A stretch of DNA of 64,000 nt from a bacterium (GCA_043812655.1 JBDRLW010000009.1:120-64119); one strand, 5' to 3'; counted from the first letter of the stretch, positions 1-64,000 are shown. The notes: a model not told the origin generated them from the letters alone. Numbers and translations: made by a program.

Positions 1-754
1 CTAAGGTTGGATTACTGATAATGTTTTCCAGTGTATTCCCGTGGGCTGTCCCAATTAATTGGACCCCCCGTTCGGCGATCGTCCGGCAGGCGATCGCTTC
101 CGCCTCTGTCCCGATCTCGTCAACAATGATCACTTCGGGCATATGGTTTTCCACCGCCTCGATCATGATATGATGCTGTTCTTCAGGGGTCGCGACTTGC
201 ATCCTTCTGGCCCGCCCGATCCCCGGGTGCGGGATATCGCCATCACCGCCGATCTCATTGCTGGTGTCGACCACGATCACCCGTTTGTTGAATTTATCAG
301 AAAGGACGCGCGCCGCTTCGCGCAATTTTGTCGTTTTGCCGATCCCTGGCGGCCCCATGAAAAGGATGTTTTTCTTTGCTTCGATCACGTCTTGGATAAT
401 GTCATTGGTCCCATAGATCGCCCGGCCAACGCGGCAAGTCAGGCCGATCACTTTCCCCTGGCGGTTGCGCATGGCCGAGATCCGATGGAGCGTCCGCTCG
501 ATCCCCGCCCGGTTATCGCCCGAAAATTGGCCGACCCGGGCAGTAACAAAATCTATATCACCCTGGTTGACCGTCCCGCCAATGAACATGCTCCTGGCAG
601 CAAACCTAGCTTCAGCCGGTTTGCCAAGGTCCAGGACAACTTCAACTAATAACTGCAGGTCTTTTGATTCTTTGAGGGTATTTTGGATATCAAGGGGTAA
701 AACTGCCAGGAGTTTTTCAACTTCTTCGCCGATCGCTTCTGGTGGCAAAGTCAT
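1..754 (-). CDS. R3H-domain AAA ATPase (SpoIIIAA/Ycf45-like); 3' end runs off the window
   Basis: Absent from the ORF track because there is no stop in the window. Manual minus-strand translation from the ATG at 752-754 gives MTLPPEAIGEEVEKLL...DNRAGIERTLHRISAMRNRQGKVIGLTCRVGRAIYG...FMGPPGIGKTTKLREAARVLS...VVDTSNEIGGDGDIPHPGIGRARRMQV...IIVDEIGTEAEA...GVQLIGTAHG. Walker A/B motifs and family-typical blocks are present. Confidence 0.75.
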   Translation of the reverse strand, partial: MTLPPEAIGEEVEKLLAVLPLDIQNTLKESKDLQLLVEVVLDLGKPAEARFAARSMFIGGTVNQGDIDFVTARVGQFSGDNRAGIERTLHRISAMRNRQGKVIGLTCRVGRAIYGTNDIIQDVIEAKKNILFMGPPGIGKTTKLREAARVLSDKFNKRVIVVDTSNEIGGDGDIPHPGIGRARRMQVATPEEQHHIMIEAVENHMPEVIIVDEIGTEAEAIACRTIAERGVQLIGTAHGNTLENIISNPTL

Positions 755-1030
755 TTATTTTTTTACTGTTTTTTTCAGGTTGATCCCGGGGACAAAAGCG
801 GGGCATTTTGACTCGCCGATCGTGATCTTTTCGCCCGTTTGCGGATTGCGGCCGATCCGGCCTTTCCTTTTGCGGACGACAAAGTTGCCAAACCCGACCA
901 GGCGGACTTTTTCGTTGTTATTTAAAGCTTCAGTGATCGTCCCTAGGACCAGGTCGATCAACCTTTCGGCTTCAGCTTTTGTCAGATCAGATTTATTCGC
1001 TACTTTGCCCGCTAATTGTTTTTTATTCAT
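755..1030 (-). CDS. hup: HU family DNA-binding protein
   Basis: MNKKQLAGKVANKSDLTKAEAERLIDLVLGTITEAL...VRLVGFGNFVVRKRKGRIGRNPQTGEKI is a classic HU/IHF fold sequence. The internal ATG at 1030 was chosen because GGAGAA lies just upstream; the track ORF extends to 1099. Confidence 0.9.
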   Translation of the reverse strand: MNKKQLAGKVANKSDLTKAEAERLIDLVLGTITEALNNNEKVRLVGFGNFVVRKRKGRIGRNPQTGEKITIGESKCPAFVPGINLKKTVKK

Positions 1031-1040
1031 TTTTTCTCCT

Positions 1041-1973
1041 TTACACCGAGCTCTGTCGAGGTGCTTCTTTCGCCAAAAGTTGTTCCCAGCGCTTATCAAC
1101 TTGAGTTTGGATCTCCGCCAAGAGCTGTTCGTTCCCCGGTTTAAAAAGATGCCGGAAACGATCTTGGGTCTTTAAATAATCGACGACCGGTTTTTTGGCT
1201 TTTGGTTTAGAGACCTTATAGACGCCATTTTCTACTTCATAGATCGGCCAAGCGCAAGTTTCCGCCGCCAATCTTGCTAAATTCAAAGTCTCTTCCGGCT
1301 TATAACCCCAGCCTAAGCGGCACGGTTGCAGGACATTAAGGAATTTTGGCCCGCGGATAGAAAAGGCTTTTTCCGCTTTTCTCGTCAAATCCGCCCAGTT
1401 GCCGATGATCGCTTGCGCCACATATGGTATACCGTGAGCGACCATGATCTCGGTCAAGTCTTTGCGCCACTGGAGTTTTCCCTGATTAACTTTACCAGCC
1501 GGTTCGGTCGTCGTGTTGGCTCCCATTGGAGTCGCGCCAGAACGCTGGACACCGGTATTCATGTAAGCTTCGTTATTGTAACAGACATAAAGCATATCGT
1601 GACCCCGCTCCATCGCGCCGGAAAGCGATTGCAACCCGATATCATAGGTCCCGCCATCGCCGCCAAAAGCGACAAAATTAATATGCTTGTCGGTCTTCCC
1701 TTTTTTCTTCAGATTCTGGTAGGCGGCTTCCACTCCCGACATCGTCGCCGCCGCGTTTTCAAACGCGTTGTGGAGAAAAGGGACGGTCCAAGCGCTGTAG
1801 GGGAAAATTGTCGTTGAAACTTCAAGGCACCCGGTCGCCGAAACTACGACCACCGGGTCTTTACTCGCCATTAGGACCTGTCGTACCACGATCGGCGCGC
1901 CGCAGCCCGGGCACATCCGGTGTCCGCCGGTCAGCGGGTCTTTTCTGGTCGATAATTCTTTTAATGTTGCCAT
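1041..1973 (-). CDS. porB: pyruvate:ferredoxin oxidoreductase beta subunit (TPP-binding)
   Basis: GGHRMCPGCGAP and GGDGGTYDIGLQSLSGAMERGHDMLYVCYNNEAYMNTG motifs; last gene of the porGDAB order. The final 7 codons are made of a palindromic word (1044-1063). Confidence 0.9.
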   Translation of the reverse strand: MATLKELSTRKDPLTGGHRMCPGCGAPIVVRQVLMASKDPVVVVSATGCLEVSTTIFPYSAWTVPFLHNAFENAAATMSGVEAAYQNLKKKGKTDKHINFVAFGGDGGTYDIGLQSLSGAMERGHDMLYVCYNNEAYMNTGVQRSGATPMGANTTTEPAGKVNQGKLQWRKDLTEIMVAHGIPYVAQAIIGNWADLTRKAEKAFSIRGPKFLNVLQPCRLGWGYKPEETLNLARLAAETCAWPIYEVENGVYKVSKPKAKKPVVDYLKTQDRFRHLFKPGNEQLLAEIQTQVDKRWEQLLAKEAPRQSSV

Positions 1974-2017
1974 TTTATATATACTCCCACATTATTTACC
2001 CCGAGCTTGTCGAGGGG

Positions 2018-3190
2018 CTACTCCCTAATCCCTAGATAAGAGACCAACGGTTGTTTGTCGATATTTTGCAAAGCGGTGAAAACAGAATTGATCTGCGGCA
2101 GGTCAATTTCCCGTCCGCCTAAGCCGTAAATAAAGTTGATCATTTTAGGTTTAGTTTTTAGGTCGTAGAGCGCCGAGCGGATCTCGGTGAAAACCTGTCC
2201 GCCTTGCGCTGACCAAGTGTCAGACCGGTCAAGGACAGCGACCGCTTTAACCTGGCTTAAAGCAGCGGCAATTTCTTCGGCGGGAAAAGGCCGGAAAACC
2301 CTGATCTTGAGCATCCCCGCTTTGACCCCTTTAGCCCTAAGCTGGTCGATCACCACTTTGGCGGTGCCGCACGTCGAACCTAAAGCAACGATCGCGACCT
2401 CGGCATCTTCTAATTTATATGCTTCAAACAGGCTATACTTTTTGCCGAATTTTTTCGCAAATTCATCGGCCACTTCCAAGATCACTTTCTTGGCGCTGCG
2501 CATCGTTTCGGCGACCTGCATCCGGTGTTCAAAATAATAATCCTGTAAGTCAATTAAGCCGACCGAAACCGGCTTATCAACATTGAGAAGTTTATTTTCC
2601 GCCTTGCGCTCCGGTCCAATAAAAGCGGTAACATCTTTATCGTCCAACATTTCGATCTTGGCCAAGCAATGGCTAATGATAAAACCATCGGTCGTCACCA
2701 TTGTTGGCAAATGGACCCTGGGATCTTCAGCTATCCTGATCGCCTGGATCAAACTATCGTACGCTTCTTGTGAATTTTCGGAAAAGATCTGGATCCAGCC
2801 AAAATCGCGGGCGGCCATCGTATCGGAATGGTCGCAGTGGATATTAATCGGTCCCGAGATCGCCCGGTTAACGTCGCACATCACGATCGGCAGGCGGAGC
2901 GAAGAAGCGATCGGCAGGATCTCGTACATTAAAGCTAACCCTTGTGAAGATGTCCCGGTCATCACCCTGGCTCCCGCCGACGAAGCCCCGACACAAGCCG
3001 ACATCGCCGAATGTTCTGACTCAACGGCGACATAATTGGTAGTTACCAAACCATCGGCCACATATTTGGCAAAGATCATGGCAATTTCGGTGGCTGGAGT
3101 AATTGGATAGGCGGCGACAACATCAGGATTGACCTGGCGCATCGCTTCGGCCATGGCTTCATTACCGGTTTTGGCCACTATTTTTGACAT
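2018..3190 (-). CDS. porA: pyruvate:ferredoxin oxidoreductase alpha subunit
   Basis: 390 aa. GNEAMAEAMRQVNPDVVAAYPITPATEI...ESEHSAMSACVGASSAGARVMTGTSSQGLALM is typical of PorA/VorA. Confidence 0.9.
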   Translation of the reverse strand: MSKIVAKTGNEAMAEAMRQVNPDVVAAYPITPATEIAMIFAKYVADGLVTTNYVAVESEHSAMSACVGASSAGARVMTGTSSQGLALMYEILPIASSLRLPIVMCDVNRAISGPINIHCDHSDTMAARDFGWIQIFSENSQEAYDSLIQAIRIAEDPRVHLPTMVTTDGFIISHCLAKIEMLDDKDVTAFIGPERKAENKLLNVDKPVSVGLIDLQDYYFEHRMQVAETMRSAKKVILEVADEFAKKFGKKYSLFEAYKLEDAEVAIVALGSTCGTAKVVIDQLRAKGVKAGMLKIRVFRPFPAEEIAAALSQVKAVAVLDRSDTWSAQGGQVFTEIRSALYDLKTKPKMINFIYGLGGREIDLPQINSVFTALQNIDKQPLVSYLGIRE

Positions 3191-3495
3191 ACAGGACCTT
3201 CTTTCTCCGGCTTCATTTCCAGAGCCTTGTTCGGTTTAACCGGGCATTCTTTAACGCAAATGCCGCACCCCTTGCAGTGGTCATAATCGATCCCGGTCAT
3301 CTTTTGGTCCTTAACAACAATGGAAGAATCGGGACATGAGATCCAACAAAACAAGCAATGGATACAGCGTTCCGGATGCCAGATCGGCTTTTCGCTCCGC
3401 CAATCGCCGGTTTTAAACTCGGCGGCTGACCCAGCCGTGACAACATCCCCTTCGGCTAATGACCTCCATCCTGGCTTGGCTTTTGGTTCACTCAT
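3178..3495 (-). CDS. porD: pyruvate:ferredoxin oxidoreductase delta subunit (2x[4Fe-4S] ferredoxin)
   Basis: Two Cys clusters, CIHCLFCWISCP and CKGCGICVKECP. Overlaps porA by 13 nt and porG by 4 nt. Confidence 0.85.
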   Translation of the reverse strand: MSEPKAKPGWRSLAEGDVVTAGSAAEFKTGDWRSEKPIWHPERCIHCLFCWISCPDSSIVVKDQKMTGIDYDHCKGCGICVKECPVKPNKALEMKPEKEGPVCQK

Positions 3496-4070
3496 TCGCT
3501 CACTACCTCATTATATGCCCGCTTGATCGCCTCAAGATTGCCTTTAACAACCTCAGGCTTGGCGGCAAATTTCTTTTTAAGTTTCTCTTCAGTATCTTTG
3601 AGCATTTCATTGAAGTCAAGGATCCCGGTCGCCTTGATCAAAGCGCCGAGCATTGGGGTATTGGGAATTTCGCGGCCGATCGTCTCTTTGGAGATACCGG
3701 AAGCATCGACCGTAAAGACTTTTGCCCCTTTAAGTTTTAATTGTTTCCTAATATCAGCGGGGCAATCTTTGGTGTTAACAATAATACAGCCATCGTCAGG
3801 CAAACCACTGATCACATTAACTGACCCCATCAGGGTTGGATCAAGGACTAGAACAATGTTGGGATTTGTAATGGAGCAGTGGAGAGTGATCTCTTCCGAA
3901 GAAACCCGATTAAACGAGGCGACCGGCGCTCCCATTCTCTCCGGCCCATATTCAGGGAAGGCCTGGATATTTTTACCTAGTGAGAGTGCGGCTTCACCAA
4001 AAAGAAGAGCGGCGGTTTTAGCCCCCTGCCCCCCTCGCCCATGCCATCTTATTTCAACGGTACTATCCAT
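3492..4070 (-). CDS. porG: pyruvate:ferredoxin oxidoreductase gamma subunit
   Basis: EIRWHGRGGQGAKTAALLFGEAAL...AFPEYGPERMGAPV; first gene of the por operon. Confidence 0.85.
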   Translation of the reverse strand: MDSTVEIRWHGRGGQGAKTAALLFGEAALSLGKNIQAFPEYGPERMGAPVASFNRVSSEEITLHCSITNPNIVLVLDPTLMGSVNVISGLPDDGCIIVNTKDCPADIRKQLKLKGAKVFTVDASGISKETIGREIPNTPMLGALIKATGILDFNEMLKDTEEKLKKKFAAKPEVVKGNLEAIKRAYNEVVSE

Positions 4071-4124
4071 GTAACTTGTTTTAGTTTAGCAAACGTTGGC
4101 AAAAAAATCAAGAAACTCTTTACA

Positions 4125-4274
4125 GCCCTCATCCGCTGGCGCAAAAGACTCCTCCTTCTCCCAACCTTGCCTGCCGGCAGGCAGGAGGGAGAAGGTAAGA
4201 CACAATGTTGATTTGGTAAGTACCCCTCTCCCTTTGGGAGAGGGGGAAATGTTAAGCGCTAACCGGGTGAGGGC
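4125..4274. repeat. nested GC-rich palindromic element (intergenic)
   Basis: Outer arms are gccctcatccg (4125-4135) and cgggtgagggc (4264-4274). Inside are the hairpins ctccttctccc...gggagaagg (4152-4196, containing cctgccggcagg at 4170-4181) and cccctctccc-ttt-gggagagggg (4223-4245). Confidence 0.8.
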
Positions 4275-4284
4275 ATAATAATTT

Positions 4285-4998
4285 TTATTTTAGCGGCGTA
4301 ACGAACGAAATTATTTTTTCACCCGCGGCCTTATCCAGGACAAAAAGTCCTACTAGCAAAACGACCGCCGGTATGGCCGCGATCACGAACGACAGCGGCT
4401 TAGATATCCCGTAAGTCCGCCGGATAACAACGGCCCATAAGCCATAGATAAAAATAACCATCAGGAAAAAAATAAAATTAAACCCGACCAGGAACAGGCC
4501 AGGGTCAAACAAGGAAAAGCGAGCTAAGATCGCCAGCAAAAGAGGTAAAATCATGGCTAACAATACCCCACTACTATAATATAGGCTTTGGACCAGCCGG
4601 TTTAAGCTCCCCTTCCCTCTAGCAGCTAAGGCGATCGGATGTAAGATCAGCGCTAACAAATAAAAAGCGGCTCCCAAGCCCAAGACCATCACACCGCCAA
4701 TTATTAAAAACGTCATCATGTAAAAAGTAAAGCCCAGTGTTAATAAGACCGGTAAAATAATGATGAACTTAAAACCTTTGATCCCTTCGACCAGGGTCGC
4801 GCCGATCGGCACAAATTGGATAATGAAGATGGCCAAAGCGACAAACGCCGCCAAAACCCAGGATGTTATAATAAGAAAGGACAAGCTTTTTTCCTTCCAG
4901 CTCTCTTCCTTCAGCCTCGTATAAAAAAGGATCGGTTGTAATATTACTCGCCTTAAAATAGCTCCATAATTTGTAATTTGTAATTTGTCATTTGTCAT
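4285..4998 (-). CDS. multi-pass membrane protein (possibly Yip1-like)
   Basis: 237 aa with about 5-6 hydrophobic helices. The N-terminal MTNDKLQITNY is encoded by the heptamer array at 4968-5000, so the start is uncertain. Confidence 0.5.
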   Translation of the reverse strand: MTNDKLQITNYGAILRRVILQPILFYTRLKEESWKEKSLSFLIITSWVLAAFVALAIFIIQFVPIGATLVEGIKGFKFIIILPVLLTLGFTFYMMTFLIIGGVMVLGLGAAFYLLALILHPIALAARGKGSLNRLVQSLYYSSGVLLAMILPLLLAILARFSLFDPGLFLVGFNFIFFLMVIFIYGLWAVVIRRTYGISKPLSFVIAAIPAVVLLVGLFVLDKAAGEKIISFVTPLK

Positions 4999-5000
4999 TT
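4968..5000. repeat. heptanucleotide word array (AATTTGT x3, CATTTGT x2)
   Basis: aatttgtaatttgtaatttgtcatttgtcattt read directly; it overlaps the annotated start of the 4285..4998 ORF. Confidence 0.85.
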
Positions 5001-5003
5001 AAC

Positions 5004-5597
5004 TCATACCTCCCTGCGCCCTTCGAGCGCTTTGGACAATGTCGCCGGATCGGCGTAATCCATATCGGCCCCGATCGGTAACCCATAGGCAATGCGAGTT
5101 AAGGTCACGCCAAGCGGTTTAAGCAGTCGGGTCAAATAGATCCCGGTCGCTTCACCTTCGGCGGTTGGCGGCAGGGCAAGAATAACTTCTTTAATAATGT
5201 CTTTCCCCACCCTCTCAACCAATTCTTTCACCCGCAAACTCTCCGGCTCAACCCCATCAAGCGGGGAGATCAGCCCCCCCAGCACATGATGCCTGCCATT
5301 ATACACACCGGAACGCTCGATCGCTACCAGATCTTTAGGATCGGCCACGACAGAAAGAATATCATCCCGCCTTGACGTGTCAGCGCAAAACTTGCACGGG
5401 TCAATATCGGTCAGGTTATAACAGACCGAGCAGTATTTCATCAGTTCTTTAGCCGCGGTGATCGAAAAAAGGAGTTCTTCTACATCTTTTTTGGTGCTGC
5501 CAAGGAGGTAGAAAGCCAACCGTTGCGCCGATTTCGGCCCGATCCCAGGGAGTTTTTGGAGCTCGGTGATCATTTTAGTAAGTGATTCTGAATACAT
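5004..5597 (-). CDS. recR: recombination protein RecR
   Basis: LQKLPGIGPKSAQRLAFYLL (HhH), a C4 zinc finger CSVCYNLTDIDPCKFC and a Toprim region. Confidence 0.92.
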   Translation of the reverse strand: MYSESLTKMITELQKLPGIGPKSAQRLAFYLLGSTKKDVEELLFSITAAKELMKYCSVCYNLTDIDPCKFCADTSRRDDILSVVADPKDLVAIERSGVYNGRHHVLGGLISPLDGVEPESLRVKELVERVGKDIIKEVILALPPTAEGEATGIYLTRLLKPLGVTLTRIAYGLPIGADMDYADPATLSKALEGRREV

Positions 5598-5618
5598 GGT
5601 ATGAATTATATCATGAAA

Positions 5619-5725
5619 CCCTCACCCCGACCTTCGGTCGACCCTCTCCCAGAGGGAGAGGGTAGTAAAACAATTTTTGTCTCAAACCACCCCTCTCCCT
5701 CTGGGAGAGGGGCCGGGGGTGAGGG
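5619..5725. repeat. nested GC-rich palindromic element (intergenic, same family as 4125-4274)
   Basis: Outer arms are ccctcaccccg (5619-5629) and ggggtgaggg (5716-5725). Inner hairpins are cgaccttcggtcg (5628-5640), accctctccc-aga-gggagagggt (5641-5663) and cccctctccc-tct-gggagagggg (5690-5712). Confidence 0.8.
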
Positions 5726-5746
5726 CTAATATGTTATAATTTAACT

Positions 5747-6313
5747 ATGCAAGCAGCCGTCTTTCTCGACCGTGATGGGACGATCATCGAAGATACGGGT
5801 TATATCAAGTCCCCAAAAGAGATAAAATTCATTCCGGGCGCGATCGAAGCGATCAAACAACTTCAACTCGCCGGTTATAAAATTATCATTATCAGCAACC
5901 AGGCCGGTGTCGCCCGCGGCTATTATAGTGAGGATATGCTGCAAACTATCGACAAAACCGTCCATCGGCTCGTCCTCCACGGCGGCGCCCATATCGATGC
6001 CAGCTACTATTGCCCCCATCACCCGGAACACGGCGTTTATCCATACAAACAAGAGTGCGACTGCCGCAAACCTTTCCCTGGTTTAATTAAAAAGGCTGAA
6101 AAAGACCTGAAGCTTGACCTCTCCCGCTCCTTCATGGTCGGCGATAAAACAACCGATATCGAAGCCGGCCAGAAGGCCGGAGTCAAAACCGTAATGGTCT
6201 TGACAGGTAGAGGCAAAGAAGAGCAAAATATGGTAGCTAACAAGCCTAATTATCTTGCCGACGACTTGGAAGCCGCCGCGGCTTGGATCCTTAAGGAGGC
6301 TAAAAATGGATAA
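5747..6313 (+). CDS. gmhB: D-glycero-beta-D-manno-heptose-1,7-bisphosphate 7-phosphatase (HAD-IIIA)
   Basis: AVFLDRDGTIIED, SNQAGVARGYY, CDCRKPFPGL and GDKTTDIEAG motifs. Confidence 0.85.
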   Translation: MQAAVFLDRDGTIIEDTGYIKSPKEIKFIPGAIEAIKQLQLAGYKIIIISNQAGVARGYYSEDMLQTIDKTVHRLVLHGGAHIDASYYCPHHPEHGVYPYKQECDCRKPFPGLIKKAEKDLKLDLSRSFMVGDKTTDIEAGQKAGVKTVMVLTGRGKEEQNMVANKPNYLADDLEAAAAWILKEAKNG

Positions 6314-6782
6314 ACCTCTGATCTTAGTGGTTGATGACGAAAAACAAGTGGCGGATGTCATCACCCAAACCATAACCGAGACCAACAAATATACCGCTTT
6401 GACCGCGTATTCGGCCGACGAAGCGCTGGCCGCTTTAAAAAACAATAGGATCCTTTTTGGCTTTGGGGGAAATAAGATCAAGCTGATCTGCCTCGACATA
6501 AAGATGCCCGGGATGGATGGGCTTGAACTGCTGGAAAAGATCCGCCGCGACCATGGGCAAGATATCGGCGTTTTAATGCTGACCGCTTGGGAAGACGAAG
6601 AAAAATGGGAGCGCGCCACCTCTGGCTTTGTCCTTAATTATCTAAAGAAGCCTTACAAAAAAGACGAGCTCTTAACCACCATCAACAAGTTTTTTATGGG
6701 GAAAGAAGGCGAGCTGGTCTTGAATACGTTCGAAAAGCACCTCGAAAAAAAAGAGGAATTTAAAGCTAAAAAAGCAGTTTGA
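6306..6782 (+). CDS. response regulator, receiver domain only
   Basis: MDKPLILVVDDEKQV...LICLDIKMPGMDGLELLEKIR...MLTAW. The ATG at 6306 is preceded by AAGGAGG; the track ORF starts upstream at 6255. Confidence 0.8.
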   Translation: MDKPLILVVDDEKQVADVITQTITETNKYTALTAYSADEALAALKNNRILFGFGGNKIKLICLDIKMPGMDGLELLEKIRRDHGQDIGVLMLTAWEDEEKWERATSGFVLNYLKKPYKKDELLTTINKFFMGKEGELVLNTFEKHLEKKEEFKAKKAV

Positions 6783-9474
6783 AGGTCGTCCCCTTCCCTA
6801 CCTCACTTTTAACTTTAATGTCGCCGCCGTGTTCGCGGATGATCCGGTAAACGATCGAAAGGCCAAGCCCTGTCCCCTCATGCCGGCCGGAAAAAAATGG
6901 GTCGAATATCTTTTCTCTCATTTCAACCGGGATCCCTTTGCCAGTATCGGAGATCGTTACCGCTGGTCGACCGTCTTCTTCAAAGGTCTTAAGGGTTAAG
7001 GTCCCGCCATTTGGCATCGCTTCAATGGCGTTCTGGATGATATTAATGATCGCTTGCTGAAGCTCAACTTTCACTCCCTTGACTTTAGGTATCGGCTTAA
7101 ACTCTTTGATGACTTTAAGCCGGCTTTTTGGAAAATAGGCCAAAGACTCTTCGATCATTTTTACCAGGTCAGCTTCTTCAATGATCTTTTTCTCTCTATT
7201 TTTAGAAAGATCGAGCATCCCCTGGATAATATTTTCGACCCGGTCGATATTTTCCAGCACCATCTTCTGAGTATCTATAAGGTAAGCCGAGTCTCTCTTC
7301 CGGTCAAATAATGTTTCTATTTTTGCCCGGACCACAGTCATAGGATTCCTGATCTCATGCGTCACGCCGGCGGTCAGCGTCCCGATCGAAGCCAGGCGCT
7401 GGGAGCGTTCGAGTTGCTTTTCGGCAGCCAAGAGATCTTCTTTGATCCGTTCATACGACTTGGTGTGGTCGATGGCGATAGCCGCTTGGCTGGCCAACGC
7501 GGAAAGAAGCCTAAGGTCTTCATCGGTATAAGCGTCCTCAGACAGCTTTGGCCCCAAAACAAAAACAGCGATCAGCCGCTCTTCCAACCGGCAGGGGACG
7601 ATCAAATCGTCTTTAATATGAGCGATCTTCTTATATTCAAGGTACGGCTTGATCTCGGCCTCGGAAAAAAGGAGCCGCGGATCAGCCACTTCCATGATCT
7701 CGCTAAAAGTTTTTTTCAGGGTCAGGTTGATATTTTCCATCGATAAAGTCTTGGTGATCTGTTCCCCCGCCTCGGCCAGCGCGTTATAGTAATCATATTT
7801 GCCGCGCAAGAATAATTTATCCGCTGAAGTTTGCAAGACGAAACGAACTTTCTGGAAAAGATAGCTCGCCATTATCCAATAGGCCATTGATGACAATACT
7901 ACGAAATAATAGCTTGCCTCATTAATGTTCTTCGTATATAAAGCGGCCAATAGAAAATAAACCAGGCCAAAAAAAGAAATGGTTAATATTTCCGCCACCG
8001 TTCGGCTAATGATCAAAGTAATATCCATAAGATGGTGCTTGACGATCGCGTATGAAGTTAAGCCGGTTAAAAATACTGTCGAATATGGCCCCAGCCAGAT
8101 CAAGTTATAAAACCCAAAGAACGGCAAGGCTAAATTAAAAACCGAAGCAAATAAACCAACGATAAACATACCCCAAAGCACATAACGGACCCGCGGCTTA
8201 TCCGCTTGAGCGGCGCTTTTATATTTATACGCTAGGTTAAAAAACGCCCCTCCCATGAACAACATTGAGAACAAAAAGAAATATGGATATGCCGCTCCCG
8301 GCTGTACGGTAATGCCGGCAGGGGAAAGATAAAAGTTCTTTATCAGCAAACCATCAAACAGGCTTAAGCCGCAAAAGACTAAGCTCGGTAAAAACAGGAT
8401 TATTCGCCCTGGCCTCCCGATCTTTGGCCAAGCCGTTGGGAAAACGACCGAGAAATAAAGTAATATCCCCGGGGTTAAGGAGCCAACGACATAAAAAACC
8501 TTCGACCAAGCGATCAATGAAGCCATTACCTTGGTTTCAAAGAACATGCCAATGCTAAAAGCCCAAACAGCGACTATTAATATCACCAAGCTAAAAGAAG
8601 TGTTGATCGGTTTTTTCTGTTCCTGGAAATAAACAAAAGCCGCTAAAGCCAGGTTAAAAAGCGCTATATAAAAAGTCGGCAAAAAGTGGACCCGCCCCAT
8701 CTGGACAATGACAGCTGTCCCAAGAATACCAACCGCTAACGAACAATATAGTACGCCTCTAGAAAAAAAATCATCAATATTCAACAACCGATGGGCGGCG
8801 ATCGCGTAGACAATAAAAGCCGCCATGATTAATGTCGTGAGCGGGCCAAACATTACATATTGGGAAAAGCCAAGAAGCGGCAGCACTAAGCTGGTAAAAA
8901 TTGCCGTTAAACCGGCTGCCCCGATCCCAAATAAGACATAGAACACTTTCAACTTCTCTTTCTTTTCCACTGAAAACATTTTGACGATCAGGCTTGTCAG
9001 TGACATGCCCAGATAAAACAAATAATAGACGATCGCCCCTTGATACATGCCGCCGTAAACGGCCTGGCCAAATAAACCCCCGCTTTTCTCGATGAAGTAA
9101 TAAGCTTTTATCATCTGGTCGGTACTAATTGAAACGAACGCGAAAAATATGCCTGGCAGTAAAATCAGCGTTTTCGCAAAAATAGTTAACGCTCTCTCCC
9201 TCTTGGGAAAAACAAAAGAAAAGTATAGGAAAAAAACGACAATTAAAGCCGAACTAAAACTGGATAACCTGCGCCAAAAAAGAGCCAACAAGAGATTGTC
9301 GGTTTGGCCGGTAAAAGCCGTGCTAAAGTTCCACAGGGCTACAGCCGATAAGAATAAACCCAAAATCCAATTAATTTCTGCTTTTCTATTCTTATTAAGG
9401 ATGGATAGCCCTAACCATAAGTTGACCCCGGCGGCAGTTAAACCAATTAAATTGTCAAACCGTAAGACAAACAT
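6766..9474 (-). CDS. multi-TM sensor histidine kinase
   Basis: 902 aa. It has a long polytopic N-terminus, a GAF-like segment, the HisKA H-box GVTHEIRNPMT and HATPase motifs NAIEAMPNGG, DTGKGIP and GTGLGLSIVYRII. Confidence 0.85.
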   Translation of the reverse strand: MFVLRFDNLIGLTAAGVNLWLGLSILNKNRKAEINWILGLFLSAVALWNFSTAFTGQTDNLLLALFWRRLSSFSSALIVVFFLYFSFVFPKRERALTIFAKTLILLPGIFFAFVSISTDQMIKAYYFIEKSGGLFGQAVYGGMYQGAIVYYLFYLGMSLTSLIVKMFSVEKKEKLKVFYVLFGIGAAGLTAIFTSLVLPLLGFSQYVMFGPLTTLIMAAFIVYAIAAHRLLNIDDFFSRGVLYCSLAVGILGTAVIVQMGRVHFLPTFYIALFNLALAAFVYFQEQKKPINTSFSLVILIVAVWAFSIGMFFETKVMASLIAWSKVFYVVGSLTPGILLYFSVVFPTAWPKIGRPGRIILFLPSLVFCGLSLFDGLLIKNFYLSPAGITVQPGAAYPYFFLFSMLFMGGAFFNLAYKYKSAAQADKPRVRYVLWGMFIVGLFASVFNLALPFFGFYNLIWLGPYSTVFLTGLTSYAIVKHHLMDITLIISRTVAEILTISFFGLVYFLLAALYTKNINEASYYFVVLSSMAYWIMASYLFQKVRFVLQTSADKLFLRGKYDYYNALAEAGEQITKTLSMENINLTLKKTFSEIMEVADPRLLFSEAEIKPYLEYKKIAHIKDDLIVPCRLEERLIAVFVLGPKLSEDAYTDEDLRLLSALASQAAIAIDHTKSYERIKEDLLAAEKQLERSQRLASIGTLTAGVTHEIRNPMTVVRAKIETLFDRKRDSAYLIDTQKMVLENIDRVENIIQGMLDLSKNREKKIIEEADLVKMIEESLAYFPKSRLKVIKEFKPIPKVKGVKVELQQAIINIIQNAIEAMPNGGTLTLKTFEEDGRPAVTISDTGKGIPVEMREKIFDPFFSGRHEGTGLGLSIVYRIIREHGGDIKVKSEVGKGTTFKLLF

Positions 9475-9496
9475 TGATACGATGTATTATAACAAA

Positions 9497-10825
9497 CTAT
9501 TCCGGTTTTCGCGCTGAAACGAGGAAAAATTGGTCGGCTAATGATTTAATTATCCCGCCTTTTTGTAAGCCCACAGCAGAAAGATCTGCTTCCAGGTCTG
9601 CCTCATTTGGAGAATAATAACGGCCAGAAGTAAAGCCTTCATTAAGCGCTTTGGCATACTCGAACGCCCCAGCCTGCTTTCTTTGCCTGACAAAGAAGCC
9701 AAGACTAATAAGGGCTGGTAAAACCAATATTTTTTGCCACCAAGGGATCGCCTTAATATAAGCTTTTATTGTTTCGTTGCGGGTTACGTCAAGGCTGCCT
9801 TCTTTATGTTTCAAGGAAAAGTATATTTTTCCACCCGGCTTGGTTACGCTTACCCATGTCCTTAATGCCGCCCTAAACTTTTCCCTGGTACAATAAAAAG
9901 CCATGCAAGCAGTAACAACATCTTGGGAATTATCAGGAAGAGTTGGAGGTTCAAACATATCTCCCGGCTCAACCGTAACTACTTGGTGATATCCCGCCTC
10001 TTTAATTTTTTTGGCGGCTTGCACTACGGCTGATGGGGCAAAATCCCTAACTATCGCCCTAAAACGATCTAAAATATTTTGCGGCAATGTTTTTTCTGCT
10101 CCTTCGCCTTCAGACAACTCGGCTAACAACAATGAAACTATTGGGGTTGCTCCAGCCGCGTCTTCAAAAACAGATATTTGGCCAATGGCCAATCGCTGCT
10201 TAATATCCACGATCATCATTTTAACAAAATCGTGGCGATGCGCGTCCGTGATCGCTCCGCCAATTTTTGCTTCTAATGTCCCCTCACTATGCGTCAGCTG
10301 CCATAAAGCTTGTTCTCTTGTAACATCATATCCAGACTCATCAAAAGTTGTTTCATTCCATCCTTCCACTTGGGACGGCTCCACAATCGGCACGCTTACG
10401 CCTGTTACTGGCGAGTGCGCCATTAAAGTATCAAGGAACCCCTTTGCCGCCTTTGTTAGCGCTTGGTCCTGACTTAAAAAATCGGTCGCTTCAAGGTTCA
10501 ATACCCCGCCAATAAAATGACGATCAAGCAATTCAAGCGGGATGTTTCTGATTTGGGATGGAGTAATCCCTTCTTCTGTTAAATTGCGTAGAGGAGGAAC
10601 AATTACTTCAATTAAAGACTGGTTGAGATTACTTTTTTTATTTTTAACAAACTCCGCTAATAAATGATTGATCGCCAAATAATGTTCTTTTTTATATTCT
10701 GACAATCGCCAAACAGTTAAATAATTTGGTTTTACCCCAATTCGCCTTAAATGTTTTCTGATCCCCGGCCATTTTCTTTGGATTGGAAGAAAATAAGGTT
10801 TTAAATATGCCCCAACTATGCTCAT
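9497..10825 (-). CDS. hypothetical protein (weak resemblance to a class I methyltransferase fold in the C-terminal half)
   Basis: 442-aa ORF with no recognised signature. VFEDAAGATP...KPGGKIYFSL only loosely recalls SAM-MTase motifs. Confidence 0.4.
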   Translation of the reverse strand: MSIVGAYLKPYFLPIQRKWPGIRKHLRRIGVKPNYLTVWRLSEYKKEHYLAINHLLAEFVKNKKSNLNQSLIEVIVPPLRNLTEEGITPSQIRNIPLELLDRHFIGGVLNLEATDFLSQDQALTKAAKGFLDTLMAHSPVTGVSVPIVEPSQVEGWNETTFDESGYDVTREQALWQLTHSEGTLEAKIGGAITDAHRHDFVKMMIVDIKQRLAIGQISVFEDAAGATPIVSLLLAELSEGEGAEKTLPQNILDRFRAIVRDFAPSAVVQAAKKIKEAGYHQVVTVEPGDMFEPPTLPDNSQDVVTACMAFYCTREKFRAALRTWVSVTKPGGKIYFSLKHKEGSLDVTRNETIKAYIKAIPWWQKILVLPALISLGFFVRQRKQAGAFEYAKALNEGFTSGRYYSPNEADLEADLSAVGLQKGGIIKSLADQFFLVSARKPE

Positions 10826-10876
10826 ACCCCATTCTCGTCCGCTTTTTCCAAAAATTTCAGTTAAAATTGGGGAATT

Positions 10877-11902
10877 TTACCAGATCCCGCTTAAGGAAAT
10901 GCGTTGGGTGTTTTGTCGACTTAAATTCGTCTGATTAACAAAGGCATAATCAACCTTAGCGTGACCGATTTTGAATCCGGCTCCGGCTGTGATTCCTGAA
11001 TCTGCGTATCCGGCCCTGAAGCTAAGAGGACCTTGATTGATTTCAAATCCAAGGGCTAGCTCCGGCGAGTAAGTCGAACGAAGGGTCTGGCTGATATCAA
11101 TGGCTAGTTTACTGTTAACATAGAGAAGATCGCTTATGGCAATACCAAGGCGTGCTTTGGGCGGAACTTTTTCCGCTGTCCCTGTCCCCCATTTTTGGCA
11201 GTTGAGGAGTTCGTCAATCTTGGCGCCGATCGTGAATCGTGAGTCGTGAATCGTGAATGGTTTAAACATAATTCCTGGACTTAAACTATAACCATAAGCG
11301 CTCCCGCCATTGATCTCGAACATATCAGAAGTTAGATATTTTGCCGTTAAACCGATGGCAACGTTGTCGTTCAATTTATGCCCATACGAAAGCAGATAGG
11401 CATTAGAGAAATAACTGAACGTATTAATATTCTGGACTTCGTTGTGCTGGTCAACTTCGCTTGAAGTTTGGGAGATAGTCCCCAAGCCAACTTGGATCCA
11501 GGAAATACCAAACGTTCCACCAAGGAACGGTTTAACAAAGCTGACATAGTAATAATCAGCGTCAGTTGAAAGTTTTGTCTGCATTGTGGTAATTTCACTG
11601 CTGGTTACGAACCCGAGCCCCCCCGCGTTCCAGTAGGGAGCATCCGCCGTGTCCGCGATCGCCGTAAATGCGCCTCCCATGCCGAGGGGACGAGCGCCGA
11701 CCCCGGCCTTGAGTACCGCAATGTCGGTTCCAGCCTGACCAGTTTGAGCGTAAGCAAGGCCTGTTAATGTCACAATTAAACAAATCCCAATTAAACAATT
11801 TTTGATCAGTTTGGGAGTTGTAACATTGTTTAATTGTCTCGGCACTGCCGAGATAATGCTTAACCAACTCAATTGTCGTGACAGTGGAACGACCGTTTTC
11901 AT
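10877..11902 (-). CDS. outer-membrane beta-barrel protein, PorV/PorQ-like (tentative)
   Basis: Signal peptide ...LTGLAYAQ. The GVGARPLGMGGAFTAIADTADAPYWNAGGLGF block resembles the signature I associate with the PorV/PorQ (and UPF0164) barrel families. The protein shows alternating beta-strand patterning and ends in ...LSGIW. Confidence 0.5.
   Translation of the reverse strand: MKTVVPLSRQLSWLSIISAVPRQLNNVTTPKLIKNCLIGICLIVTLTGLAYAQTGQAGTDIAVLKAGVGARPLGMGGAFTAIADTADAPYWNAGGLGFVTSSEITTMQTKLSTDADYYYVSFVKPFLGGTFGISWIQVGLGTISQTSSEVDQHNEVQNINTFSYFSNAYLLSYGHKLNDNVAIGLTAKYLTSDMFEINGGSAYGYSLSPGIMFKPFTIHDSRFTIGAKIDELLNCQKWGTGTAEKVPPKARLGIAISDLLYVNSKLAIDISQTLRSTYSPELALGFEINQGPLSFRAGYADSGITAGAGFKIGHAKVDYAFVNQTNLSRQNTQRISLSGIW
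11230..11257. repeat. heptamer array TCGTGAA x4 inside the OMP CDS
   Basis: tcgtgaatcgtgagtcgtgaatcgtgaa, translated in frame as FTIHDSRFTI. Confidence 0.85.
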
Positions 11903-11912
11903 TTTATATTCC

Positions 11913-12380
11913 TCATAGCCTTCTTCCCTCTCCCACTCTATTTTCGGTAACGGTTACAAAGCCCGTTTCGGTGTTGGGCAACGGTTTACGTGTTTTAAAA
12001 TTTGTCCAAGCATTTCCCAGTTTGTAAAGTTGTCTGCCTGATTTGTCGTAAATATCGATCAAGTCATCGCAAAGTTTAACCGCCGCGTAAACAGGATAAA
12101 TATCTCTTGCCTGGCTCAAACTGACTACCATTTCATTGCATTCCGCCATTGCATCATCAATATATTTTTGGAAACCAGCCCTCTGGTGGCGCTTAGCATA
12201 ACCTTCCGCGATTAATCTTGGGATCGCTTTACATGCTCGGCTCAATTGATCGGTTAAATCATCTCTTTCATTAGCCGGCAATTTAAGTACAATTTCTTTC
12301 ATAACAATTAACATTGCTTCATACGTATTACGATATACTTCCAAATCCCTAAAGCTTGTAATTCTCTTTTTTTCTTCCAT
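11913..12380 (-). CDS. four-helix-bundle protein (23S rRNA intervening-sequence protein / Avd family)
   Basis: FRDLEVYRNTYEAMLIVMKEI...LTDQLSRACKAIPRLIAEGYAKR...FQKYIDDAMAECNEMVVSL is typical of the family. The ATG at 12380 is preceded by AGGAGGAAG; the track ORF extends to 12437 through flanking repeat DNA. Confidence 0.8.
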   Translation of the reverse strand: MEEKKRITSFRDLEVYRNTYEAMLIVMKEIVLKLPANERDDLTDQLSRACKAIPRLIAEGYAKRHQRAGFQKYIDDAMAECNEMVVSLSQARDIYPVYAAVKLCDDLIDIYDKSGRQLYKLGNAWTNFKTRKPLPNTETGFVTVTENRVGEGRRL

Positions 12381-12493
12381 TAACTTCCTCCTAATCAATC
12401 GGTAACGGTTACGATGCCAGTTTCGTCTTTCGGTCACGGTTACGTTACCCTAACCCTAACCGATACTGGTATCGTCACCCTAACCGTTGATCC

Positions 12494-15400
12494 CTATTTC
12501 AACACCGCAACCTTCCCTCTTCCCCCAACACTCCGATCCCCTATTCTCGCTGTCACTTCAAAGGGATAGATCCCGTTCATCACCATGTCCCCTCGCCCAT
12601 TCTTCCCATCCCACTCAACATCATTATATTTATTCCAGATCGATGAGCCTTCACCGTTAGTTGTGCCGTCAATTTCATTCACTAGCGAGCCGGTAATATC
12701 GTAAATGCGGATCCTGACATCGCTAGCGTCGGTCGAGAGCCGATATCTTATTTTCGTCTTCTCTTTATTGGGGTTAAACGGATTGGGGTAATTGGTAACA
12801 TCCGACAAAGTTAGATCTGGTTTAACGGTAAACGACCACGTTTCTGACGTCGCCGCTTCGTTAGTCGAGAGGGCTGTAACTTTCCAGTAGTAAGTGTCCC
12901 TATCAAGTCCAGGATCAAATTCGTGGATGGAGTAGTTGTAGTAATAGAGAGTTGAATCAGCTTTGTCTTGTGAGCCGCTGTTCGGCGATTTAGTAAAGCT
13001 TTGGTTAGCGATCGAGAAAGTATCATTCTTGGCAACATCTATCCTATATTCAGTGGCGTTTCCTTTCTTATGCTTCCATTCAAAGGTGGGACGGACAGAC
13101 TGAACATTATCGGTTTTGTCTGTTGGGGCAACAAGGGTTGGAGCTTCAAAGGTAATAGAATGAGTGATCGGGCTTCTTGTAACTGCGTATGCCGTAGTAA
13201 AATCATAGACACCATCAACATCACCACCGGAAGGCCGCCAACAACCACTACCATCTAACCAATGAAAGGCAAGTCTTTCTCCCGTCATTGGTTTAAATAT
13301 CCCCATCCACTCCCCAGCACCACCTGACATTAATGCAATTTCAGCCTTTCCATCTCCCGTAAAATCACCAGCCGTGATACAAAAGAATTCATTTGACGGG
13401 TCTTGAAAACTAAAACTATTTATTAATGTCCCTGAGTTATTGTATGTATACACATAATTAACCCAACCAACGTATATGGTTGCAATAGGCCCATCCAGGG
13501 CGATTTCATCTATACCGTCTCCGTTAAAATCCCCACAAGTTATTGTTTTAACATTTCTTGGGGTGTTCCAATTCCTATAAGAATTGTTTCCCGCGCTGCC
13601 ATCGGCAATCGAACTGGGTTTAAACAGATAAACAGCCAAGCTGTTTTGGATGGTCATAGCTAACTCATCCATGCCATCCCCATCAAGGTCGCCGGCTGCT
13701 ATTTCATTACCATATCCCTTAAAACTTTTGACTAGAGTCCCTGATGGAAGGCTATAAATATAAACCCAGGAATTCGCGGGATTAACCACGGCCAACTCCT
13801 CAACACCATCGCCGTTAAAATCACCGCCGGTTAAACGAGCGTCTTCAGGCACATCAAAAGAATAAAGCGGGCTGGCAGTCCGATTTCTTGGGTCATAGAT
13901 CACGACATCATCGTTGGCTTGATTCCTTAAAGCCACAAACATCGGCTTCTCATTCCCCTGATAATCGACTAGAGTGGTAAATAACATCCAGTCAACACTT
14001 GTATTCCAGTAACTGGCAGAATTAAACGATTTCCCGTCTTTAGCTACCTTAATAACCCTGACATACTCGTTCGCTCCAGAATTATCATCGATCATTATCG
14101 CTTCATCCCGACTTTTCACCCTTACTTTCTTGGTCGCGGTCAAAGTTGCGACATTTAACAACGCGTCATTCACAGTGGCCAAAGCCGAATATCTCCCAAC
14201 AGGAACAAACGATCCAGAATTGTTTTTTAGGTCCCAATTAACTTCAGCGCCAACATTTGGGAAACTCCTGACCACATTTCCACCGGCATCCCTAATCTCT
14301 AAATCTATCCTGGTCGCACCTGAAACATTGCAATTAATCGTAGTAGAATTATTAATCCCGTCTGGGAAAGCAATATTACGGCTAAAAGCTATGTCGTTAA
14401 TAGTCGGCGGCGTATTATCAACCGTAAAAGAATATGTCGAGCTGGTGCTTGAATTGCCAACCGCATCAACGGCCACAATGTAATAATTATGGCTCCCCTC
14501 ACTTATATTCGCCCCCGGACTCCATGTCCACGAAAGATTAATTGATGGCGAAGAGGTATATTTTAAACCTCCATCAACATAGACTGAAAAGGTTGAAGAT
14601 TCATTGGCGCTGGCAGAAAATGTTATTGAATCATAATTCCCATCCGCATTTCCAGGGCTAATAGCATTTGGGGAAACAGAAACACTAGAAATCACAGGAG
14701 AATCAAGGTCTATTAAAACCGAACCCGAAGACCCCCAATTACCAATATTGCCAGCCACGTCTTTAGCTTTAATGGAGGCATAATAAGTTCCGCTGCTTAA
14801 ATCTCTGTTGGTTGTCCAGGCGTTGACGTTGCCAACCCATGTTTCACTAACAATATTCCCTCCACCACTGGTCGTTCCAATTTGTATATAGTACCCATCT
14901 ATTCCTGAAAGAGAATCAGAACTCGGCGCCCAGCTCCAGGTCGGGCGCCTATTTGTTGTTGGGGTGGTTGTTGATGGGGTATAAACTGAAGGTCTAATTG
15001 GATCCCGACAATAAGTTTTAGAATATGTCGTTTGGTTGCCGGCATTATCCCAAACCCTGACAAACAATGTCCGGGGTCCCGTGCTCGCATGCGTAGTTGA
15101 CGCCGATGTCGCGGTATTACAACCAGCGGGATCATTCGTCGGCCAATTATCCCAACTCCATTTAAACCCTCGATAATCAGAGCCACCTGTGTCAGATAAG
15201 CTTATGGTTATCTGGTTATCCGAAATATACCAGGCATCCGCCGCTTGGCCGCTAAAAGTCGCCGTTGGCGGAGTGTAATCACGTTTATAGATCTTTGAAG
15301 TTTGGGTCAGGTTGCCCGCACTGTCCCAGGCATTAACATATAATGTACGCGGCCCTTGGCTAGAGTGAGTCGTCGTGCCGGTAGCAGAAGTATTGCAACC

Positions 15401-18400
15401 AGCTGGATCAGTCGAGGGCGGATCATCCCAAGACCATTTAAAGCCTTGATAGCTATAATTATCAGATAAACTGACTGTTATATTATTGTCCGCGCTGTAC
15501 CAAACTTCCTCGGCTTGGCCGCCAAGGACGACCAAGGGCCCGGTCATATCAACTACAACCTCTTTCGTTTGAATATCCGCGATGTTGCCTGCCTGATCAG
15601 TTGAGGAAAGTTTAAAAGTATAAGGCCCATCAACCACGGAATCTCCAGTCCCGTCCCAGACTTGCAAATACGTACCATTATTTTCCCAGCCGCCAAAAAG
15701 TGTTTTAGTTAGATTCGCTCCCTTATAAACCGCAACCGTAACCTCGCAGCTATTCCCGTTATCAGCCACTTCGTAAGTCAGAGTCGTTGTTTTAATGCTT
15801 GAGTTAGTATTTCCCGGCGAGAAATAATACGGGGCGGCAGAAAGATTAGAGATCACCGGCTTTTCGTTATCCACCACCACCGTCCGCTTTAATATATTGT
15901 TAACGGCTGAATTGCCGGCAAAGTCTTTAACATCAACTACCATGTAATACGTGCCATCAGTGACAAACTGGCCAGCATCATTTTTACCATCCCAGAATTC
16001 CCAGGTTAAAGTCCCCGACTGCGCGTCAGCATTAGCTACTACAGTACGGATCAAATTAGCCATGGCGCTATCGCTGTAAACCTTTATTGAATATTTACCA
16101 ACCTTTTTAGTGTCGCCGGCAACCGCTTGCGCTTCGATCTTCTCTGCTGGCTTAGTAATGGTCGGATTGCTAGCTAGATCGATCATAAAATAATACTTGG
16201 CCTGTTTTTGGGCTGGGTCTAAACTATTACCATTAGGAGAAATATAATGAGGATCTGGATTATTCCCTCCGGGATTAACATGAGCGGCATCATATTCAAA
16301 CTGCTCCGGTTCTCGCAAGGTCAGGATATTATCTTGGATCCAAACCGTCCCTCCCCACTTCTTGAGCGTTAAGTTATTAGCCCGGTCTCGCCCTTCAACA
16401 ATAAAGGCATATTTCCCTGGCATTGCATAGCTGTCATTATTATCGTCATATGTTGCCAAGTTATTATCGATCTTGCCATCCCAAGCCACTGTTTGGTTCC
16501 CCTCTTGCCAAACATCGTTAATTAAGACTTTAATTAAATTATCATTGTTAAAATCTGTTTTAGTGTAGGTTGCCTGGTTATCAGGCACTTTGTAGACTTT
16601 AACTGTAACCTTTGACTTTTCCGCTAAATTATAATAAAAGGTCGTTGATCTTGGTTTGTCTGTCCCATCAGGGTTGGCGTTGGTTGAGAAGCTTTGTGGA
16701 TTGGAAATATATGCACCTACGATTTGAGGCTCGGCGATCGCTATTGTCGGATTAACCAGATCAATAACGAAACTTTCGCTTGAGGTTGAAGTTTCAACTG
16801 TCCCTTCATTCAGCGCGAAGTCGAAACCGGAAATCGTAATATTCGCGTTGCCGTTGGCGTCGGTATTTTTTATGACATATTTATACTCATAAGCTTCCGT
16901 CGTTTGTCCCGTAAACCGGCGACTGAACATCGCGGTTTCCTCATTTACCTTAACGCTAGGATTAAACTTAAGCTGTTCTGAAGAATCAAAGGTAATTAAT
17001 ACTTCCGCCCCCTCTTTGGCAAATTTCGTAAATTCAGGGTTGTCGCCTATTTCGGATTTGATATTATTGAAAACTGGTTTCACTGTATCCACCTCAAAGG
17101 AGGTAGTAAATAAAGCCGGATTTAGTGCCAGGTCAGCCACCTCAATTGAAACCTGCGCCAGTCCATCGTAGCCAGGCACAACATCGTACTTAGCTTCACA
17201 TAGACCAGAGACTGAAGACCACAGACCAGTGACAGGGATCAATTGAGGTGAGGCACCGTTTTGAGTAACGTAGACCTTGGGTGCTTCCTTCAGCGGCTCA
17301 CTGACATTAAATTTAATGCTGGCTTGGCCATTTACCGCTGGGACTGCCGCTGGGTTGGGAGCAACCGATAGATTGCTGACGACGGGATTAGTTTTGTCGA
17401 TCGTTACTATCTTTGTCTTCAAAACCGGATTAAAGGCCAGATCCCTCGCTTTAACCGAAACAGCCGCTGGCCCTTCGGCATCTTCAGTTAAAACAATATA
17501 ACTATACTCATAATTATTCCCTTCAGCCGTGATCAGCCCGGCTGTCTTTAATGTACCATCGCTCATCGTGACTTCAACCGTCGGTGTTTCCGCAAGTGGT
17601 TCAGGGAAATTCAATTTTACTCTCATTTCAGCGTCAAGTTTCGCGTAAGCCGTGTTGATCGAAAAATCGGTCGGTTCCGGCTGGCTGTAATCAACCTCGA
17701 GCGGAATGATCTTTGGAATAGCTGTTGTCCCCAGCGCGTCTTGGGCGGAGATTTTGACGTAATAGGAGCCAGGATTAAGTGGCCCGCCTGCCGGCGAGGC
17801 AGGTAAGTCGTAAGAATTAAGTCCGTTATATTCATAAACATAATTTCCGGCAGAATTATTAAAAATCTTGCTCCAAACCGCTTCGGCGCTTGAATTTATC
17901 ACTTCGATCTTAACCAAGGCTTCGCCCGTTATATAAAAAGTCGGATAGTTAATAGAATAATTAAAAATCACTTTATCTTTCGCCCCATCGCCATTGGGTG
18001 AAAAGATCGGAATATCGGTTGAAATGTCGACCGTCGGACGGGTGGAGATAGCGTGAATCGTGAGTCGTGATTCGTGAATCGTTTCCAGCATATCTTGGAT
18101 GGAGATCACGCATTCATATCGTCCATCGTCTATCGTCTTTCGTCCATCATCTTTCCCATCCCAATAGAAAGAATATGAACCAGCGGTTTGTTGTTCGTTG
18201 TCCACCAAGCGTTTCACTGTCGCTCCAGCCGCGTTAAGAATGGTCAAAGAAACTTTATACGGCCCTACTCCGCCCGCGAGGTTGTAGCTTATCCGCGTCT
18301 GGTCGCTCAAGCTGTCGGCGTTTGGCGTGAACGGATTGGGCGCCGCATTACTGCTGACCTGGAATTGGTTGGGGACTACTGAGAAAGTTTCGGTTGTTAC

Positions 18401-21400
18401 TTCTGACAGGTTAAAGGCGCGATCGGTAGCGACGATCTTAAAGTATGAGGAACCTGAGAATGAAATTCTCGGTTCCTCATAAACAATTGTATATTCACCC
18501 GCATTTTGCGCTTCAGCGGTTACCAGAGTCGAAATTAAATTACCAGCCAGATCAAACACTGAAACTTCGACCGACGAGTTTTCCGGCAGCTGATATAAGA
18601 GCTTAGCTTGTTTCTTAACATAATCAACCACCAGCGGCTTCGTCGTAATGACCGGCGGAACGTTATCGACTAAGACAGTATTCGTAACTGTCGCGGGATT
18701 GGTGCCATCCGGATCAATTGCTTTAATTTGGAATTCATACGACCCGTCAAAAACACGATATTTGTTGCCAACAGCTGTTGAACCGGTATATTCGGAATTG
18801 AAATCCCCATACCATCTTAAGGCATGTTCACCTTTAGTTTGGACTTCTTCATTGACCAGGATTTTTATCGCCTTCCCTCCCTCGCCAATGATCGCCGCGC
18901 TGACCTTCACATTATCCCTGGCCAGATAATATTTGATCTCGGTAAAACTATTATTCGGATTGACCGGCGCGAAGGGATCAGGTTCGGCGTAGGCGTAAGG
19001 GACAAGAGTTGGTTCGCGGTCGACGACCAGTGGATCGTGAAGCGTGAAACGTGAAACGTTGCCGACATTGTCTACCACGGTCGCTTCTACCGAGTAAGCC
19101 CCCCCAATGAGCTCGTTGCGTGAGCCGCGGCCATCCCATGTCCAGGAACCGAGAGACGAAGAGACGAAAGGACGAAGGGACGATTTATCCGTCGGATAAT
19201 AAAATCCTTCCGTCGGCCCTTCGTGGCTCCTAAACTCTCTCCTCGTCTCTCGTCCATCGTCCTTCGTCACTATCGTTGTTACATACGCCGGCTCGCTAAA
19301 CTTGTACCAAATCTTAGTTGTATCTTTGACACCATCATCATTGGGAGTAAAGGGATTGGGATCGGCATTGAAGCCAATGATTGTTGGCGGTGTGGTATCA
19401 ACAACAGTTTGGCTGATTACATTATTACTAATGTTTCCAGCCTCGTCGATCGCGTAGACCGTGGTAGAGTAAGCTCCGTCGGCCAGGTGTTCATTTAATG
19501 ACTTACTAGTCACAAGACTCCAATCTCCAGTTAGAGTATCTCGGCGATATAGATTAAACCCATCTTTTATCCAAGATAATTCAACTTCTTTGTTGGCTTC
19601 AGCTGAAATCACCTCATCCACCACTCGACTCGCTTCGCTCGCTCGTGGTCCCCCTTCTCCACTTCGTGGAGAAGGTCGAATATTAAAATAGATTTTCCCC
19701 TTCTCCGAACTCCTAACTCCATACTCCACACTATCGTACTTCCCGTCGCCGTTGGGGGAAAAGGCAAAGAGATTTTGGCTAGCTTCGACAGACGGAGCGA
19801 TGGTATCTTTGACGATGGTTACATCACTAATCGTCCTGATATTCTTATCTTTTTCTAAATGGGAAGAGACAAATATATAGTTATTCCCCTCTTGCAATAA
19901 GTTAACATTCTCAAACTTAAAGTTGCCGGCAGCCGCCTCCGCCGTCAACCGCGCGAAATACGGTTCTTCCTTCGCGGGATCTGGAGGCAAATTCTCTGTT
20001 TTAACATATAAGCTAAGAACCGATCCTGGTTCAGCTGTGCCATAAATCGTCACCTTATCTTTATTGGTTATATAGTTATCCGCAAAAACCATTGGGGCAG
20101 AAAGGGAAAATTTGCCGGGCAACAGCGCGTAAGTAGAAAAATGGTCGAGCGGAGCGTAAAAGGCGTATTGGTGTTCACCGTTATTGATTTCCACTTCCTG
20201 CTTATTCCCAGAAACGATCTGCAGATCACCGCCAGCAGTCACTTGATGGATATTCATCGGCAAACCTAAGTTTGTCCCTGGATTTGGCAATGGTTTATTC
20301 ATATCCCAAAGCCCTAGTTTTGGATCGGCTAGGTCGTCAAACGTGTAAACAAAACGCAAAGTCGGACGCTGGTCTACTCCTTCTAATGTACTTGCCCCGA
20401 GCGAAGTCGAGGGGCTGACCGTGAATTTCCAGGGGGAAGGCTTGATCTCCACTATTGGTCCGGATGTCATGATGATCGGCCGGTTACGAATAAATATCTC
20501 GCTCATCGTCACTGGTGTAATCGTCACCAATTTATCTTGGCCAAACGCCCCTTTAGGAAAACTTAGTTCCGCCCGTTTATAAGTACTGTAAACCTGGCCG
20601 CCTGTAGCATCCCTAACCAGCGTTCCGATCGAAATATCTTGGGTAGAAATAAAACTACCTGACCGGAGTAAAACCGTATACTGTCCATTTAACCGTGAAA
20701 CATTCCACCAGGCTAAGCGCCCGTTTTTACCAGTATCGGATCGTTCAATGGCCTGCCAGGTCTTACCGTCAAAATACGATAATTCGTACGGTTCTGACGC
20801 TGATCCTTCGATCTCAACATAGCGAGATTCAGAAGCATCGAGTTTAAGTTTGAGGGTAAAAGTATCGTCCAGCCGCCGGCTATTTTTATTGATCTTAACC
20901 AGCGCGAGATCCCTATTATCACCGCCGGTCTTATCTTTAATATTTATTTCCCAGCTATCAATCACTACATTAGGATTATCAATGGGGGTTACCCCATCAT
21001 TTTTAAACGGATCATATTTTAAAAATGCATATTTTAAAGCCGAGGCTGATTGGTAATCAGGGCTGACTTTGTAAGAGTTAGCTATTTTGATTTCCCGCTT
21101 GCCTAAAAACTCGTTCTCATTAAAATCCAAAGCCATACTATTTATCTTACCGGCCAAAGGCTGTAAAGTATTATCATCACCTGTTGTCCAGGCAACTCCT
21201 ATTGTGTCCAAATCCTCGGCTCCATACGCCGTATTCTTGTCACCGCTCGCGGGATTTATTTTAATGCCAGGAGTATTACTGGCAACCTGATAATTAACAT
21301 CACTAACATAATTTGGAACTTTTAAAAACTGGCCAAAGCTTTGGCTCGCGCTCCAAATACTCTTCCCAACTCCTTTATCAAACCTCACCTGGCCAGTTCC

Positions 21401-24400
21401 AGTCCGGCTATTATTTGCATCAGCTAACCGCGCCCTAACTTCATCCGCGTCTAGTTCCCACCAGGTGCCGGCAGGTGAAGTTCCCGTATATTTTTGGGGA
21501 TTGGCTAAAAGCTCCGCTTTCTTTGCTTTCCAAATATCATCATATTTATTCTGGTCGGTTAGCGGCCAGCTAAATTCAAACGGCGACGGCGGGTTGCCGC
21601 CTGACGCGTAAGTAAGATTTGTATTAATTTTAATGGTTGAGGAGCTAGTCTCGGTAAAATCCCCGCTTTCCGGCTTAGTGATCGGGATAAACTCAAAATA
21701 CTCACCAGAAAGATAGGAGTCGTAACCCACAGAAGAGGCAAGGGAATCTTTATAGCCGATAAGATTTGATTTTTGCGCTTCACTATTTAGCGCCGCAACC
21801 AGATCACCCCAATTTTTCTTCCCTTGCAGATCGGTTTTTAAATCTTTGTATGGCGCGCTAGGTTTCGCCGTCGGATCAGTAAAAAATAATTTACCTGGGA
21901 AACCTAATCCTTTATTAATGTCAGTTAAATACATGGAAAAGTCTTTTGTCCGTTCACTTTCCGGCGTCTTCGCACTTATAAATCCAAACCAAGGGACAAA
22001 GCGGTTAGTAAGGCGGGAATAAGCGATCGGGGCTTCTAATTGATAAGTTAAGGTAAAATACGGGCTTCTCCCAAAGCTTCGGCCATCTGTCCCCCAAGTG
22101 GGCGTAACTTTAAAAATTCCTTTTTCAGATATTTCCGGTGTGCCAACAAGATATTTTGGAACACTCGAGGACAAAGTAGCTATTTGACTCGCTCCTAAAT
22201 AAGAGGATGCGACTGCTGGGTCATCCGTCGTCGTTGACACCTGAAATACGCCGTTAATAAGCGCTGTTATTGGATAATTGACCTTCCCTAAAATACTACT
22301 GACAGCGGGATTAGCTTCAATCGTAACAACATCCAACACCCAGGTCAGGTCCCCGGCCGGGCGAAAAACCAACGTCAAGTCAATCTTATCTACATGGCCA
22401 TCCGGTTCTCCAACCCCGCGCAAAGCCGCATCGTGAAATTGAAGAACATCATATATCTGTTTTACTTCGATGCTCGGTATATTACTAGTTAAACTAAAAG
22501 TTTGAACGTGTTGTTTGGTTGTCCTTTGGCCTTCTCCCTTCCACCCCTGCAGAAAAACATAGTTATATTTTGTATAATAAACCGTAGCCAGCACCTCAAC
22601 ATTGATATCAACCTGCTTAAATCCCCGATGCATCAGCCCGGCAAATGGGACAAAAGGATAAGCGGTAATTAATTGTTTACCGGTGGCCGTTAAAGTATAG
22701 CTAAAATCTTTTGGCGGATGGTACCAGCCAAGCCCCTTGGCTTCAAAATAGTAAGGCGAATCGCCCTGCGCTATCCCATTTTCCCCGATCGGTGAAAGAG
22801 AAACTATTTTGGCGTCGTTCTTAAATTCTGCCAGAGTAATATTATCAATTTCTTTGGTTTCACTCGCTGACCCATCTTTGGCCGCCACATTTAATTTGAT
22901 CTTATACGTTCCACCTGGCACAACCAAGCCGCTGTCAGGATCCGGATAATTTCCCTTCCAGGCAAAAGTTAATTGATTGTTAGGGTTAGTCGTCCCCAGA
23001 ACTTCTGTTCCATTTAAGAGAGTCGCAACATAGTCGCCGTTTTGTTTTTGGACCGTAGCCGTAACAATTGAGTCTTTAGACACGTTGTAAAAGACTGATA
23101 CCCTATCTATTCCGCCTAAAGCGCTGAATTTACGATCGAGCGGCTCAACTTTTAAATTTGAAAGTTCAAATGGTGTTTTGACTTGGACAATGGCTTCATC
23201 TGTTGCCATCCCCACCCCATCGGCCCCTTCCGCTCGCACCCTGACAATATAAGTTCCATTATCAACGTAAGCGCCGGTATCATATTGGCCGTTCCACTCT
23301 AAAGAGTTCGGAGTATTGAGTTCGGAGTTAGGAGTTGGTGAGGTTTTCCCCATGCTTGTCACATCAACTAATTTCTGGCTGGCGGCGTCGATAATGATCG
23401 GTAAATAAGTTTGGGAATATTTGGAAATTCCCAGATAAACATTGTCAGCGGTGATCGATGGCGAGGTTGGGTCTTCGTCAATCTTTGGCGTGATCATTAT
23501 TTGACCGGATGAAATCTTAAAGTCTATTCCGCTCTCTCCCCCAGCCATTGTTTTATCCCAACTTATTAGAGCGTTAGTTGTAGACGGAGAACAATTAACG
23601 GCATTAATATTTTTCAGCTCTCCCCCGATCGCGATAATGCTACCGGTGAATTTGTGGTTAGAACCATTTGACGACCAGCGGAGATGGTAGCCGGCATCAT
23701 CACTCCAGATAAAGTAACCAAGGTCTGCACCAGGTTTGTAGTCCGGTTTGCCGATAAACGGAGCACCAGCAATGTTGGGAAAATATTTGGAGAAAACGAC
23801 CGCCTCATCCACCACTCGACTCGCTTCGCTTGCTCGTGGTCCCCCTTCTCCACTGCGTGGAGAGGGTCGGGAAGGCTTGATAATTTCTATATAAATATTG
23901 GCTGGTTTAATGCTGTTGATAAAACCGAGTGGCAGTTTAACAGAATCGTCACCTTTAAATTCGACCGATGATAGAACAGGATTTAACTTAACATAGGGAT
24001 TTTGAAGTGATGAAGTTGTAAAGCTATCATTATTTACCTTGACCGTTCTCGTCGCGCTAAGTGTTTCACCGTTCTCCTCGTTAACTTCAACTTTAATCGT
24101 GTAATCGCCGTTCGCAAGATTGTTCGTGTACAAATATGCTAATGTCGAATTATTTTGCAGTGGCCTGATGGAAATATTTTTGGGCCCTTGAGGGTCGCGA
24201 TTGGTTTGGGGGACTTCAATGAAATCTGACTGCCAGCCATCAACCCTCACCCCCGTCCCCTCTCCCAAAGGGAGAGGGGTGGAGCTTGTTCCTTTCCTAT
24301 AATATACTCGATAATCCTTAAATGGCTTATCATTTGTCCAGTCGGGATCTATGGCGGTACCGCGGATGGAGATCGTCCCAGCCACTTCCGTATTATCATC

Positions 24401-27400
24401 CAAGGGATATGAGATGACCGGCGCTATCCCATCTTTAACGCATGAGGCGTAAGCGATCCCAACGTTCCCATAATCATCTTCGGCAATGATCTGGAAACGA
24501 TAAGCCCCCTTAGGTTGGTCGCTCCCATTCCAAGCGACATTATTAGCTGCTGTGTTGGAAGCTGGCGCCGAGGGGATCGTCTCCACTAATTGGCCAGTAT
24601 TGGAATTATAGATCTTTATTTTTACGCTTTTTGCGTCTGTAAGGCTGTAAGAAAGATTAGTTTTGTAGGAATTATTCCCTATATTTGATAACACATAAGG
24701 ATTGGTAATTTGCCCGAATATTGAGGGCGGCGTCCGATCGATCCGGACAGCTTCAAGCGTTCGCGGCAGGCTTTCATTACCCGCGTCGTCCCTGGCGATC
24801 ACTTCTACCCGATGGAGGCCATCTTCGGGGCCTTTAGTGAACATGTCGTTGTATTTCCAGGTGTAGGAAGCGAGATAGTTAGGAGTTGGGAGTTCGAAGT
24901 CCCTCGACAGTGCTCGGGGTGGCTGGGATGGCGAGCTTGTCGAGCCATTCGGAGCCGGAAGGGATTGGGCAAGATACGCTGTTGTTGAATTAGTTGTTAG
25001 ATTATTCAGTTTAATAATAACCGTCGATTTTTCGTTTACCTTCGCGGTTAATCCTAGCTCCGTAGTATTGGAAGTCATTGGATTGGGTGAAACGTCAACA
25101 CCTAAAACTGTTGGCGGCGTAGCGTCGATCGTGATCTGCGTCTGGCTGGTTACGGAGTTTCCAGCTAGGTCGGAGGCGGTAATTTTAATTATGTAATTAC
25201 CGTCTACGACCCTCACCCCTGTCCCCTCTTCGCCACTCCAGTTGAAAAAGTTTTCCCCTTTAGAAATCGAGTCGGTGGTGGCGATAGTAGTTACAAGTTG
25301 GTCTTCGGTCTGTGGTCTTTGGTCTGTAGTTTTGTAGAGTTCGCAACGGACAGAGGCGAGGTTTGGCGAGGCTTCGTCGGAAGAAGTGTATTTGATAATC
25401 GCAGGCGCCCTGGGAGAGTATGGTTGCAACGGCTGGATCGCCAGAGTTGGCGCTTGGGTGTCGATAATAACATTAATAACCGCTTGCGAGACGCCAACGT
25501 TACTATTAGCGGTCACAACCAACGAATATTCGCCATCGGGCAATGTTTCTTTTGGTGTATATTCAAAATGAAGATGTTTATCATAATCTCCGCCGCTGAT
25601 CGTCGCCTTCACGTCCGAGGTAACATCAACCTCTTCAGTCCCATTGATCATTTTAGCAGTTGTTATTTCCAGCCCGTTTATCGCGTCTTCGCTGTACGTG
25701 GCTAACCCAAAATCACCGCTAAATGCTGGCTTATTATTTTTAGTATACGTTCCAGGGAGCGGCTTAAGGTTGGAGGCTACAAATGGGATGGTGTTAAGTA
25801 TTATCTTTAAAAGCTGGTTGGAGGTATAACCGACTTTGTTTTTTCCACGGAAAGCAAGGACGTTCTGGCCTTCTGCCAGCTTCAAGCCATCGACACTAAA
25901 ATGTCCCCATTCATCTATATTGGTAATGTTTTTCCAGGCGGCAAAGTTTTCCGAATACTGGAAATACTGCATTTTCTTCGGCATAAAGTCGCGCAGGACG
26001 CCTTCTATTTTAGTTGGAGCCTCTTTAACAGTAATTGCAGTAATCTGCTGGTTTTTCCCGTCGATCACTACCGGTAAAGCGGTCGGATCTTTTCCGGCAA
26101 AAGTATAGCCTTTAACCTCTACGGTATGGGTTGTGCTCAAGGTCGTTATTTTCCCATCCGCTTCTTTTGTTTGGTTAGTCAATAAAACTAATGCTTGCGG
26201 CTTAACAGAGGAGGTCGTTGATGAACCAACGTCTGGCTTATCGAATAAGGCTTGTTCTAATAAGCTGGGATCGCCATCAAGGACTATTTTGTCTTTCATG
26301 GTGATATGAGCAAACATAAATCCCAAGGCTCCATCCTCCTGATCAACGGTAGCAAAATTAGCTACCGCCGCGACAGCTATTCCAATATAAGTAACCGCTC
26401 TGACCGGAGCAGGTAAAAATTGGAACGCAATATCGAGGCCTGCAGGGATGATATGTTCCAATGCCCCCAATTGCGGGCTTCTCATCGTATAGGTAAATCG
26501 TTTTGCATTGGCTAAATTAGCAATCCCTTCCCCTAATTGACTGGATCTCTCTCCCACCAAATCACCGTCACCGAAAAACGGATAACCGGTTAACATTGTA
26601 AAATATGATCCCATAAATCTGCCTTCAAAATTGTCTAGTTCGGGATTAGCAAAAACATTGGCTATACTCGCCATCATTAAAGATATGGGGTTCAATCCCA
26701 CTAAAAATGTTCCCGCCTGATTTAATCTCCAGGGAACGGGCACACCTCTTCCGGCAATTAGACGCTGTTTAACCGGTGTATAACTTCCGAAATCCGCAGA
26801 ATTTAAATTTCGTATAAAATCACTATCCGGCAGTAAATCCATAAGAGCAGGTGACTTATAACGATTCATAAAAGCACGCACCCCGGCATTAACGCTTGAC
26901 GAAACAAGACTATACGCGCCGACAACAGCAAAATATTTGGACAACTCGTCATTGCCATTCATCGCGTAATAAACAGATAACCCAATTCCTCCCAGAAAGA
27001 CTACTCCCTCGTAGAAATGTATTTCCTGTGTATTTCTGGCATAAGAAGCCCCACCAGCTCCCGTGTGCGGAGTATCTATCGTAATAAATTTTTCAATATC
27101 ATCTTGATAATACCGATTCCCCCGCTGGTCTTTACCATACATATATGACATGACTGCGAGCCCCCCCATGGAGTGCCCAAGAACTATGAATTTTTTGGGG
27201 ATCTCGTTGTCAGGGCCTGTTGAATCAATTGGAAATCTTTTTGGTTTACTCAAACTACCTGGCCCATAATCATGGAACCATATTTTAAAATCTTCTTTTG
27301 CTTGTTCAAGCCAGCTATTACCAGTTCCATTTTGACCATTATCTAATCGTTTAGTAATTTCCCATGGTTTTCTTTGGTTCCCATTATCTCCGATATCATC

Positions 27401-27706
27401 ATTTTTTTTACTTACTGCCTCTGGGTTATTATATGTTCGATCACCAAATTCCCAACCCTCTTTTTCGATATTGAGAAATTGATTGGAAAACTCATATCTA
27501 TAAACATATCCATTAAGACCTGCTTCTTTTGTTAAATAATCATACACCTTATCAAAGCACTTATGGTCATCGCCAATACCATGAACAAGTATTATTAAAT
27601 GATTTTTTGCATAGGCAATATCATTATTATCAATCGCACCGCAGGCAATTGAAGCCGAATAAATCAAAACCAGTATTAAAAATACAGAAAATCGAAAACC
27701 CTTCAT
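12494..27706 (-). CDS. giant secreted multidomain surface protein (5,070 aa)
   Basis: Uninterrupted 15,213-nt ORF with an N-terminal signal peptide, an alpha/beta-hydrolase head, many Ig/FlgD-Ig-like modules, FG-GAP repeats and a C-terminal sorting-type domain. Its ATG overlaps the stop of the upstream gene (ATGA). Confidence 0.85.
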   Translation of the reverse strand: MKGFRFSVFLILVLIYSASIACGAIDNNDIAYAKNHLIILVHGIGDDHKCFDKVYDYLTKEAGLNGYVYRYEFSNQFLNIEKEGWEFGDRTYNNPEAVSKKNDDIGDNGNQRKPWEITKRLDNGQNGTGNSWLEQAKEDFKIWFHDYGPGSLSKPKRFPIDSTGPDNEIPKKFIVLGHSMGGLAVMSYMYGKDQRGNRYYQDDIEKFITIDTPHTGAGGASYARNTQEIHFYEGVVFLGGIGLSVYYAMNGNDELSKYFAVVGAYSLVSSSVNAGVRAFMNRYKSPALMDLLPDSDFIRNLNSADFGSYTPVKQRLIAGRGVPVPWRLNQAGTFLVGLNPISLMMASIANVFANPELDNFEGRFMGSYFTMLTGYPFFGDGDLVGERSSQLGEGIANLANAKRFTYTMRSPQLGALEHIIPAGLDIAFQFLPAPVRAVTYIGIAVAAVANFATVDQEDGALGFMFAHITMKDKIVLDGDPSLLEQALFDKPDVGSSTTSSVKPQALVLLTNQTKEADGKITTLSTTHTVEVKGYTFAGKDPTALPVVIDGKNQQITAITVKEAPTKIEGVLRDFMPKKMQYFQYSENFAAWKNITNIDEWGHFSVDGLKLAEGQNVLAFRGKNKVGYTSNQLLKIILNTIPFVASNLKPLPGTYTKNNKPAFSGDFGLATYSEDAINGLEITTAKMINGTEEVDVTSDVKATISGGDYDKHLHFEYTPKETLPDGEYSLVVTANSNVGVSQAVINVIIDTQAPTLAIQPLQPYSPRAPAIIKYTSSDEASPNLASVRCELYKTTDQRPQTEDQLVTTIATTDSISKGENFFNWSGEEGTGVRVVDGNYIIKITASDLAGNSVTSQTQITIDATPPTVLGVDVSPNPMTSNTTELGLTAKVNEKSTVIIKLNNLTTNSTTAYLAQSLPAPNGSTSSPSQPPRALSRDFELPTPNYLASYTWKYNDMFTKGPEDGLHRVEVIARDDAGNESLPRTLEAVRIDRTPPSIFGQITNPYVLSNIGNNSYKTNLSYSLTDAKSVKIKIYNSNTGQLVETIPSAPASNTAANNVAWNGSDQPKGAYRFQIIAEDDYGNVGIAYASCVKDGIAPVISYPLDDNTEVAGTISIRGTAIDPDWTNDKPFKDYRVYYRKGTSSTPLPLGEGTGVRVDGWQSDFIEVPQTNRDPQGPKNISIRPLQNNSTLAYLYTNNLANGDYTIKVEVNEENGETLSATRTVKVNNDSFTTSSLQNPYVKLNPVLSSVEFKGDDSVKLPLGFINSIKPANIYIEIIKPSRPSPRSGEGGPRASEASRVVDEAVVFSKYFPNIAGAPFIGKPDYKPGADLGYFIWSDDAGYHLRWSSNGSNHKFTGSIIAIGGELKNINAVNCSPSTTNALISWDKTMAGGESGIDFKISSGQIMITPKIDEDPTSPSITADNVYLGISKYSQTYLPIIIDAASQKLVDVTSMGKTSPTPNSELNTPNSLEWNGQYDTGAYVDNGTYIVRVRAEGADGVGMATDEAIVQVKTPFELSNLKVEPLDRKFSALGGIDRVSVFYNVSKDSIVTATVQKQNGDYVATLLNGTEVLGTTNPNNQLTFAWKGNYPDPDSGLVVPGGTYKIKLNVAAKDGSASETKEIDNITLAEFKNDAKIVSLSPIGENGIAQGDSPYYFEAKGLGWYHPPKDFSYTLTATGKQLITAYPFVPFAGLMHRGFKQVDINVEVLATVYYTKYNYVFLQGWKGEGQRTTKQHVQTFSLTSNIPSIEVKQIYDVLQFHDAALRGVGEPDGHVDKIDLTLVFRPAGDLTWVLDVVTIEANPAVSSILGKVNYPITALINGVFQVSTTTDDPAVASSYLGASQIATLSSSVPKYLVGTPEISEKGIFKVTPTWGTDGRSFGRSPYFTLTYQLEAPIAYSRLTNRFVPWFGFISAKTPESERTKDFSMYLTDINKGLGFPGKLFFTDPTAKPSAPYKDLKTDLQGKKNWGDLVAALNSEAQKSNLIGYKDSLASSVGYDSYLSGEYFEFIPITKPESGDFTETSSSTIKINTNLTYASGGNPPSPFEFSWPLTDQNKYDDIWKAKKAELLANPQKYTGTSPAGTWWELDADEVRARLADANNSRTGTGQVRFDKGVGKSIWSASQSFGQFLKVPNYVSDVNYQVASNTPGIKINPASGDKNTAYGAEDLDTIGVAWTTGDDNTLQPLAGKINSMALDFNENEFLGKREIKIANSYKVSPDYQSASALKYAFLKYDPFKNDGVTPIDNPNVVIDSWEINIKDKTGGDNRDLALVKINKNSRRLDDTFTLKLKLDASESRYVEIEGSASEPYELSYFDGKTWQAIERSDTGKNGRLAWWNVSRLNGQYTVLLRSGSFISTQDISIGTLVRDATGGQVYSTYKRAELSFPKGAFGQDKLVTITPVTMSEIFIRNRPIIMTSGPIVEIKPSPWKFTVSPSTSLGASTLEGVDQRPTLRFVYTFDDLADPKLGLWDMNKPLPNPGTNLGLPMNIHQVTAGGDLQIVSGNKQEVEINNGEHQYAFYAPLDHFSTYALLPGKFSLSAPMVFADNYITNKDKVTIYGTAEPGSVLSLYVKTENLPPDPAKEEPYFARLTAEAAAGNFKFENVNLLQEGNNYIFVSSHLEKDKNIRTISDVTIVKDTIAPSVEASQNLFAFSPNGDGKYDSVEYGVRSSEKGKIYFNIRPSPRSGEGGPRASEASRVVDEVISAEANKEVELSWIKDGFNLYRRDTLTGDWSLVTSKSLNEHLADGAYSTTVYAIDEAGNISNNVISQTVVDTTPPTIIGFNADPNPFTPNDDGVKDTTKIWYKFSEPAYVTTIVTKDDGRETRREFRSHEGPTEGFYYPTDKSSLRPFVSSSLGSWTWDGRGSRNELIGGAYSVEATVVDNVGNVSRFTLHDPLVVDREPTLVPYAYAEPDPFAPVNPNNSFTEIKYYLARDNVKVSAAIIGEGGKAIKILVNEEVQTKGEHALRWYGDFNSEYTGSTAVGNKYRVFDGSYEFQIKAIDPDGTNPATVTNTVLVDNVPPVITTKPLVVDYVKKQAKLLYQLPENSSVEVSVFDLAGNLISTLVTAEAQNAGEYTIVYEEPRISFSGSSYFKIVATDRAFNLSEVTTETFSVVPNQFQVSSNAAPNPFTPNADSLSDQTRISYNLAGGVGPYKVSLTILNAAGATVKRLVDNEQQTAGSYSFYWDGKDDGRKTIDDGRYECVISIQDMLETIHESRLTIHAISTRPTVDISTDIPIFSPNGDGAKDKVIFNYSINYPTFYITGEALVKIEVINSSAEAVWSKIFNNSAGNYVYEYNGLNSYDLPASPAGGPLNPGSYYVKISAQDALGTTAIPKIIPLEVDYSQPEPTDFSINTAYAKLDAEMRVKLNFPEPLAETPTVEVTMSDGTLKTAGLITAEGNNYEYSYIVLTEDAEGPAAVSVKARDLAFNPVLKTKIVTIDKTNPVVSNLSVAPNPAAVPAVNGQASIKFNVSEPLKEAPKVYVTQNGASPQLIPVTGLWSSVSGLCEAKYDVVPGYDGLAQVSIEVADLALNPALFTTSFEVDTVKPVFNNIKSEIGDNPEFTKFAKEGAEVLITFDSSEQLKFNPSVKVNEETAMFSRRFTGQTTEAYEYKYVIKNTDANGNANITISGFDFALNEGTVETSTSSESFVIDLVNPTIAIAEPQIVGAYISNPQSFSTNANPDGTDKPRSTTFYYNLAEKSKVTVKVYKVPDNQATYTKTDFNNDNLIKVLINDVWQEGNQTVAWDGKIDNNLATYDDNNDSYAMPGKYAFIVEGRDRANNLTLKKWGGTVWIQDNILTLREPEQFEYDAAHVNPGGNNPDPHYISPNGNSLDPAQKQAKYYFMIDLASNPTITKPAEKIEAQAVAGDTKKVGKYSIKVYSDSAMANLIRTVVANADAQSGTLTWEFWDGKNDAGQFVTDGTYYMVVDVKDFAGNSAVNNILKRTVVVDNEKPVISNLSAAPYYFSPGNTNSSIKTTTLTYEVADNGNSCEVTVAVYKGANLTKTLFGGWENNGTYLQVWDGTGDSVVDGPYTFKLSSTDQAGNIADIQTKEVVVDMTGPLVVLGGQAEEVWYSADNNITVSLSDNYSYQGFKWSWDDPPSTDPAGCNTSATGTTTHSSQGPRTLYVNAWDSAGNLTQTSKIYKRDYTPPTATFSGQAADAWYISDNQITISLSDTGGSDYRGFKWSWDNWPTNDPAGCNTATSASTTHASTGPRTLFVRVWDNAGNQTTYSKTYCRDPIRPSVYTPSTTTPTTNRRPTWSWAPSSDSLSGIDGYYIQIGTTSGGGNIVSETWVGNVNAWTTNRDLSSGTYYASIKAKDVAGNIGNWGSSGSVLIDLDSPVISSVSVSPNAISPGNADGNYDSITFSASANESSTFSVYVDGGLKYTSSPSINLSWTWSPGANISEGSHNYYIVAVDAVGNSSTSSTYSFTVDNTPPTINDIAFSRNIAFPDGINNSTTINCNVSGATRIDLEIRDAGGNVVRSFPNVGAEVNWDLKNNSGSFVPVGRYSALATVNDALLNVATLTATKKVRVKSRDEAIMIDDNSGANEYVRVIKVAKDGKSFNSASYWNTSVDWMLFTTLVDYQGNEKPMFVALRNQANDDVVIYDPRNRTASPLYSFDVPEDARLTGGDFNGDGVEELAVVNPANSWVYIYSLPSGTLVKSFKGYGNEIAAGDLDGDGMDELAMTIQNSLAVYLFKPSSIADGSAGNNSYRNWNTPRNVKTITCGDFNGDGIDEIALDGPIATIYVGWVNYVYTYNNSGTLINSFSFQDPSNEFFCITAGDFTGDGKAEIALMSGGAGEWMGIFKPMTGERLAFHWLDGSGCWRPSGGDVDGVYDFTTAYAVTRSPITHSITFEAPTLVAPTDKTDNVQSVRPTFEWKHKKGNATEYRIDVAKNDTFSIANQSFTKSPNSGSQDKADSTLYYYNYSIHEFDPGLDRDTYYWKVTALSTNEAATSETWSFTVKPDLTLSDVTNYPNPFNPNKEKTKIRYRLSTDASDVRIRIYDITGSLVNEIDGTTNGEGSSIWNKYNDVEWDGKNGRGDMVMNGIYPFEVTARIGDRSVGGRGKVAVLK
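12497..12811 (-). other. C-terminal FlgD-Ig / T9SS-type-A-like sorting domain of the giant protein
   Basis: LSDVTNYPNPFNPNKEKTKIRYRL...VRIRIYDITGSLVNEI...VEWDGKNGRGDMVMNGIYPFEVTA...GKVAVLK-stop. Confidence 0.6.
13200..13900 (-). other. FG-GAP/VCBS-type repeat region of the giant protein (probable beta-propeller)
   Basis: GGDFNGDGVEELAVV, AGDLDGDGMDELAM, CGDFNGDGIDEIAL, AGDFTGDGKAEIAL and SGGDVDGVYDF. Confidence 0.7.
18052..18083. repeat. heptamer array CGTGAAT-type inside the giant CDS
   Basis: cgtgaatcgtgagtcgtgattcgtgaatcgtt. It shares the 19-mer cgtgaatcgtgagtcgtga with 11231-11249 and is translated as ...SRLTIHAIS. Confidence 0.85.
19612..19678. repeat. 67-nt hairpin-containing repeat, copy A (in frame in the giant CDS)
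   Basis: cctcatccaccactcgactcgcttcgctcgctcgtggtcccccttctccacttcgtggagaaggtcg. It contains a 10-bp perfect stem, ccttctccac/gtggagaagg, and encodes RPSPRSGEGGPRASEASRVVDE. Confidence 0.9.
23803..23869. repeat. 67-nt hairpin-containing repeat, copy B (in frame in the giant CDS)
   Basis: Same unit with 3 substitutions; it encodes the same 22-aa peptide. Confidence 0.9.
26807..27604 (-). other. alpha/beta-hydrolase (lipase/esterase-like) domain of the giant protein
   Basis: HLIILVHGIGDD at aa 36-47 and the nucleophile elbow GHSMGG at aa 177-182 (nt 27161-27178). Confidence 0.7.
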
Positions 27707-28560
27707 TTCAGTTGTTTTATATTGCTCCCATCTATATTAATTAGCCATACGCCATTACTTCTGAATTGACCATAAACTATTTTATTTGCTCCAGGATTGA
27801 TTTTAGGTAAATATCCTCTAAAATTCGATATTTTAGCGTGAAACTGAGGAGTTGCTACATTCACGTCAATATATCCATATTCATTTCCAGCGCTCCCATA
27901 AATTTCATTTGTTGCGATTGAAGAAACGGTCGCACTACTTATGCTCTGGTCTCCCAAGTTGGTTCTTCCTGTTCCATCAATATTTATAATAGCCGTTGGA
28001 GTATACAAACCATCTAAATATTCAAAAACAATTTTAGTCCCATACTTCCATGTAACAGCCTCTCCACTTGTTGCAATATTCAAATTTCCTGTGCCATCAA
28101 TATTTATCACATTAATTCCGCCGCGGTTTTTCAAATACACTAACCTTGCCTCATCCGGTCCCCAATCAAGAGAACTAATACTTTCAGTCGTTGGAGAAAA
28201 CTCATAAACCTTAGAATTATCAGCTCTTTTATAAATTGAAATAGTTTCATCACTGATTAAAGCAGCATAAGTTCCTTTGGGCGAAAAATATGGATAGCTG
28301 CTATATGGCAGAATGGCTTCATTGTCCCCATCAGTATCCATGGTCACATAAGAATAATCTGTTCCAAGGGTTATTGTTCCCATCGGTTCCTTACGATAAT
28401 GGGTGACAGCCTTCTGACAGTAAATTAATCCCTCCGGCGTCCAATTTGGATATTCGTAGCTTGTTTCATCATAGTAACTTGTTCCACACCCCCCCATCAT
28501 CATCATTGTTAACCCCAACACCATCAGGCCTAGGATCGGAAGAAACTGCTTCGTTTTCAT
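27703..28560 (-). CDS. lipoprotein with TolB-like (PD40/WD40-like) beta-propeller repeats
   Basis: Signal peptide plus lipobox MMMMGGC. Repeated SP(K/D)G...INIDGTG / INIDGSN motifs are present. ATGA overlaps occur at both ends (28557-28560 and 27703-27706). Confidence 0.6.
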   Translation of the reverse strand: MKTKQFLPILGLMVLGLTMMMMGGCGTSYYDETSYEYPNWTPEGLIYCQKAVTHYRKEPMGTITLGTDYSYVTMDTDGDNEAILPYSSYPYFSPKGTYAALISDETISIYKRADNSKVYEFSPTTESISSLDWGPDEARLVYLKNRGGINVINIDGTGNLNIATSGEAVTWKYGTKIVFEYLDGLYTPTAIINIDGTGRTNLGDQSISSATVSSIATNEIYGSAGNEYGYIDVNVATPQFHAKISNFRGYLPKINPGANKIVYGQFRSNGVWLINIDGSNIKQLK

Positions 28561-29039
28561 CTTAAACTCCTTTCTTTTTTAATGTTACCTGAAGTTACAT
28601 GAGGTTGCGAGATGTTGCGGGAGGTTGATTTGATGCTCCCCCTTGGATTTTTCCAGGTTCCATCACGTTCCATCTTACTAAGAGAAACTACATATCTTCC
28701 TGCCATATAATCAGCGCTCTGAAATAATACCGCTAGCTTTTCAAACTCTTCCTTTGTTATTAAACCATCTTCCAAGCAGTCCTCAATATCACCTCCTAAT
28801 TCTTCGAGCGAACCCAAACTTATGTTGATACTGTGTCTAAATTCGCCAGCAGACCCCTTTTTATACCCCTCTCTAATGTTTTGTTTGGCCGATCTTGCGG
28901 CATCCCTCATCTGTGAGACAAGCCTTAAATGCGTTTTCTTGAACCGCTCTGAGCAGTTATAAACCAATCGTCGAATTTCACAAATATTTTGGTAAAACTT
29001 CAATTTCTCGTACGCCGCTTCCTTTTTCAGTAACTTCAT
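28557..29039 (-). CDS. four-helix-bundle protein (23S rRNA IVS / Avd family), second copy
   Basis: YEKLKFYQNICEIRRLVY...LVSQMRDAARSAKQNIREGYKKGSAGEFRHSINISLGSLEELGGDIEDC. The start codon region and the last ~35 codons are built from flanking word repeats. Confidence 0.75.
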   Translation of the reverse strand: MKLLKKEAAYEKLKFYQNICEIRRLVYNCSERFKKTHLRLVSQMRDAARSAKQNIREGYKKGSAGEFRHSINISLGSLEELGGDIEDCLEDGLITKEEFEKLAVLFQSADYMAGRYVVSLSKMERDGTWKNPRGSIKSTSRNISQPHVTSGNIKKERSLR

Positions 29040-29087
29040 GTAACTTCAATTAACCTAATGTAACTTTTTGTAACATGATTTGTTTTT

Positions 29088-29252
29088 TGATTTATTGAGC
29101 GGCTTTTAATTGTTGTCTTTTGTGGCAGCAACCTAATCATCACCCTGATCCCCCTTGTTAGAAAAAATGCGTCCAAACTTTGCAAAGCTATTAAGGATTT
29201 TTATGTCCCCTAGGGTATCTGAGCTTATGTTATATTTTAGCATGATTTAAGC
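29088..29252. repeat. direct repeat copy A flanking the KilA-N gene
   Basis: taatcatcaccctgatcccccttgttagaaaaaatgcgtcc...tattttagcatgatttaagc aligns with 30171-30289. The shared gattt(at)tgagcgg lead-in carries an indel. It holds a 36-codon minus-strand ORF at 29133-29243. Confidence 0.85.
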
Positions 29253-29261
29253 ATCCTGACT

Positions 29262-30077
29262 TCATCCCTTCCCTTCCAACCTTTTTACTTGTCTATTCTC
29301 TGTTAGTAGTTTCATTTGTTGAATGGCAATTTTATTAAGCTTCTTTAATCTTTCTCCTTGTGAAAGCCCCTCAGTAATAAATAATGCGTTCAGGTTTTCA
29401 AGATTTGAAAGGCATACCAGCTGCGAGACTTCAGCATGATCCCTAATGTTCCCCTTATTCCCTGGATTTTTAGCGCGCCAATCTCCGGCAGTTACGCCAA
29501 ATATAGCCATATTCAAGATGTCGGCTTCGGAGGCATATATATTATTTATCTGTGCCGTTGTCAGCTCCTTAGGTATTAGGTTTGCCTTTATAGCATCGGT
29601 ATGTATGTGGTAGTTTATTTTAGAAAGGGCGCGGGGTAAGTCCCATTCTAATTTCAAGCGATTGTTTTCATCTTCTTTTAAGCGTTGAAATTCCTTAATA
29701 AGATAGACCTTAAACTCCGCGCTAATCCACATGCCAAAATCGAAAGCAATATCCTTATGGGCATATGTCCCCCCGTATCGTCCAGCTGTCGCCTTCAATC
29801 CAATCGCGTTGGTTTTTTCAACCCACTCCTTAACGCTAATTTTATAGTTGTTCAAACCTGCCTGGCTTTTAATTATGGCGAATTCGCCGTAATTAAAATT
29901 GGGATTAAAAACACTCTCCCAAATACCAAGAAATTCAACAGTATTCCTGTTCCTAAGCCAATCAGAAATGAAAAACTCGCCGTCTTTCGCCTTTAGCATA
30001 TCGGTCAACGAAATATAGTCGTTGTTATTTTTCTTATAATAAGCGATCTCGATGCCCAAAACTTTTAATTTATCCAT
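29262..30077 (-). CDS. KilA-N domain-containing DNA-binding protein
   Basis: YISLTDMLKAKDGEFFISDWLRNRNTVEFLGIWE...GRYGGTYAHKDIAFDFGMWISAEFKVYLIKEFQRLKE is typical of the widespread KilA-N family. Confidence 0.8.
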   Translation of the reverse strand: MDKLKVLGIEIAYYKKNNNDYISLTDMLKAKDGEFFISDWLRNRNTVEFLGIWESVFNPNFNYGEFAIIKSQAGLNNYKISVKEWVEKTNAIGLKATAGRYGGTYAHKDIAFDFGMWISAEFKVYLIKEFQRLKEDENNRLKLEWDLPRALSKINYHIHTDAIKANLIPKELTTAQINNIYASEADILNMAIFGVTAGDWRAKNPGNKGNIRDHAEVSQLVCLSNLENLNALFITEGLSQGERLKKLNKIAIQQMKLLTENRQVKRLEGKG

Positions 30078-30151
30078 AATTCACTTCCTGTCCCTCACTT
30101 TAGCCAAAGATTAAACCAGCAAATACTTGAGAAGCAAAAAGAATAATAGAC

Positions 30152-30289
30152 GATTTGAGCGGTAGTAAACTAATCATCACCCTGATTCCCCTTGATAGAA
30201 AAAATATGTCCAAACATTACAAAGCTGTTAAGAATTTTGAAGTCCTCTAGGGTCTCTGAGGTTGTGTTATAATTTAGCATGATTTAAGC
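30152..30289. repeat. direct repeat copy B flanking the KilA-N gene
   Basis: Roughly 85% identity (by eye) to copy A over the 119-nt core. It holds the paralogous 36-codon ORF at 30170-30280. Confidence 0.85.
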
Positions 30290-30317
30290 CTTTTTTACCC
30301 ACTATTTTTTACTTCTT

Positions 30318-31574
30318 TCAGAACAAATACGCCAAAGAAAAAGTCTGTGTATTTCCGCCACTTATTGTCGATCCAGTCGTCAAACCAGTCGGTCCTCCCA
30401 CTCCTCCACCCTGCTCATCTTTTTCAGCTAATACCGGTACTATTTGTTTAAAAGAATAATTCAATTCCATCGTTTCATTGATCTTGAAAGTTAATCCCAT
30501 TTTAAATTGAGCATAATCGATCCTTCGATAAGGGAAAGCAAGGCTCTGATCTAACATATTAGCCATGCCAAAAAAGAAACTGTTCCAAATATTTGTTTTA
30601 CCATCGAGTGACATATTAATATAATCTAAACCACTATCTAAGGTTAATCGGTCAAAAATCATCCGTTTCAATCCTAAATGACAACCATTAACTGACATTT
30701 TTGAGTCTAAATCGACCTGTTTGTTCACATTACCAACACTGGCTAATAATTCGGGAGAATTCTCAAAAATCGTACTTCCAGATCCCTGAAGAGAAACCTC
30801 ACACCTACCCAAGTTAAAAATAACGTCATAACCTTGGTATTTGAATGCCGCGCCAACAACTCCAAAATAATTACGGCTATCACTCCCATAATAAGCGGAA
30901 TTGTTGTTTTGGTCATAAATATTAAACCCCCTGATGTCGCACTTTCGTCCAATCTTCCCTAGAAAAACGACCTTATCGTTAATGCTTCGGTTGTTTTCAA
31001 TTTCAAATTTTTCTCCGTGGCCATAAAGATCATCATTATAATTGGAATACTTTATTGCCAGATGTTTGTCGGGTCTTACATCCATGAAATAATGATAACC
31101 AAGATTTTTACCTCTTTCTAAAACCGCATTTTGATCCTGGGTAACACCCATGCCGACAGCAAAGTAATTAGATAATTGGGTATTATAAGAAAGATTCAAG
31201 CTATTATTCTTCCCACTGAAATTAAAATTCTTTCCGTCTTTATTTAAGCTAATAGTAGAAGTCCCCTTTAAACTTGATATTTCCAAGGCGCTTTTACCAA
31301 TAAAACCACCATTTTCAATAGGTAAACAAACATTTACACTGGAAGACGCATCGTTTAAATTTATTGCCTCACTCTTAACAATATTATTCTGTTCAAAGGA
31401 ACAGTTCGCTTTAGCACTTTTGTTTTGATCTATATAATTGACATCGGAGCTTATGGTCCCATCCCAGACAAATAGATCCTCCAGGACTGCCTTCAGGATG
31501 GTCGTCCCGAAGGCAGCCGGAGTAATTACTAGAACAAACAGTAAAACAAATGCTAGTCTAGTACGTGTAAACAC
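30318..31574 (-). CDS. outer-membrane beta-barrel protein (unknown family)
   Basis: Signal peptide ...TPAAFG, Asn/Ser-rich alternating strands and a C-terminal ...FSLAYLF (terminal Phe, typical OMP signature). GTG start directly after the upstream stop. Confidence 0.55.
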   Translation of the reverse strand: MFTRTRLAFVLLFVLVITPAAFGTTILKAVLEDLFVWDGTISSDVNYIDQNKSAKANCSFEQNNIVKSEAINLNDASSSVNVCLPIENGGFIGKSALEISSLKGTSTISLNKDGKNFNFSGKNNSLNLSYNTQLSNYFAVGMGVTQDQNAVLERGKNLGYHYFMDVRPDKHLAIKYSNYNDDLYGHGEKFEIENNRSINDKVVFLGKIGRKCDIRGFNIYDQNNNSAYYGSDSRNYFGVVGAAFKYQGYDVIFNLGRCEVSLQGSGSTIFENSPELLASVGNVNKQVDLDSKMSVNGCHLGLKRMIFDRLTLDSGLDYINMSLDGKTNIWNSFFFGMANMLDQSLAFPYRRIDYAQFKMGLTFKINETMELNYSFKQIVPVLAEKDEQGGGVGGPTGLTTGSTISGGNTQTFSLAYLF

Positions 31575-32639
31575 TTAATTTACTAGGGCGCTCCAATCAG
31601 CAGCAGTAGTCATCCCCGGGAAAAGGCCATTGATAGTAAAATCATAGCCCGCTGGACAACCATTCATGGCCCCATTTATATAAACCTTCAAATCGGCAAT
31701 TGGCGCGGTGTAAAACGCCTTTAAATTAACAACTATGCTCTTGGTTGAGGAAAGATCAATGGTCGTAGCCCCATTTTCAAGAGAATTTTTTATTTTCCCA
31801 ATATATGTTACCCAGGTGGTTTTTTCCGATGGGTTAGTATATTTAGGAATAAGGTCATCCGACTGATCATCGGTTTCAGCGTCAATATAGTTTAAACCGT
31901 CGATCCATTTGGCCATCATTCGGGCATATGCAACTCTGGCCGCTTCCATATTGACCGCGCCATCAGCCTTTAATTTGGCAAACCCCTCCTCACTTAATGG
32001 GTTGGTGGTCGTGTAATCCCAGCTGTAAGCGATCGCCTCATGCAATGCCGCTTTCAAAAAACTCCCCAGCATATCTAAAGCGTATATTTCGCCCAGATCC
32101 AACTCGCGATCCATGCCGGTTTTTGTCATACTGGCTTTTAAAATATATTTAAAATTTGGATCGGATTCTACTATTGCCAGCCGACCTAGAGCGATGTCAA
32201 GTTTTGGAATAAGGGTATTTTTTATATAAACCTGGACTTCCTCTGGCGTTATTTCTACCGTTGTCGCGGTTTGAATATACGATGAGAAATTTACCGCCTT
32301 AGCCCCAGATGATGTCGACATGAAGGAAAATAATTCATTAAGAGTAGACGGCGCATTCCCTCCTGCTTTTGCCACCAGAGTCCTTGTGCTATCATCCACC
32401 GCTACACCTAAAACACCAAGCATGGCCGCGCCAAAATTTGCCTCGGAATTTGTTGGATCAGCTGCTAAAGCTTCATTATAGGCTGTAGCCGCGCCGTCCA
32501 GATCTCCGCTCGACAACTTAGTGCTAGCGTCACTCAATTCTTTTGTGACATCAACTGGAGTATTTTTTCCACAACCAGACACAGAAACAATCAACAAAAC
32601 AACAAAAATCAGACTAAACAAATAACTACGTAATTTCAT
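31575..32639 (-). CDS. lipoprotein, helical (TPR-like N-terminus)
   Basis: Lipobox VSVSGC; GDLDGAATAYNEALAADPTNSEANFG resembles a TPR unit. Confidence 0.55.
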   Translation of the reverse strand: MKLRSYLFSLIFVVLLIVSVSGCGKNTPVDVTKELSDASTKLSSGDLDGAATAYNEALAADPTNSEANFGAAMLGVLGVAVDDSTRTLVAKAGGNAPSTLNELFSFMSTSSGAKAVNFSSYIQTATTVEITPEEVQVYIKNTLIPKLDIALGRLAIVESDPNFKYILKASMTKTGMDRELDLGEIYALDMLGSFLKAALHEAIAYSWDYTTTNPLSEEGFAKLKADGAVNMEAARVAYARMMAKWIDGLNYIDAETDDQSDDLIPKYTNPSEKTTWVTYIGKIKNSLENGATTIDLSSTKSIVVNLKAFYTAPIADLKVYINGAMNGCPAGYDFTINGLFPGMTTAADWSALVN

Positions 32640-32702
32640 TTTTATCCTCCTTATTTATGACATAACAAGAAACATATATTTAATCAGGTCCACCTCCTTT
32701 AT

Positions 32703-33419
32703 TTAATTGCCTTTTTTCAATTCTCTACTCGCCTCTGAAGTCACTTGTTTTGATTCGACTTCAGTAGTAGTTGGCACAACGACGTGCAGTGTTACAGGCT
32801 GGCTCTTAATAAAGTCTTCTTTGTCTGCCACATATTCATCATAAGCCTTTTCAATGTCAGACTTCATGATATATGACATTGCTCCTAATCCGGCATAAAG
32901 CAAGCCAACGCCACTACTGGCAGATAATAATCCAACACCTACCAAAATGCCTGAGGCGATTGTTCTCCCTTGCTGAGCCTCTTCCGCTCCTTGTTTTAAT
33001 GATTTTTCGGAAAAAGCTTCACGAGCCCCTCGTTCATCAATATTTGATGATGCCATCTGTCTTATCTTATTGTAATTGTTTTCAAGTTCTGTCGGAAATA
33101 AATAACTCCTAATCCCTATTATGGTCATGCCCGCACCCAGACCATAAAACATCGATGAAGTATTAGAACCGGACGAACTATTTGAAAAAGACGACCCCAT
33201 TGAAACATAAAGCAACCCCAAGCCAACCCCATACATAGCGCTTTGCATCCTCGCCTCTTCGGCTTTCTTTGCAAAATCCTTCAGACGACTTTCCGCAGAA
33301 ACAAACGTTTTCTGTGCCGGCACAACAATATAATTATTTTCTGCTATACTCACAGAAGTAATCGCCATCGTGAAAGATACAACTAAAAAACAAGCAACAA
33401 TTTTCTTTATCATTTTCAT
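32703..33419 (-). CDS. secreted/membrane protein with Gly-rich hydrophobic segments
   Basis: Start chosen at MKMIKKIVACFLVV, with AAGGAGG just upstream; an ATG 6 nt further in is equally possible. The track ORF begins at 33458 and would overlap the upstream gene. Confidence 0.5.
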   Translation of the reverse strand: MKMIKKIVACFLVVSFTMAITSVSIAENNYIVVPAQKTFVSAESRLKDFAKKAEEARMQSAMYGVGLGLLYVSMGSSFSNSSSGSNTSSMFYGLGAGMTIIGIRSYLFPTELENNYNKIRQMASSNIDERGAREAFSEKSLKQGAEEAQQGRTIASGILVGVGLLSASSGVGLLYAGLGAMSYIMKSDIEKAYDEYVADKEDFIKSQPVTLHVVVPTTTEVESKQVTSEASRELKKGN

Positions 33420-33426
33420 CTCCTCC

Positions 33427-34029
33427 TTAAAAATTCTTCGATTGTAAAACTGATTCAATTGTTGATGTGCTTGAGTTCGTTTTCACGATCCCGACATTAT
33501 CGCCAAGCCAGACATTGCTCGATGTTTCAATCGTCCCATATTTAGTAATCATAGATATTTTGTAACAATCAAATGTTCCCGCTGGCACAGTCACATTCTC
33601 TTTTGCCGTGACCATGATTTTATATGAATTCGCCCCAGAAGTTGTTTCCATCCAGGTTTTTCCAACTTCCAATGGAAACGCAAACATTTGCATACCGGTA
33701 GAATAATAATTGCTGGGCGACCCATGATAATAAACCCCCGTGCCATCAACCCTGTAATATGCGTCTGAAGTCATAGTCGAGTTAGAAGTTGACATATACT
33801 TTGAAGAAATCTTTTGAACTGTGATAGAACCAATTGAAGTTGAGCCCTCTACCGACGTAATTTGGGTATATCCATCATTGCTAGAATAGGTCCAAGTATA
33901 CCCTTGGTTACAAGGGAAATAGCTTACCCCTCCACCACTACTCTGCGTCTGCAAAACCGAACACCCAGAAACAACCAACATGAACATAACAAGACTTAAA
34001 GAAACCAACACCATTTTATTATTTAACAT
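33427..34029 (-). CDS. lipoprotein (unknown function)
   Basis: Signal peptide plus lipobox LVVSGC, with AGGAGGAAG upstream of the ATG. First gene of the four-gene operon. Confidence 0.6.
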   Translation of the reverse strand: MLNNKMVLVSLSLVMFMLVVSGCSVLQTQSSGGGVSYFPCNQGYTWTYSSNDGYTQITSVEGSTSIGSITVQKISSKYMSTSNSTMTSDAYYRVDGTGVYYHGSPSNYYSTGMQMFAFPLEVGKTWMETTSGANSYKIMVTAKENVTVPAGTFDCYKISMITKYGTIETSSNVWLGDNVGIVKTNSSTSTIESVLQSKNF

Positions 34030-34269
34030 TTTCTTCCTCCTTTTTATTTTATCGTTTAAACTTTGTAGCTGATAATTAGCTCTTTACCTCCTTTTATTCA
34101 TTTAAATTAATGTAAGCAATCCCATTGCCACCTAGTTCAACCAACAATTTGGCGCGTTTTCGCCAAAAGGCAATAAAAAAACGGTTCCTCGATCCCTCGA
34201 TGGTTCGACAAGCTCACCACTCGGGACTCGGAACCGTTAATGCCTTAGTGTATAGCTAATATTTATTAG

Positions 34270-34563
34270 CTATGCCAAATTACCCGCAAACACGAACTGC
34301 GGGTAAAAGCGCGCACCAACAATGTATCTATTCTTTACCAATAACCTTTCTATTTCTATAAGTTCTCGAATGTGGCCTGGAACCTTAATGCCGGCTTTTT
34401 TCAGCCAGAAAATTGATTTATAGGAAGCTTCCGCGATTTTATCGCCGGCAGTTTTTCTGGTCGCGAGAATATAATATAGCAAGGCTAACTCAAAAGCGGT
34501 TGAGGTTTCTTTGGTCAGCAGGTAGCTGACTTTTAAGGCTTTTATTTTATCCCCGAGTTTCAT
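34270..34563 (-). CDS. hypothetical small protein
   Basis: 97-aa ORF only; no motif recognised. Confidence 0.3.
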   Translation of the reverse strand: MKLGDKIKALKVSYLLTKETSTAFELALLYYILATRKTAGDKIAEASYKSIFWLKKAGIKVPGHIRELIEIERLLVKNRYIVGARFYPQFVFAGNLA

Positions 34564-34677
34564 TCTATAAATATATCGTCACGTTTTGTAAATAATTTCA
34601 CTTTTTTACAAAGCAAGTGCCGCTAGGCTCGGGGTATCAAGACTGCCGGCAGGCACGCTAAAGAGGTTAATTAGCTG

Positions 34678-35427
34678 TTATTCTATCTTAAATTCTTTAT
34701 CGGAAAGGCCGCTATTAACTTTAATATTGCTAAATTCCATCGCCACATCCATCCGCCCCATTGGGGTGTTGATAACAGAATTGTTGCTGCATGGGACCCA
34801 GGAACCGCTAACCTTCTGGTATTTAATGTTTGATTGGCTGATCAACTTCCCTTTAAGGTCATACATATTGACCTTGGTCGGCACCCATTGGTTGCTGTCA
34901 ACATAAAATTCCATTTTCCCCAAAAATTTATTTTTTTTCTTCGGCACTCCGGTAACAATATAATCATCACCGTCTTTCTTGAGCGAAAGGTTAAAGAACT
35001 CCTTAGCTTTATCAAGGCTCATTTTCCCCGGATCAGCTGCCCCTTGCCCTCTCATTTTTTTCAGATCTTGGATCATTTTCTGCCCGGTGTCGGAATTAAT
35101 GATCGCCATCTTGTCGCCATTGGTGATGGTAACCTGCTTCATCGGCGAACTGATCTCGATCTTTGATTTATCTTCACCCTTCGTCCACATTTTCCCCCTC
35201 TGCTCTATTTTTTGGGGGCCTTTTGATTGCTGGCCGGGCATTGACATATTTGAAAAGATAACGGTCTTGGTTTCGGCATACATATCTTTGATCTGCTGCT
35301 GGTTGCCCTGGAGTTTACCGATCACCTCATCAAGCGACAGGCCCGCCGCGGCGGGAAGATCAGCAGCAAAGGCAGTGCAACTAACGACTAACGACAAAAT
35401 ACTAACAACAAATAACTTTTTTAGCAT
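34678..35427 (-). CDS. periplasmic LolA-like / outer-membrane lipoprotein-sorting-like protein
   Basis: Signal peptide MLKKLFVVSILSLVVSCTAFA, size and beta-rich pattern; AAGGAGG RBS. The signal-peptide core is encoded by the heptamer array at 35380-35414. Confidence 0.5.
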   Translation of the reverse strand: MLKKLFVVSILSLVVSCTAFAADLPAAAGLSLDEVIGKLQGNQQQIKDMYAETKTVIFSNMSMPGQQSKGPQKIEQRGKMWTKGEDKSKIEISSPMKQVTITNGDKMAIINSDTGQKMIQDLKKMRGQGAADPGKMSLDKAKEFFNLSLKKDGDDYIVTGVPKKKNKFLGKMEFYVDSNQWVPTKVNMYDLKGKLISQSNIKYQKVSGSWVPCSNNSVINTPMGRMDVAMEFSNIKVNSGLSDKEFKIE

Positions 35428-35494
35428 GAGGTCCTCCTTGGGGTATCAATAAAATTATAACATAGGCGAAGCCTTTTGCAACCAACCTACCCTT

Positions 35495-36967
35495 ATGGTA
35501 AAATTATCTTGGATGGAAAATTTAAGGCGATATTTGGCCGGTTTCGTCGGTAAAAAGGTCCTGGTCTACGGCGACCTGATGCTCGATGAGCATATCTGGA
35601 GCCGCGTCTCCCGTATCTCGCCCGAAGCCCCCGTCCCGATCGCTGAAGTCATTAAAACCACCCACGTCCCCGGCGGCTGCGGCAATGTCGCGGCCAACAT
35701 CGCGGCCATGGAGGGGATCCCCTGCCTCATCGGCATCATCGGCCAAGACAGCTCGGGAGAAAAGTTGCTGACTGCCCTAAAAAAACAGAATATCGCTGTT
35801 AATTATTTGATCAAAGACGCTGGCCGGCCAACGATATTAAAATCACGGATCATCGCCAGTTCACAGCAGGTCGTCCGAGTCGACCGGGAAGACCGGACGA
35901 TCATCAGTTCTGCCCTGGCTAAAAAGATCATTAGACGACTGGAAGAAACCGTCCCTAAAGTCGATGCCGTAATAATTTCCGATTACGAAAAAGGCGCCGT
36001 CTCCAAAGAGATCTGCCAAGCCTTGATCAAACTCGCCCATAAACACCGCAAACCGATCGCGGTCGATCCCAAAGGGTTCGATTACACAAAATACCGCGGC
36101 GCCGGGATCATCACCCCCAATTTAAAAGAAGCCGCTATTGCCTCAAGAACAGTTATTACCGATGAAAAAAGCTTGAACCGAGCAGGGCAAGCTTTGAGGG
36201 CTCAAGTTAAAACCGAATATGTCCTGATTACCAGGGGCAAAGAAGGAATAACTTTATTTGGCAACAGGTCAGAAGCTTATATCCCCGCTATTCCGCGCGA
36301 AGTTTTTGACGTTACCGGCGCTGGCGATGCCGTCATCGCCGCTTTAAGCTTGGCGACAGCGGCAGGAGCAAAAATGAAAGAAGCCGCTACCATCGCCAAC
36401 TATGCCGGTTCGATCGTCGTCGGTAAGATCGGGACCGCCACCTGCAGCCGGGAAGAGCTGGAACTTTCTCTCGAAGGCCGCGAACCGGTCGCCAGGAAAA
36501 TAAAGTTAAGATCAGAGATCGGTCCCATCGCTAAACAACTTAAGAACGAAGGAGCAAGGATCATCTTTACTAACGGTTGCTTTGACCTCCTCCATCTTGG
36601 CCATGTCCGGTATTTGCGCGAAGCTAAAAAGCTGGGCGATATTTTGATCATTGGCGTAAATAGCGACACTTCAGTCACGGCGTTAAAAGGCAAACCCCGC
36701 CCCTATGTTTCCGAACTGGAACGGGCAGAGATATTGGCCTCGCTGGAATGCGTCAACTATGTCGTCTTGTTTTCTGAATTGCGGCCCGACAACTTGATCA
36801 AAACTATCCAACCCCATATCCATGTTAAGGGGGGCGATTATAAAGTGGGTAACCTTCCCGAAAAAAAACTAGTTGAATCTCTGGGCGGCAAAGTTATCGT
36901 CATCCCCCCCATCGAGGGAAGATCGACCACAAATATAGTTGCTAAAATATTGGGAGGAACAAAATGA
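35495..36967 (+). CDS. hldE: bifunctional D-beta-D-heptose 7-phosphate kinase / D-beta-D-heptose 1-phosphate adenylyltransferase
   Basis: N-terminal PfkB kinase motifs (GGCGNVAANIAA, TGAGDAVIAAL) plus a C-terminal cytidylyltransferase (FTNGCFDLLHLGHVRYL). Confidence 0.9.
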   Translation: MVKLSWMENLRRYLAGFVGKKVLVYGDLMLDEHIWSRVSRISPEAPVPIAEVIKTTHVPGGCGNVAANIAAMEGIPCLIGIIGQDSSGEKLLTALKKQNIAVNYLIKDAGRPTILKSRIIASSQQVVRVDREDRTIISSALAKKIIRRLEETVPKVDAVIISDYEKGAVSKEICQALIKLAHKHRKPIAVDPKGFDYTKYRGAGIITPNLKEAAIASRTVITDEKSLNRAGQALRAQVKTEYVLITRGKEGITLFGNRSEAYIPAIPREVFDVTGAGDAVIAALSLATAAGAKMKEAATIANYAGSIVVGKIGTATCSREELELSLEGREPVARKIKLRSEIGPIAKQLKNEGARIIFTNGCFDLLHLGHVRYLREAKKLGDILIIGVNSDTSVTALKGKPRPYVSELERAEILASLECVNYVVLFSELRPDNLIKTIQPHIHVKGGDYKVGNLPEKKLVESLGGKVIVIPPIEGRSTTNIVAKILGGTK

Positions 36968-37632
36968 TCAAGCACCAAATCACAAATAACAAACAATACC
37001 AAAGCTTCAAACATAAATATTTAAATTTTTTCCTATTTTTTGGTATTGTTTGGTGCTTGGTATTTGGAGCTTGGTGCTTGCCTTCCAGTGCGTGGCGCAT
37101 CACCCCTGAACTGCGAAAAGAGCTAGAGGCGAAACAAAAAGCGGTTAAACTGGCGCCAAATGATCCCAATGCCCGGTTCGATCTTGCCATTACGATGGCT
37201 TATACCAATAATATCCAAGACGGCTGGAACAACCTGAAAAAAACAGTTGAACTAGACCCTGATTACCGAAAAAAGGGCTTAGATGAATACATAAAAAAAG
37301 TTAACGCGGATCCCAGCGACTGGCGGCTTAGGTTCCGCCTGGCTTTTGCCTATTATTTTAACGAACGGAAAAAAGAAGCGATCAGGGAACTTGATAATGT
37401 CCTTATTATCGATCCTTATAACGTCTGGGCGTTTGGCTACATCGCTTTGATCTACGGCGAAATGGGCGAAACTGACATCGCCATGGATTACACTAAGAGA
37501 GGATTGGCGATCGACAGCAACGTTGCTGCCCTCCACCTCCTGCTCGGAGAAGGCTACAACCGTAAAGGCAATAAATGGAAAGGCTTTGCCGAGATCATGG
37601 AAGCCCTCCGCCTTAAAGCTTTAGGTTACTAA
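36964..37632 (+). CDS. TPR repeat protein
   Basis: TPR-like units (NDPNARFDLAITMAY..., DPYNVWAFGYIALIYGEMGE..., VAALHLLLGEGY). The first ~40 codons are encoded by the inverted heptamer arms at 36969-37082, so the start is uncertain. Confidence 0.65.
   Translation: MIKHQITNNKQYQSFKHKYLNFFLFFGIVWCLVFGAWCLPSSAWRITPELRKELEAKQKAVKLAPNDPNARFDLAITMAYTNNIQDGWNNLKKTVELDPDYRKKGLDEYIKKVNADPSDWRLRFRLAFAYYFNERKKEAIRELDNVLIIDPYNVWAFGYIALIYGEMGETDIAMDYTKRGLAIDSNVAALHLLLGEGYNRKGNKWKGFAEIMEALRLKALGY
36969..37082. repeat. inverted arms of heptamer words around a 43-nt AT-rich spacer
   Basis: Arm 1 is caagcaccaaatcacaaataacaaacaatacc (36969-37000). The reverse complement of arm 2 (37044-37082) is caagcaccaagctccaaataccaagcaccaaacaatacc. 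Confidence 0.8.
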
Positions 37633-38538
37633 ATGAAACCAGCTAAGCTGATCATCCTAATTGCCGTTACCCTGGCTTTTGTCTCGATATTTTACTGGGC
37701 CCTCTTTGTCCCCAAGGAAGATATCTCAACCCGGATCTACCGGACCTTAAAAGAACAGGAAACCCGGGCCGATCTCGGGTTTAAGAAAGTAACTTTTGAA
37801 GAAGTCTTAGCCGGGCAAAAGTTCTGGCAGCTTCAGGCTGAAACAGCCATTGTCAATAAAGATACCGGCCTGGCTTCGCTCCAAACAACTAAAGGGACTT
37901 TCTATAAAAATGGCAAAGCTTCATTAAATTTTATCTCTCCCGCCGCCCTTTGGGATATGAAGAAAAAAGAAATATTTCTCGACAAACCGCTAGGCTACGA
38001 TTCAGCTTATAAAAATATCATCCATACCCTTCCCCGGGCCTCAAATGTTTCAACCTTTACTTTTCCCAAAGATAAGCCGGGTTACTGGTTCCAAGCCAAA
38101 AATTTAAGCTGGAAACTGGCTGACCAGCTGATCACTTGCGCCGGCGGGATCGTCCTTAATAAAGGCGAGGTCTCTGGCCGGGCTGATTCGCTCAAAGGCG
38201 ACGTTGAGTTTAAAAAAGTTGAGCTGTTTGGCAACCCGCGGATACTTGTTACTTTGGCAGATAAGTCGCTGATCACCATCGAAGCCAGAAGCGTTGAGTT
38301 TTACAGCCGCGAAAACCAATTTAAGCTGAACAACAACGTTAAAATTACCGGTTCAACTTTTACCGCCAAGGGTGATAATGCCGTTTACTTGATAAAAGAT
38401 GAAAGCATAGTTATAATCGGTAACGCCCGGGGAACCCAAGGGGACAGCACCCTCTCCAGCAAAAAGATCAAAGTTTCGATCAAAGACCAGAAGCTTGAGC
38501 TGTTAGGGAAAAGTAAAGTATTGGTGAATGAATTATGA
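37633..38538 (+). CDS. LptC/LptA (OstA)-family LPS transport protein
   Basis: N-terminal TM anchor followed by beta-jellyroll-like repeats (WQLQAETAIVNKDTG..., ITGSTFTAKGDNAVY...). Lies next to LPS-heptose genes. Confidence 0.55.
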   Translation: MKPAKLIILIAVTLAFVSIFYWALFVPKEDISTRIYRTLKEQETRADLGFKKVTFEEVLAGQKFWQLQAETAIVNKDTGLASLQTTKGTFYKNGKASLNFISPAALWDMKKKEIFLDKPLGYDSAYKNIIHTLPRASNVSTFTFPKDKPGYWFQAKNLSWKLADQLITCAGGIVLNKGEVSGRADSLKGDVEFKKVELFGNPRILVTLADKSLITIEARSVEFYSRENQFKLNNNVKITGSTFTAKGDNAVYLIKDESIVIIGNARGTQGDSTLSSKKIKVSIKDQKLELLGKSKVLVNEL

Positions 38539-39494
38539 GTTTAAACTTGGCCACTAAACCAAAAGTCAAGACCATGATCGTCCAAGACAAAGAAAAATAT
38601 GATGTCATCATTATTGGCGGCGGTCCAGCCGGCCTCTCAGCCGCGATCTACTCCTTAAGAAGCGCCTTAAAAACGATCCTTATTGAAAAAATGGTCATTG
38701 GCGGCACCGCTTCAACCGCCTATCAGATAGAAAATTATCCGGGGATCAAAGCGATCTCTGGGCTGGAGCTCGGCCAAAAAATGGAGAACCAAGCCAAGGA
38801 GCTTGGGCTGGAAGTCTTATGGGGCGATGTAACCGCCATTAAAAAAGGCTTTGAAGTAGTGGTGGGACAAAAAACTTTAAAAGCCAAGACCGTGATCATC
38901 GCCGCGGGAACGCAAACCGCCAAACTCGATGTCCCGGGGGAAGAAAAACTTAGGGGCCGCGGCGTTTCCTACTGCGCCACCTGCGACGGTCCTTTCTATC
39001 AAGGCAAAAATATTTTTGTGGTCGGCGGCGGCAACTCGGCAATAGAAGAAGCCCTCTTTCTAACCCGGTTCGCGGCTAAAGTTTCGATCGTCCATCGGAG
39101 AGATAAACTCCGGGCTGATAAAATATTAGCTGACCGGGCCAATAAAAACCCCAAGCTCTATTTTTTTTGGCACTCAACCCTTAATGAAATTATCGGCCAA
39201 GATAAAGTTACCGAAGTTGTCTTAACCGACCTTATCTCGAAAAAGAAATTACGCGTCCCGGCTGACGGCGTCTTTATATATGTAGGCAGTAAACCCAACA
39301 GCGAGATCGCCAAGGGCTTGGTCGCGGCCGATGATAAAGGTTTTATCTTAACTGACGACAAAATGGCGACCCTCACCCCCGGGCTTTTTGCCGCCGGCGA
39401 TGTCCGGGCTAAAACTCTTCGCCAGATAGTGACAGCAGCCGCTGACGGCGCCCTGGCGGCAGACTCTGCCAGGGATTTCATTGAAAACGCTTGA
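38535..39494 (+). CDS. trxB: thioredoxin-disulfide reductase
   Basis: YDVIIIGGGPAGLSAAIY, the redox-active CATCDG, VVGGGNSAIEEALFL and FAAGDV. Confidence 0.9.
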   Translation: MSLNLATKPKVKTMIVQDKEKYDVIIIGGGPAGLSAAIYSLRSALKTILIEKMVIGGTASTAYQIENYPGIKAISGLELGQKMENQAKELGLEVLWGDVTAIKKGFEVVVGQKTLKAKTVIIAAGTQTAKLDVPGEEKLRGRGVSYCATCDGPFYQGKNIFVVGGGNSAIEEALFLTRFAAKVSIVHRRDKLRADKILADRANKNPKLYFFWHSTLNEIIGQDKVTEVVLTDLISKKKLRVPADGVFIYVGSKPNSEIAKGLVAADDKGFILTDDKMATLTPGLFAAGDVRAKTLRQIVTAAADGALAADSARDFIENA

Positions 39495-39508
39495 CTAGAG
39501 GCGTATAA

Positions 39509-40006
39509 TTGGCCAAGGAAATGAAAAAATATAGTTTATCAGTTGGTTTGTTGGTTAGTTTGTTAGTAGGAATGACGCTGGGCGCCTTTGCTGAAACATG
39601 CGAACCAAGGATCGGGTCCACTCCCCCACTATTTGAATTAAATAACCTCGACGGTAAAACTATAAAGCTTAGGGATTATCTTGGCGAAAAACCGCTGATC
39701 ATCACCTTTATCGCCAGTTGGAGCAAACCTTGCCAAGCTATTTTGGCTGATCTGCAAGCTCTTTACCCTCACGCCAATGTCCTAGCTATCTCGCTTGATA
39801 AAAAATCTAAAGACCTCAAGTCTTACCTGGAAAACAACAAATTATCTTTCCCTGTTTTAGTCGATAAAAAGCTTTCCCTTCTTGATAAATACCAGATCTT
39901 GATCATCCCCTCAACTTTCTGCGTTAATTCCAAGGGCATAATTGAAAAGATCTTTATTGATCATGATGAGAATACCGGTAAAGAGCTTGGAGCCTGGCTA
40001 AACTAA
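39509..40006 (+). CDS. TlpA/redoxin-like periplasmic thioredoxin-fold protein with an SxxC motif
   Basis: PLIITFIASWSKPCQAIL sits where WCxPC is expected. TTG start at 39509 or ATG at 39521. The signal-peptide core is encoded by the heptamer array at 39542-39570. Confidence 0.65.
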   Translation: MAKEMKKYSLSVGLLVSLLVGMTLGAFAETCEPRIGSTPPLFELNNLDGKTIKLRDYLGEKPLIITFIASWSKPCQAILADLQALYPHANVLAISLDKKSKDLKSYLENNKLSFPVLVDKKLSLLDKYQILIIPSTFCVNSKGIIEKIFIDHDENTGKELGAWLN

Positions 40007-40752
40007 TCCGCTAAATTAAACTCAACCACCGCGATCACGAACATCAAGCAGGTAAAACCTAAAACCACCGCGATATCAAGCCAGGGATTCATCGCACTAA
40101 ACCCAAGCATCACCCGGCGAAGTAGATCGACACCATAGGTTAGAGGATCAAGGTGGGTCAGGAAAGTTAACCAGGGAGGAAGACGGTCGAGCGGGAAAAG
40201 CGCGCCGGAAAGGAAGAAGATCGGCATGATCACAAAGTTGACGACCATTTGAAACCCTTCCATCTCTTTCATCCGGGCGGCGATCACGATGCCCAGCCCG
40301 GTAATGGCAAAAGCAATTAAAAACATTACGAAGACCGATTGGATCACTATTAATAAAGAAAGTTTTACCCCAACCATTGGCGCCAGCAGCAGCATTAAAC
40401 ACCCTTGCAACACCGCGACCGTTGAGCCGCCAAAAGCTTTGCCAACCACGATCGCCCAACGGGAAACCGGCGCCACCAAGACTTCTTTGAGAAAACCAAA
40501 TTCACGGTCCCAAACGATCGAGATCGCCGAGAAGATCGAAGTAAAAAGAACGGTCATGGCAATAATTCCCGGGAATATAAATTCTGAAAAATTAAGCCCC
40601 TTCGGCCCTTTAAAAGCCGGGGAAAGGGCCGTGCCCAGGACAAATAAAAATAGTATCGGCTGCCCTAAAGAAGCAAATATCCTAGGTTTGTCATACCAGT
40701 AGCGCTTTAGATCCCTAAGCCATAAAATATAGATCGCCCAAAGATCTCCCAT
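40003..40752 (-). CDS. ABC-2 type transporter permease
   Basis: 249 aa, six hydrophobic helices, immediately downstream of the ATPase. Confidence 0.8.
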   Translation of the reverse strand: MGDLWAIYILWLRDLKRYWYDKPRIFASLGQPILFLFVLGTALSPAFKGPKGLNFSEFIFPGIIAMTVLFTSIFSAISIVWDREFGFLKEVLVAPVSRWAIVVGKAFGGSTVAVLQGCLMLLLAPMVGVKLSLLIVIQSVFVMFLIAFAITGLGIVIAARMKEMEGFQMVVNFVIMPIFFLSGALFPLDRLPPWLTFLTHLDPLTYGVDLLRRVMLGFSAMNPWLDIAVVLGFTCLMFVIAVVEFNLAD

Positions 40753-40753
40753 A

Positions 40754-41527
40754 TTATGACCGCCTCATCCACTGCACCCAAGAAGATTCCCCTGCCTGTT
40801 GGCGAATTTCCCGGCCGGTTAATTTTAAGAAAACCCCTTCAAGCGTTGTTTCGTTGTTTTTGTTTTTTAAATTTTCCGGTGTATCAAGGTCGACTATTTT
40901 TCCGTGGTCGATAATAGCGATCCGGTCGCAGACTTCGGCTTCCTGCATATAATGGGTAGTCATAAAGATAGTCAGCTTTTTTTCTTCCCTCATTTTTAAG
41001 ATATATTCCCAAATATGGGCGCGGGTTTGGGGATCAAGGCCAAGCGTCGGTTCATCCAGGAATAAAAGTTTGGGTTGATGCAATAATCCCCTAGCGATCT
41101 CCAACCGCCGCTTCATCCCGCCGGAGAACTTCCTCACAAATTCCTTCTTCCTCTCCTTTAATTCGACTAATTCTAAAACTTCTTCGATCCGCCGATCGAT
41201 CAAACGATGGTCCATGTTATAAAGATAGCCATGGAATTTCAGGTTATCTTCCGCAGTCAGGCGATCATCCAGCGAAGGATCCTGGAAAATGATCCCGATC
41301 TCCCGGCGCACCTGGTTCGGTTCTTTCGTGACATCACAGCAAGAAACAACAGCCTGGCCAGAAGTCGGCCGCAGGAGCGTGCAGAGCATATTAATCGTTG
41401 TCGTCTTTCCTGCCCCATTGGGCCCCAAAAAACCAAAGACCTCTCCTTTTTCTACTTCAAAGGAGATCCCATCAACCGCTGTAAAACTGTTGAATTTCTT
41501 GGTTAAATTATCAACTTTAATGATCAC
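40754..41527 (-). CDS. ABC transporter ATP-binding protein (DrrA/ABC-2 type)
   Basis: Walker A GPNGAGKTT, signature FSGGMKRRL and Walker B LLFLDEPT. Confidence 0.9.
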   Translation of the reverse strand: MIIKVDNLTKKFNSFTAVDGISFEVEKGEVFGFLGPNGAGKTTTINMLCTLLRPTSGQAVVSCCDVTKEPNQVRREIGIIFQDPSLDDRLTAEDNLKFHGYLYNMDHRLIDRRIEEVLELVELKERKKEFVRKFSGGMKRRLEIARGLLHQPKLLFLDEPTLGLDPQTRAHIWEYILKMREEKKLTIFMTTHYMQEAEVCDRIAIIDHGKIVDLDTPENLKNKNNETTLEGVFLKLTGREIRQQAGESSWVQWMRRS

Positions 41528-41611
41528 CGTGTAATTTTACCTTATCTTGGCCGCTTTGACTATCATTCCTTCACGTGATAAACTTTTTATTGTCCAAAGC
41601 AAGTCGAATGA

Positions 41612-41688
41612 CGGGGTGTAGCTTAGCTTGGTAGAGCGCCTGGTTTGGGACCAGGAGGTCGCTGGTTCAAATCCAGTCACCCCGACCA
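41612..41688 (+). tRNA. tRNA-Pro(UGG), CCA encoded
   Basis: Hand-folded cloverleaf. Acceptor cggggtg/caccccg, anticodon stem cctgg/ccagg with loop tttggga, T arm gctgg-ttcaaat-ccagt. Confidence 0.85.
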
Positions 41689-41732
41689 GAATGGATCAGG
41701 CGGGCTTGCCCGCCGAAGTCCGAAGGACGTAG

Positions 41733-41805
<73 letters not shown>

Positions 41806-41813
41806 TTTTTTAA

Positions 41814-41895
41814 GGGCGAGTGGCGGAACTGGCAGACGCGCTGGACTTAGGATCCAGTGGGTAAAACCATGGAGGTTCAACTCCTCTCTCGCCCA
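41814..41895 (+). tRNA. tRNA-Leu(UAG), long variable arm
   Basis: Acceptor gggcgag/ctcgccc, anticodon stem ctgga/tccag with loop cttagga, T arm ggagg-ttcaact-cctct. Confidence 0.85.
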
Positions 41896-41906
41896 TAAAA
41901 TATTGT

Positions 41907-41980
41907 GGGCCCGTAGCTCAGTTGGATAGAGCAACAGATTTCTAATCTGTTGGTCGGAGGTTCGATTCCTCTCGGGCCCG
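41907..41980 (+). tRNA. tRNA-Arg(UCU)
   Basis: Acceptor gggcccg/cgggccc, anticodon stem acaga/tctgt with loop tttctaa, T arm ggagg-ttcgatt-cctct. Confidence 0.85.
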
Positions 41981-41986
41981 TTTTGT

Positions 41987-42058
41987 GCGCCATTAGCTCA
42001 ATGGTAGAGCAGCTGACTCTTAATCAGTTGGTTGAAGGTTCAAGTCCTTCATGGCGCA
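41987..42058 (+). tRNA. tRNA-Lys(CUU)
   Basis: Acceptor gcgccat/atggcgc, anticodon loop ctcttaa, T arm gaagg-ttcaagt-ccttc. Confidence 0.8.
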
Positions 42059-42071
42059 GTTTTGTTCTCGC

Positions 42072-42146
42072 GGCGGCCATGGTGAAGTGGTATCACAGCA
42101 GATTGTGGATCTGTTATTACGGGTTCAATTCCCGTTGGCCGCCCCA
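42072..42146 (+). tRNA. tRNA-His(GUG) with encoded G-1 and CCA
   Basis: G-1 (42072) sits opposite C73 (42143). Acceptor gcggcca/tggccgc, anticodon loop ttgtgga, T arm acggg-ttcaatt-cccgt. Confidence 0.85.
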
Positions 42147-42152
42147 ATTCTT

Positions 42153-42926
42153 CTAAGGCAACATGACGTAGCGGGTTTTCTGGGTGCCGGTCCCGCTTTT
42201 AACGCTCACTTTGATCCGGTAAGCCTTCCAAATATTCTCTGGGGTAATGACTTTGGCTGGGGCTCCATCAGCGATCAGCTCCCCACCCTTCATTAATATC
42301 AGCTTCGTGCAAAATCGGGACGCAATATTAAGATCGTGAAAAGTCGCGATGATCGTCCGGTGGCTCCGCAACTTGCGCAAGAGCTTGCTGATCTTAACTT
42401 GATACCTGATATCAAGATGTGAGATCGGTTCATCAAGCAGCAGCAGCCTGGGCTCCTGGGCCAAGGCCCTGGCGATCGCCACCCGCTGGAATTCACCGCC
42501 TGAAAGCTCGGTTACCGGCCGATCGACCAGGTCTTCAATTTTTAATTCTTCGATCGCCCACTCGGCCGCTTCCCTATCATCCGGCTTATCAAAAGAAAAG
42601 CGCTCATAATATGGCGTGCGCCCCAAAAGGACTAGGTCCTCAACGGTAAAGCCGTCGATCGGTTCCATCAACTGGGGAACAAAAGCGACCAGTTTTGCCA
42701 GTTCCCGCCGTTCCAGATTTTCGATCTTGTGGTTGCCAATGTGGATGTCGCCGTTTTGGGGGCTAATTAAACCGACCAGAGTTCTAAGCAGCGTCGTCTT
42801 GCCCGAACCATTTGGCCCAACGATCCCAACGAATTGTCCCTCTTCAATATCAAAAGAGATATCTTTGATGATCTGTTTTTTCAGGTCATAGCCGCAGACC
42901 AGGTTCTCTACTTTTAAGATGCTCAT
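42153..42926 (-). CDS. iron-siderophore/cobalamin-type ABC transporter ATP-binding protein
   Basis: Walker A GPNGSGKTT, signature LSGGEFQRV and Walker B LLLLDEPISHLD; operon with a FecCD permease and a binding protein. Confidence 0.85.
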   Translation of the reverse strand: MSILKVENLVCGYDLKKQIIKDISFDIEEGQFVGIVGPNGSGKTTLLRTLVGLISPQNGDIHIGNHKIENLERRELAKLVAFVPQLMEPIDGFTVEDLVLLGRTPYYERFSFDKPDDREAAEWAIEELKIEDLVDRPVTELSGGEFQRVAIARALAQEPRLLLLDEPISHLDIRYQVKISKLLRKLRSHRTIIATFHDLNIASRFCTKLILMKGGELIADGAPAKVITPENIWKAYRIKVSVKSGTGTQKTRYVMLP

Positions 42927-43906
42927 TTGCCGCCTATCCGTTGGCGCCGTAATAAATAGAGGAAAAACGGCGCGCCCATAAGCGCCATCACGATCCCGAT
43001 CGGGATCTCGGTCGGCGCCAGGATCGTCCTGGAGATCGTATCAGCAATAACTAATAACAGCATGCCCGACAAGGCGGCAACCGGCACCAAATACCGGTGG
43101 TTCGGCCCAATTAAAAGCCTGATAAAATGCGGCACAATTAAGCCGACAAAACCGATCAAGCCAGAAACAGAAACTGCAGCCGCGGTCATGAGCGATGAAA
43201 CTATTACTAACGTCAGCCTTACCTTCTCAACGTCAACTCCCAGGGTCTGCGCCATTTCTTCGCCCAAAAGCAAAGCGTTAAGCTCCTTGGAAAAGAAATA
43301 AGCTACCCCAAAGCCCGCGATCGCGTATGGCGTAACGGTGATCACATTGCTCCAAGTGGCGGAAGACAGGCTCCCCAGGAGCCAAAAATAGATCGCTTGC
43401 AGATTCCCGGTCAGGATAATGATCAAAGCCAGGATCGCGGAACAAAAAGCCGATAAAGCCACTCCGGCTAAGATCAGGGTTTCGGGCGAAGTTTTTCCTG
43501 CCACTTGCGATAATTTATAAACGACATAAACAGCCATGAGGGAAAAGACAAAAGCCATCGCCGGGACCGAGCTCATCCCTAAAACAACAAATTGGGCGCC
43601 GATCACGATCGAGATCGCCGCGCCGACCGCGCCGCCGGCCGAGATCCCCAAAATATAAGGATCAGCAAGTGGATTACGCAGAACCCCCTGCAAAATAACG
43701 CCGGACAAAGCCAGCAGCAGCCCAACTAACGCCGACAGAATAACCCTGGGCAGCCTGATCTGCCAAAAAATGGTGCTATGCATTAATTCAGAGGGTGCGA
43801 TAAGGACCGAGCCCAAGAAAAAAGAAATTGCTATTGCTAAAAACAATAAAAGCAGCAGGACCGGAACAACCTTAAAAATATTTTGCGCCTTTCCTCTTCT
43901 AGCCAT
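42923..43906 (-). CDS. FecCD/BtuC-family ABC permease
   Basis: 327 aa, polytopic; RLPRVILSALVG...NPLADPYILGISAGG is typical of FecCD. Confidence 0.85.
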   Translation of the reverse strand: MARRGKAQNIFKVVPVLLLLLFLAIAISFFLGSVLIAPSELMHSTIFWQIRLPRVILSALVGLLLALSGVILQGVLRNPLADPYILGISAGGAVGAAISIVIGAQFVVLGMSSVPAMAFVFSLMAVYVVYKLSQVAGKTSPETLILAGVALSAFCSAILALIIILTGNLQAIYFWLLGSLSSATWSNVITVTPYAIAGFGVAYFFSKELNALLLGEEMAQTLGVDVEKVRLTLVIVSSLMTAAAVSVSGLIGFVGLIVPHFIRLLIGPNHRYLVPVAALSGMLLLVIADTISRTILAPTEIPIGIVMALMGAPFFLYLLRRQRIGGK

Positions 43907-44817
43907 TAGCGTCCATTGTAAATAAAATTAGAGACCAAGTCAATCGCTTCCACCACGCGAGGACCCGGCCGGGATAAGATATCCGGATCAATAAATAATA
44001 CTCTTTTCTCCCTGACCGCTTCCAGCGTTTCCCATTTTTTCAGCTCCCGTTTGCCAATAAGGCCAGCCGGAACAACAATATATGGAGGATTTTCATCGAC
44101 CAGCTTTTCAAAACTGTATTGCGGGTATGGGGCCATTGTCCCTTTTACCACGTTATCGACCCCTGCCCTGGAAATAATATCATCAATAAAAGTCCCTTTG
44201 CCGGCCACGATGATCGGGTTAACGCCAACCACGACCAAGGCTTTCCGTTTCTTGCTCCCCCGGCTCCATAATTTTATCACGTCGGCAAATGACGGTTTAA
44301 ATCTCTTGTTTTTATTTTCGACACGTTTTAATTTTTTCCTTAATTCACCAACTAACCGACCAGCCGACTTCCCCCTCCCTGTCACTTGCCCGATCATCTC
44401 AATGCTTTCAAGCACGCCGTTAACATTTTTGGGATTGATCGTTAAGACGTTAAGCTCCATCCTCCTGAATTTTTCGCTCTCTTTTTTTTGCGCTTCGCCC
44501 ATTAAGATCACAAGGTCTGGTTTAAGGGAAACGATCTTCTCAAGGTTGAGGAAAAAACCGCCGATCTTCTCTTTCTTTTTGGCAGCCGGCGGATAATTGC
44601 AGTTGGTCGTAACGCCGACGATCTGTTTATCAAGATCCAAAGCAAATAGAATTTCGGTGATCGAGGGCATGCACGAAACGATCCGTTGCGGAGGCGCGGC
44701 CAAAGTCGGTAGAACAAAAAGTAAAAGAAATAAAAAACTAACTTGGAACCTGCGACTGAAAGTCGCGGTTCCAAAAAAAGGAACCGAGGATTTTATTCTC
44801 AGGTTCCTACGAAACAT
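43906..44817 (-). CDS. ABC transporter periplasmic binding protein (BtuF/FhuD-like)
   Basis: Signal-like N-terminus, RIVSCMPSITEILFALDL...VGVT and KPDLVI motifs. Confidence 0.7.
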   Translation of the reverse strand: MFRRNLRIKSSVPFFGTATFSRRFQVSFLFLLLFVLPTLAAPPQRIVSCMPSITEILFALDLDKQIVGVTTNCNYPPAAKKKEKIGGFFLNLEKIVSLKPDLVILMGEAQKKESEKFRRMELNVLTINPKNVNGVLESIEMIGQVTGRGKSAGRLVGELRKKLKRVENKNKRFKPSFADVIKLWSRGSKKRKALVVVGVNPIIVAGKGTFIDDIISRAGVDNVVKGTMAPYPQYSFEKLVDENPPYIVVPAGLIGKRELKKWETLEAVREKRVLFIDPDILSRPGPRVVEAIDLVSNFIYNGR

Positions 44818-47038
44818 TAGGTTGAGGGATCCGCGGAGTTAAGATCTTGCGGGTTTTTAGTTCCCCTTCAGGAGCAGAAACGATCCCCGCTTCCTGCAAT
44901 TCATCCATTAGCCTGGCCGCCCGGTTGTAGCCGATCCGGAATTTCCGCTGGACAAAAGAAGTTGAAGCCTGGCCGCTTTGGGTCACGAGCTCTGCCACTT
45001 CGGCAAATAAAGCGTCTTGCCCCCCCGTCTCTCTTTCACCATTCCCTTTATCTTTGCCAAAATCGATCGCTTTGATCCCGATAATTTCTTCCAGGTATTC
45101 CGGTTCCGCCTGGTCTTTGACGAATTTAATGATCTTTTCCGTCTCTTTGTCAGAGACAAAAGAACCTTGCGCCCTGGTCGGCTTCATCGCTCCGATCGGG
45201 TTGTAAAGCATGTCTCCCCGGCCAAGTAATTTTTCCGCCCCCGATGAATCAAGGATAACCCGGGAATCTATCTGTGTTGCGACAGCAAAAGCGATCCGCG
45301 ACGGGATATTAGCTTTTATCAAACCGGTGATAACATCGACCGATGGCCGCTGGGTAGCGATCACCAAATGGATCCCGGTCGCTCTGGCCAGCTGGGCGAT
45401 CCGGCAGATCGAAGTTTCAACTTCGTTCGCCGCGATCATCATCAGGTCGGCCAACTCATCTATAATAACTATGATATATGGGAGCGGCGCTTCATCGTCT
45501 TTAAGCTTGTGGTTATAAGCTTGGATATTCCGCGCCCCGCTCTCGTGGAAAGTCTTATACCGACGTTCCATCTCTTTAATCACCCATTCCCGAAGAGTCG
45601 CCGAAGCTCGTCTGGCATCGGTCACGACAGGAGCGAGCAAATGGGCGATCCCGTCATAGATCGAAAGCTCGACCATTTTTGGGTCGATCATCAGCATCTT
45701 AACCTCATCGGGCCGCGCCCGAAGCAGGATGCTGGTGATCAACGAATTAATGCAAACACTCTTACCGGAACCAGTAGTCCCAGCGATTAAAAGGTGGGGC
45801 ATTTTACCTAAGTCACCATAGATCGGCGCGCCAGCCAGGTCTTTTCCAAGAGCTACGACCAATTTTGAAGGATTATTCTTAAATTCATTAGTCTTAACGA
45901 TCTCTTTAAGCCTAACCGGGGAAATAGTCGCGTTAGGGACTTCGATGCCAACGACCGATTTTCCAGGGACAGGCGCTTCGATCCTGACCCCTTGGGCGGC
46001 CAGGTTAAGCGCTATGTCATCAGCCAAGTTGGCGATCCGGCTTACTTTAACTCCCGGTTCCGGTTGTAATTCATAGCGGGTGACCGCCGGGCCTTGGAAG
46101 ATCGAAACAACATGCGCCCCTACGCCAAAACTGCGAAGAGCTTCTTCTAACAATTTTCGGCGGAGCTCGGTCGTCTCTTTTAGCCGCTCCGCTTGTTGGC
46201 GTTCTTTGGCCGGCGTGTCATCAAGCAGGTCGAGCGGCGGTAATTTATATTTTGAGTATGATTGCCCTTGGGAATCAGCCGTAATGATCTTTACTTTAGA
46301 CGCAGGCGCCTCGGCATCCGTCTCGAATTTAGGCAGAGGGAATTCAATTACCGCTTGCCGCGCCGGCTCTTCGGCGGCAGGAATTGGCGGTGGCGGAACG
46401 TGCTGGACAGAAGCAGTCTCTTTTTCATATTGGGCCATCATCTTTGCGGCTTGATTTTGGGCCGCAGCCTGCTTCTTGGTCGATTCAGTTTTCTCTAATT
46501 TAAACAAGCCAACAACTAAAGCCACCAAACTATGAAAAGTAATATTTAAGACCAGCAAGATCGAAATAAAACTTAAGGCAATCAATAAAACAGTTGATCC
46601 AGCTAACCCGATCGTATTTTCGAGAAAAGATTTGAACGCGTAGCCGATCGCCCCACCCGCCCCTTGGGCCACTTCATATTTCAACGCCCCAACATAATAT
46701 TTTGGATATAAATATTGGGCGACAGTAATAAAAGTGAGGAACATTAAGAATAACCCGGTCAATCTGACCTGGAGTTCCTTGACTTCATGGCGCAAAAGCA
46801 TTATTAAGCCATAAATACCGATAAAAAAAGGAAGCCAAAGCACTCCTATCCCAATGATAGAACGGAGAGCTTTATTAACGATAAAGACACCGACTAAGCC
46901 GGTTAAAGAAGAATGGTTAGCGATAAAAACAAAGATCGCCACCGCGATAAGCAAGATCCCGATAATATCTTGTTTGAATTTAGACGGCAGGGAGGCGGCT
47001 TCCCCTCGTTTTCCGTTGCTTTTTTTCTTTGGCGGCAT
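44807..47038 (-). CDS. ftsK: DNA translocase FtsK/SpoIIIE
   Basis: N-terminal TM helices, a linker, a motor domain with Walker A GTTGSGKS and VIIDELADLMM, and a C-terminal gamma winged-helix (QRKFRIGYNRAARLMDELQEAGIV). Confidence 0.92.
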   Translation of the reverse strand: MPPKKKSNGKRGEAASLPSKFKQDIIGILLIAVAIFVFIANHSSLTGLVGVFIVNKALRSIIGIGVLWLPFFIGIYGLIMLLRHEVKELQVRLTGLFLMFLTFITVAQYLYPKYYVGALKYEVAQGAGGAIGYAFKSFLENTIGLAGSTVLLIALSFISILLVLNITFHSLVALVVGLFKLEKTESTKKQAAAQNQAAKMMAQYEKETASVQHVPPPPIPAAEEPARQAVIEFPLPKFETDAEAPASKVKIITADSQGQSYSKYKLPPLDLLDDTPAKERQQAERLKETTELRRKLLEEALRSFGVGAHVVSIFQGPAVTRYELQPEPGVKVSRIANLADDIALNLAAQGVRIEAPVPGKSVVGIEVPNATISPVRLKEIVKTNEFKNNPSKLVVALGKDLAGAPIYGDLGKMPHLLIAGTTGSGKSVCINSLITSILLRARPDEVKMLMIDPKMVELSIYDGIAHLLAPVVTDARRASATLREWVIKEMERRYKTFHESGARNIQAYNHKLKDDEAPLPYIIVIIDELADLMMIAANEVETSICRIAQLARATGIHLVIATQRPSVDVITGLIKANIPSRIAFAVATQIDSRVILDSSGAEKLLGRGDMLYNPIGAMKPTRAQGSFVSDKETEKIIKFVKDQAEPEYLEEIIGIKAIDFGKDKGNGERETGGQDALFAEVAELVTQSGQASTSFVQRKFRIGYNRAARLMDELQEAGIVSAPEGELKTRKILTPRIPQPNVS

Positions 47039-47088
47039 TACTAAAAAAGTATACCATACCCAAAAATAAATGACTAATTACTAATTAC

Positions 47089-47637
47089 CTAGAAGTAGTA
47101 CGAGGCCGTCGCCTTTAGTCCAAGCGCGCTATCAAGACCGAGCGTCCCCTGGACAGGGCCAAAATCCTTGCCGATAAAAAAACCAATACCAAACAAGCTC
47201 TTGCTGCTGGGCTTAATGATCGATAGATCAACGACAGCTGAATACATGGCATAAGTTAGACCAACGCCATAAAATAAGTTATTCGAGCCGAAGGAAAGTT
47301 TAGCCGGCTCAAGGACAACTACGTTATAACCATTCCCTAAACCAAAGCCAATCCCTGCCCCATAATTCATCCCCTTAGCGATTGGTTTTTCCAGTCCTAA
47401 CTGGACTAAGGCACCACCACCGCCAAATCCCCCCTCAACAAGGAAAGACATTTTATTGGCAGCCGGTTTTACTTCCGGCTGGCTTTTCATGACTTTTTTG
47501 ATCGTATTAACCTTCGCTCCCGCTTTAGGGAATACCGGTTTTGGCCCCTTATAAACTTTTTTCTTCGCCGCCATAGATGTCCCCGAAAGCGGAACTAAAA
47601 GTGCCAAAAGCAGTAAACCAGACAATATCTTTTTCAT
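47089..47637 (-). CDS. small Gly-rich outer-membrane beta-barrel-like protein
   Basis: Signal peptide, a Lys-rich linker, Gly/aromatic alternating strands and a C-terminal ...ASYYF. Confidence 0.45.
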   Translation of the reverse strand: MKKILSGLLLLALLVPLSGTSMAAKKKVYKGPKPVFPKAGAKVNTIKKVMKSQPEVKPAANKMSFLVEGGFGGGGALVQLGLEKPIAKGMNYGAGIGFGLGNGYNVVVLEPAKLSFGSNNLFYGVGLTYAMYSAVVDLSIIKPSSKSLFGIGFFIGKDFGPVQGTLGLDSALGLKATASYYF

Positions 47638-48521
47638 TTTTTTACCTCCTTATTTTTCTCCAGCTTTGACCACCAAACTAACAAGGGCGGCGCAACACAA
47701 AGAGAAGAATACGCCCCGAACATCAAGCCGATCAACAGGGTAAGAGAAAAATCACGCAAAGTCTCGCCGCCTAAAAAGAGAAGGCACAAGACAACAACGA
47801 TCACCGTTAATACCGTGTTGATCGAGCGGGCCATCGTCTCTCTGATGCTGATATTCACCACTTCGCTTAGCTTTTTTTTGGCCAGCGCCGGTTTCTTCAG
47901 GTTTTCCCTGACCCGGTCATAGATGACGATCGTATCGTTAATAGAATACCCCATTATCGTTAAGATCGCGGCGATAAAGGGGACATCGACCGTCCGCCAA
48001 AAAAGAGCGATCAAGCCGGTAGCAATTATAGCGTCATGGTAAAGAGCCAGGAGCGCGGTCACCGCGTATTTAAATTCAAAACGGAAAGATACATATATAA
48101 TAATCCCGATCGAAGCGATAATTAAGGCCCAGATCGCCTGGCGCGCCAGTTCTTTGCCAATTGTCGGGCCGATGATATCAGCCTCAAGTATTTCGGAATC
48201 GCCGATCTTTTCCCCCATTGCTTTTAACAAGCCGGTCCTGGTCTCGTTCTCCATTGGCACCGTCCGGATCAAAATATCTTTGTCGCCGGATTTCTGGATA
48301 ATGCTCTCACCTAAATTAAACTTATCCAAAACTTCCCTGACCGCGGCAACGCCAACCGGCTTTTCAAACCTAAGGTTAAGCAATGTCCCGCCGGTAAAAT
48401 CGATCCCAAAATTCATCGGTTTACCATGGATAAAAGTATTAAAACAAAAAGCAAAAACCGCCAAGCCTACCATGGTCAGTGAAAAAGTCAGCCATATTTT
48501 ACTGTTTTTAATAAAATCCAT
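47634..48521 (-). CDS. secF: protein translocase subunit SecF
   Basis: GIDFTGGTLLNLRF..., six TM helices, directly downstream of secD. Confidence 0.9.
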   Translation of the reverse strand: MDFIKNSKIWLTFSLTMVGLAVFAFCFNTFIHGKPMNFGIDFTGGTLLNLRFEKPVGVAAVREVLDKFNLGESIIQKSGDKDILIRTVPMENETRTGLLKAMGEKIGDSEILEADIIGPTIGKELARQAIWALIIASIGIIIYVSFRFEFKYAVTALLALYHDAIIATGLIALFWRTVDVPFIAAILTIMGYSINDTIVIYDRVRENLKKPALAKKKLSEVVNISIRETMARSINTVLTVIVVVLCLLFLGGETLRDFSLTLLIGLMFGAYSSLCVAPPLLVWWSKLEKNKEVKK

Positions 48522-48522
48522 A

Positions 48523-49845
48523 TTATTTATAAAGCAACCTTGACTTTGGATTCATTACGATCTTGGTATCAACTAACATATCCATCATGACACGCGTTAG
48601 GATCAGCGCCGTAAACATTGACGCTAAAATACCGACAGTTAAGGTAACGGCAAAACCCTTGATCGTCCCGGTACCGACAAAGAAAAGCGTCAGCGCCGCG
48701 ATGATGGTAGTAACGTTTGAATCAAGGATCGCGGTAAAGGCCCGCTGGAAAGAGGCTTCGATCGAAGCTTTTACTGTTTTCCCCAGCCTAAGTTCTTCTT
48801 TCAACCGCTCAAAAATAATAATATTGGCATCAACGGCCATACCGATAGAGAGAAGGAACCCAGCGATCCCAGGCAAGGTTAAGGTGGTATGTATAAGTGA
48901 AAGACAAGCCAAGGTCAACGGAATATAAAGACCTAAGGCGATATCAGCTAAAAAACCAGGCAGCCGATAGTATAGGACCATAAAGGCAATAATGATAGCG
49001 AAACCGATTATCCCGGCAATTTTACTCCGGTCGATCGAATCTTTTCCCAGCGACGGGCCGACGATCCTGGTCTCAACCAATTTTACCGGGAGCGGAAGCG
49101 CGCCAGCCTTTAGCTTGATGATTAGGTCTTGGACCTCCTCAGCCGAAAAACTTCCCGAAATTTGCGCTCTCCCCGAAGGTATCGGCTCCCTGACGTTGGG
49201 AGCAGAAATGATCTTATTGTCCAAGATGATCGCGATCGGTTTGCCAACGGAACGGGCGGTAACTTGGGCAAAGATCTCAGCGCCTTTTGAATTAAACTCA
49301 ATATCAATGACGGGGTTGCCATATTGGTCTAACCCTGGCCACGCTCCTTTTAGATCGGCCCCGGTAATTACAGATTTTTTAAGAATTATCGGCCGTTCAG
49401 AATCCCGTTCTCCTTTAAAGATCGCGATCTTGGCTTCCGGCCCATAAAATTCTTTTAATTTTGTTTCCGATACTGTCCTAGCATCACCCGGAGACCATTC
49501 CGCTTCAACAAATTCAAGCAGTGCGGTGTCGCCAATGACCTTGATCGCCCGTTCAGGATCTTTGATCCCGGGAAGCTCAACAATGACCTGGTCTTTCCCT
49601 TTCGGTTGGATCGTCGGTTCGGTTACACCCAAAGCGTCGATCCGGTTGCGGATAACGGCTACCACGCCGTGCATCGCGTCCTCGGAAACTTTAATTTTTT
49701 CGGTCGGTACCCCTTCAAGGACCAAGCGGGTCCCACCCTGAAGATCAAGGCCAAGGGTGATCGGCATTTGCATAATGATGTAGACAGCTATGCCAAGCAC
49801 GGCAAGGAGGATTAGGGCCCTAAATTGGTTAATGTTTTTCCCCAT
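48523..49845 (-). CDS. secD: protein translocase subunit SecD
   Basis: LGLDLQGGTRLVLEG..., periplasmic domain and C-terminal six TM helices. ATG at 49845; the track ORF begins at the TTG at 49851. Confidence 0.9.
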   Translation of the reverse strand: MGKNINQFRALILLAVLGIAVYIIMQMPITLGLDLQGGTRLVLEGVPTEKIKVSEDAMHGVVAVIRNRIDALGVTEPTIQPKGKDQVIVELPGIKDPERAIKVIGDTALLEFVEAEWSPGDARTVSETKLKEFYGPEAKIAIFKGERDSERPIILKKSVITGADLKGAWPGLDQYGNPVIDIEFNSKGAEIFAQVTARSVGKPIAIILDNKIISAPNVREPIPSGRAQISGSFSAEEVQDLIIKLKAGALPLPVKLVETRIVGPSLGKDSIDRSKIAGIIGFAIIIAFMVLYYRLPGFLADIALGLYIPLTLACLSLIHTTLTLPGIAGFLLSIGMAVDANIIIFERLKEELRLGKTVKASIEASFQRAFTAILDSNVTTIIAALTLFFVGTGTIKGFAVTLTVGILASMFTALILTRVMMDMLVDTKIVMNPKSRLLYK

Positions 49846-49883
49846 CGCCAAATACTATACCATAATCACGAATAAAAATAAAA

Positions 49884-50642
49884 TTACAATTCTATTCTCA
49901 AACCATCGGTAGCCGCGATCACTTTTAATTTTAGCTCCTTGCCAAGGGCTTCAGCCACTAACCACGGCTTGGCTTTTATCATCGACATTCCAAAATGGGT
50001 CAAGATCGTCGTTTTAGGTTTTAGCTTCTTAATTATCCGCCTGACATCCTCCATGTTCAAATGGTCAAAAGGCAGACACTCTTGGCTCAATACGCTAATT
50101 ATCACAATATCATTTCCATATTTATTGATGATCCCTGAAAAATATTTAGTATCGGTGATATAAGAGATCGTCCGTTCCTTCCCTTTTATTATCAAGCCAT
50201 AGGTCTCTCCCCCATGAAGATGTTTGGCCGCCGCTTTTATTTTTAAGTCGCCTACGGAGTTTGTCTTCCCAATCTTTAATGTCTTAATTTCATCAACGTA
50301 AGACCTGACATATTTGTAAATGACCGGATCATTCCCCGAGAGCGCATCTGCCGGGACTAGAACGATCCCCTTTTTTGCTCTTCCCCCCAAACTCATCGCT
50401 TCCATCATTACATTAATGTCCGCCGAGTGGTCAAGATGTTTATGGGAAAGGACGATGCCGTCTAAAGTGGTCGGGTCTAATTTAGGGCGAGAGGAAAGAG
50501 CGTGGACCAACGAGCCTGGCCCGGGATCGAGCAAAAGGTTGGTCCCGTCAAGTGACAGCCAGATGCCGCCCGAAGCCCGAAGTTGCTTGGCGACAACAAC
50601 TCTTGCCCCTGCTGTTCCCAGAAATTTGATAAAGTTTTTCAT
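49884..50642 (-). CDS. MBL-fold metallo-hydrolase
   Basis: MKNFIKFLGTAGARV... and the HKHLDHSAD (HxHxDH) motif. The track ORF (to 50801) is extended 5' through the tRNA-fragment repeats, so the ATG at 50642 was chosen. Confidence 0.7.
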   Translation of the reverse strand: MKNFIKFLGTAGARVVVAKQLRASGGIWLSLDGTNLLLDPGPGSLVHALSSRPKLDPTTLDGIVLSHKHLDHSADINVMMEAMSLGGRAKKGIVLVPADALSGNDPVIYKYVRSYVDEIKTLKIGKTNSVGDLKIKAAAKHLHGGETYGLIIKGKERTISYITDTKYFSGIINKYGNDIVIISVLSQECLPFDHLNMEDVRRIIKKLKPKTTILTHFGMSMIKAKPWLVAEALGKELKLKVIAATDGLRIEL

Positions 50643-50690
50643 TTTCAAACTGCGCCTGGCGGGATTTTCCCGATGCTCGCTTCGCTCGAT

Positions 50691-50788
50691 CGGGATCCCG
50701 ACATTCGACTTCGTCGAATCGTCGGGACTTCGGAACCCTTGTCTCTCGTTAATTTGCGCCCGGCGGGATTTGAACCCACAACCCTTAG
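50691..50788. repeat. 98-nt direct repeat, copy 1 (tRNA-Arg 3' portion plus downstream palindrome)
   Basis: Identical on visual comparison to 50827-50924: cgggatcccgacattcgacttcgtcgaatcgtcgggacttcggaacccttgtctctcgttaatttgcgcccggcgggatttgaacccacaacccttag. Confidence 0.9.
50755..50788 (-). pseudogene. tRNA-Arg(CCG) 3' fragment (T arm plus acceptor 3' strand)
   Basis: It matches the 3' ~34 nt of the intact tRNA at 50891-50964 and diverges at the anticodon stem. Confidence 0.85.
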
Positions 50789-50826
50789 TCCCGATGGTCA
50801 TTATAATATGCTTATTATGGAATCAT

Positions 50827-50924
50827 CGGGATCCCGACATTCGACTTCGTCGAATCGTCGGGACTTCGGAACCCTTGTCTCTCGTTAATTTGCGCCCGGC
50901 GGGATTTGAACCCACAACCCTTAG
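50827..50924. repeat. 98-nt direct repeat, copy 2 (overlaps the intact tRNA-Arg 3' end)
   Basis: See copy 1; the copies are separated by 38 nt. Confidence 0.9.
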
Positions 50925-50964
50925 CTTCGGAGGCTAATACTCTATCCAGTTGAGCTACGGGCGC
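50891..50964 (-). tRNA. tRNA-Arg(CCG)
   Basis: Minus-strand fold. Acceptor gcgcccg/cgggcgc, anticodon stem ttagc/gctaa with loop ctccgaa, T arm gtggg-ttcaaat-cccgc. Confidence 0.85.
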
Positions 50965-50967
50965 AAA

Positions 50968-51210
50968 TTAACTCGAAATTATTTTTTCAATAATTTTCCG
51001 GCTATGTTTTTCTTTAATAAAACGTTCTCTCTGGTAGGCCTGCTTAACATCAGCAAACTCCTCAACACGCTTTAATTCCCAAGGCTTGTAAGGAGCAGTT
51101 GAAGCAGAGATGCCTGAATTATGTTCGTTGAGTCTTCGCTGAACATCATTCGTAACCCCTACATAATATTGCCCATTAACGCAACTTTGCAAAATATACA
51201 AGAAATGCAC
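50968..51210 (-). CDS. GIY-YIG nuclease-family protein (UPF0213-like)
   Basis: (V)HFLYILQSCVNGQYYVGVTNDVQRRLNEHNSG... GTG start at 51210 preferred over the TTG at 51228. Confidence 0.7.
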   Translation of the reverse strand: MHFLYILQSCVNGQYYVGVTNDVQRRLNEHNSGISASTAPYKPWELKRVEEFADVKQAYQRERFIKEKHSRKIIEKIISS

Positions 51211-51271
51211 TAATATTATTATAACCAAGTTTAAGGTCTTAAAAAAGCCTTAATATTAACTATCCAATTGC

Positions 51272-51305
51272 GTCCCGACATTCGACTCTGTCGAATCGTC
51301 GGGAC
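51272..51305. repeat. third copy of the cccgacattcgac/gtcgaatcgtcggg palindrome
   Basis: gtcccgacattcgactctgtcgaatcgtcgggac. The same palindrome occurs at 50696-50727 and 50832-50863. Confidence 0.8.
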
Positions 51306-51316
51306 CACGGGCCCAA

Positions 51317-51910
51317 TTAATTAACAGTGGTTGTAAAACTTTTTCTTGCGATAACCTGGCCATCATCAGTTTTCACCTGGACTTCCCACTTGCCTGGATT
51401 ATAACCCGAAATGGTGACAAAACTCCAGGTATTGGCCGGTTGCTTAAGGAGCTCAAGAGGGATATCCGCGACAACTACCCCTGCCGGGTTAGTCCAAACA
51501 TGATGGATCGTTTGTTTATCGCCAGGATTATCAACAACGGTATAACAATAAACTTGTGTTTGCGCCACTGGATCAACTGAATCGATTTCATCCGCCGGCA
51601 AATAATTATCGGCTATCTGGCTGGTAAAAGAAATCTTAGAAACTGATAAGCTTGCATTAAGAGCATTCTCTGGTGGTCTTTCTTTCTGCTCTGGCAGGCT
51701 GGTTGTTAGCGTTAAGACTTCAGCCTCTCTGGTTGGCGCAATCGTCGTTGTTGCCTTAACTTCAACCTTACCGATCTGATCCTCAGCTAATCTGGAAAAA
51801 TAGGAAACAAAGCTGATCACCAGCCAAAGCGTTAAAATAACTAAAGTTATAACTATAATATACGGCCATTTGGGATCTTTTTTTTTAACGTGTCCAGCAA
51901 AAACTGCCAT
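51317..51910 (-). CDS. membrane-anchored protein, DUF2914-like C-terminal domain (tentative)
   Basis: N-terminal TM helix. The C-terminal HHVWTNPAGVVVADIPLEL...WSFVTISGYNPGKWEVQVKTDDGQVIARKSF pattern recalls DUF2914. Confidence 0.4.
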   Translation of the reverse strand: MAVFAGHVKKKDPKWPYIIVITLVILTLWLVISFVSYFSRLAEDQIGKVEVKATTTIAPTREAEVLTLTTSLPEQKERPPENALNASLSVSKISFTSQIADNYLPADEIDSVDPVAQTQVYCYTVVDNPGDKQTIHHVWTNPAGVVVADIPLELLKQPANTWSFVTISGYNPGKWEVQVKTDDGQVIARKSFTTTVN

Positions 51911-51911
51911 C

Positions 51912-52520
51912 TTAAACGACCTTATTCCTTAATTTGCCGATCTTTTCAATTTCTATTTCGACTAAGTCCCCTTTTTTCATCGGGCCGATACCGGCCGGCG
52001 TCCCGGTCAAGATCAGGTCGCCAGGCTCAAGGGTCATGATCTGGGAAATATAAGCCACGAGATAATTGACATTAAAGATCATATTGGCCGTAGTCGATGA
52101 TTGTTTAAGCTCCCCATTTAAAAATGATTCAACTTTCAAATTGTCCGGATCGATCCCAGATACTACTTCTGGGCCAACGGGACAAAAAGTATCGAACGAT
52201 TTGGCTCTCGTCCATTGGCCGTCAAGTTTTTGCAGGTCCCTCGCCGTCACATCATTGGCGCAAGTAAAGCCTAAAACATGTTTTGGCGCTTCAGCTTCAG
52301 AAACATCTTTAATTTTATCTTTGATCACAACCGCCAATTCCGCTTCATAGTGCAGTTCTTTGGTTTGGGAAGGATAAATAATCCCGTCGCCATTATAAAT
52401 CAACGACGACACGGCCTTTAAGAAGATCAGCGGCTCTTTTGGCCGCTCCATCTTCATCTCCGCCGCATGATCGGTATAATTTAATCCGACACAAACAATT
52501 TTTGTTGGTTTAATTTTCAT
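51912..52520 (-). CDS. fumarylacetoacetate hydrolase family protein
   Basis: KIVCVGLNYTDHAAEM...ELHYEAELAVVI...GFTCANDVTARDLQ...TGTPAGIGP. Confidence 0.85.
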   Translation of the reverse strand: MKIKPTKIVCVGLNYTDHAAEMKMERPKEPLIFLKAVSSLIYNGDGIIYPSQTKELHYEAELAVVIKDKIKDVSEAEAPKHVLGFTCANDVTARDLQKLDGQWTRAKSFDTFCPVGPEVVSGIDPDNLKVESFLNGELKQSSTTANMIFNVNYLVAYISQIMTLEPGDLILTGTPAGIGPMKKGDLVEIEIEKIGKLRNKVV

Positions 52521-52714
52521 TGTTATTATGGATAATTATAGCAGAACTGTGTCTAAAATTAACCCTTGGATTTCCCGGAGGAACGGAAATCAACAATAAT
52601 TTCAACCATTTTTTACACGTGCACAATAAAAGATATATTGAAATTTATAGCAATAATTGTCGATAGATACATGAAACAACTAACATATTCTTAGAGTCTA
52701 AAGGAGGAGATAAT

Positions 52715-54367
52715 ATGTACACAAGATCAACAAATAACGTATCTGGATCATACTTCGGCAATAATAATAATAATACAATTCAAGCCGGTCTACCTCTTTT
52801 TTATTTTTTGACATTAGCCATCACAGCGCTAGCAAATTTAGCCTGTGACGACCGTCATGTCCTGCCGGAGAATTTACCTGAAGGCAGTAGTGACAATGCG
52901 TCAGACGGCAATATTAACAATACCGGCTTAGATGGCGGGAACTCAAGAGATGCTTTTATTTCTGACGCACAGATTACGGATGCGCAGATTACTTCATCAG
53001 AAGCTGGCTGGCTAGATGCAAACAGGCTTGATGCCGGGGATAGACTTGACAGTTCAATCACTGACTCGCAAATAGTTGACGCCAACATTCCCAACGTTCC
53101 TGATAGTGGAGAACCAGATTCGAACATTATTTTAGATGCCGGAAAAGCTGATGTTGATCTTCAATTTGATGCTTCGTTACCTGATTCCAGCCAAGTAGAC
53201 GCCGGAATTTTTGTTTGTGATCCTGATGGAGACGGGATAATTACCACTCAATTCATTGACGTTAATTTACAAAAAGCAATTTTAGCGTCCTTGGGCAAAG
53301 AGCCAACAGACGAAATCACTATCCCCGACACAGAAAGCACCAGCTATTTAAGCATTGATAATGTTGGCGTCAATAATTTGACTGGGATTGAATGCTTCGC
53401 TAATTTAACGGTACTTAAAATAACTAATAATCCTCTTTCAAATATAGGTCCGCTGTCCAGCTTAACTAATTTGAGCGCTCTTAATCTTCATACAAACCAA
53501 ATATCCGACATTGTGCCGCTTGCAGGGCTCACCAATCTTAGAGGGCTTTACCTTAGTTACAATCAAGTGTCGGATATCCAACCACTTTCAGGCCTTGTTA
53601 ATTTAAGCGAACTCAGCCTTGCTAACAATCAAGTATCGGATATTTCTTCCCTTTCAACACTTACAAATTTACAGGGACTTTATTTGCCGAATAATCAAAT
53701 ATCAAACATCACACCGCTTTCTAGTTTGGTTAACCTGATTTATCTTAATCTTTACCAAAATCAGATATCTGATATTTCCTCCCTTTCAATGCTTACAGAT
53801 TTACAGGGACTTTATTTAAATGGTAATCAAATATCAAACATCGCTCCGCTTTCTAGCTTGACTAATTTAATTGAACTTTATCTTTACCAAAACCAAATTA
53901 CTGATATTTCTTCCCTTTCATATTTAAGAAATTTGACCGGCCTTTGGTTGCAATATAACCAAATAGCAAATATCGCCCCCATCTCCAACCTGCCTAGCTT
54001 AACTATACTTGCGCTTGGCAACAATCAAATAACAGATATTGCCCCACTATTTAACCTGACCAATTTGACTAAGCTTAGTGTATTTGTCAATCAAATATCA
54101 GATATCACTCCGCTCGCTAGTTTAATCGGTTTAACAGATCTTGATCTCAATCAAAACCAAATATCCGAAGTAACCTCTCTCTCAAATTTAATAAACTTAA
54201 GAGACCTTAGATTAGACAATAATTTATCGATCTCAGACATTTCACCACTAGTAAACAATTCTGGCTTGAATACGGGAGATCAAGTGTGGCTGACAAGCAA
54301 TAGTCAAATCCCTTCTTCACAAGTTGATGAGTTAAGGGCTAAAGGAGTTACTGTTTTTTGGCCTTAG
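52715..54367 (+). CDS. leucine-rich-repeat (internalin-like) lipoprotein
   Basis: Lipobox-like ALANLAC, an Asp/Ser-rich linker with DAQITDAQIT, then about 15 consecutive 22-aa units L(T/V)NLxxLxLxxNQISDIxPLSx. Confidence 0.85.
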   Translation: MYTRSTNNVSGSYFGNNNNNTIQAGLPLFYFLTLAITALANLACDDRHVLPENLPEGSSDNASDGNINNTGLDGGNSRDAFISDAQITDAQITSSEAGWLDANRLDAGDRLDSSITDSQIVDANIPNVPDSGEPDSNIILDAGKADVDLQFDASLPDSSQVDAGIFVCDPDGDGIITTQFIDVNLQKAILASLGKEPTDEITIPDTESTSYLSIDNVGVNNLTGIECFANLTVLKITNNPLSNIGPLSSLTNLSALNLHTNQISDIVPLAGLTNLRGLYLSYNQVSDIQPLSGLVNLSELSLANNQVSDISSLSTLTNLQGLYLPNNQISNITPLSSLVNLIYLNLYQNQISDISSLSMLTDLQGLYLNGNQISNIAPLSSLTNLIELYLYQNQITDISSLSYLRNLTGLWLQYNQIANIAPISNLPSLTILALGNNQITDIAPLFNLTNLTKLSVFVNQISDITPLASLIGLTDLDLNQNQISEVTSLSNLINLRDLRLDNNLSISDISPLVNNSGLNTGDQVWLTSNSQIPSSQVDELRAKGVTVFWP

Positions 54368-54394
54368 AGTTCTATTGAGGCTTATAAATAATTT

Positions 54395-55264
54395 TCATTT
54401 TTGACACAATGGACAAAACGATGAGGTCCTGCCGCCGACCTTCTCCCGCTTCACAATCCCTTTACATTTTACACATTTTTGCCCATATCGTCCATAAACT
54501 TTCAGCTTTTTCGTATATGAGCCCGCTTCACCCATCGCATTCACATAATCGCTGATCGAAGTTCCCTCATATTTGATCGCTTCGGCTAAAATATGTTTGA
54601 TCCCTTTGAATAATAAATTGATCTCACTTTCTTTTAGGCTCTTCACTCTCCTGATCGGATTAACCTTAGCATAATAACAGACTTCATCACTGTAAATATT
54701 ACCGATCCCCACCACATTTTTATTATCCATCAAGAATTGCTTGATCTTATTATTTGGCCTCTTTTTTAATGTTTGGCGAAAAACATCGATCGTAAATGAT
54801 TTTTCCAGTGGTTCTGGTCCCAAGTCCATTTCCTCATATTCTTTAGCAAGATTTTCTTTGGTAAACAGTCTCACCCAACCAAACTTGCGGACATCATTAA
54901 AATAAAGCTTGCTCCCATCGGCAAATGTAAACGTCGCGTGAGTAAAGCGGTTCGGGTCTTTTTCAAAGCCCTCTTTGATCGGATGCCCGCCGACGACTTT
55001 CTGGTGATGATGGGAACTATAAACCAATTGTCCGGTCATTTTGAGGTGGACAAGGATTATCCAATCGCCGGTTAACTCGATGATCACCATCTTCGCCCTG
55101 CGTCCTATCCTCTTAATAGTTAAATCTTTCAGTGTTTTTTGATAAAAAGAGACCGGATGGTTAAGCATTTTGGGCGTGTCAGAATCAAACAGACTAACCG
55201 ACTTACCAACTATTGTCTTGCCTAAGCCTCTTCTGACCGTTTCTACTTCAGGCAGTTCTGGCAT
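54395..55264 (-). CDS. mutM: formamidopyrimidine-DNA glycosylase
   Basis: N-terminal MPELPEVETVRRGL and a C-terminal zinc finger CVKCKG...CPLCQ. Confidence 0.92.
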   Translation of the reverse strand: MPELPEVETVRRGLGKTIVGKSVSLFDSDTPKMLNHPVSFYQKTLKDLTIKRIGRRAKMVIIELTGDWIILVHLKMTGQLVYSSHHHQKVVGGHPIKEGFEKDPNRFTHATFTFADGSKLYFNDVRKFGWVRLFTKENLAKEYEEMDLGPEPLEKSFTIDVFRQTLKKRPNNKIKQFLMDNKNVVGIGNIYSDEVCYYAKVNPIRRVKSLKESEINLLFKGIKHILAEAIKYEGTSISDYVNAMGEAGSYTKKLKVYGRYGQKCVKCKGIVKREKVGGRTSSFCPLCQK

Positions 55265-55270
55265 AAAAAG

Positions 55271-56299
55271 TTATAACGTTTCTTTGTAGATTTCTATCAC
55301 TAGATCAAAGATCGTAAGTATCAGGGGGCCAATCAAAATCCCTGGTAGACCAAAAAGCTGGATCCCGCCTAAAATCCCAAACAGGACAATAAGCGGGTGG
55401 ACTTTGGCGTGGTCGCCAACGATTTTTGGTTTCAGGATATTATCGATCGAACTGATCACAAAGGTCCCGTAAATCAGCAAAGACACCGCCGGTAGGTAAT
55501 TGCCGGTCATCATGCCGTTTAAAAAGAGATAAATATCAACCGGCACCCAAATAATTGCCGCCCCAAGCAGCGGGATTATCGAAATGATCGCCGTTAAGGC
55601 CCCAAGCAAGAGCGCCCCTGGAACGCCAATAAGCGCGAAACCGATCGCGGATAAAACACCTTGAACAACTCCCACCACTACCTGTCCCATGATCATCCCG
55701 CGGCTAAGGTCATCAAACCGTTTTATTATCTGCTTATATTTCCCTTCAGGCAAAGGGACGACCTCTGAAAAAAAGCTATAAAGATCACGGCCATGCTTAA
55801 GGAAATAATAAGTTGAAAAAATAATAATGAAAATACTCATGATTACATTGGGAATCCCTTTAACTATCCCCTGAAAAAAAACAAAAAGCTGGCCGGCCAG
55901 ATTAGCCGCGATCTCTTTGATTTGCGGCATGTAGCCGGACCATCTGCTTAAAAATGGCGGCAAAAAGATCTCTGAATGCATAATGTCGCGCATAAAACGA
56001 TAACCGTTTTTTGCTTCCATAGTTACGACAGTAGTGATCATGACCGCCGGGATCAATACAATTAAAATAATGATCAAACAAGTTAAGATCGCTCCCAATT
56101 CTTTCCCTCGCATTTTTTTGGGGATCTTTTTAAGCAGGAACTGGTAAAGCGGGTAAAAAATATAAGCGAGCGCCGCGGCCGAGAGGATCGCGATTAAAAA
56201 TGGTCTGACGATCAAAAAAGAAAGGATAAGGACCACAATAACTAAAAATAATGCGGCCGTTTTACGGTAAGATTCGCGCCTATCTTCTTCTTTTGTCAT
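55271..56299 (-). CDS. AI-2E family transporter (PerM-like permease)
   Basis: 342 aa with about 8 TM helices and a family-typical layout. Confidence 0.75.
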   Translation of the reverse strand: MTKEEDRRESYRKTAALFLVIVVLILSFLIVRPFLIAILSAAALAYIFYPLYQFLLKKIPKKMRGKELGAILTCLIIILIVLIPAVMITTVVTMEAKNGYRFMRDIMHSEIFLPPFLSRWSGYMPQIKEIAANLAGQLFVFFQGIVKGIPNVIMSIFIIIFSTYYFLKHGRDLYSFFSEVVPLPEGKYKQIIKRFDDLSRGMIMGQVVVGVVQGVLSAIGFALIGVPGALLLGALTAIISIIPLLGAAIIWVPVDIYLFLNGMMTGNYLPAVSLLIYGTFVISSIDNILKPKIVGDHAKVHPLIVLFGILGGIQLFGLPGILIGPLILTIFDLVIEIYKETL

Positions 56300-56383
56300 A
56301 TTTCACCTCTTGATGAAATTATACATGATATAATAAATAAAGTCATGCCATAGGCTTCCCAGCCATCCAGACTACTAACAGGC

Positions 56384-57475
56384 ATGCTAATTATTTTTAA
56401 TAACCAACAATTTTCTTCTCCCCTTGAAATAATTAAGTGCTTTCATTTATCTAAAGTCAAAGACTGTTTTGCCAAAATGGAAAAAGCCCTGGCTTCTGGG
56501 CATCACCTCGCCGGGTTCCTCTCCTACGAAGCCGGTTATGCTTTCGAAAAGACCTTTGCCGACAATAAAACTTATGATTTCCCATTAGTTTGTTTTGGGG
56601 TTTTTAAAAACCCTCACCCCCTGCCCCCTCTCCACTTTTCAACCCCCTCTATGATCTCCCCCTTAATAAGGGGGAGATGTCCGAGCGAAGCGAGGACAGA
56701 GGGGGTAAGCTACTACAAAGCCCTAAAAAAAATCAAAAAACTTTTAGCCGCCGGCGACACCTACCAAGTCAACTACACTTTCAAGCAGAAATATTTTTTT
56801 AACGGCGATCCTTTCTCTCTTTTTACTAATCTACTAACTAACCAACCAACACCCTGCTCCGCCTTTGTCCAAACTGACGATTTCTCCATCCTTTCACTGT
56901 CACCAGAATTATTTTTTAAAAAAGCTAAGGATAAAATAATAGTTAAACCGATGAAAGGGACCTTTTTGCCCGGAAAAGAAATTGTCGACAATAAAAACCG
57001 GAGCGAAAACCTGATGATCGTCGATCTATTACGTAACGATCTGGGGCGGATCGCCAAAACCGGAACAGTTAAAGTCAATAAACTCTTTGAGATCGAAAAA
57101 CATCCGACCTTGTCCCAAATGACCTCGACCATTGAGGCTAAAACCAGGAAAGATTTATCACTTTACGAATTATTCAAAAACCTTTTCCCCTCCGGCTCCG
57201 TCACCGGCGCGCCCAAAGTCAGGACCATGCAGATCATTAGGGAATTAGAGAAGGAACCGCGGCGGATCTATTGCGGCACGATCGGCTATATTACACCTCA
57301 GCGCGACATGCTCTTCAACGTAGCCATCCGCACTCTACTAATCAGGAGTTCTCACTCCAAACTCCGAACTCCCAACTCCGAACTAGGCATCGGCAGCGGC
57401 GTCACTTACGCTTCTGACCCTAAAAAAGAATACGAGGAATGCTTGCTTAAATCAAAGTTTCTGCGCGGCGCTTGA
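56384..57475 (+). CDS. pabB: aminodeoxychorismate/anthranilate synthase component I-like (chorismate-binding enzyme)
   Basis: GDTYQVNYTFK, SPELFF, KPMKGT, ENLMIVDLLRNDLGRI, FPSGSVTGAPKVRTMQII, RRIYCGTIGY and GSGVTYASDPKKEYEE. It carries two in-frame repeat insertions. Confidence 0.8.
   Translation: MLIIFNNQQFSSPLEIIKCFHLSKVKDCFAKMEKALASGHHLAGFLSYEAGYAFEKTFADNKTYDFPLVCFGVFKNPHPLPPLHFSTPSMISPLIRGRCPSEARTEGVSYYKALKKIKKLLAAGDTYQVNYTFKQKYFFNGDPFSLFTNLLTNQPTPCSAFVQTDDFSILSLSPELFFKKAKDKIIVKPMKGTFLPGKEIVDNKNRSENLMIVDLLRNDLGRIAKTGTVKVNKLFEIEKHPTLSQMTSTIEAKTRKDLSLYELFKNLFPSGSVTGAPKVRTMQIIRELEKEPRRIYCGTIGYITPQRDMLFNVAIRTLLIRSSHSKLRTPNSELGIGSGVTYASDPKKEYEECLLKSKFLRGA
56611..56705. repeat. nested palindromic element in frame within pabB
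   Basis: ccctcacccc..., then an outer stem ccccctct (56643-56650)/agaggggg (56698-56705) and an inner 9-bp stem atctccccc/gggggagat (56654-56678), plus cgagcgaagcgag. Encodes HPLPPLHFSTPSMISPLIRGRCPSEARTEG. Confidence 0.85.
57353..57387. repeat. heptamer array AACTCCG-type in frame within pabB
   Basis: cactcca aactccg aactccc aactccg aactagg. Encodes [10 protein letters not shown]. Confidence 0.85.
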
Positions 57476-57508
57476 TTTCTTGGGCCACAAGATATAAGAT
57501 AACACTCA

Positions 57509-58822
57509 ATGTTTCGATTGCGTCCAAGCTTAGTGATCGCGGTCAGTTTTTTCCTGGTCATTTTGACCGGCGGCATTTTACTCTCTTTACCAATTTCTTC
57601 AGCCAGTGGGACAGCAACAAATTTTCTAGACGCGTATTTCACCGCTAATTCGGCAACCTGCGTCACCGGCCTGGTAACGCTTGATACCGGCACCCATTTT
57701 TCTCTTTTCGGCCTGATCATCATCCTCATCCTGATCCAAGTTGGTGGGCTAGGTTATATGACTTTTTCGACTTTTATGCTCTTGGTTTTCCGGCAAAAGC
57801 TTTTTATCTCCCAAAAGATCGCGATACAGGAAGCCCTCAACCTCTACTCGACCAAAGATGTCGTTTCTGTGTTGCGAAAAATATTTGGCATTGTCTTTAC
57901 GATTGAAGGGCTTGGGTTTTTGATCCTTTTCTTGCGCTGGCTGCCACAGATGGGGTACAAGCAAGCTTTTTATTACGCTGTATTTCACGCCGTTTCAGCC
58001 TTTAATAACGCCGGCTTCGCCCTACCGGCGAATTTCGCCAACCTAACGCCCTACACAACCGATGTGATAGTTAACTTAACAATTACGACGCTTGTTATCA
58101 TCGGCGGCATCGGCTTTATCGTGATCGCTGATATCCTCCAGCATAAAAGGCTGTCGCTCCATTCAAAGCTGGCGATCGGCACCTCGCTCATCCTGATCGT
58201 TGGCGGAACGCTGGTTTTTTTCTTACTTGAACAGTACAACACTAATACCCTCGGCAACCTTTCTCTGCCCCATAAATTTTTAGTTTCCTATTTTCAATCC
58301 GTCACTCCCCGTACCGCCGGCTTCAATACTATTGCGATAAATAAACTTTTCCCAGCGACAGCGCTACTGACAATGCTCCTGATGTTTATCGGCGCCAGCC
58401 CCGGAGGGACCGGCGGCGGCATTAAGACCACGACCTTTGCCTTGATCCTCTTAACCATTAGGGCGACCCTGCAGGGAAATAAGAATACGATCATCTTTAG
58501 CCGCCGCATACCTGCTGATACGATTAGGCGGGCGTTCACCATAATCTTCCTTTCTATCATGGCTTGCGTGGGGGCTATCTTTTTGATCTACACGACCGAG
58601 CGCTTTTCGCTTTTGCAATTGTCTTTTGAGGTCATTTCAGCTTTTGGGACCGTCGGTTTATCGACCGGTATAACTCCCTACTTGAGTTCTATCGGGAAAA
58701 TCATCATAATACTGGTAATGTTCGTCGGCCGGGTCGGGCCGCTAACGCTGCTCTTTGCTTTATCAATGCAGCAGAAAGAACCGAAAATAGAACCACCAAA
58801 AGAAGGAGTGTCAATCGGATGA
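57509..58822 (+). CDS. trkH: TrkH/KtrB-family potassium uptake membrane subunit
   Basis: 437 aa, polytopic, with repeated selectivity-filter-like TGL/GGLG/NAGF/GGTGGG segments; coupled to the trkA-like gene. Confidence 0.85.
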   Translation: MFRLRPSLVIAVSFFLVILTGGILLSLPISSASGTATNFLDAYFTANSATCVTGLVTLDTGTHFSLFGLIIILILIQVGGLGYMTFSTFMLLVFRQKLFISQKIAIQEALNLYSTKDVVSVLRKIFGIVFTIEGLGFLILFLRWLPQMGYKQAFYYAVFHAVSAFNNAGFALPANFANLTPYTTDVIVNLTITTLVIIGGIGFIVIADILQHKRLSLHSKLAIGTSLILIVGGTLVFFLLEQYNTNTLGNLSLPHKFLVSYFQSVTPRTAGFNTIAINKLFPATALLTMLLMFIGASPGGTGGGIKTTTFALILLTIRATLQGNKNTIIFSRRIPADTIRRAFTIIFLSIMACVGAIFLIYTTERFSLLQLSFEVISAFGTVGLSTGITPYLSSIGKIIIILVMFVGRVGPLTLLFALSMQQKEPKIEPPKEGVSIG

Positions 58823-59484
58823 AAAAACAATTTGCGGTGCTCGGGATCGGACGGTTTGGAAGCAAGATCGCCAGGGAGCTTTTTTACAAAAAGCAGGAAG
58901 TGATCGCCCTGGATAAGGAAGAATCGGTGATCGGGGATATTAAAGACGAGGTGACCCACGCTTTTGTCGGCGACATTTCCGATGAGAACGCGCTGAAAGA
59001 AGCCGGTGTCCTTGACTGCGACACCGTGATCATCGCCGAAAGCACGAACATGGAAAGCAATATCATCGCGGCGCAGATCTGCAAAAGCCTTGGCGTTCCA
59101 ACTGTTATTTGTAAAGCCCACAATACCGTCCACGGAAAGATCTTAGCCAAGCTGGGTGTTGACCAGATAATCTTCCCCGAACAAGATACGGCCATCAAGC
59201 TGGTCAACAAACTGACAAGCCATGGCGTGCTCGATTATTTTGACCTGGGAGAAAACCTGACCATTATCGGCACAAAAGCCAATGCCGCCTGGGTCGGCAA
59301 AGCGTTGTCCGACCTTGACCTTAGAGCCAAATATAACATCACCGTCTTAGCGATTAGGCGGGGGAGCGAAAACCTGGTCATTCCGGCCTGGAGCACGGTC
59401 ATTGAAAAAGAAGATACCATTGTCCTCTTTGGTAAAGATGAATCACTGAAAAAGCTTAATCTTGATATCACCCATTCGACTTAA
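58819..59484 (+). CDS. trkA: TrkA/KtrA potassium uptake regulatory subunit (RCK N+C)
   Basis: FAVLGIGRFGSKIAREL Rossmann motif and a C-terminal TrkA-C region. Confidence 0.85.
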   Translation: MKKQFAVLGIGRFGSKIARELFYKKQEVIALDKEESVIGDIKDEVTHAFVGDISDENALKEAGVLDCDTVIIAESTNMESNIIAAQICKSLGVPTVICKAHNTVHGKILAKLGVDQIIFPEQDTAIKLVNKLTSHGVLDYFDLGENLTIIGTKANAAWVGKALSDLDLRAKYNITVLAIRRGSENLVIPAWSTVIEKEDTIVLFGKDESLKKLNLDITHST

Positions 59485-60060
59485 ATGAGGGTTGAAGCGA
59501 TCAAGGTTGGCCCAATTGCGACCAATTGCTATTTAGCTTGGGATGAAACAACAAAAGAAGCGCTGATCCTTGATCCGGGTGATGAAGCAAGCAAAATATT
59601 AGCGGACATCAAAAAGCTCCAGCTAAAACCAAAATTTATCGTTAGCACCCACGGCCATTTTGACCATATTACGGCCATCCCTGAACTAAAGAAAAAATTA
59701 AATATCCCCTATCTTGCTAACCCGGCGGACGATATGATCGTTAAAGCGACAACCGTCTTGTCCGCGGACCAAGAACTTAAAGAGGGAGATGGGTTTGAAG
59801 TTGGTAGTTTGAAGTTTGAAGTTCTGGCCACGCCAGGCCACACCCCAGGCGGGATCTGTTTATATTGTGAAAAAGAAAAAATCCTGTTCAGCGGAGATAC
59901 GCTTTTCCATGGGACTTACGGGCGAGTCGATCTCCCCTATTCTTCAGAAGAAGCGATGCTGGCTTCCCTGAAAAAACTGCTTCAGCTCCCCCCCGAAACC
60001 CATGTTTACCCCGGCCACGGCTGGTCGACCACTATCGGTAGCGAGCAAAATATACTATAA
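59485..60060 (+). CDS. MBL-fold hydrolase (hydroxyacylglutathione hydrolase-like)
   Basis: THGHFDH, TPGHTPG and the GD...VYPGHG pattern. Confidence 0.8.
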   Translation: MRVEAIKVGPIATNCYLAWDETTKEALILDPGDEASKILADIKKLQLKPKFIVSTHGHFDHITAIPELKKKLNIPYLANPADDMIVKATTVLSADQELKEGDGFEVGSLKFEVLATPGHTPGGICLYCEKEKILFSGDTLFHGTYGRVDLPYSSEEAMLASLKKLLQLPPETHVYPGHGWSTTIGSEQNIL

Positions 60061-60066
60061 TAGTAT

Positions 60067-61863
60067 ATGCCCAAGATAATTAATATCGCTATAATTGCGC
60101 ACGTTGACCATGGGAAGACGACTTTAACCGACCATCTCCTGCGCCAAGGCGGGGCGTTTGGCGCTCGCGATGAGATCACCGAACTTGTCATGGATTCGAA
60201 CGACCTGGAAAAAGAGCGCGGGATCACTATCTTCTCCAAAAATTGTTCCATCCATTACAAAGATTATAAAATTAATATCGTCGATACTCCCGGCCACGCC
60301 GACTTTGGTTCCGAAGTTGAACGTGTCTTAAAAATGGTTGACAGCGTCCTCCTCTTGGTCGACGCTAAAGAAGGCCCCATGCCGCAAACAAAATTCGTGT
60401 TAGCCAAATCGCTCAGGCTCGGGCTTAAACCGATCGTCGTCCTCAATAAGATCGATAAAAAAGGCCAGCGCGCCCACCAGGTGATGGACGCGGTTTTTGA
60501 CCTGTTTGTGAAGCTCGAAGCAACCGACGAACAGCTTGATTTTCCCGTCGTCTACACGATCTCGCGTGAAGGGATCGCCAAATATAACCTGGAGGATGAA
60601 GGCAAAGACCTGACCCCTCTCTTTGAAACAATTCTAAAGCATGTTAAGCCCTACCCTGACAAGTCGACGGGCCCGCTCCAACTCCAGGTAACTAATTTAG
60701 CTTATGACGATTATGTCGGCCGGATCGGGATCGGCCGGGTAACCAGCGGCATCCTAGAAAAAAAAGAGAATGTCGTCGTTTGCAAACGAGATGGGTCGAT
60801 CGTCCCAGGGAAGATCGTGAAACTCAATATTTTTGAAGGTTTAAAACAGGTAGAGGTAGAAAAGGCCGATTGTGGCGATATTGTCTCCTTTGCCGGAGTA
60901 ACCGACATTACGATCGGGGAAACAATCTGTACCGCTGATAATCCGAAGCCGATGCCGCTCCTTGAAATTGATGAACCAACCTTAACCATGGAATTTTTGG
61001 TCAACAATTCTCCTTTTGCCGGCCGCGAAGGGAAATACATTACCACTCGCCACTTAAAAGAACGGCTGGAAAAAGAATTGCAGACCAATGTCGGGCTCCG
61101 TCTTGAATCGCTGGAAAACGCCGACGGTTTTAAAGTTTCCGGCCGTGGCGAGCTCCACCTCTCGATCTTGATCGAGCTGATGCGGCGGGAAAGCTATGAG
61201 CTCCAAGTTTCCCAGCCAAAAGTCATTTACAAGACCATCCATGGTGAAAAAATGGAGCCAATAGAACAAGTTTATATCTCTGTCCCCGAAGAATTTGCCG
61301 GGGCGGTCATCGAAAAGCTGGGGAAGCGTCGGGGCGAAATGCAGGAAATGAACAATAAGAATGGCACGGTAAATCTGGTTTATCTTGTCCCCACCCGCGG
61401 GCTCTTAGGTTTCCGCGCCGAATTCATCATGGATACCAAGGGTGAAGGGATCCTTAATCACGCTTTCTTCCGCTATGAACGGTTTAAGGGTGAAATTTCT
61501 AAGCGGCAAAACGGTGTCTTGATTTCCGGCAATACCGGCAAAAGCTCCTCCTACGCCCTCGACAACCTGCAACAAAGGGCCAAATTATTTATCGGGCCGG
61601 CCGTTGAAGTTTATGAAGGGATGATCGTTGGGGAAAATTCCCGGGACATGGATATGACCGTTAACCCAACCAAGGAAAAGAAACAAAGCAATGTCCGCTC
61701 CTCCGGCGCCGATGAGGCAATAAAATTAACCCCACCGATCAAATTAACGCTCGAGCAATCGCTCGAATTCATTGATGACGACGAACTAGTGGAGATCACC
61801 CCCTCAAAAGTCCGCCTCCGCAAAAAGTTCCTGACCGAGAATGAACGGTCACGAAATCAATAA
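60067..61863 (+). CDS. typA: translational GTPase TypA/BipA
   Basis: AIIAHVDHGKTTL, DTPGHADFGGEV-type and NKID motifs; length and C-terminal domain are typical of BipA. Confidence 0.95.
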   Translation: MPKIINIAIIAHVDHGKTTLTDHLLRQGGAFGARDEITELVMDSNDLEKERGITIFSKNCSIHYKDYKINIVDTPGHADFGSEVERVLKMVDSVLLLVDAKEGPMPQTKFVLAKSLRLGLKPIVVLNKIDKKGQRAHQVMDAVFDLFVKLEATDEQLDFPVVYTISREGIAKYNLEDEGKDLTPLFETILKHVKPYPDKSTGPLQLQVTNLAYDDYVGRIGIGRVTSGILEKKENVVVCKRDGSIVPGKIVKLNIFEGLKQVEVEKADCGDIVSFAGVTDITIGETICTADNPKPMPLLEIDEPTLTMEFLVNNSPFAGREGKYITTRHLKERLEKELQTNVGLRLESLENADGFKVSGRGELHLSILIELMRRESYELQVSQPKVIYKTIHGEKMEPIEQVYISVPEEFAGAVIEKLGKRRGEMQEMNNKNGTVNLVYLVPTRGLLGFRAEFIMDTKGEGILNHAFFRYERFKGEISKRQNGVLISGNTGKSSSYALDNLQQRAKLFIGPAVEVYEGMIVGENSRDMDMTVNPTKEKKQSNVRSSGADEAIKLTPPIKLTLEQSLEFIDDDELVEITPSKVRLRKKFLTENERSRNQ

Positions 61864-61938
61864 CTATTTAGCCTTGACTTCCCAATCGCTTTCATTTAAC
61901 ATGTACTTTATCAAGTGATCGATCAAGGAGGATCAGGC

Positions 61939-62466
61939 ATGAAAAATAATGCTTTTGCAATGTTCGCTTTTCTTTTAGCTTTCGTGGTTTTGTTTACCTA
62001 TGGTTGCGCCTTGGTTTCTAGTACTACTTATTCTACCGCCACACTGTCCCATTTTTCAGGCTTTGATTTTTTCACTGGGACACAAACAGATGAAGCTGGG
62101 AAATCTGACGGCGCGATATGCAATTGGAACCCTGCCGGGGTAACGACTGAAGTGAATGGGACAACATATATTGATGGCTCGATCTATTTATGGTGGAGCG
62201 GCGCCTTTTCCACTCTTGGCGGCAATTTCAACCAAAAACACATGGGCGCGGTTGCCTTAAGCACGATCACTACCGTGCCAAGCACCTGGGAGAGTGGATC
62301 TGAGATCTGGCCGTTATTAGAAGGACATTCTTACGTGGTTAAATGCACACCCGAAGGTTATGCTAAGATTTATGTCACTAAAATAGATACCCTCGAAGTC
62401 GCTGCCGGCACCTGGGAAGCTGATGTGGAATATTACTATACGGCTGGAACAACTTTTAATCAATAG
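61939..62466 (+). CDS. lipoprotein (unknown function)
   Basis: ATG at 61939 after AAGGAGG; MKNNAFAMFAFLLAFVVLFTYGC lipobox. Confidence 0.5.
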   Translation: MKNNAFAMFAFLLAFVVLFTYGCALVSSTTYSTATLSHFSGFDFFTGTQTDEAGKSDGAICNWNPAGVTTEVNGTTYIDGSIYLWWSGAFSTLGGNFNQKHMGAVALSTITTVPSTWESGSEIWPLLEGHSYVVKCTPEGYAKIYVTKIDTLEVAAGTWEADVEYYYTAGTTFNQ

Positions 62467-62483
62467 ATAAAAAATACTTCGTC

Positions 62484-62855
62484 ATGCGGCACCTTTTATT
62501 TTGGATATTCATCTATACTTTTATTTTGGCTTTAGGCCAGATATTGTTAAAGCTGGGGATGAACCGCCTGGCAGGTTTTCCGCTCCAAAACTTTAAGGAC
62601 GTTTTGCTTTTACTGCCGGCCCTGCTAAAAAATCCCTATCTTCTAATCGGGACCGGACTGCTGGCCGCCTCTTTTTTCCTCTGGCTGGTCATTTTATCCT
62701 GGTTTAAATTAAGCCTGGTTTTCCCCTTAACCGCTCTGACCTATCTTTTTGTCGCCCTGCTTTCCTATTTTATGCTTGGTGAAAAATTATTTCTGCAAAA
62801 TTACGCCGGTATATTTTTTATCGCCCTCGGGATCTTTTTCCTGCTCTTAAAATAA
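62484..62855 (+). CDS. small EamA/SMR-like 4-TM membrane protein
   Basis: 123 aa with four hydrophobic helices, ArnE/EamA-like. Confidence 0.55.
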   Translation: MRHLLFWIFIYTFILALGQILLKLGMNRLAGFPLQNFKDVLLLLPALLKNPYLLIGTGLLAASFFLWLVILSWFKLSLVFPLTALTYLFVALLSYFMLGEKLFLQNYAGIFFIALGIFFLLLK

Positions 62856-62930
62856 TAGGTTTGATCTCCTGCTTATTCTCGCTATCGCAACTTCCTGCGA
62901 CCAACAAATTAATGGTATAATCATGATATT

Positions 62931-63428
62931 ATGACCGAGTTGTTTTACGGCGAAGTTTTCAGGAAGCTAAAAGAACAGAAGATCAACTATCTTGTCGTAG
63001 GCGGTATTGCGGTAGCCCTGCACGGAGCTCCGCGTTTTACTGCTGACGCAGATTTTGCCCTGCAATTAGTTCCGGACAACATTGAAAGGTTCCTGCGGGC
63101 GCTTAAGCAGCTCGGTTATGAGCCCAAAGTCCCGGTTAACGCGCAAGACCTTGCCGATCCCAAGAAAAGGGCCGGCTGGATAAAAGACAAAGGGATGACG
63201 GTCCTCTCTTTTTGGAACACCAATGACCCCTTGAAACTTATCGATGTTTTCGTCGCTAATCCTATTGATTTCCAGGAAATGGCTAATGAGCAGCTTGTCA
63301 AAACGGCCGCCGGGATAGAGATCCCTATACCCTCGCTTCGGCACCTCATCAAGTTGAAGATGATCGCCGGCCGCCCGCAAGACTTGAGGGACATAGAATT
63401 GCTGGAGAAATTAAATGGCAAAGACTAA
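62931..63428 (+). CDS. hypothetical protein, nucleotidyltransferase-fold-like (tentative)
   Basis: INYLVVGGIAVALHGAPRFTADADFAL recalls the G(G/S)...D.D pattern of minimal nucleotidyltransferases. Confidence 0.35.
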   Translation: MTELFYGEVFRKLKEQKINYLVVGGIAVALHGAPRFTADADFALQLVPDNIERFLRALKQLGYEPKVPVNAQDLADPKKRAGWIKDKGMTVLSFWNTNDPLKLIDVFVANPIDFQEMANEQLVKTAAGIEIPIPSLRHLIKLKMIAGRPQDLRDIELLEKLNGKD

Positions 63429-63579
63429 GCACCATAAAAAAACAGTCCTCCCTTCTGCCGAGAGAATTTTGCAATGGTTGGAAGAAGCAAACCAGTTTGC
63501 TAGAATGTTTTTATCCCCGGAAAAGCTCCTGAAGTGGGAAAAAGTCAAAAATCAACAGTCCAAGCAACCCTCTTCTTGA
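63415..63579 (+). CDS. small ORF (54 aa) overlapping the upstream stop
   Basis: Manual translation gives [54 protein letters not shown]. It is below the track cutoff, overlaps 62931..63428 by 14 nt and ends 9 nt before tsaD. Confidence 0.3.
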
Positions 63580-63587
63580 GAAGACCA

Positions 63588-64000
63588 ATGCTAATTCTTG
63601 CCATCGAAACTTCTTGCGACGAAACCTCCGCGGCCGTAGTCCGCGCTGGGAAAGAAATATTATCCAATGTCATCTCCTCCCAGATCGAATTCCATAAGAA
63701 ATACGGTGGGATCGTTCCCGAAGTCGCCGCGCGCAAGCACATTGAAGTGATCAGTCCGGTCATTAAAGAAGCGATCGAAACCGCAAAAATAACTTTCCAG
63801 GATATCGACGCCGTCGCCGTCACCTACGGACCCGGCTTGGTCGGCTCACTCATCGTCGGCCTCTGCGCCGCCAAAGCCTTGGCCTGGTCTATCGGCAAAC
63901 CACTCATCGGCGTGAACCACCTCGAAGGCCATATCTATGCGAATTTTTTGGCTCCCAACTCCGAACTCCCAACTCCGAACTTTCCCTTCATTTGCCTTTT
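63588..64000 (+). CDS. tsaD: tRNA N6-adenosine threonylcarbamoyltransferase TsaD (5' part; continues beyond the window)
   Basis: Manual translation gives [18 protein letters not shown]...[16 protein letters not shown]...[15 protein letters not shown]...[14 protein letters not shown]. Confidence 0.9.
63953..63983. repeat. heptamer array AACTCCG-type in frame within tsaD
   Basis: ctcccaactccgaactcccaactccgaactt. The 25-mer aactccgaactcccaactccgaact is identical to pabB 57360-57384. Encodes [11 protein letters not shown]. Confidence 0.85.

Follow-up and report, generated by a model that had tools for sequence, protein, structure and literature searches.

The four co-oriented genes at positions 30,318–34,029 of the window (i.e., the whole 64,000-nt stretch of DNA analysed) do not make up one conserved machine but fall into two or three pieces that are independent of each other, and the last two of them, g3 and g4, constitute an ancient co-inherited two-gene module (lipoprotein always first, barrel second) that is present by itself in about ten phyla. 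The reading put forward here, possible if somewhat short of probable, is that of a mosaic envelope operon in which g3-g4 may serve as a split lipoprotein/porin conduit for glycan, whether for export or for uptake. Together, g3 and g4 are a lipoprotein-plus-pore pair that was undescribed before and that recurs in many bacterial phyla.

Gene content and transcriptional layout

The tightly packed, co-oriented genes reported in the initial annotation (i.e., two lipoproteins, a Gly-rich secreted or membrane protein, and a 418-aa barrel) were all found as ORFs on the (–) strand, amid the following features:

34678–35427, (–) strand: LolA-like periplasmic protein (Pfam LolA_like, 6.5e-10; LolA, 2.1e-07)
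34270–34563, (–) strand: orf97, a conserved small protein that fits no known family, accompanying the LolA-like gene
34148–34236, (–) strand: two hairpins with T-runs between orf97 and g1, a terminator-like site
34046–34075, (–) strand: promoter-like site 5′ of g1 (TTATCA, 18 nt, TAAAAT), a consensus match only
33427–34029, (–) strand: g1, 200-aa lipoprotein with lipobox LVVSGC (Pfam DUF3108_like)
32703–33413, (–) strand: g2, exported or membrane protein of 236 aa; it has a signal peptide and hydrophobic segments rich in Gly and Ser
31575–32639, (–) strand: g3, 354-aa helical lipoprotein with lipobox VSVSGC and one N-terminal TPR motif
30318–31574, (–) strand: g4, outer-membrane beta-barrel of 418 aa, its signal peptide ending in AFG and its C-terminus in LAYLF
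29107–30289, (–) strand: KilA-N cassette with direct-repeat ends (KilA-N gene at 29262–30077; Pfam, 8.6e-23)
27703–28560, (–) strand: beta-propeller lipoprotein, downstream of g4 and co-oriented
12494–27706, (–) strand: 5070-aa giant surface protein, downstream of and co-oriented with the propeller gene

Lipoboxes, signal peptides, and a C-terminal aromatic residue point to outer-membrane targeting. The four genes encode proteins of the cell envelope, namely the lipoproteins g1 and g3, the membrane protein g2, and the outer-membrane barrel g4, and none belongs to a characterized family in Pfam or NCBIfam, save for the DUF3108-like match of g1; both points agree with the initial annotation. The ATG of g1 is preceded by AGGAGG at 7 nt. 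The longest ORF of g2 (32703–33458) opens with a TTG at 33458, although the ATG at 33413, giving 236 aa, is more likely the true start since a Shine-Dalgarno sequence (GGAGGA) is located 7 nt upstream of it. With this revised start, the g1/g2, g2/g3, and g3/g4 gaps measure 13, 63, and 0 nt, respectively, the g3 stop codon abutting the GTG start of g4 (TAAGTG), and g1–g4 are probably one transcription unit. Upstream of g1, a terminator-like site at 34167–34148 is accompanied by a second hairpin (CGGTTCC...GGAACCG followed by T7), recognized by reading the sequence. Both hairpins likely mark the end of the upstream LolA-like/orf97 transcript, so that g1–g4 would be transcribed separately. Promoter-like sites numbered 21 in the region, with no excess over shuffled sequences (mean of 21.9). 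Finally, an RNA library contained contigs that match 151 nt of g4 and 168 nt of g2 without a difference, a weak sign of expression; DNA carry-over is possible.

The upstream genes g1 and g2

Residues 139–186 of g1 matched the Pfam family PF21347 (DUF3108_like) with an E-value of 9.1e-11 and 42.4 bits (cut-off of 27). This family of lipoproteins includes the structural-genomics entries 4fvs and 3fzx, the former of which (a "putative lipoprotein") was also weakly matched by g1 (E = 0.006), and g1 is a DUF3108-like lipoprotein. To our knowledge, no function is established for the family, and in a full-text literature search the term DUF3108 appeared in no title or abstract of the five papers mentioning it. 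Of 100 relatives, 21 carried the gene, in many cases as paralogues in tandem. For g2, whose sequence is rich in Ala, Ser (13.1%), and Gly (8.5%) and combines a signal peptide with hydrophobic segments high in glycine, no family was found in Pfam or NCBIfam. Its 10 homologues (up to 72% identity) are all unnamed, and it was present in 8 of 100 relatives. Both g1 and g2 belong to separate families that are confined to the Margulisbacteria lineage and that turn up elsewhere in other combinations.

g3 and g4 form a conserved two-gene module

Scanning with a g3 profile yielded 51 loci, in 21 of which, spread over about ten phyla, a g4-family barrel gene lay directly downstream of the g3 homologue at a gap of –19 to about +110 nt. 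The same adjacency was found in genomes G030, G034, G055, and G072 and in locus L063. The neighbors of these loci were otherwise unrelated, with no further family common to them. Moreover, the g3 and g4 distances co-varied (Mantel r of 0.80, permutation p-value of 0.0005, 16 pairs). When the g3-g4 complex was modelled, the median ipSAE was 0.32 versus 0.00 for the best control, with runs sharing at least 7% of contacts and a partner pLDDT of at least 73. Of 157 solved complexes, 116 attain this ipSAE mark, as do 2 of 215 mismatched pairs; at 0.60 or under, it is attained by only 18 of the 157 plus both passing mismatches. The prediction lends weak support to a physical contact. Taken with the conserved adjacency and co-divergence, it makes a g3-g4 lipoprotein–barrel complex plausible. 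The earlier suggestion that the two lipoproteins and the barrel resemble an outer-membrane complex therefore holds in plausible form for g3-g4, but does not extend to the four genes as one machine, as these occurred together in no other locus examined.

Structure searches with the predicted models, as proposed in the initial annotation, led to different outcomes for the two partners. In its AlphaFold2 model (mean pLDDT of 74.9), g4 is a beta-barrel to which DSSP assigns 17 strand elements, in keeping with a 16- to 18-strand outer-membrane barrel of the PgaA/BcsC/PelB fold. Its best structural match was PgaA (4y25; Z of 22.1, rmsd of 3.1, 264 aligned residues), followed by PelB (9h80_M; Z of 21.9), BcsC (9b8h; Z of 20.9, and a second match at 20.5), and CymA (20.5), all of which let glycan polymers or oligomers pass. 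The next barrels were OprB (17.6) and chitoporin (16.5), TonB-dependent receptors aligned at a Z of 12.7 or below, and AlgE was absent from the best 50 matches. Although re-ranked and exhaustive searches agreed in placing PgaA, PelB, BcsC, and CymA about 3 Z above all other barrels, this gap of 3–4 in favor of glycan porins is suggestive and no more, because barrels of equal size look alike for geometric reasons. At the sequence level, g4 matched no Pfam porin family at E ≤ 0.1, including those of AlgE and Wzp (DUF6029), and had just 22 matches (itself included) among 1.84 billion representatives. The family is characterized by a conserved N-terminal amphipathic helix and by the motif Y.F.Q.IP, followed by a Gly/Ser-rich linker and SGGN.Q..S..YYF.

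The g3 protein, in turn, was modelled as helical (AlphaFold2 pLDDT of 82.4), but no convincing fold match was obtained (best Foldseek E-value of 0.018; VIA Z ≤ 9.0). Its profile matched TPR consensus proteins only, at positions 40–72, corresponding to one true TPR motif. No superhelix with at least 8 repeats is present, and the model resembled no solved TPR/SLR scaffold beyond noise (Z ≤ 9.0). The helical, TPR-like lipoprotein of the initial annotation is thus borne out as to the helices and a single TPR motif. The g3 protein has no Pfam family of its own. Its alignment contains two acidic motifs that are conserved, ELDLGEIY and AETDDQSDDxIPK, with the invariant residues E179, D181, E184, E255, and D257. 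The core that holds both motifs (residues about 153–265) was found fused C-terminally to GH88 glycoside hydrolases in five loci (L042, L050, L053, L055, and L058). Strong g3 matches occurred in only 4 of the 100 relatives, and in another phylum 13 of 80 genomes had them. With so patchy a distribution, the g3-g4 pair is an accessory rather than a core function; g4 was present in 3 of the 100 relatives.

A possible glycan conduit, and a Slam-like alternative

In the proposed model, the region would be a mosaic operon within a variable stretch between the LolA-like gene and the propeller/giant unit of a Margulisbacteria/Saganbacteria-type genome. The lipid-anchored helical g3 would dock on the 16-to-18-stranded porin g4, both together forming a two-part outer-membrane conduit through which a carbohydrate polymer or oligomer might be exported or taken up, and the conserved acidic loops of g3 might provide a ligand- or metal-binding site. 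The evidence for a glycan role consists of the five g3 core–GH88 fusions and of the glycan porins being nearest to g4 in structure. Known export porins are located in synthase operons. No polysaccharide synthase, OPX protein, modifying enzyme, or sugar-catabolic operon was found in the window or consistently beside the pair elsewhere, and a Pfam scan of 50 flanking genes of other loci revealed no synthase or processing enzymes. This lack of a synthase operon speaks against the conduit reading, as do the single TPR of g3, the missing porin-family match for g4, the weak complex prediction, and the patchy distribution. A more specific version, which we consider unlikely as it stands, is that g3-g4 is a hitherto undescribed self-contained translocon (i.e., a lipoprotein with an ETDDQSDD loop plus a PgaA-like barrel) for a glycan or a glycosylated surface component, operating outside any synthase operon and recruited more than once (in the window and in G072) to the giant-layer gene set in Margulisbacteria. 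If true, about ten mostly uncultivated phyla would share one outer-membrane glycan route that lacks a dedicated synthase operon.

The strict adjacency and co-divergence of g3 and g4, and the weakly supported contact between their products, would also suit a Slam-like (type 11) arrangement, in which the translocon g4 flips the neighboring lipoprotein g3 to the cell surface after the LolA-like protein has carried it across the periplasm. A LolA-like gene is close by in the window and is the immediate neighbor of the pair in L063 and L009, and an Atlas feature search returned a cluster with 19% members of the Slam barrel family PF04575 (score of 0.94; a lead only). Nevertheless, g4, which carries no TPR, did not match PF04575 (DUF560/SlipAM) in Pfam at E ≤ 0.1, and neither did 35 members of its family at the thresholds applied. 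Moreover, the LolA-like gene follows the giant-type genes rather than g3-g4, no LolA-like neighbor was seen outside Margulisbacteria, and surface exposure of g3 found no support, leaving this arrangement improbable.

Relation to the giant surface-protein gene

The initial annotation had proposed that the four genes could serve the neighboring giant protein. They are indeed located on the upstream side of the propeller–giant unit and in its orientation, with only two inserted cassettes in between (the KilA-N cassette and a four-helix-bundle gene). On this view, g1–g4, or at least g3-g4, might be a machine of the outer membrane whose sole task is to secrete, anchor, or assemble the 5070-residue surface protein. 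The order in the window recurs in G072, a distant relative from another family of the same phylum, in which a g3-like gene (731 aa) is followed by a g4-family barrel (441 aa; E = 1.6e-14), a propeller lipoprotein, and giant-like genes, and g3-g4 is found beside FlgD-Ig or sorting-tail proteins in L030 (TA06) and L051 (Cloacimonadota). A giant homologue in the same orientation followed no more than 10 kb downstream of g2 in 4 of 8 relatives (G002, G034, where both are adjacent, G036, and G040) and of g1 in 2 of 21 (G002 and G011). Regular co-occurrence with giant genes thus exists in part, for g2 only, because g2 is near a giant homologue in half of the relatives that carry it, and g2 may be a membrane component of an accessory set accompanying giant surface-protein genes. 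However, among 38 regions upstream of giant-type genes, searched by tblastn (1e-5), a propeller gene (directly upstream) was found in 15, a LolA-like gene in 13, and a g2-like gene in 2 (L092 and L093), but g1, g3, or g4 in none. It is the LolA-like and beta-propeller genes, then, that are the regular companions of giant genes; the former was present in 42 of 100 relatives, and orf97 copies (41–58% identical) sat beside it or beside g1 in L080, L082, L096, L105, and L121. Moreover, giant homologues (41 of 100 relatives) are far commoner than g4 (3) or strong g3 matches (4), FlgD-Ig-type domains occurred in the flanks of only 5 of the 51 g3 loci, most g3-g4 loci have no such neighbor, and the four genes together were found nowhere else. 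A machine dedicated to the giant protein is consequently a rather remote prospect, the link to the giant gene being supported in part only. The tie of all four genes to the giant gene, which the initial annotation would have given up had they proved widespread in other surroundings, is not supported for g3-g4, which has no giant neighbor in 21 loci of other phyla.

Base composition and the question of recent acquisition

The low GC and GATC contents of the region had been taken as consistent with recent acquisition or different selective constraints. The underlying hand counts (1 GATC site in 33001–33600 versus 14 in 1–600) were correct, but compare extremes because the 1–600 segment has a GC content of 0.562. 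The region does have a GC content of 0.397 versus a genome mean of 0.453 (sd of 0.033; 9th percentile of 800 windows), and its observed/expected GATC ratio of 1.49 (genome mean of 2.46) lies at the 8th percentile, raw GATC at the 7–8th. GATC density, however, rises with GC in this genome (r of 0.56), and after regression on GC the region was unremarkable (z of –0.66, 24th percentile of 409 windows), with 21% of 47 windows of similar GC holding equally few or fewer sites. The larger segment 27000–35450 was borderline after the same correction (z of –1.53, 7th percentile of 166 windows), and tetranucleotide distance was high only for 27.9–33.9 kb (94–96th percentile), 31.9–35.9 kb being ordinary (62nd). 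The composition argument is thus weak, as the GATC deficit is not significant after GC correction and composition provides no significant evidence for recent acquisition once GC is controlled.

It is unlikely that the block was acquired recently as a genomic island and owes its low GC and GATC to foreign origin rather than to function, even though several observations fit this: the 8.45-kb segment 27000–35450 falls at the 0.9th percentile of raw GATC density, all four genes are patchy among relatives, the distance between the LolA-like and propeller genes ranges, depending on the genome, from 0.7 to 9.2 kb, and in G030 the g3-g4 pair sits beside an ISL3 transposase. The block is also adjoined by the KilA-N cassette, whose flanking direct repeats of about 130–146 nt (29107–29252 and 30144–30289; 82–86% identical) have only these two copies in the genome; by its sequence, this gene with its repeats, between g4 and the giant unit, looks like an inserted cassette. 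On the other hand, searches around the four genes themselves revealed neither an integrase nor a tRNA target nor repeats flanking an island, the giant gene is GATC-poor as well, and whole contigs of this genome are as AT-rich or nearly so (GC of 0.374, 0.403, and 0.406 for C14, C26, and C29). Furthermore, old residence is argued by G055, in which g3-g4 occupies the same site, beside the hldE-TPR-lptC-trxB genes, as in the window.

Comparison with known systems

SusC/SusD systems couple a TonB-dependent, plugged 22-strand barrel to a SusD-fold lipoprotein. This identity was rejected for g3-g4, as g4 has 418 aa and no Plug/TonB_dep_Rec match, and no SusD-like chain was among the structural matches listed for g3. 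Slam (type 11) proteins combine a TPR domain with a 14-strand DUF560 (PF04575) barrel and export neighboring surface lipoproteins. As in g3-g4, a barrel gene lies beside a lipoprotein gene and a TPR element is present, but in g3-g4 the TPR motif is on the lipoprotein and not on the barrel, which has no DUF560 match.

Among sugar channels, CymA matches g4 on a level with the export porins, ahead of OprB and chitoporin, and it has an N-terminal plug, a role that the amphipathic helix of g4 could likewise play. Unlike g3-g4, these channels have no obligatory upstream lipoprotein partner, and g3-g4 shows no consistent linkage to a sugar-catabolic operon. The stand-alone, PgaA-like barrel structure of g4 also recalls the Wzp/EpsX porins (DUF6029) of Myxococcus, which, in excerpts of PMC9603273 and PMC9601211, are stand-alone PgaA/AlgE-like barrels that act with short OPX proteins and are proposed to perform the last step of polysaccharide export. 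In contrast, the constant partner of g4 is a lipoprotein and not an OPX protein. The genome of the window has two short OPX genes (contigs C29 and C3) with no barrel gene beside them, and DUF6029 was matched by neither g4, 18 members of its family, nor 17 barrels of other phyla.

A close parallel is with the synthase-dependent porins, from which g3-g4 differs in that none of its loci has a synthase, c-di-GMP receptor, or modifying enzyme close to it, in that there is no match to their sequence families, and in that g3 has a single TPR in an otherwise unmatched helical fold rather than their TPR/Sel1-like superhelix of about 8–19 repeats. What they share is a lipid-anchored alpha-helical protein encoded just before a porin (algK precedes algE), a TPR motif in that protein, and, for g4, Z-scores of 20.5–22.1 to PgaA, PelB, and BcsC. 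An excerpt of PMC9384988 describes the alpha-repeat scaffold and porin as parts of one protein in BcsC, PelB, and PgaA, and the alginate scaffold as a separate lipid-anchored protein, AlgK, that interacts with the porin AlgE. By this comparison, g3-g4 could be a split version of the PgaA/BcsC/PelB design of alpha-repeat scaffold plus porin, divided in the same manner as AlgK/AlgE.

Organisation and base composition of the four-gene block

Four co-oriented envelope genes, described in the initial annotation as one low-GC, GATC-poor operon, are indeed present as open reading frames (ORFs) at 30318–34029:

33427–34029, minus strand: g1, DUF3108-like lipoprotein of 200 aa, lipobox LVVSGC
longest ORF from TTG 33458, minus strand: g2, membrane or exported protein with a signal peptide and glycine/serine-rich hydrophobic segments
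31575–32639, minus strand: g3, helical lipoprotein of 354 aa, lipobox VSVSGC
30318–31574, minus strand: g4, beta-barrel of 418 aa with a signal peptide and the C-terminus LAYLF

For g2, an alternative ATG start at 33413 has a GGAGGA 7 nt upstream and yields a product of 236 aa; with this revised start the intergenic gaps are 13, 63 and 0 nt, the GTG start of g4 directly abutting the g3 stop codon. No paralogues of the four genes were found in the genome by tblastn. Because two hairpins with T-runs follow the upstream gene orf97 (a small conserved gene at 34270–34563, next to a LolA-like gene at 34678–35427) and a promoter-like site precedes g1, g1–g4 look like a separate transcription unit; in promoter and terminator scans of the region the number of such sites was not above that in shuffled sequences, and they are usable as a layout hint only. 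In a groundwater RNA library, contigs match g4 over 151 nt and g2 over 168 nt with full identity, a weak hint of expression. Two groundwater sequencing runs contain 0.08 and 0.07 of the region's sampled words, with coverage in scattered pieces, and the uncovered parts are uninformative.

The hand counts behind the composition claim (1 GATC site in 33001–33600 and 14 in 1–600) were both right and compare two extremes. GATC is over-represented 2.4-fold in this genome, and its density increases with GC across the genome (r 0.56). In the four-gene region, GC is 0.397 (9th percentile of 800 windows) and observed/expected GATC is 1.49 (8th percentile), so low GC and few GATC sites were correctly noted. 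Their significance was not borne out, however, as the region's GATC content after regression on GC gave z = –0.66 (24th percentile of 409 windows); as few or fewer GATC sites occur in 21% of 47 similar-GC windows. Since GC-corrected GATC is unremarkable for the four genes and borderline for the wider stretch 27000–35450 (z = –1.53, 7th percentile of 166 windows), composition alone is no proof of recent acquisition. Across the genome, palindromic tetranucleotides deviate strongly (observed/expected), being in excess (GATC 2.41, CCGG 2.23, GGCC 1.84) or depleted (GTAC 0.17, ACGT 0.31, CTAG 0.36, TGCA 0.41), a bias suggestive of pressure from methylation or restriction.

Companions of the giant gene

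The four genes had also been proposed as a possible outer-membrane machine for the giant protein (a 5070-aa surface protein encoded at 12494–27706, next to a propeller lipoprotein gene at 27703–28560). We surveyed 38 regions upstream of matches to its first 900 residues, searching all neighbourhood genes; 34 of them still had a recognisable part of the giant gene. In these counts, which like those below come from related genomes and are not independent, the propeller lipoprotein was found in 15/38 regions, the LolA-like gene in 13/38, g2-like genes in 2/38 (L092 and L093), and g1, g3 and g4 in 0/38. The idea of a single machine is consequently not supported for g1, g3 and g4, and partly supported for g2, which lies within 10 kb of a giant homologue, on its upstream side and in the same orientation, in four of the eight relatives that carry it (G002, G034, G036 and G040; directly adjoining it in G034). 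The same holds for g1 in 2 of 21 relatives (G002 and G011), and FlgD-Ig-type domains occur in the flanks of 5 of 51 g3 loci. In the distant relative G072, genes for a g3-like lipoprotein (731 aa), a g4-family barrel (441 aa, E 1.6e-14) and a propeller lipoprotein stand in a row with giant-like genes, in the order of the window if one disregards the KilA-N and four-helix-bundle cassettes.

The LolA-like gene accompanies the giant gene more regularly than g1–g4 do. In practical terms, the map of this genome becomes cleaner: the genes that regularly travel with the giant gene are of the LolA-like, orf97, propeller and g2 types, and the four-gene block as a whole is not among them. The LolA-like gene, often accompanied by orf97 (34270–35427 in the window), precedes giant-type genes in loci L086, L088–L090, L096, L098, L100, L102, L104–L106, L108 and L109.

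Modular assembly of the region

Of g1, only residues 139–186 score above the Pfam cut-off for DUF3108_like, and the protein weakly matches the structural-genomics lipoprotein 4fvs; g2, g3 and g4 gave no family in Pfam or NCBIfam, save a single TPR motif in g3. Among 100 relatives, g1 was found in 21 (often in tandem) and g2 in 8, the latter with 10 homologues without names at up to 72% identity. Neither gene is bound to g3–g4: the closest metagenome locus (L063) reads LolA-like, g3, g4 with no gene in between, G029 reads LolA-like, g1, orf97, and G043 reads LolA-like, g2-like, Lnt, TPR protein, FlgD-Ig protein. In this last arrangement (L085, G043:C3), the g2-like gene sits between the LolA-like gene and that for apolipoprotein N-acyltransferase (Lnt), a layout hinting that the g2 family is tied to lipoprotein maturation or sorting. 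Two genomes of different families (loci L080, G002:C6, and L092, G036:C4) have a common cluster upstream of a giant gene. It encodes a protein of 532–534 aa that carries fn3 and MAM domains in G002, a protein combining PEGA with a g2 domain, and a 646–670-aa protein whose N-terminus matches CsgG in G002.

The stretch from the LolA-like to the propeller gene measures 6.1 kb in the window and ranges from 0.7 to 9.2 kb elsewhere. In G055 the g3–g4 pair lies divergently to hldE-TPR-lptC-trxB, as it does in the window, but without the LolA-like gene, orf97, g1 or g2. The arrangement in the window is therefore a lineage-specific assembly of modules, i.e., LolA-like with orf97, g1 with g2, g3 with g4, the KilA-N cassette, the four-helix-bundle cassette, and the propeller gene with the giant gene. 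The KilA-N gene (29262–30077) is situated between direct repeats of about 130–146 nt (29107–29252 and 30144–30289) that are 82–86% identical and the sole two copies in the genome, and resembles a cassette whose insertion duplicated the intergenic leader. This repeat matched no Rfam family and showed no unusual RNA fold (folding z-score 0.76).

Conservation of the g3–g4 pair across phyla

Relatives of the organism appear in public records under the names Saganbacteria or Margulisbacteria. Among the 100 relatives, g4 was found in three and a strong g3 match in four, with a distant match in G072; g3 and g4 are neighbours in G030, G034 and G055 and in L063. In all, g4 has only 22 relatives including itself among 1.84 billion representative proteins (a word-index search with g4 returned only itself), and a word-index search with g3 likewise gave 22 including itself, the closest at 57–59% identity. 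A metagenome scan with g3 gave one short locus. A g3-profile scan of one genome per species gave 51 loci, including Margulisbacteria, Marinimicrobia/Fidelibacterota, Calditrichia, Gemmatimonadota, Eisenbacteria, Ignavibacteria, TA06, Latescibacterota, Zixibacteria, Cloacimonadota, Lentisphaeria and others. ORF calling recovered g3 at 44 of these loci, and an iterated g4 profile placed a barrel directly downstream of g3 in 21.

When 658 flanking ORFs were clustered, no family besides g3 and g4 was common to many loci, and 50 flanking genes annotated with Pfam had unrelated housekeeping functions. An SSF symporter plus an SDR dehydrogenase precede the pair in L024, L027 and L038 (the SDR also in L026); because their NCBIfam names are generic (YdfG-like, sodium/solute symporter), no substrate was drawn from them. 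In other phyla, 16 homologues of g3 and 17 of the proteins encoded downstream matched no Pfam family except TPR motifs and one GH88 fusion; one of the 17, taken for a barrel, proved to be a fumarase. Distances of g3 and g4 within loci were correlated (Mantel r 0.80, p 0.0005, 16 pairs), which shows co-inheritance, not binding.

The g3–g4 pair is an unannotated lipoprotein–porin module spread over many phyla, its adjacency kept from Margulisbacteria to Gemmatimonadota, Calditrichota and Marinimicrobia despite there being no Pfam family for either protein, and it is the part of this locus worth following up. Within the phylum of L024, 13 of a further 80 genomes have g3, which makes the pair accessory in that group as well. 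In G030, it adjoins an ISL3-family transposase and a HepT/MNT toxin-antitoxin-like pair (L008, G030:C12, 846–4105), surroundings consistent with a pair that is mobile in some lineages.

Structural features of g4 and g3

The g4 family alignment shows a conserved N-terminal amphipathic helix and a C-terminal motif (Y.F.Q.IP, a Gly/Ser-rich linker, then SGGN.Q..S..YYF), and AlphaFold2 modelled g4 as a barrel with 17 strand elements (pLDDT 74.9, pTM 0.71). Against solved structures, the family profile gave a chance match only (E 0.011) and Foldseek only generic barrels (TM 0.44 or less). Ranking with VIA-align, both for the Foldseek hits and in an exhaustive comparison with 48,161 chains, placed PgaA on top (Z 22.1, rmsd 3.1, 264 aligned), followed by PelB (21.9), BcsC (20.9 and 20.5), CymA (20.5) and OprB (17.6), with other porins, Omp85 proteins, autotransporters and FadL-type barrels at 17.2 or less.

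The g3 model (pLDDT 82.4) is all-helical with small beta elements, and its fold searches gave nothing over the noise expected for helical proteins. Its invariant residues are concentrated in ELDLGEIY and AETDDQSDDxIPK, and its core (about residues 153–265) is fused C-terminally to GH88 glycoside hydrolases in five loci. These fusions (L042, L050, L053, L055 and L058; about 680–750 aa, GH88 N-terminal) keep the ELDLGEIY and ETDDQSDD motifs and have no g4-type barrel adjoining. Components of the T9SS (PorV/PorP-type barrels and a PorW-type TPR lipoprotein) were considered as kin of g3–g4 and set aside, as the family searches gave no such match.

Complex prediction lent weak support to a g3–g4 interaction (median ipSAE 0.32, best control 0.00), at a mark that is reached in 116/157 solved complexes and 2/215 mismatches and, at an ipSAE of 0.60 or under, by 18/157 solved complexes and both passing mismatches. 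The prediction runs share at least 7% of contacts, with a partner pLDDT of at least 73.

Comparison with known outer-membrane systems

Much of the known transport and assembly at the outer membrane is the work of lipoprotein-plus-barrel pairs, e.g., in the Lpt, Bam, Sus and alginate export systems. CymA, OprB and chitoporin are uptake channels, and transport through g3–g4 could therefore run in either direction. Several points count against a glycan conduit: the resemblance of g4 to PgaA-type porins is partly geometric, the pair lacks an accompanying synthase, OPX or catabolic operon, and g3 has no multi-repeat superhelix, unlike the scaffolds of PgaA, BcsC and PelB.

The genome encodes two short OPX (Poly_export) proteins (C29:58033–59046, 337 aa; C3:48286–49119, 277 aa), with no beta-barrel gene among their neighbours, and short OPX proteins are proposed to require a separate porin (PMC9603273 and PMC9601211). 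That g4 might be their pore is speculation, because it does not match DUF6029 and is far rarer than OPX genes likely are.

By analogy, the most likely mechanism is that g3–g4 would form a split scaffold–porin conduit for a glycan, in which g3 would be the lipid-anchored partner and its acidic loops a likely binding site. If so, the pair would fill, without a linked synthase, a gap at the outer-membrane step of envelope polysaccharides in phyla without cultured members, and would offer a candidate partner for short OPX proteins without a pore of their own. This reading follows from how known systems are built: PgaA, BcsC and PelB are 16-stranded porins with fused periplasmic alpha-repeat scaffolds, whereas in the alginate system the scaffold AlgK is separate, lipid-anchored and interacts with the porin AlgE (PMC9384988).
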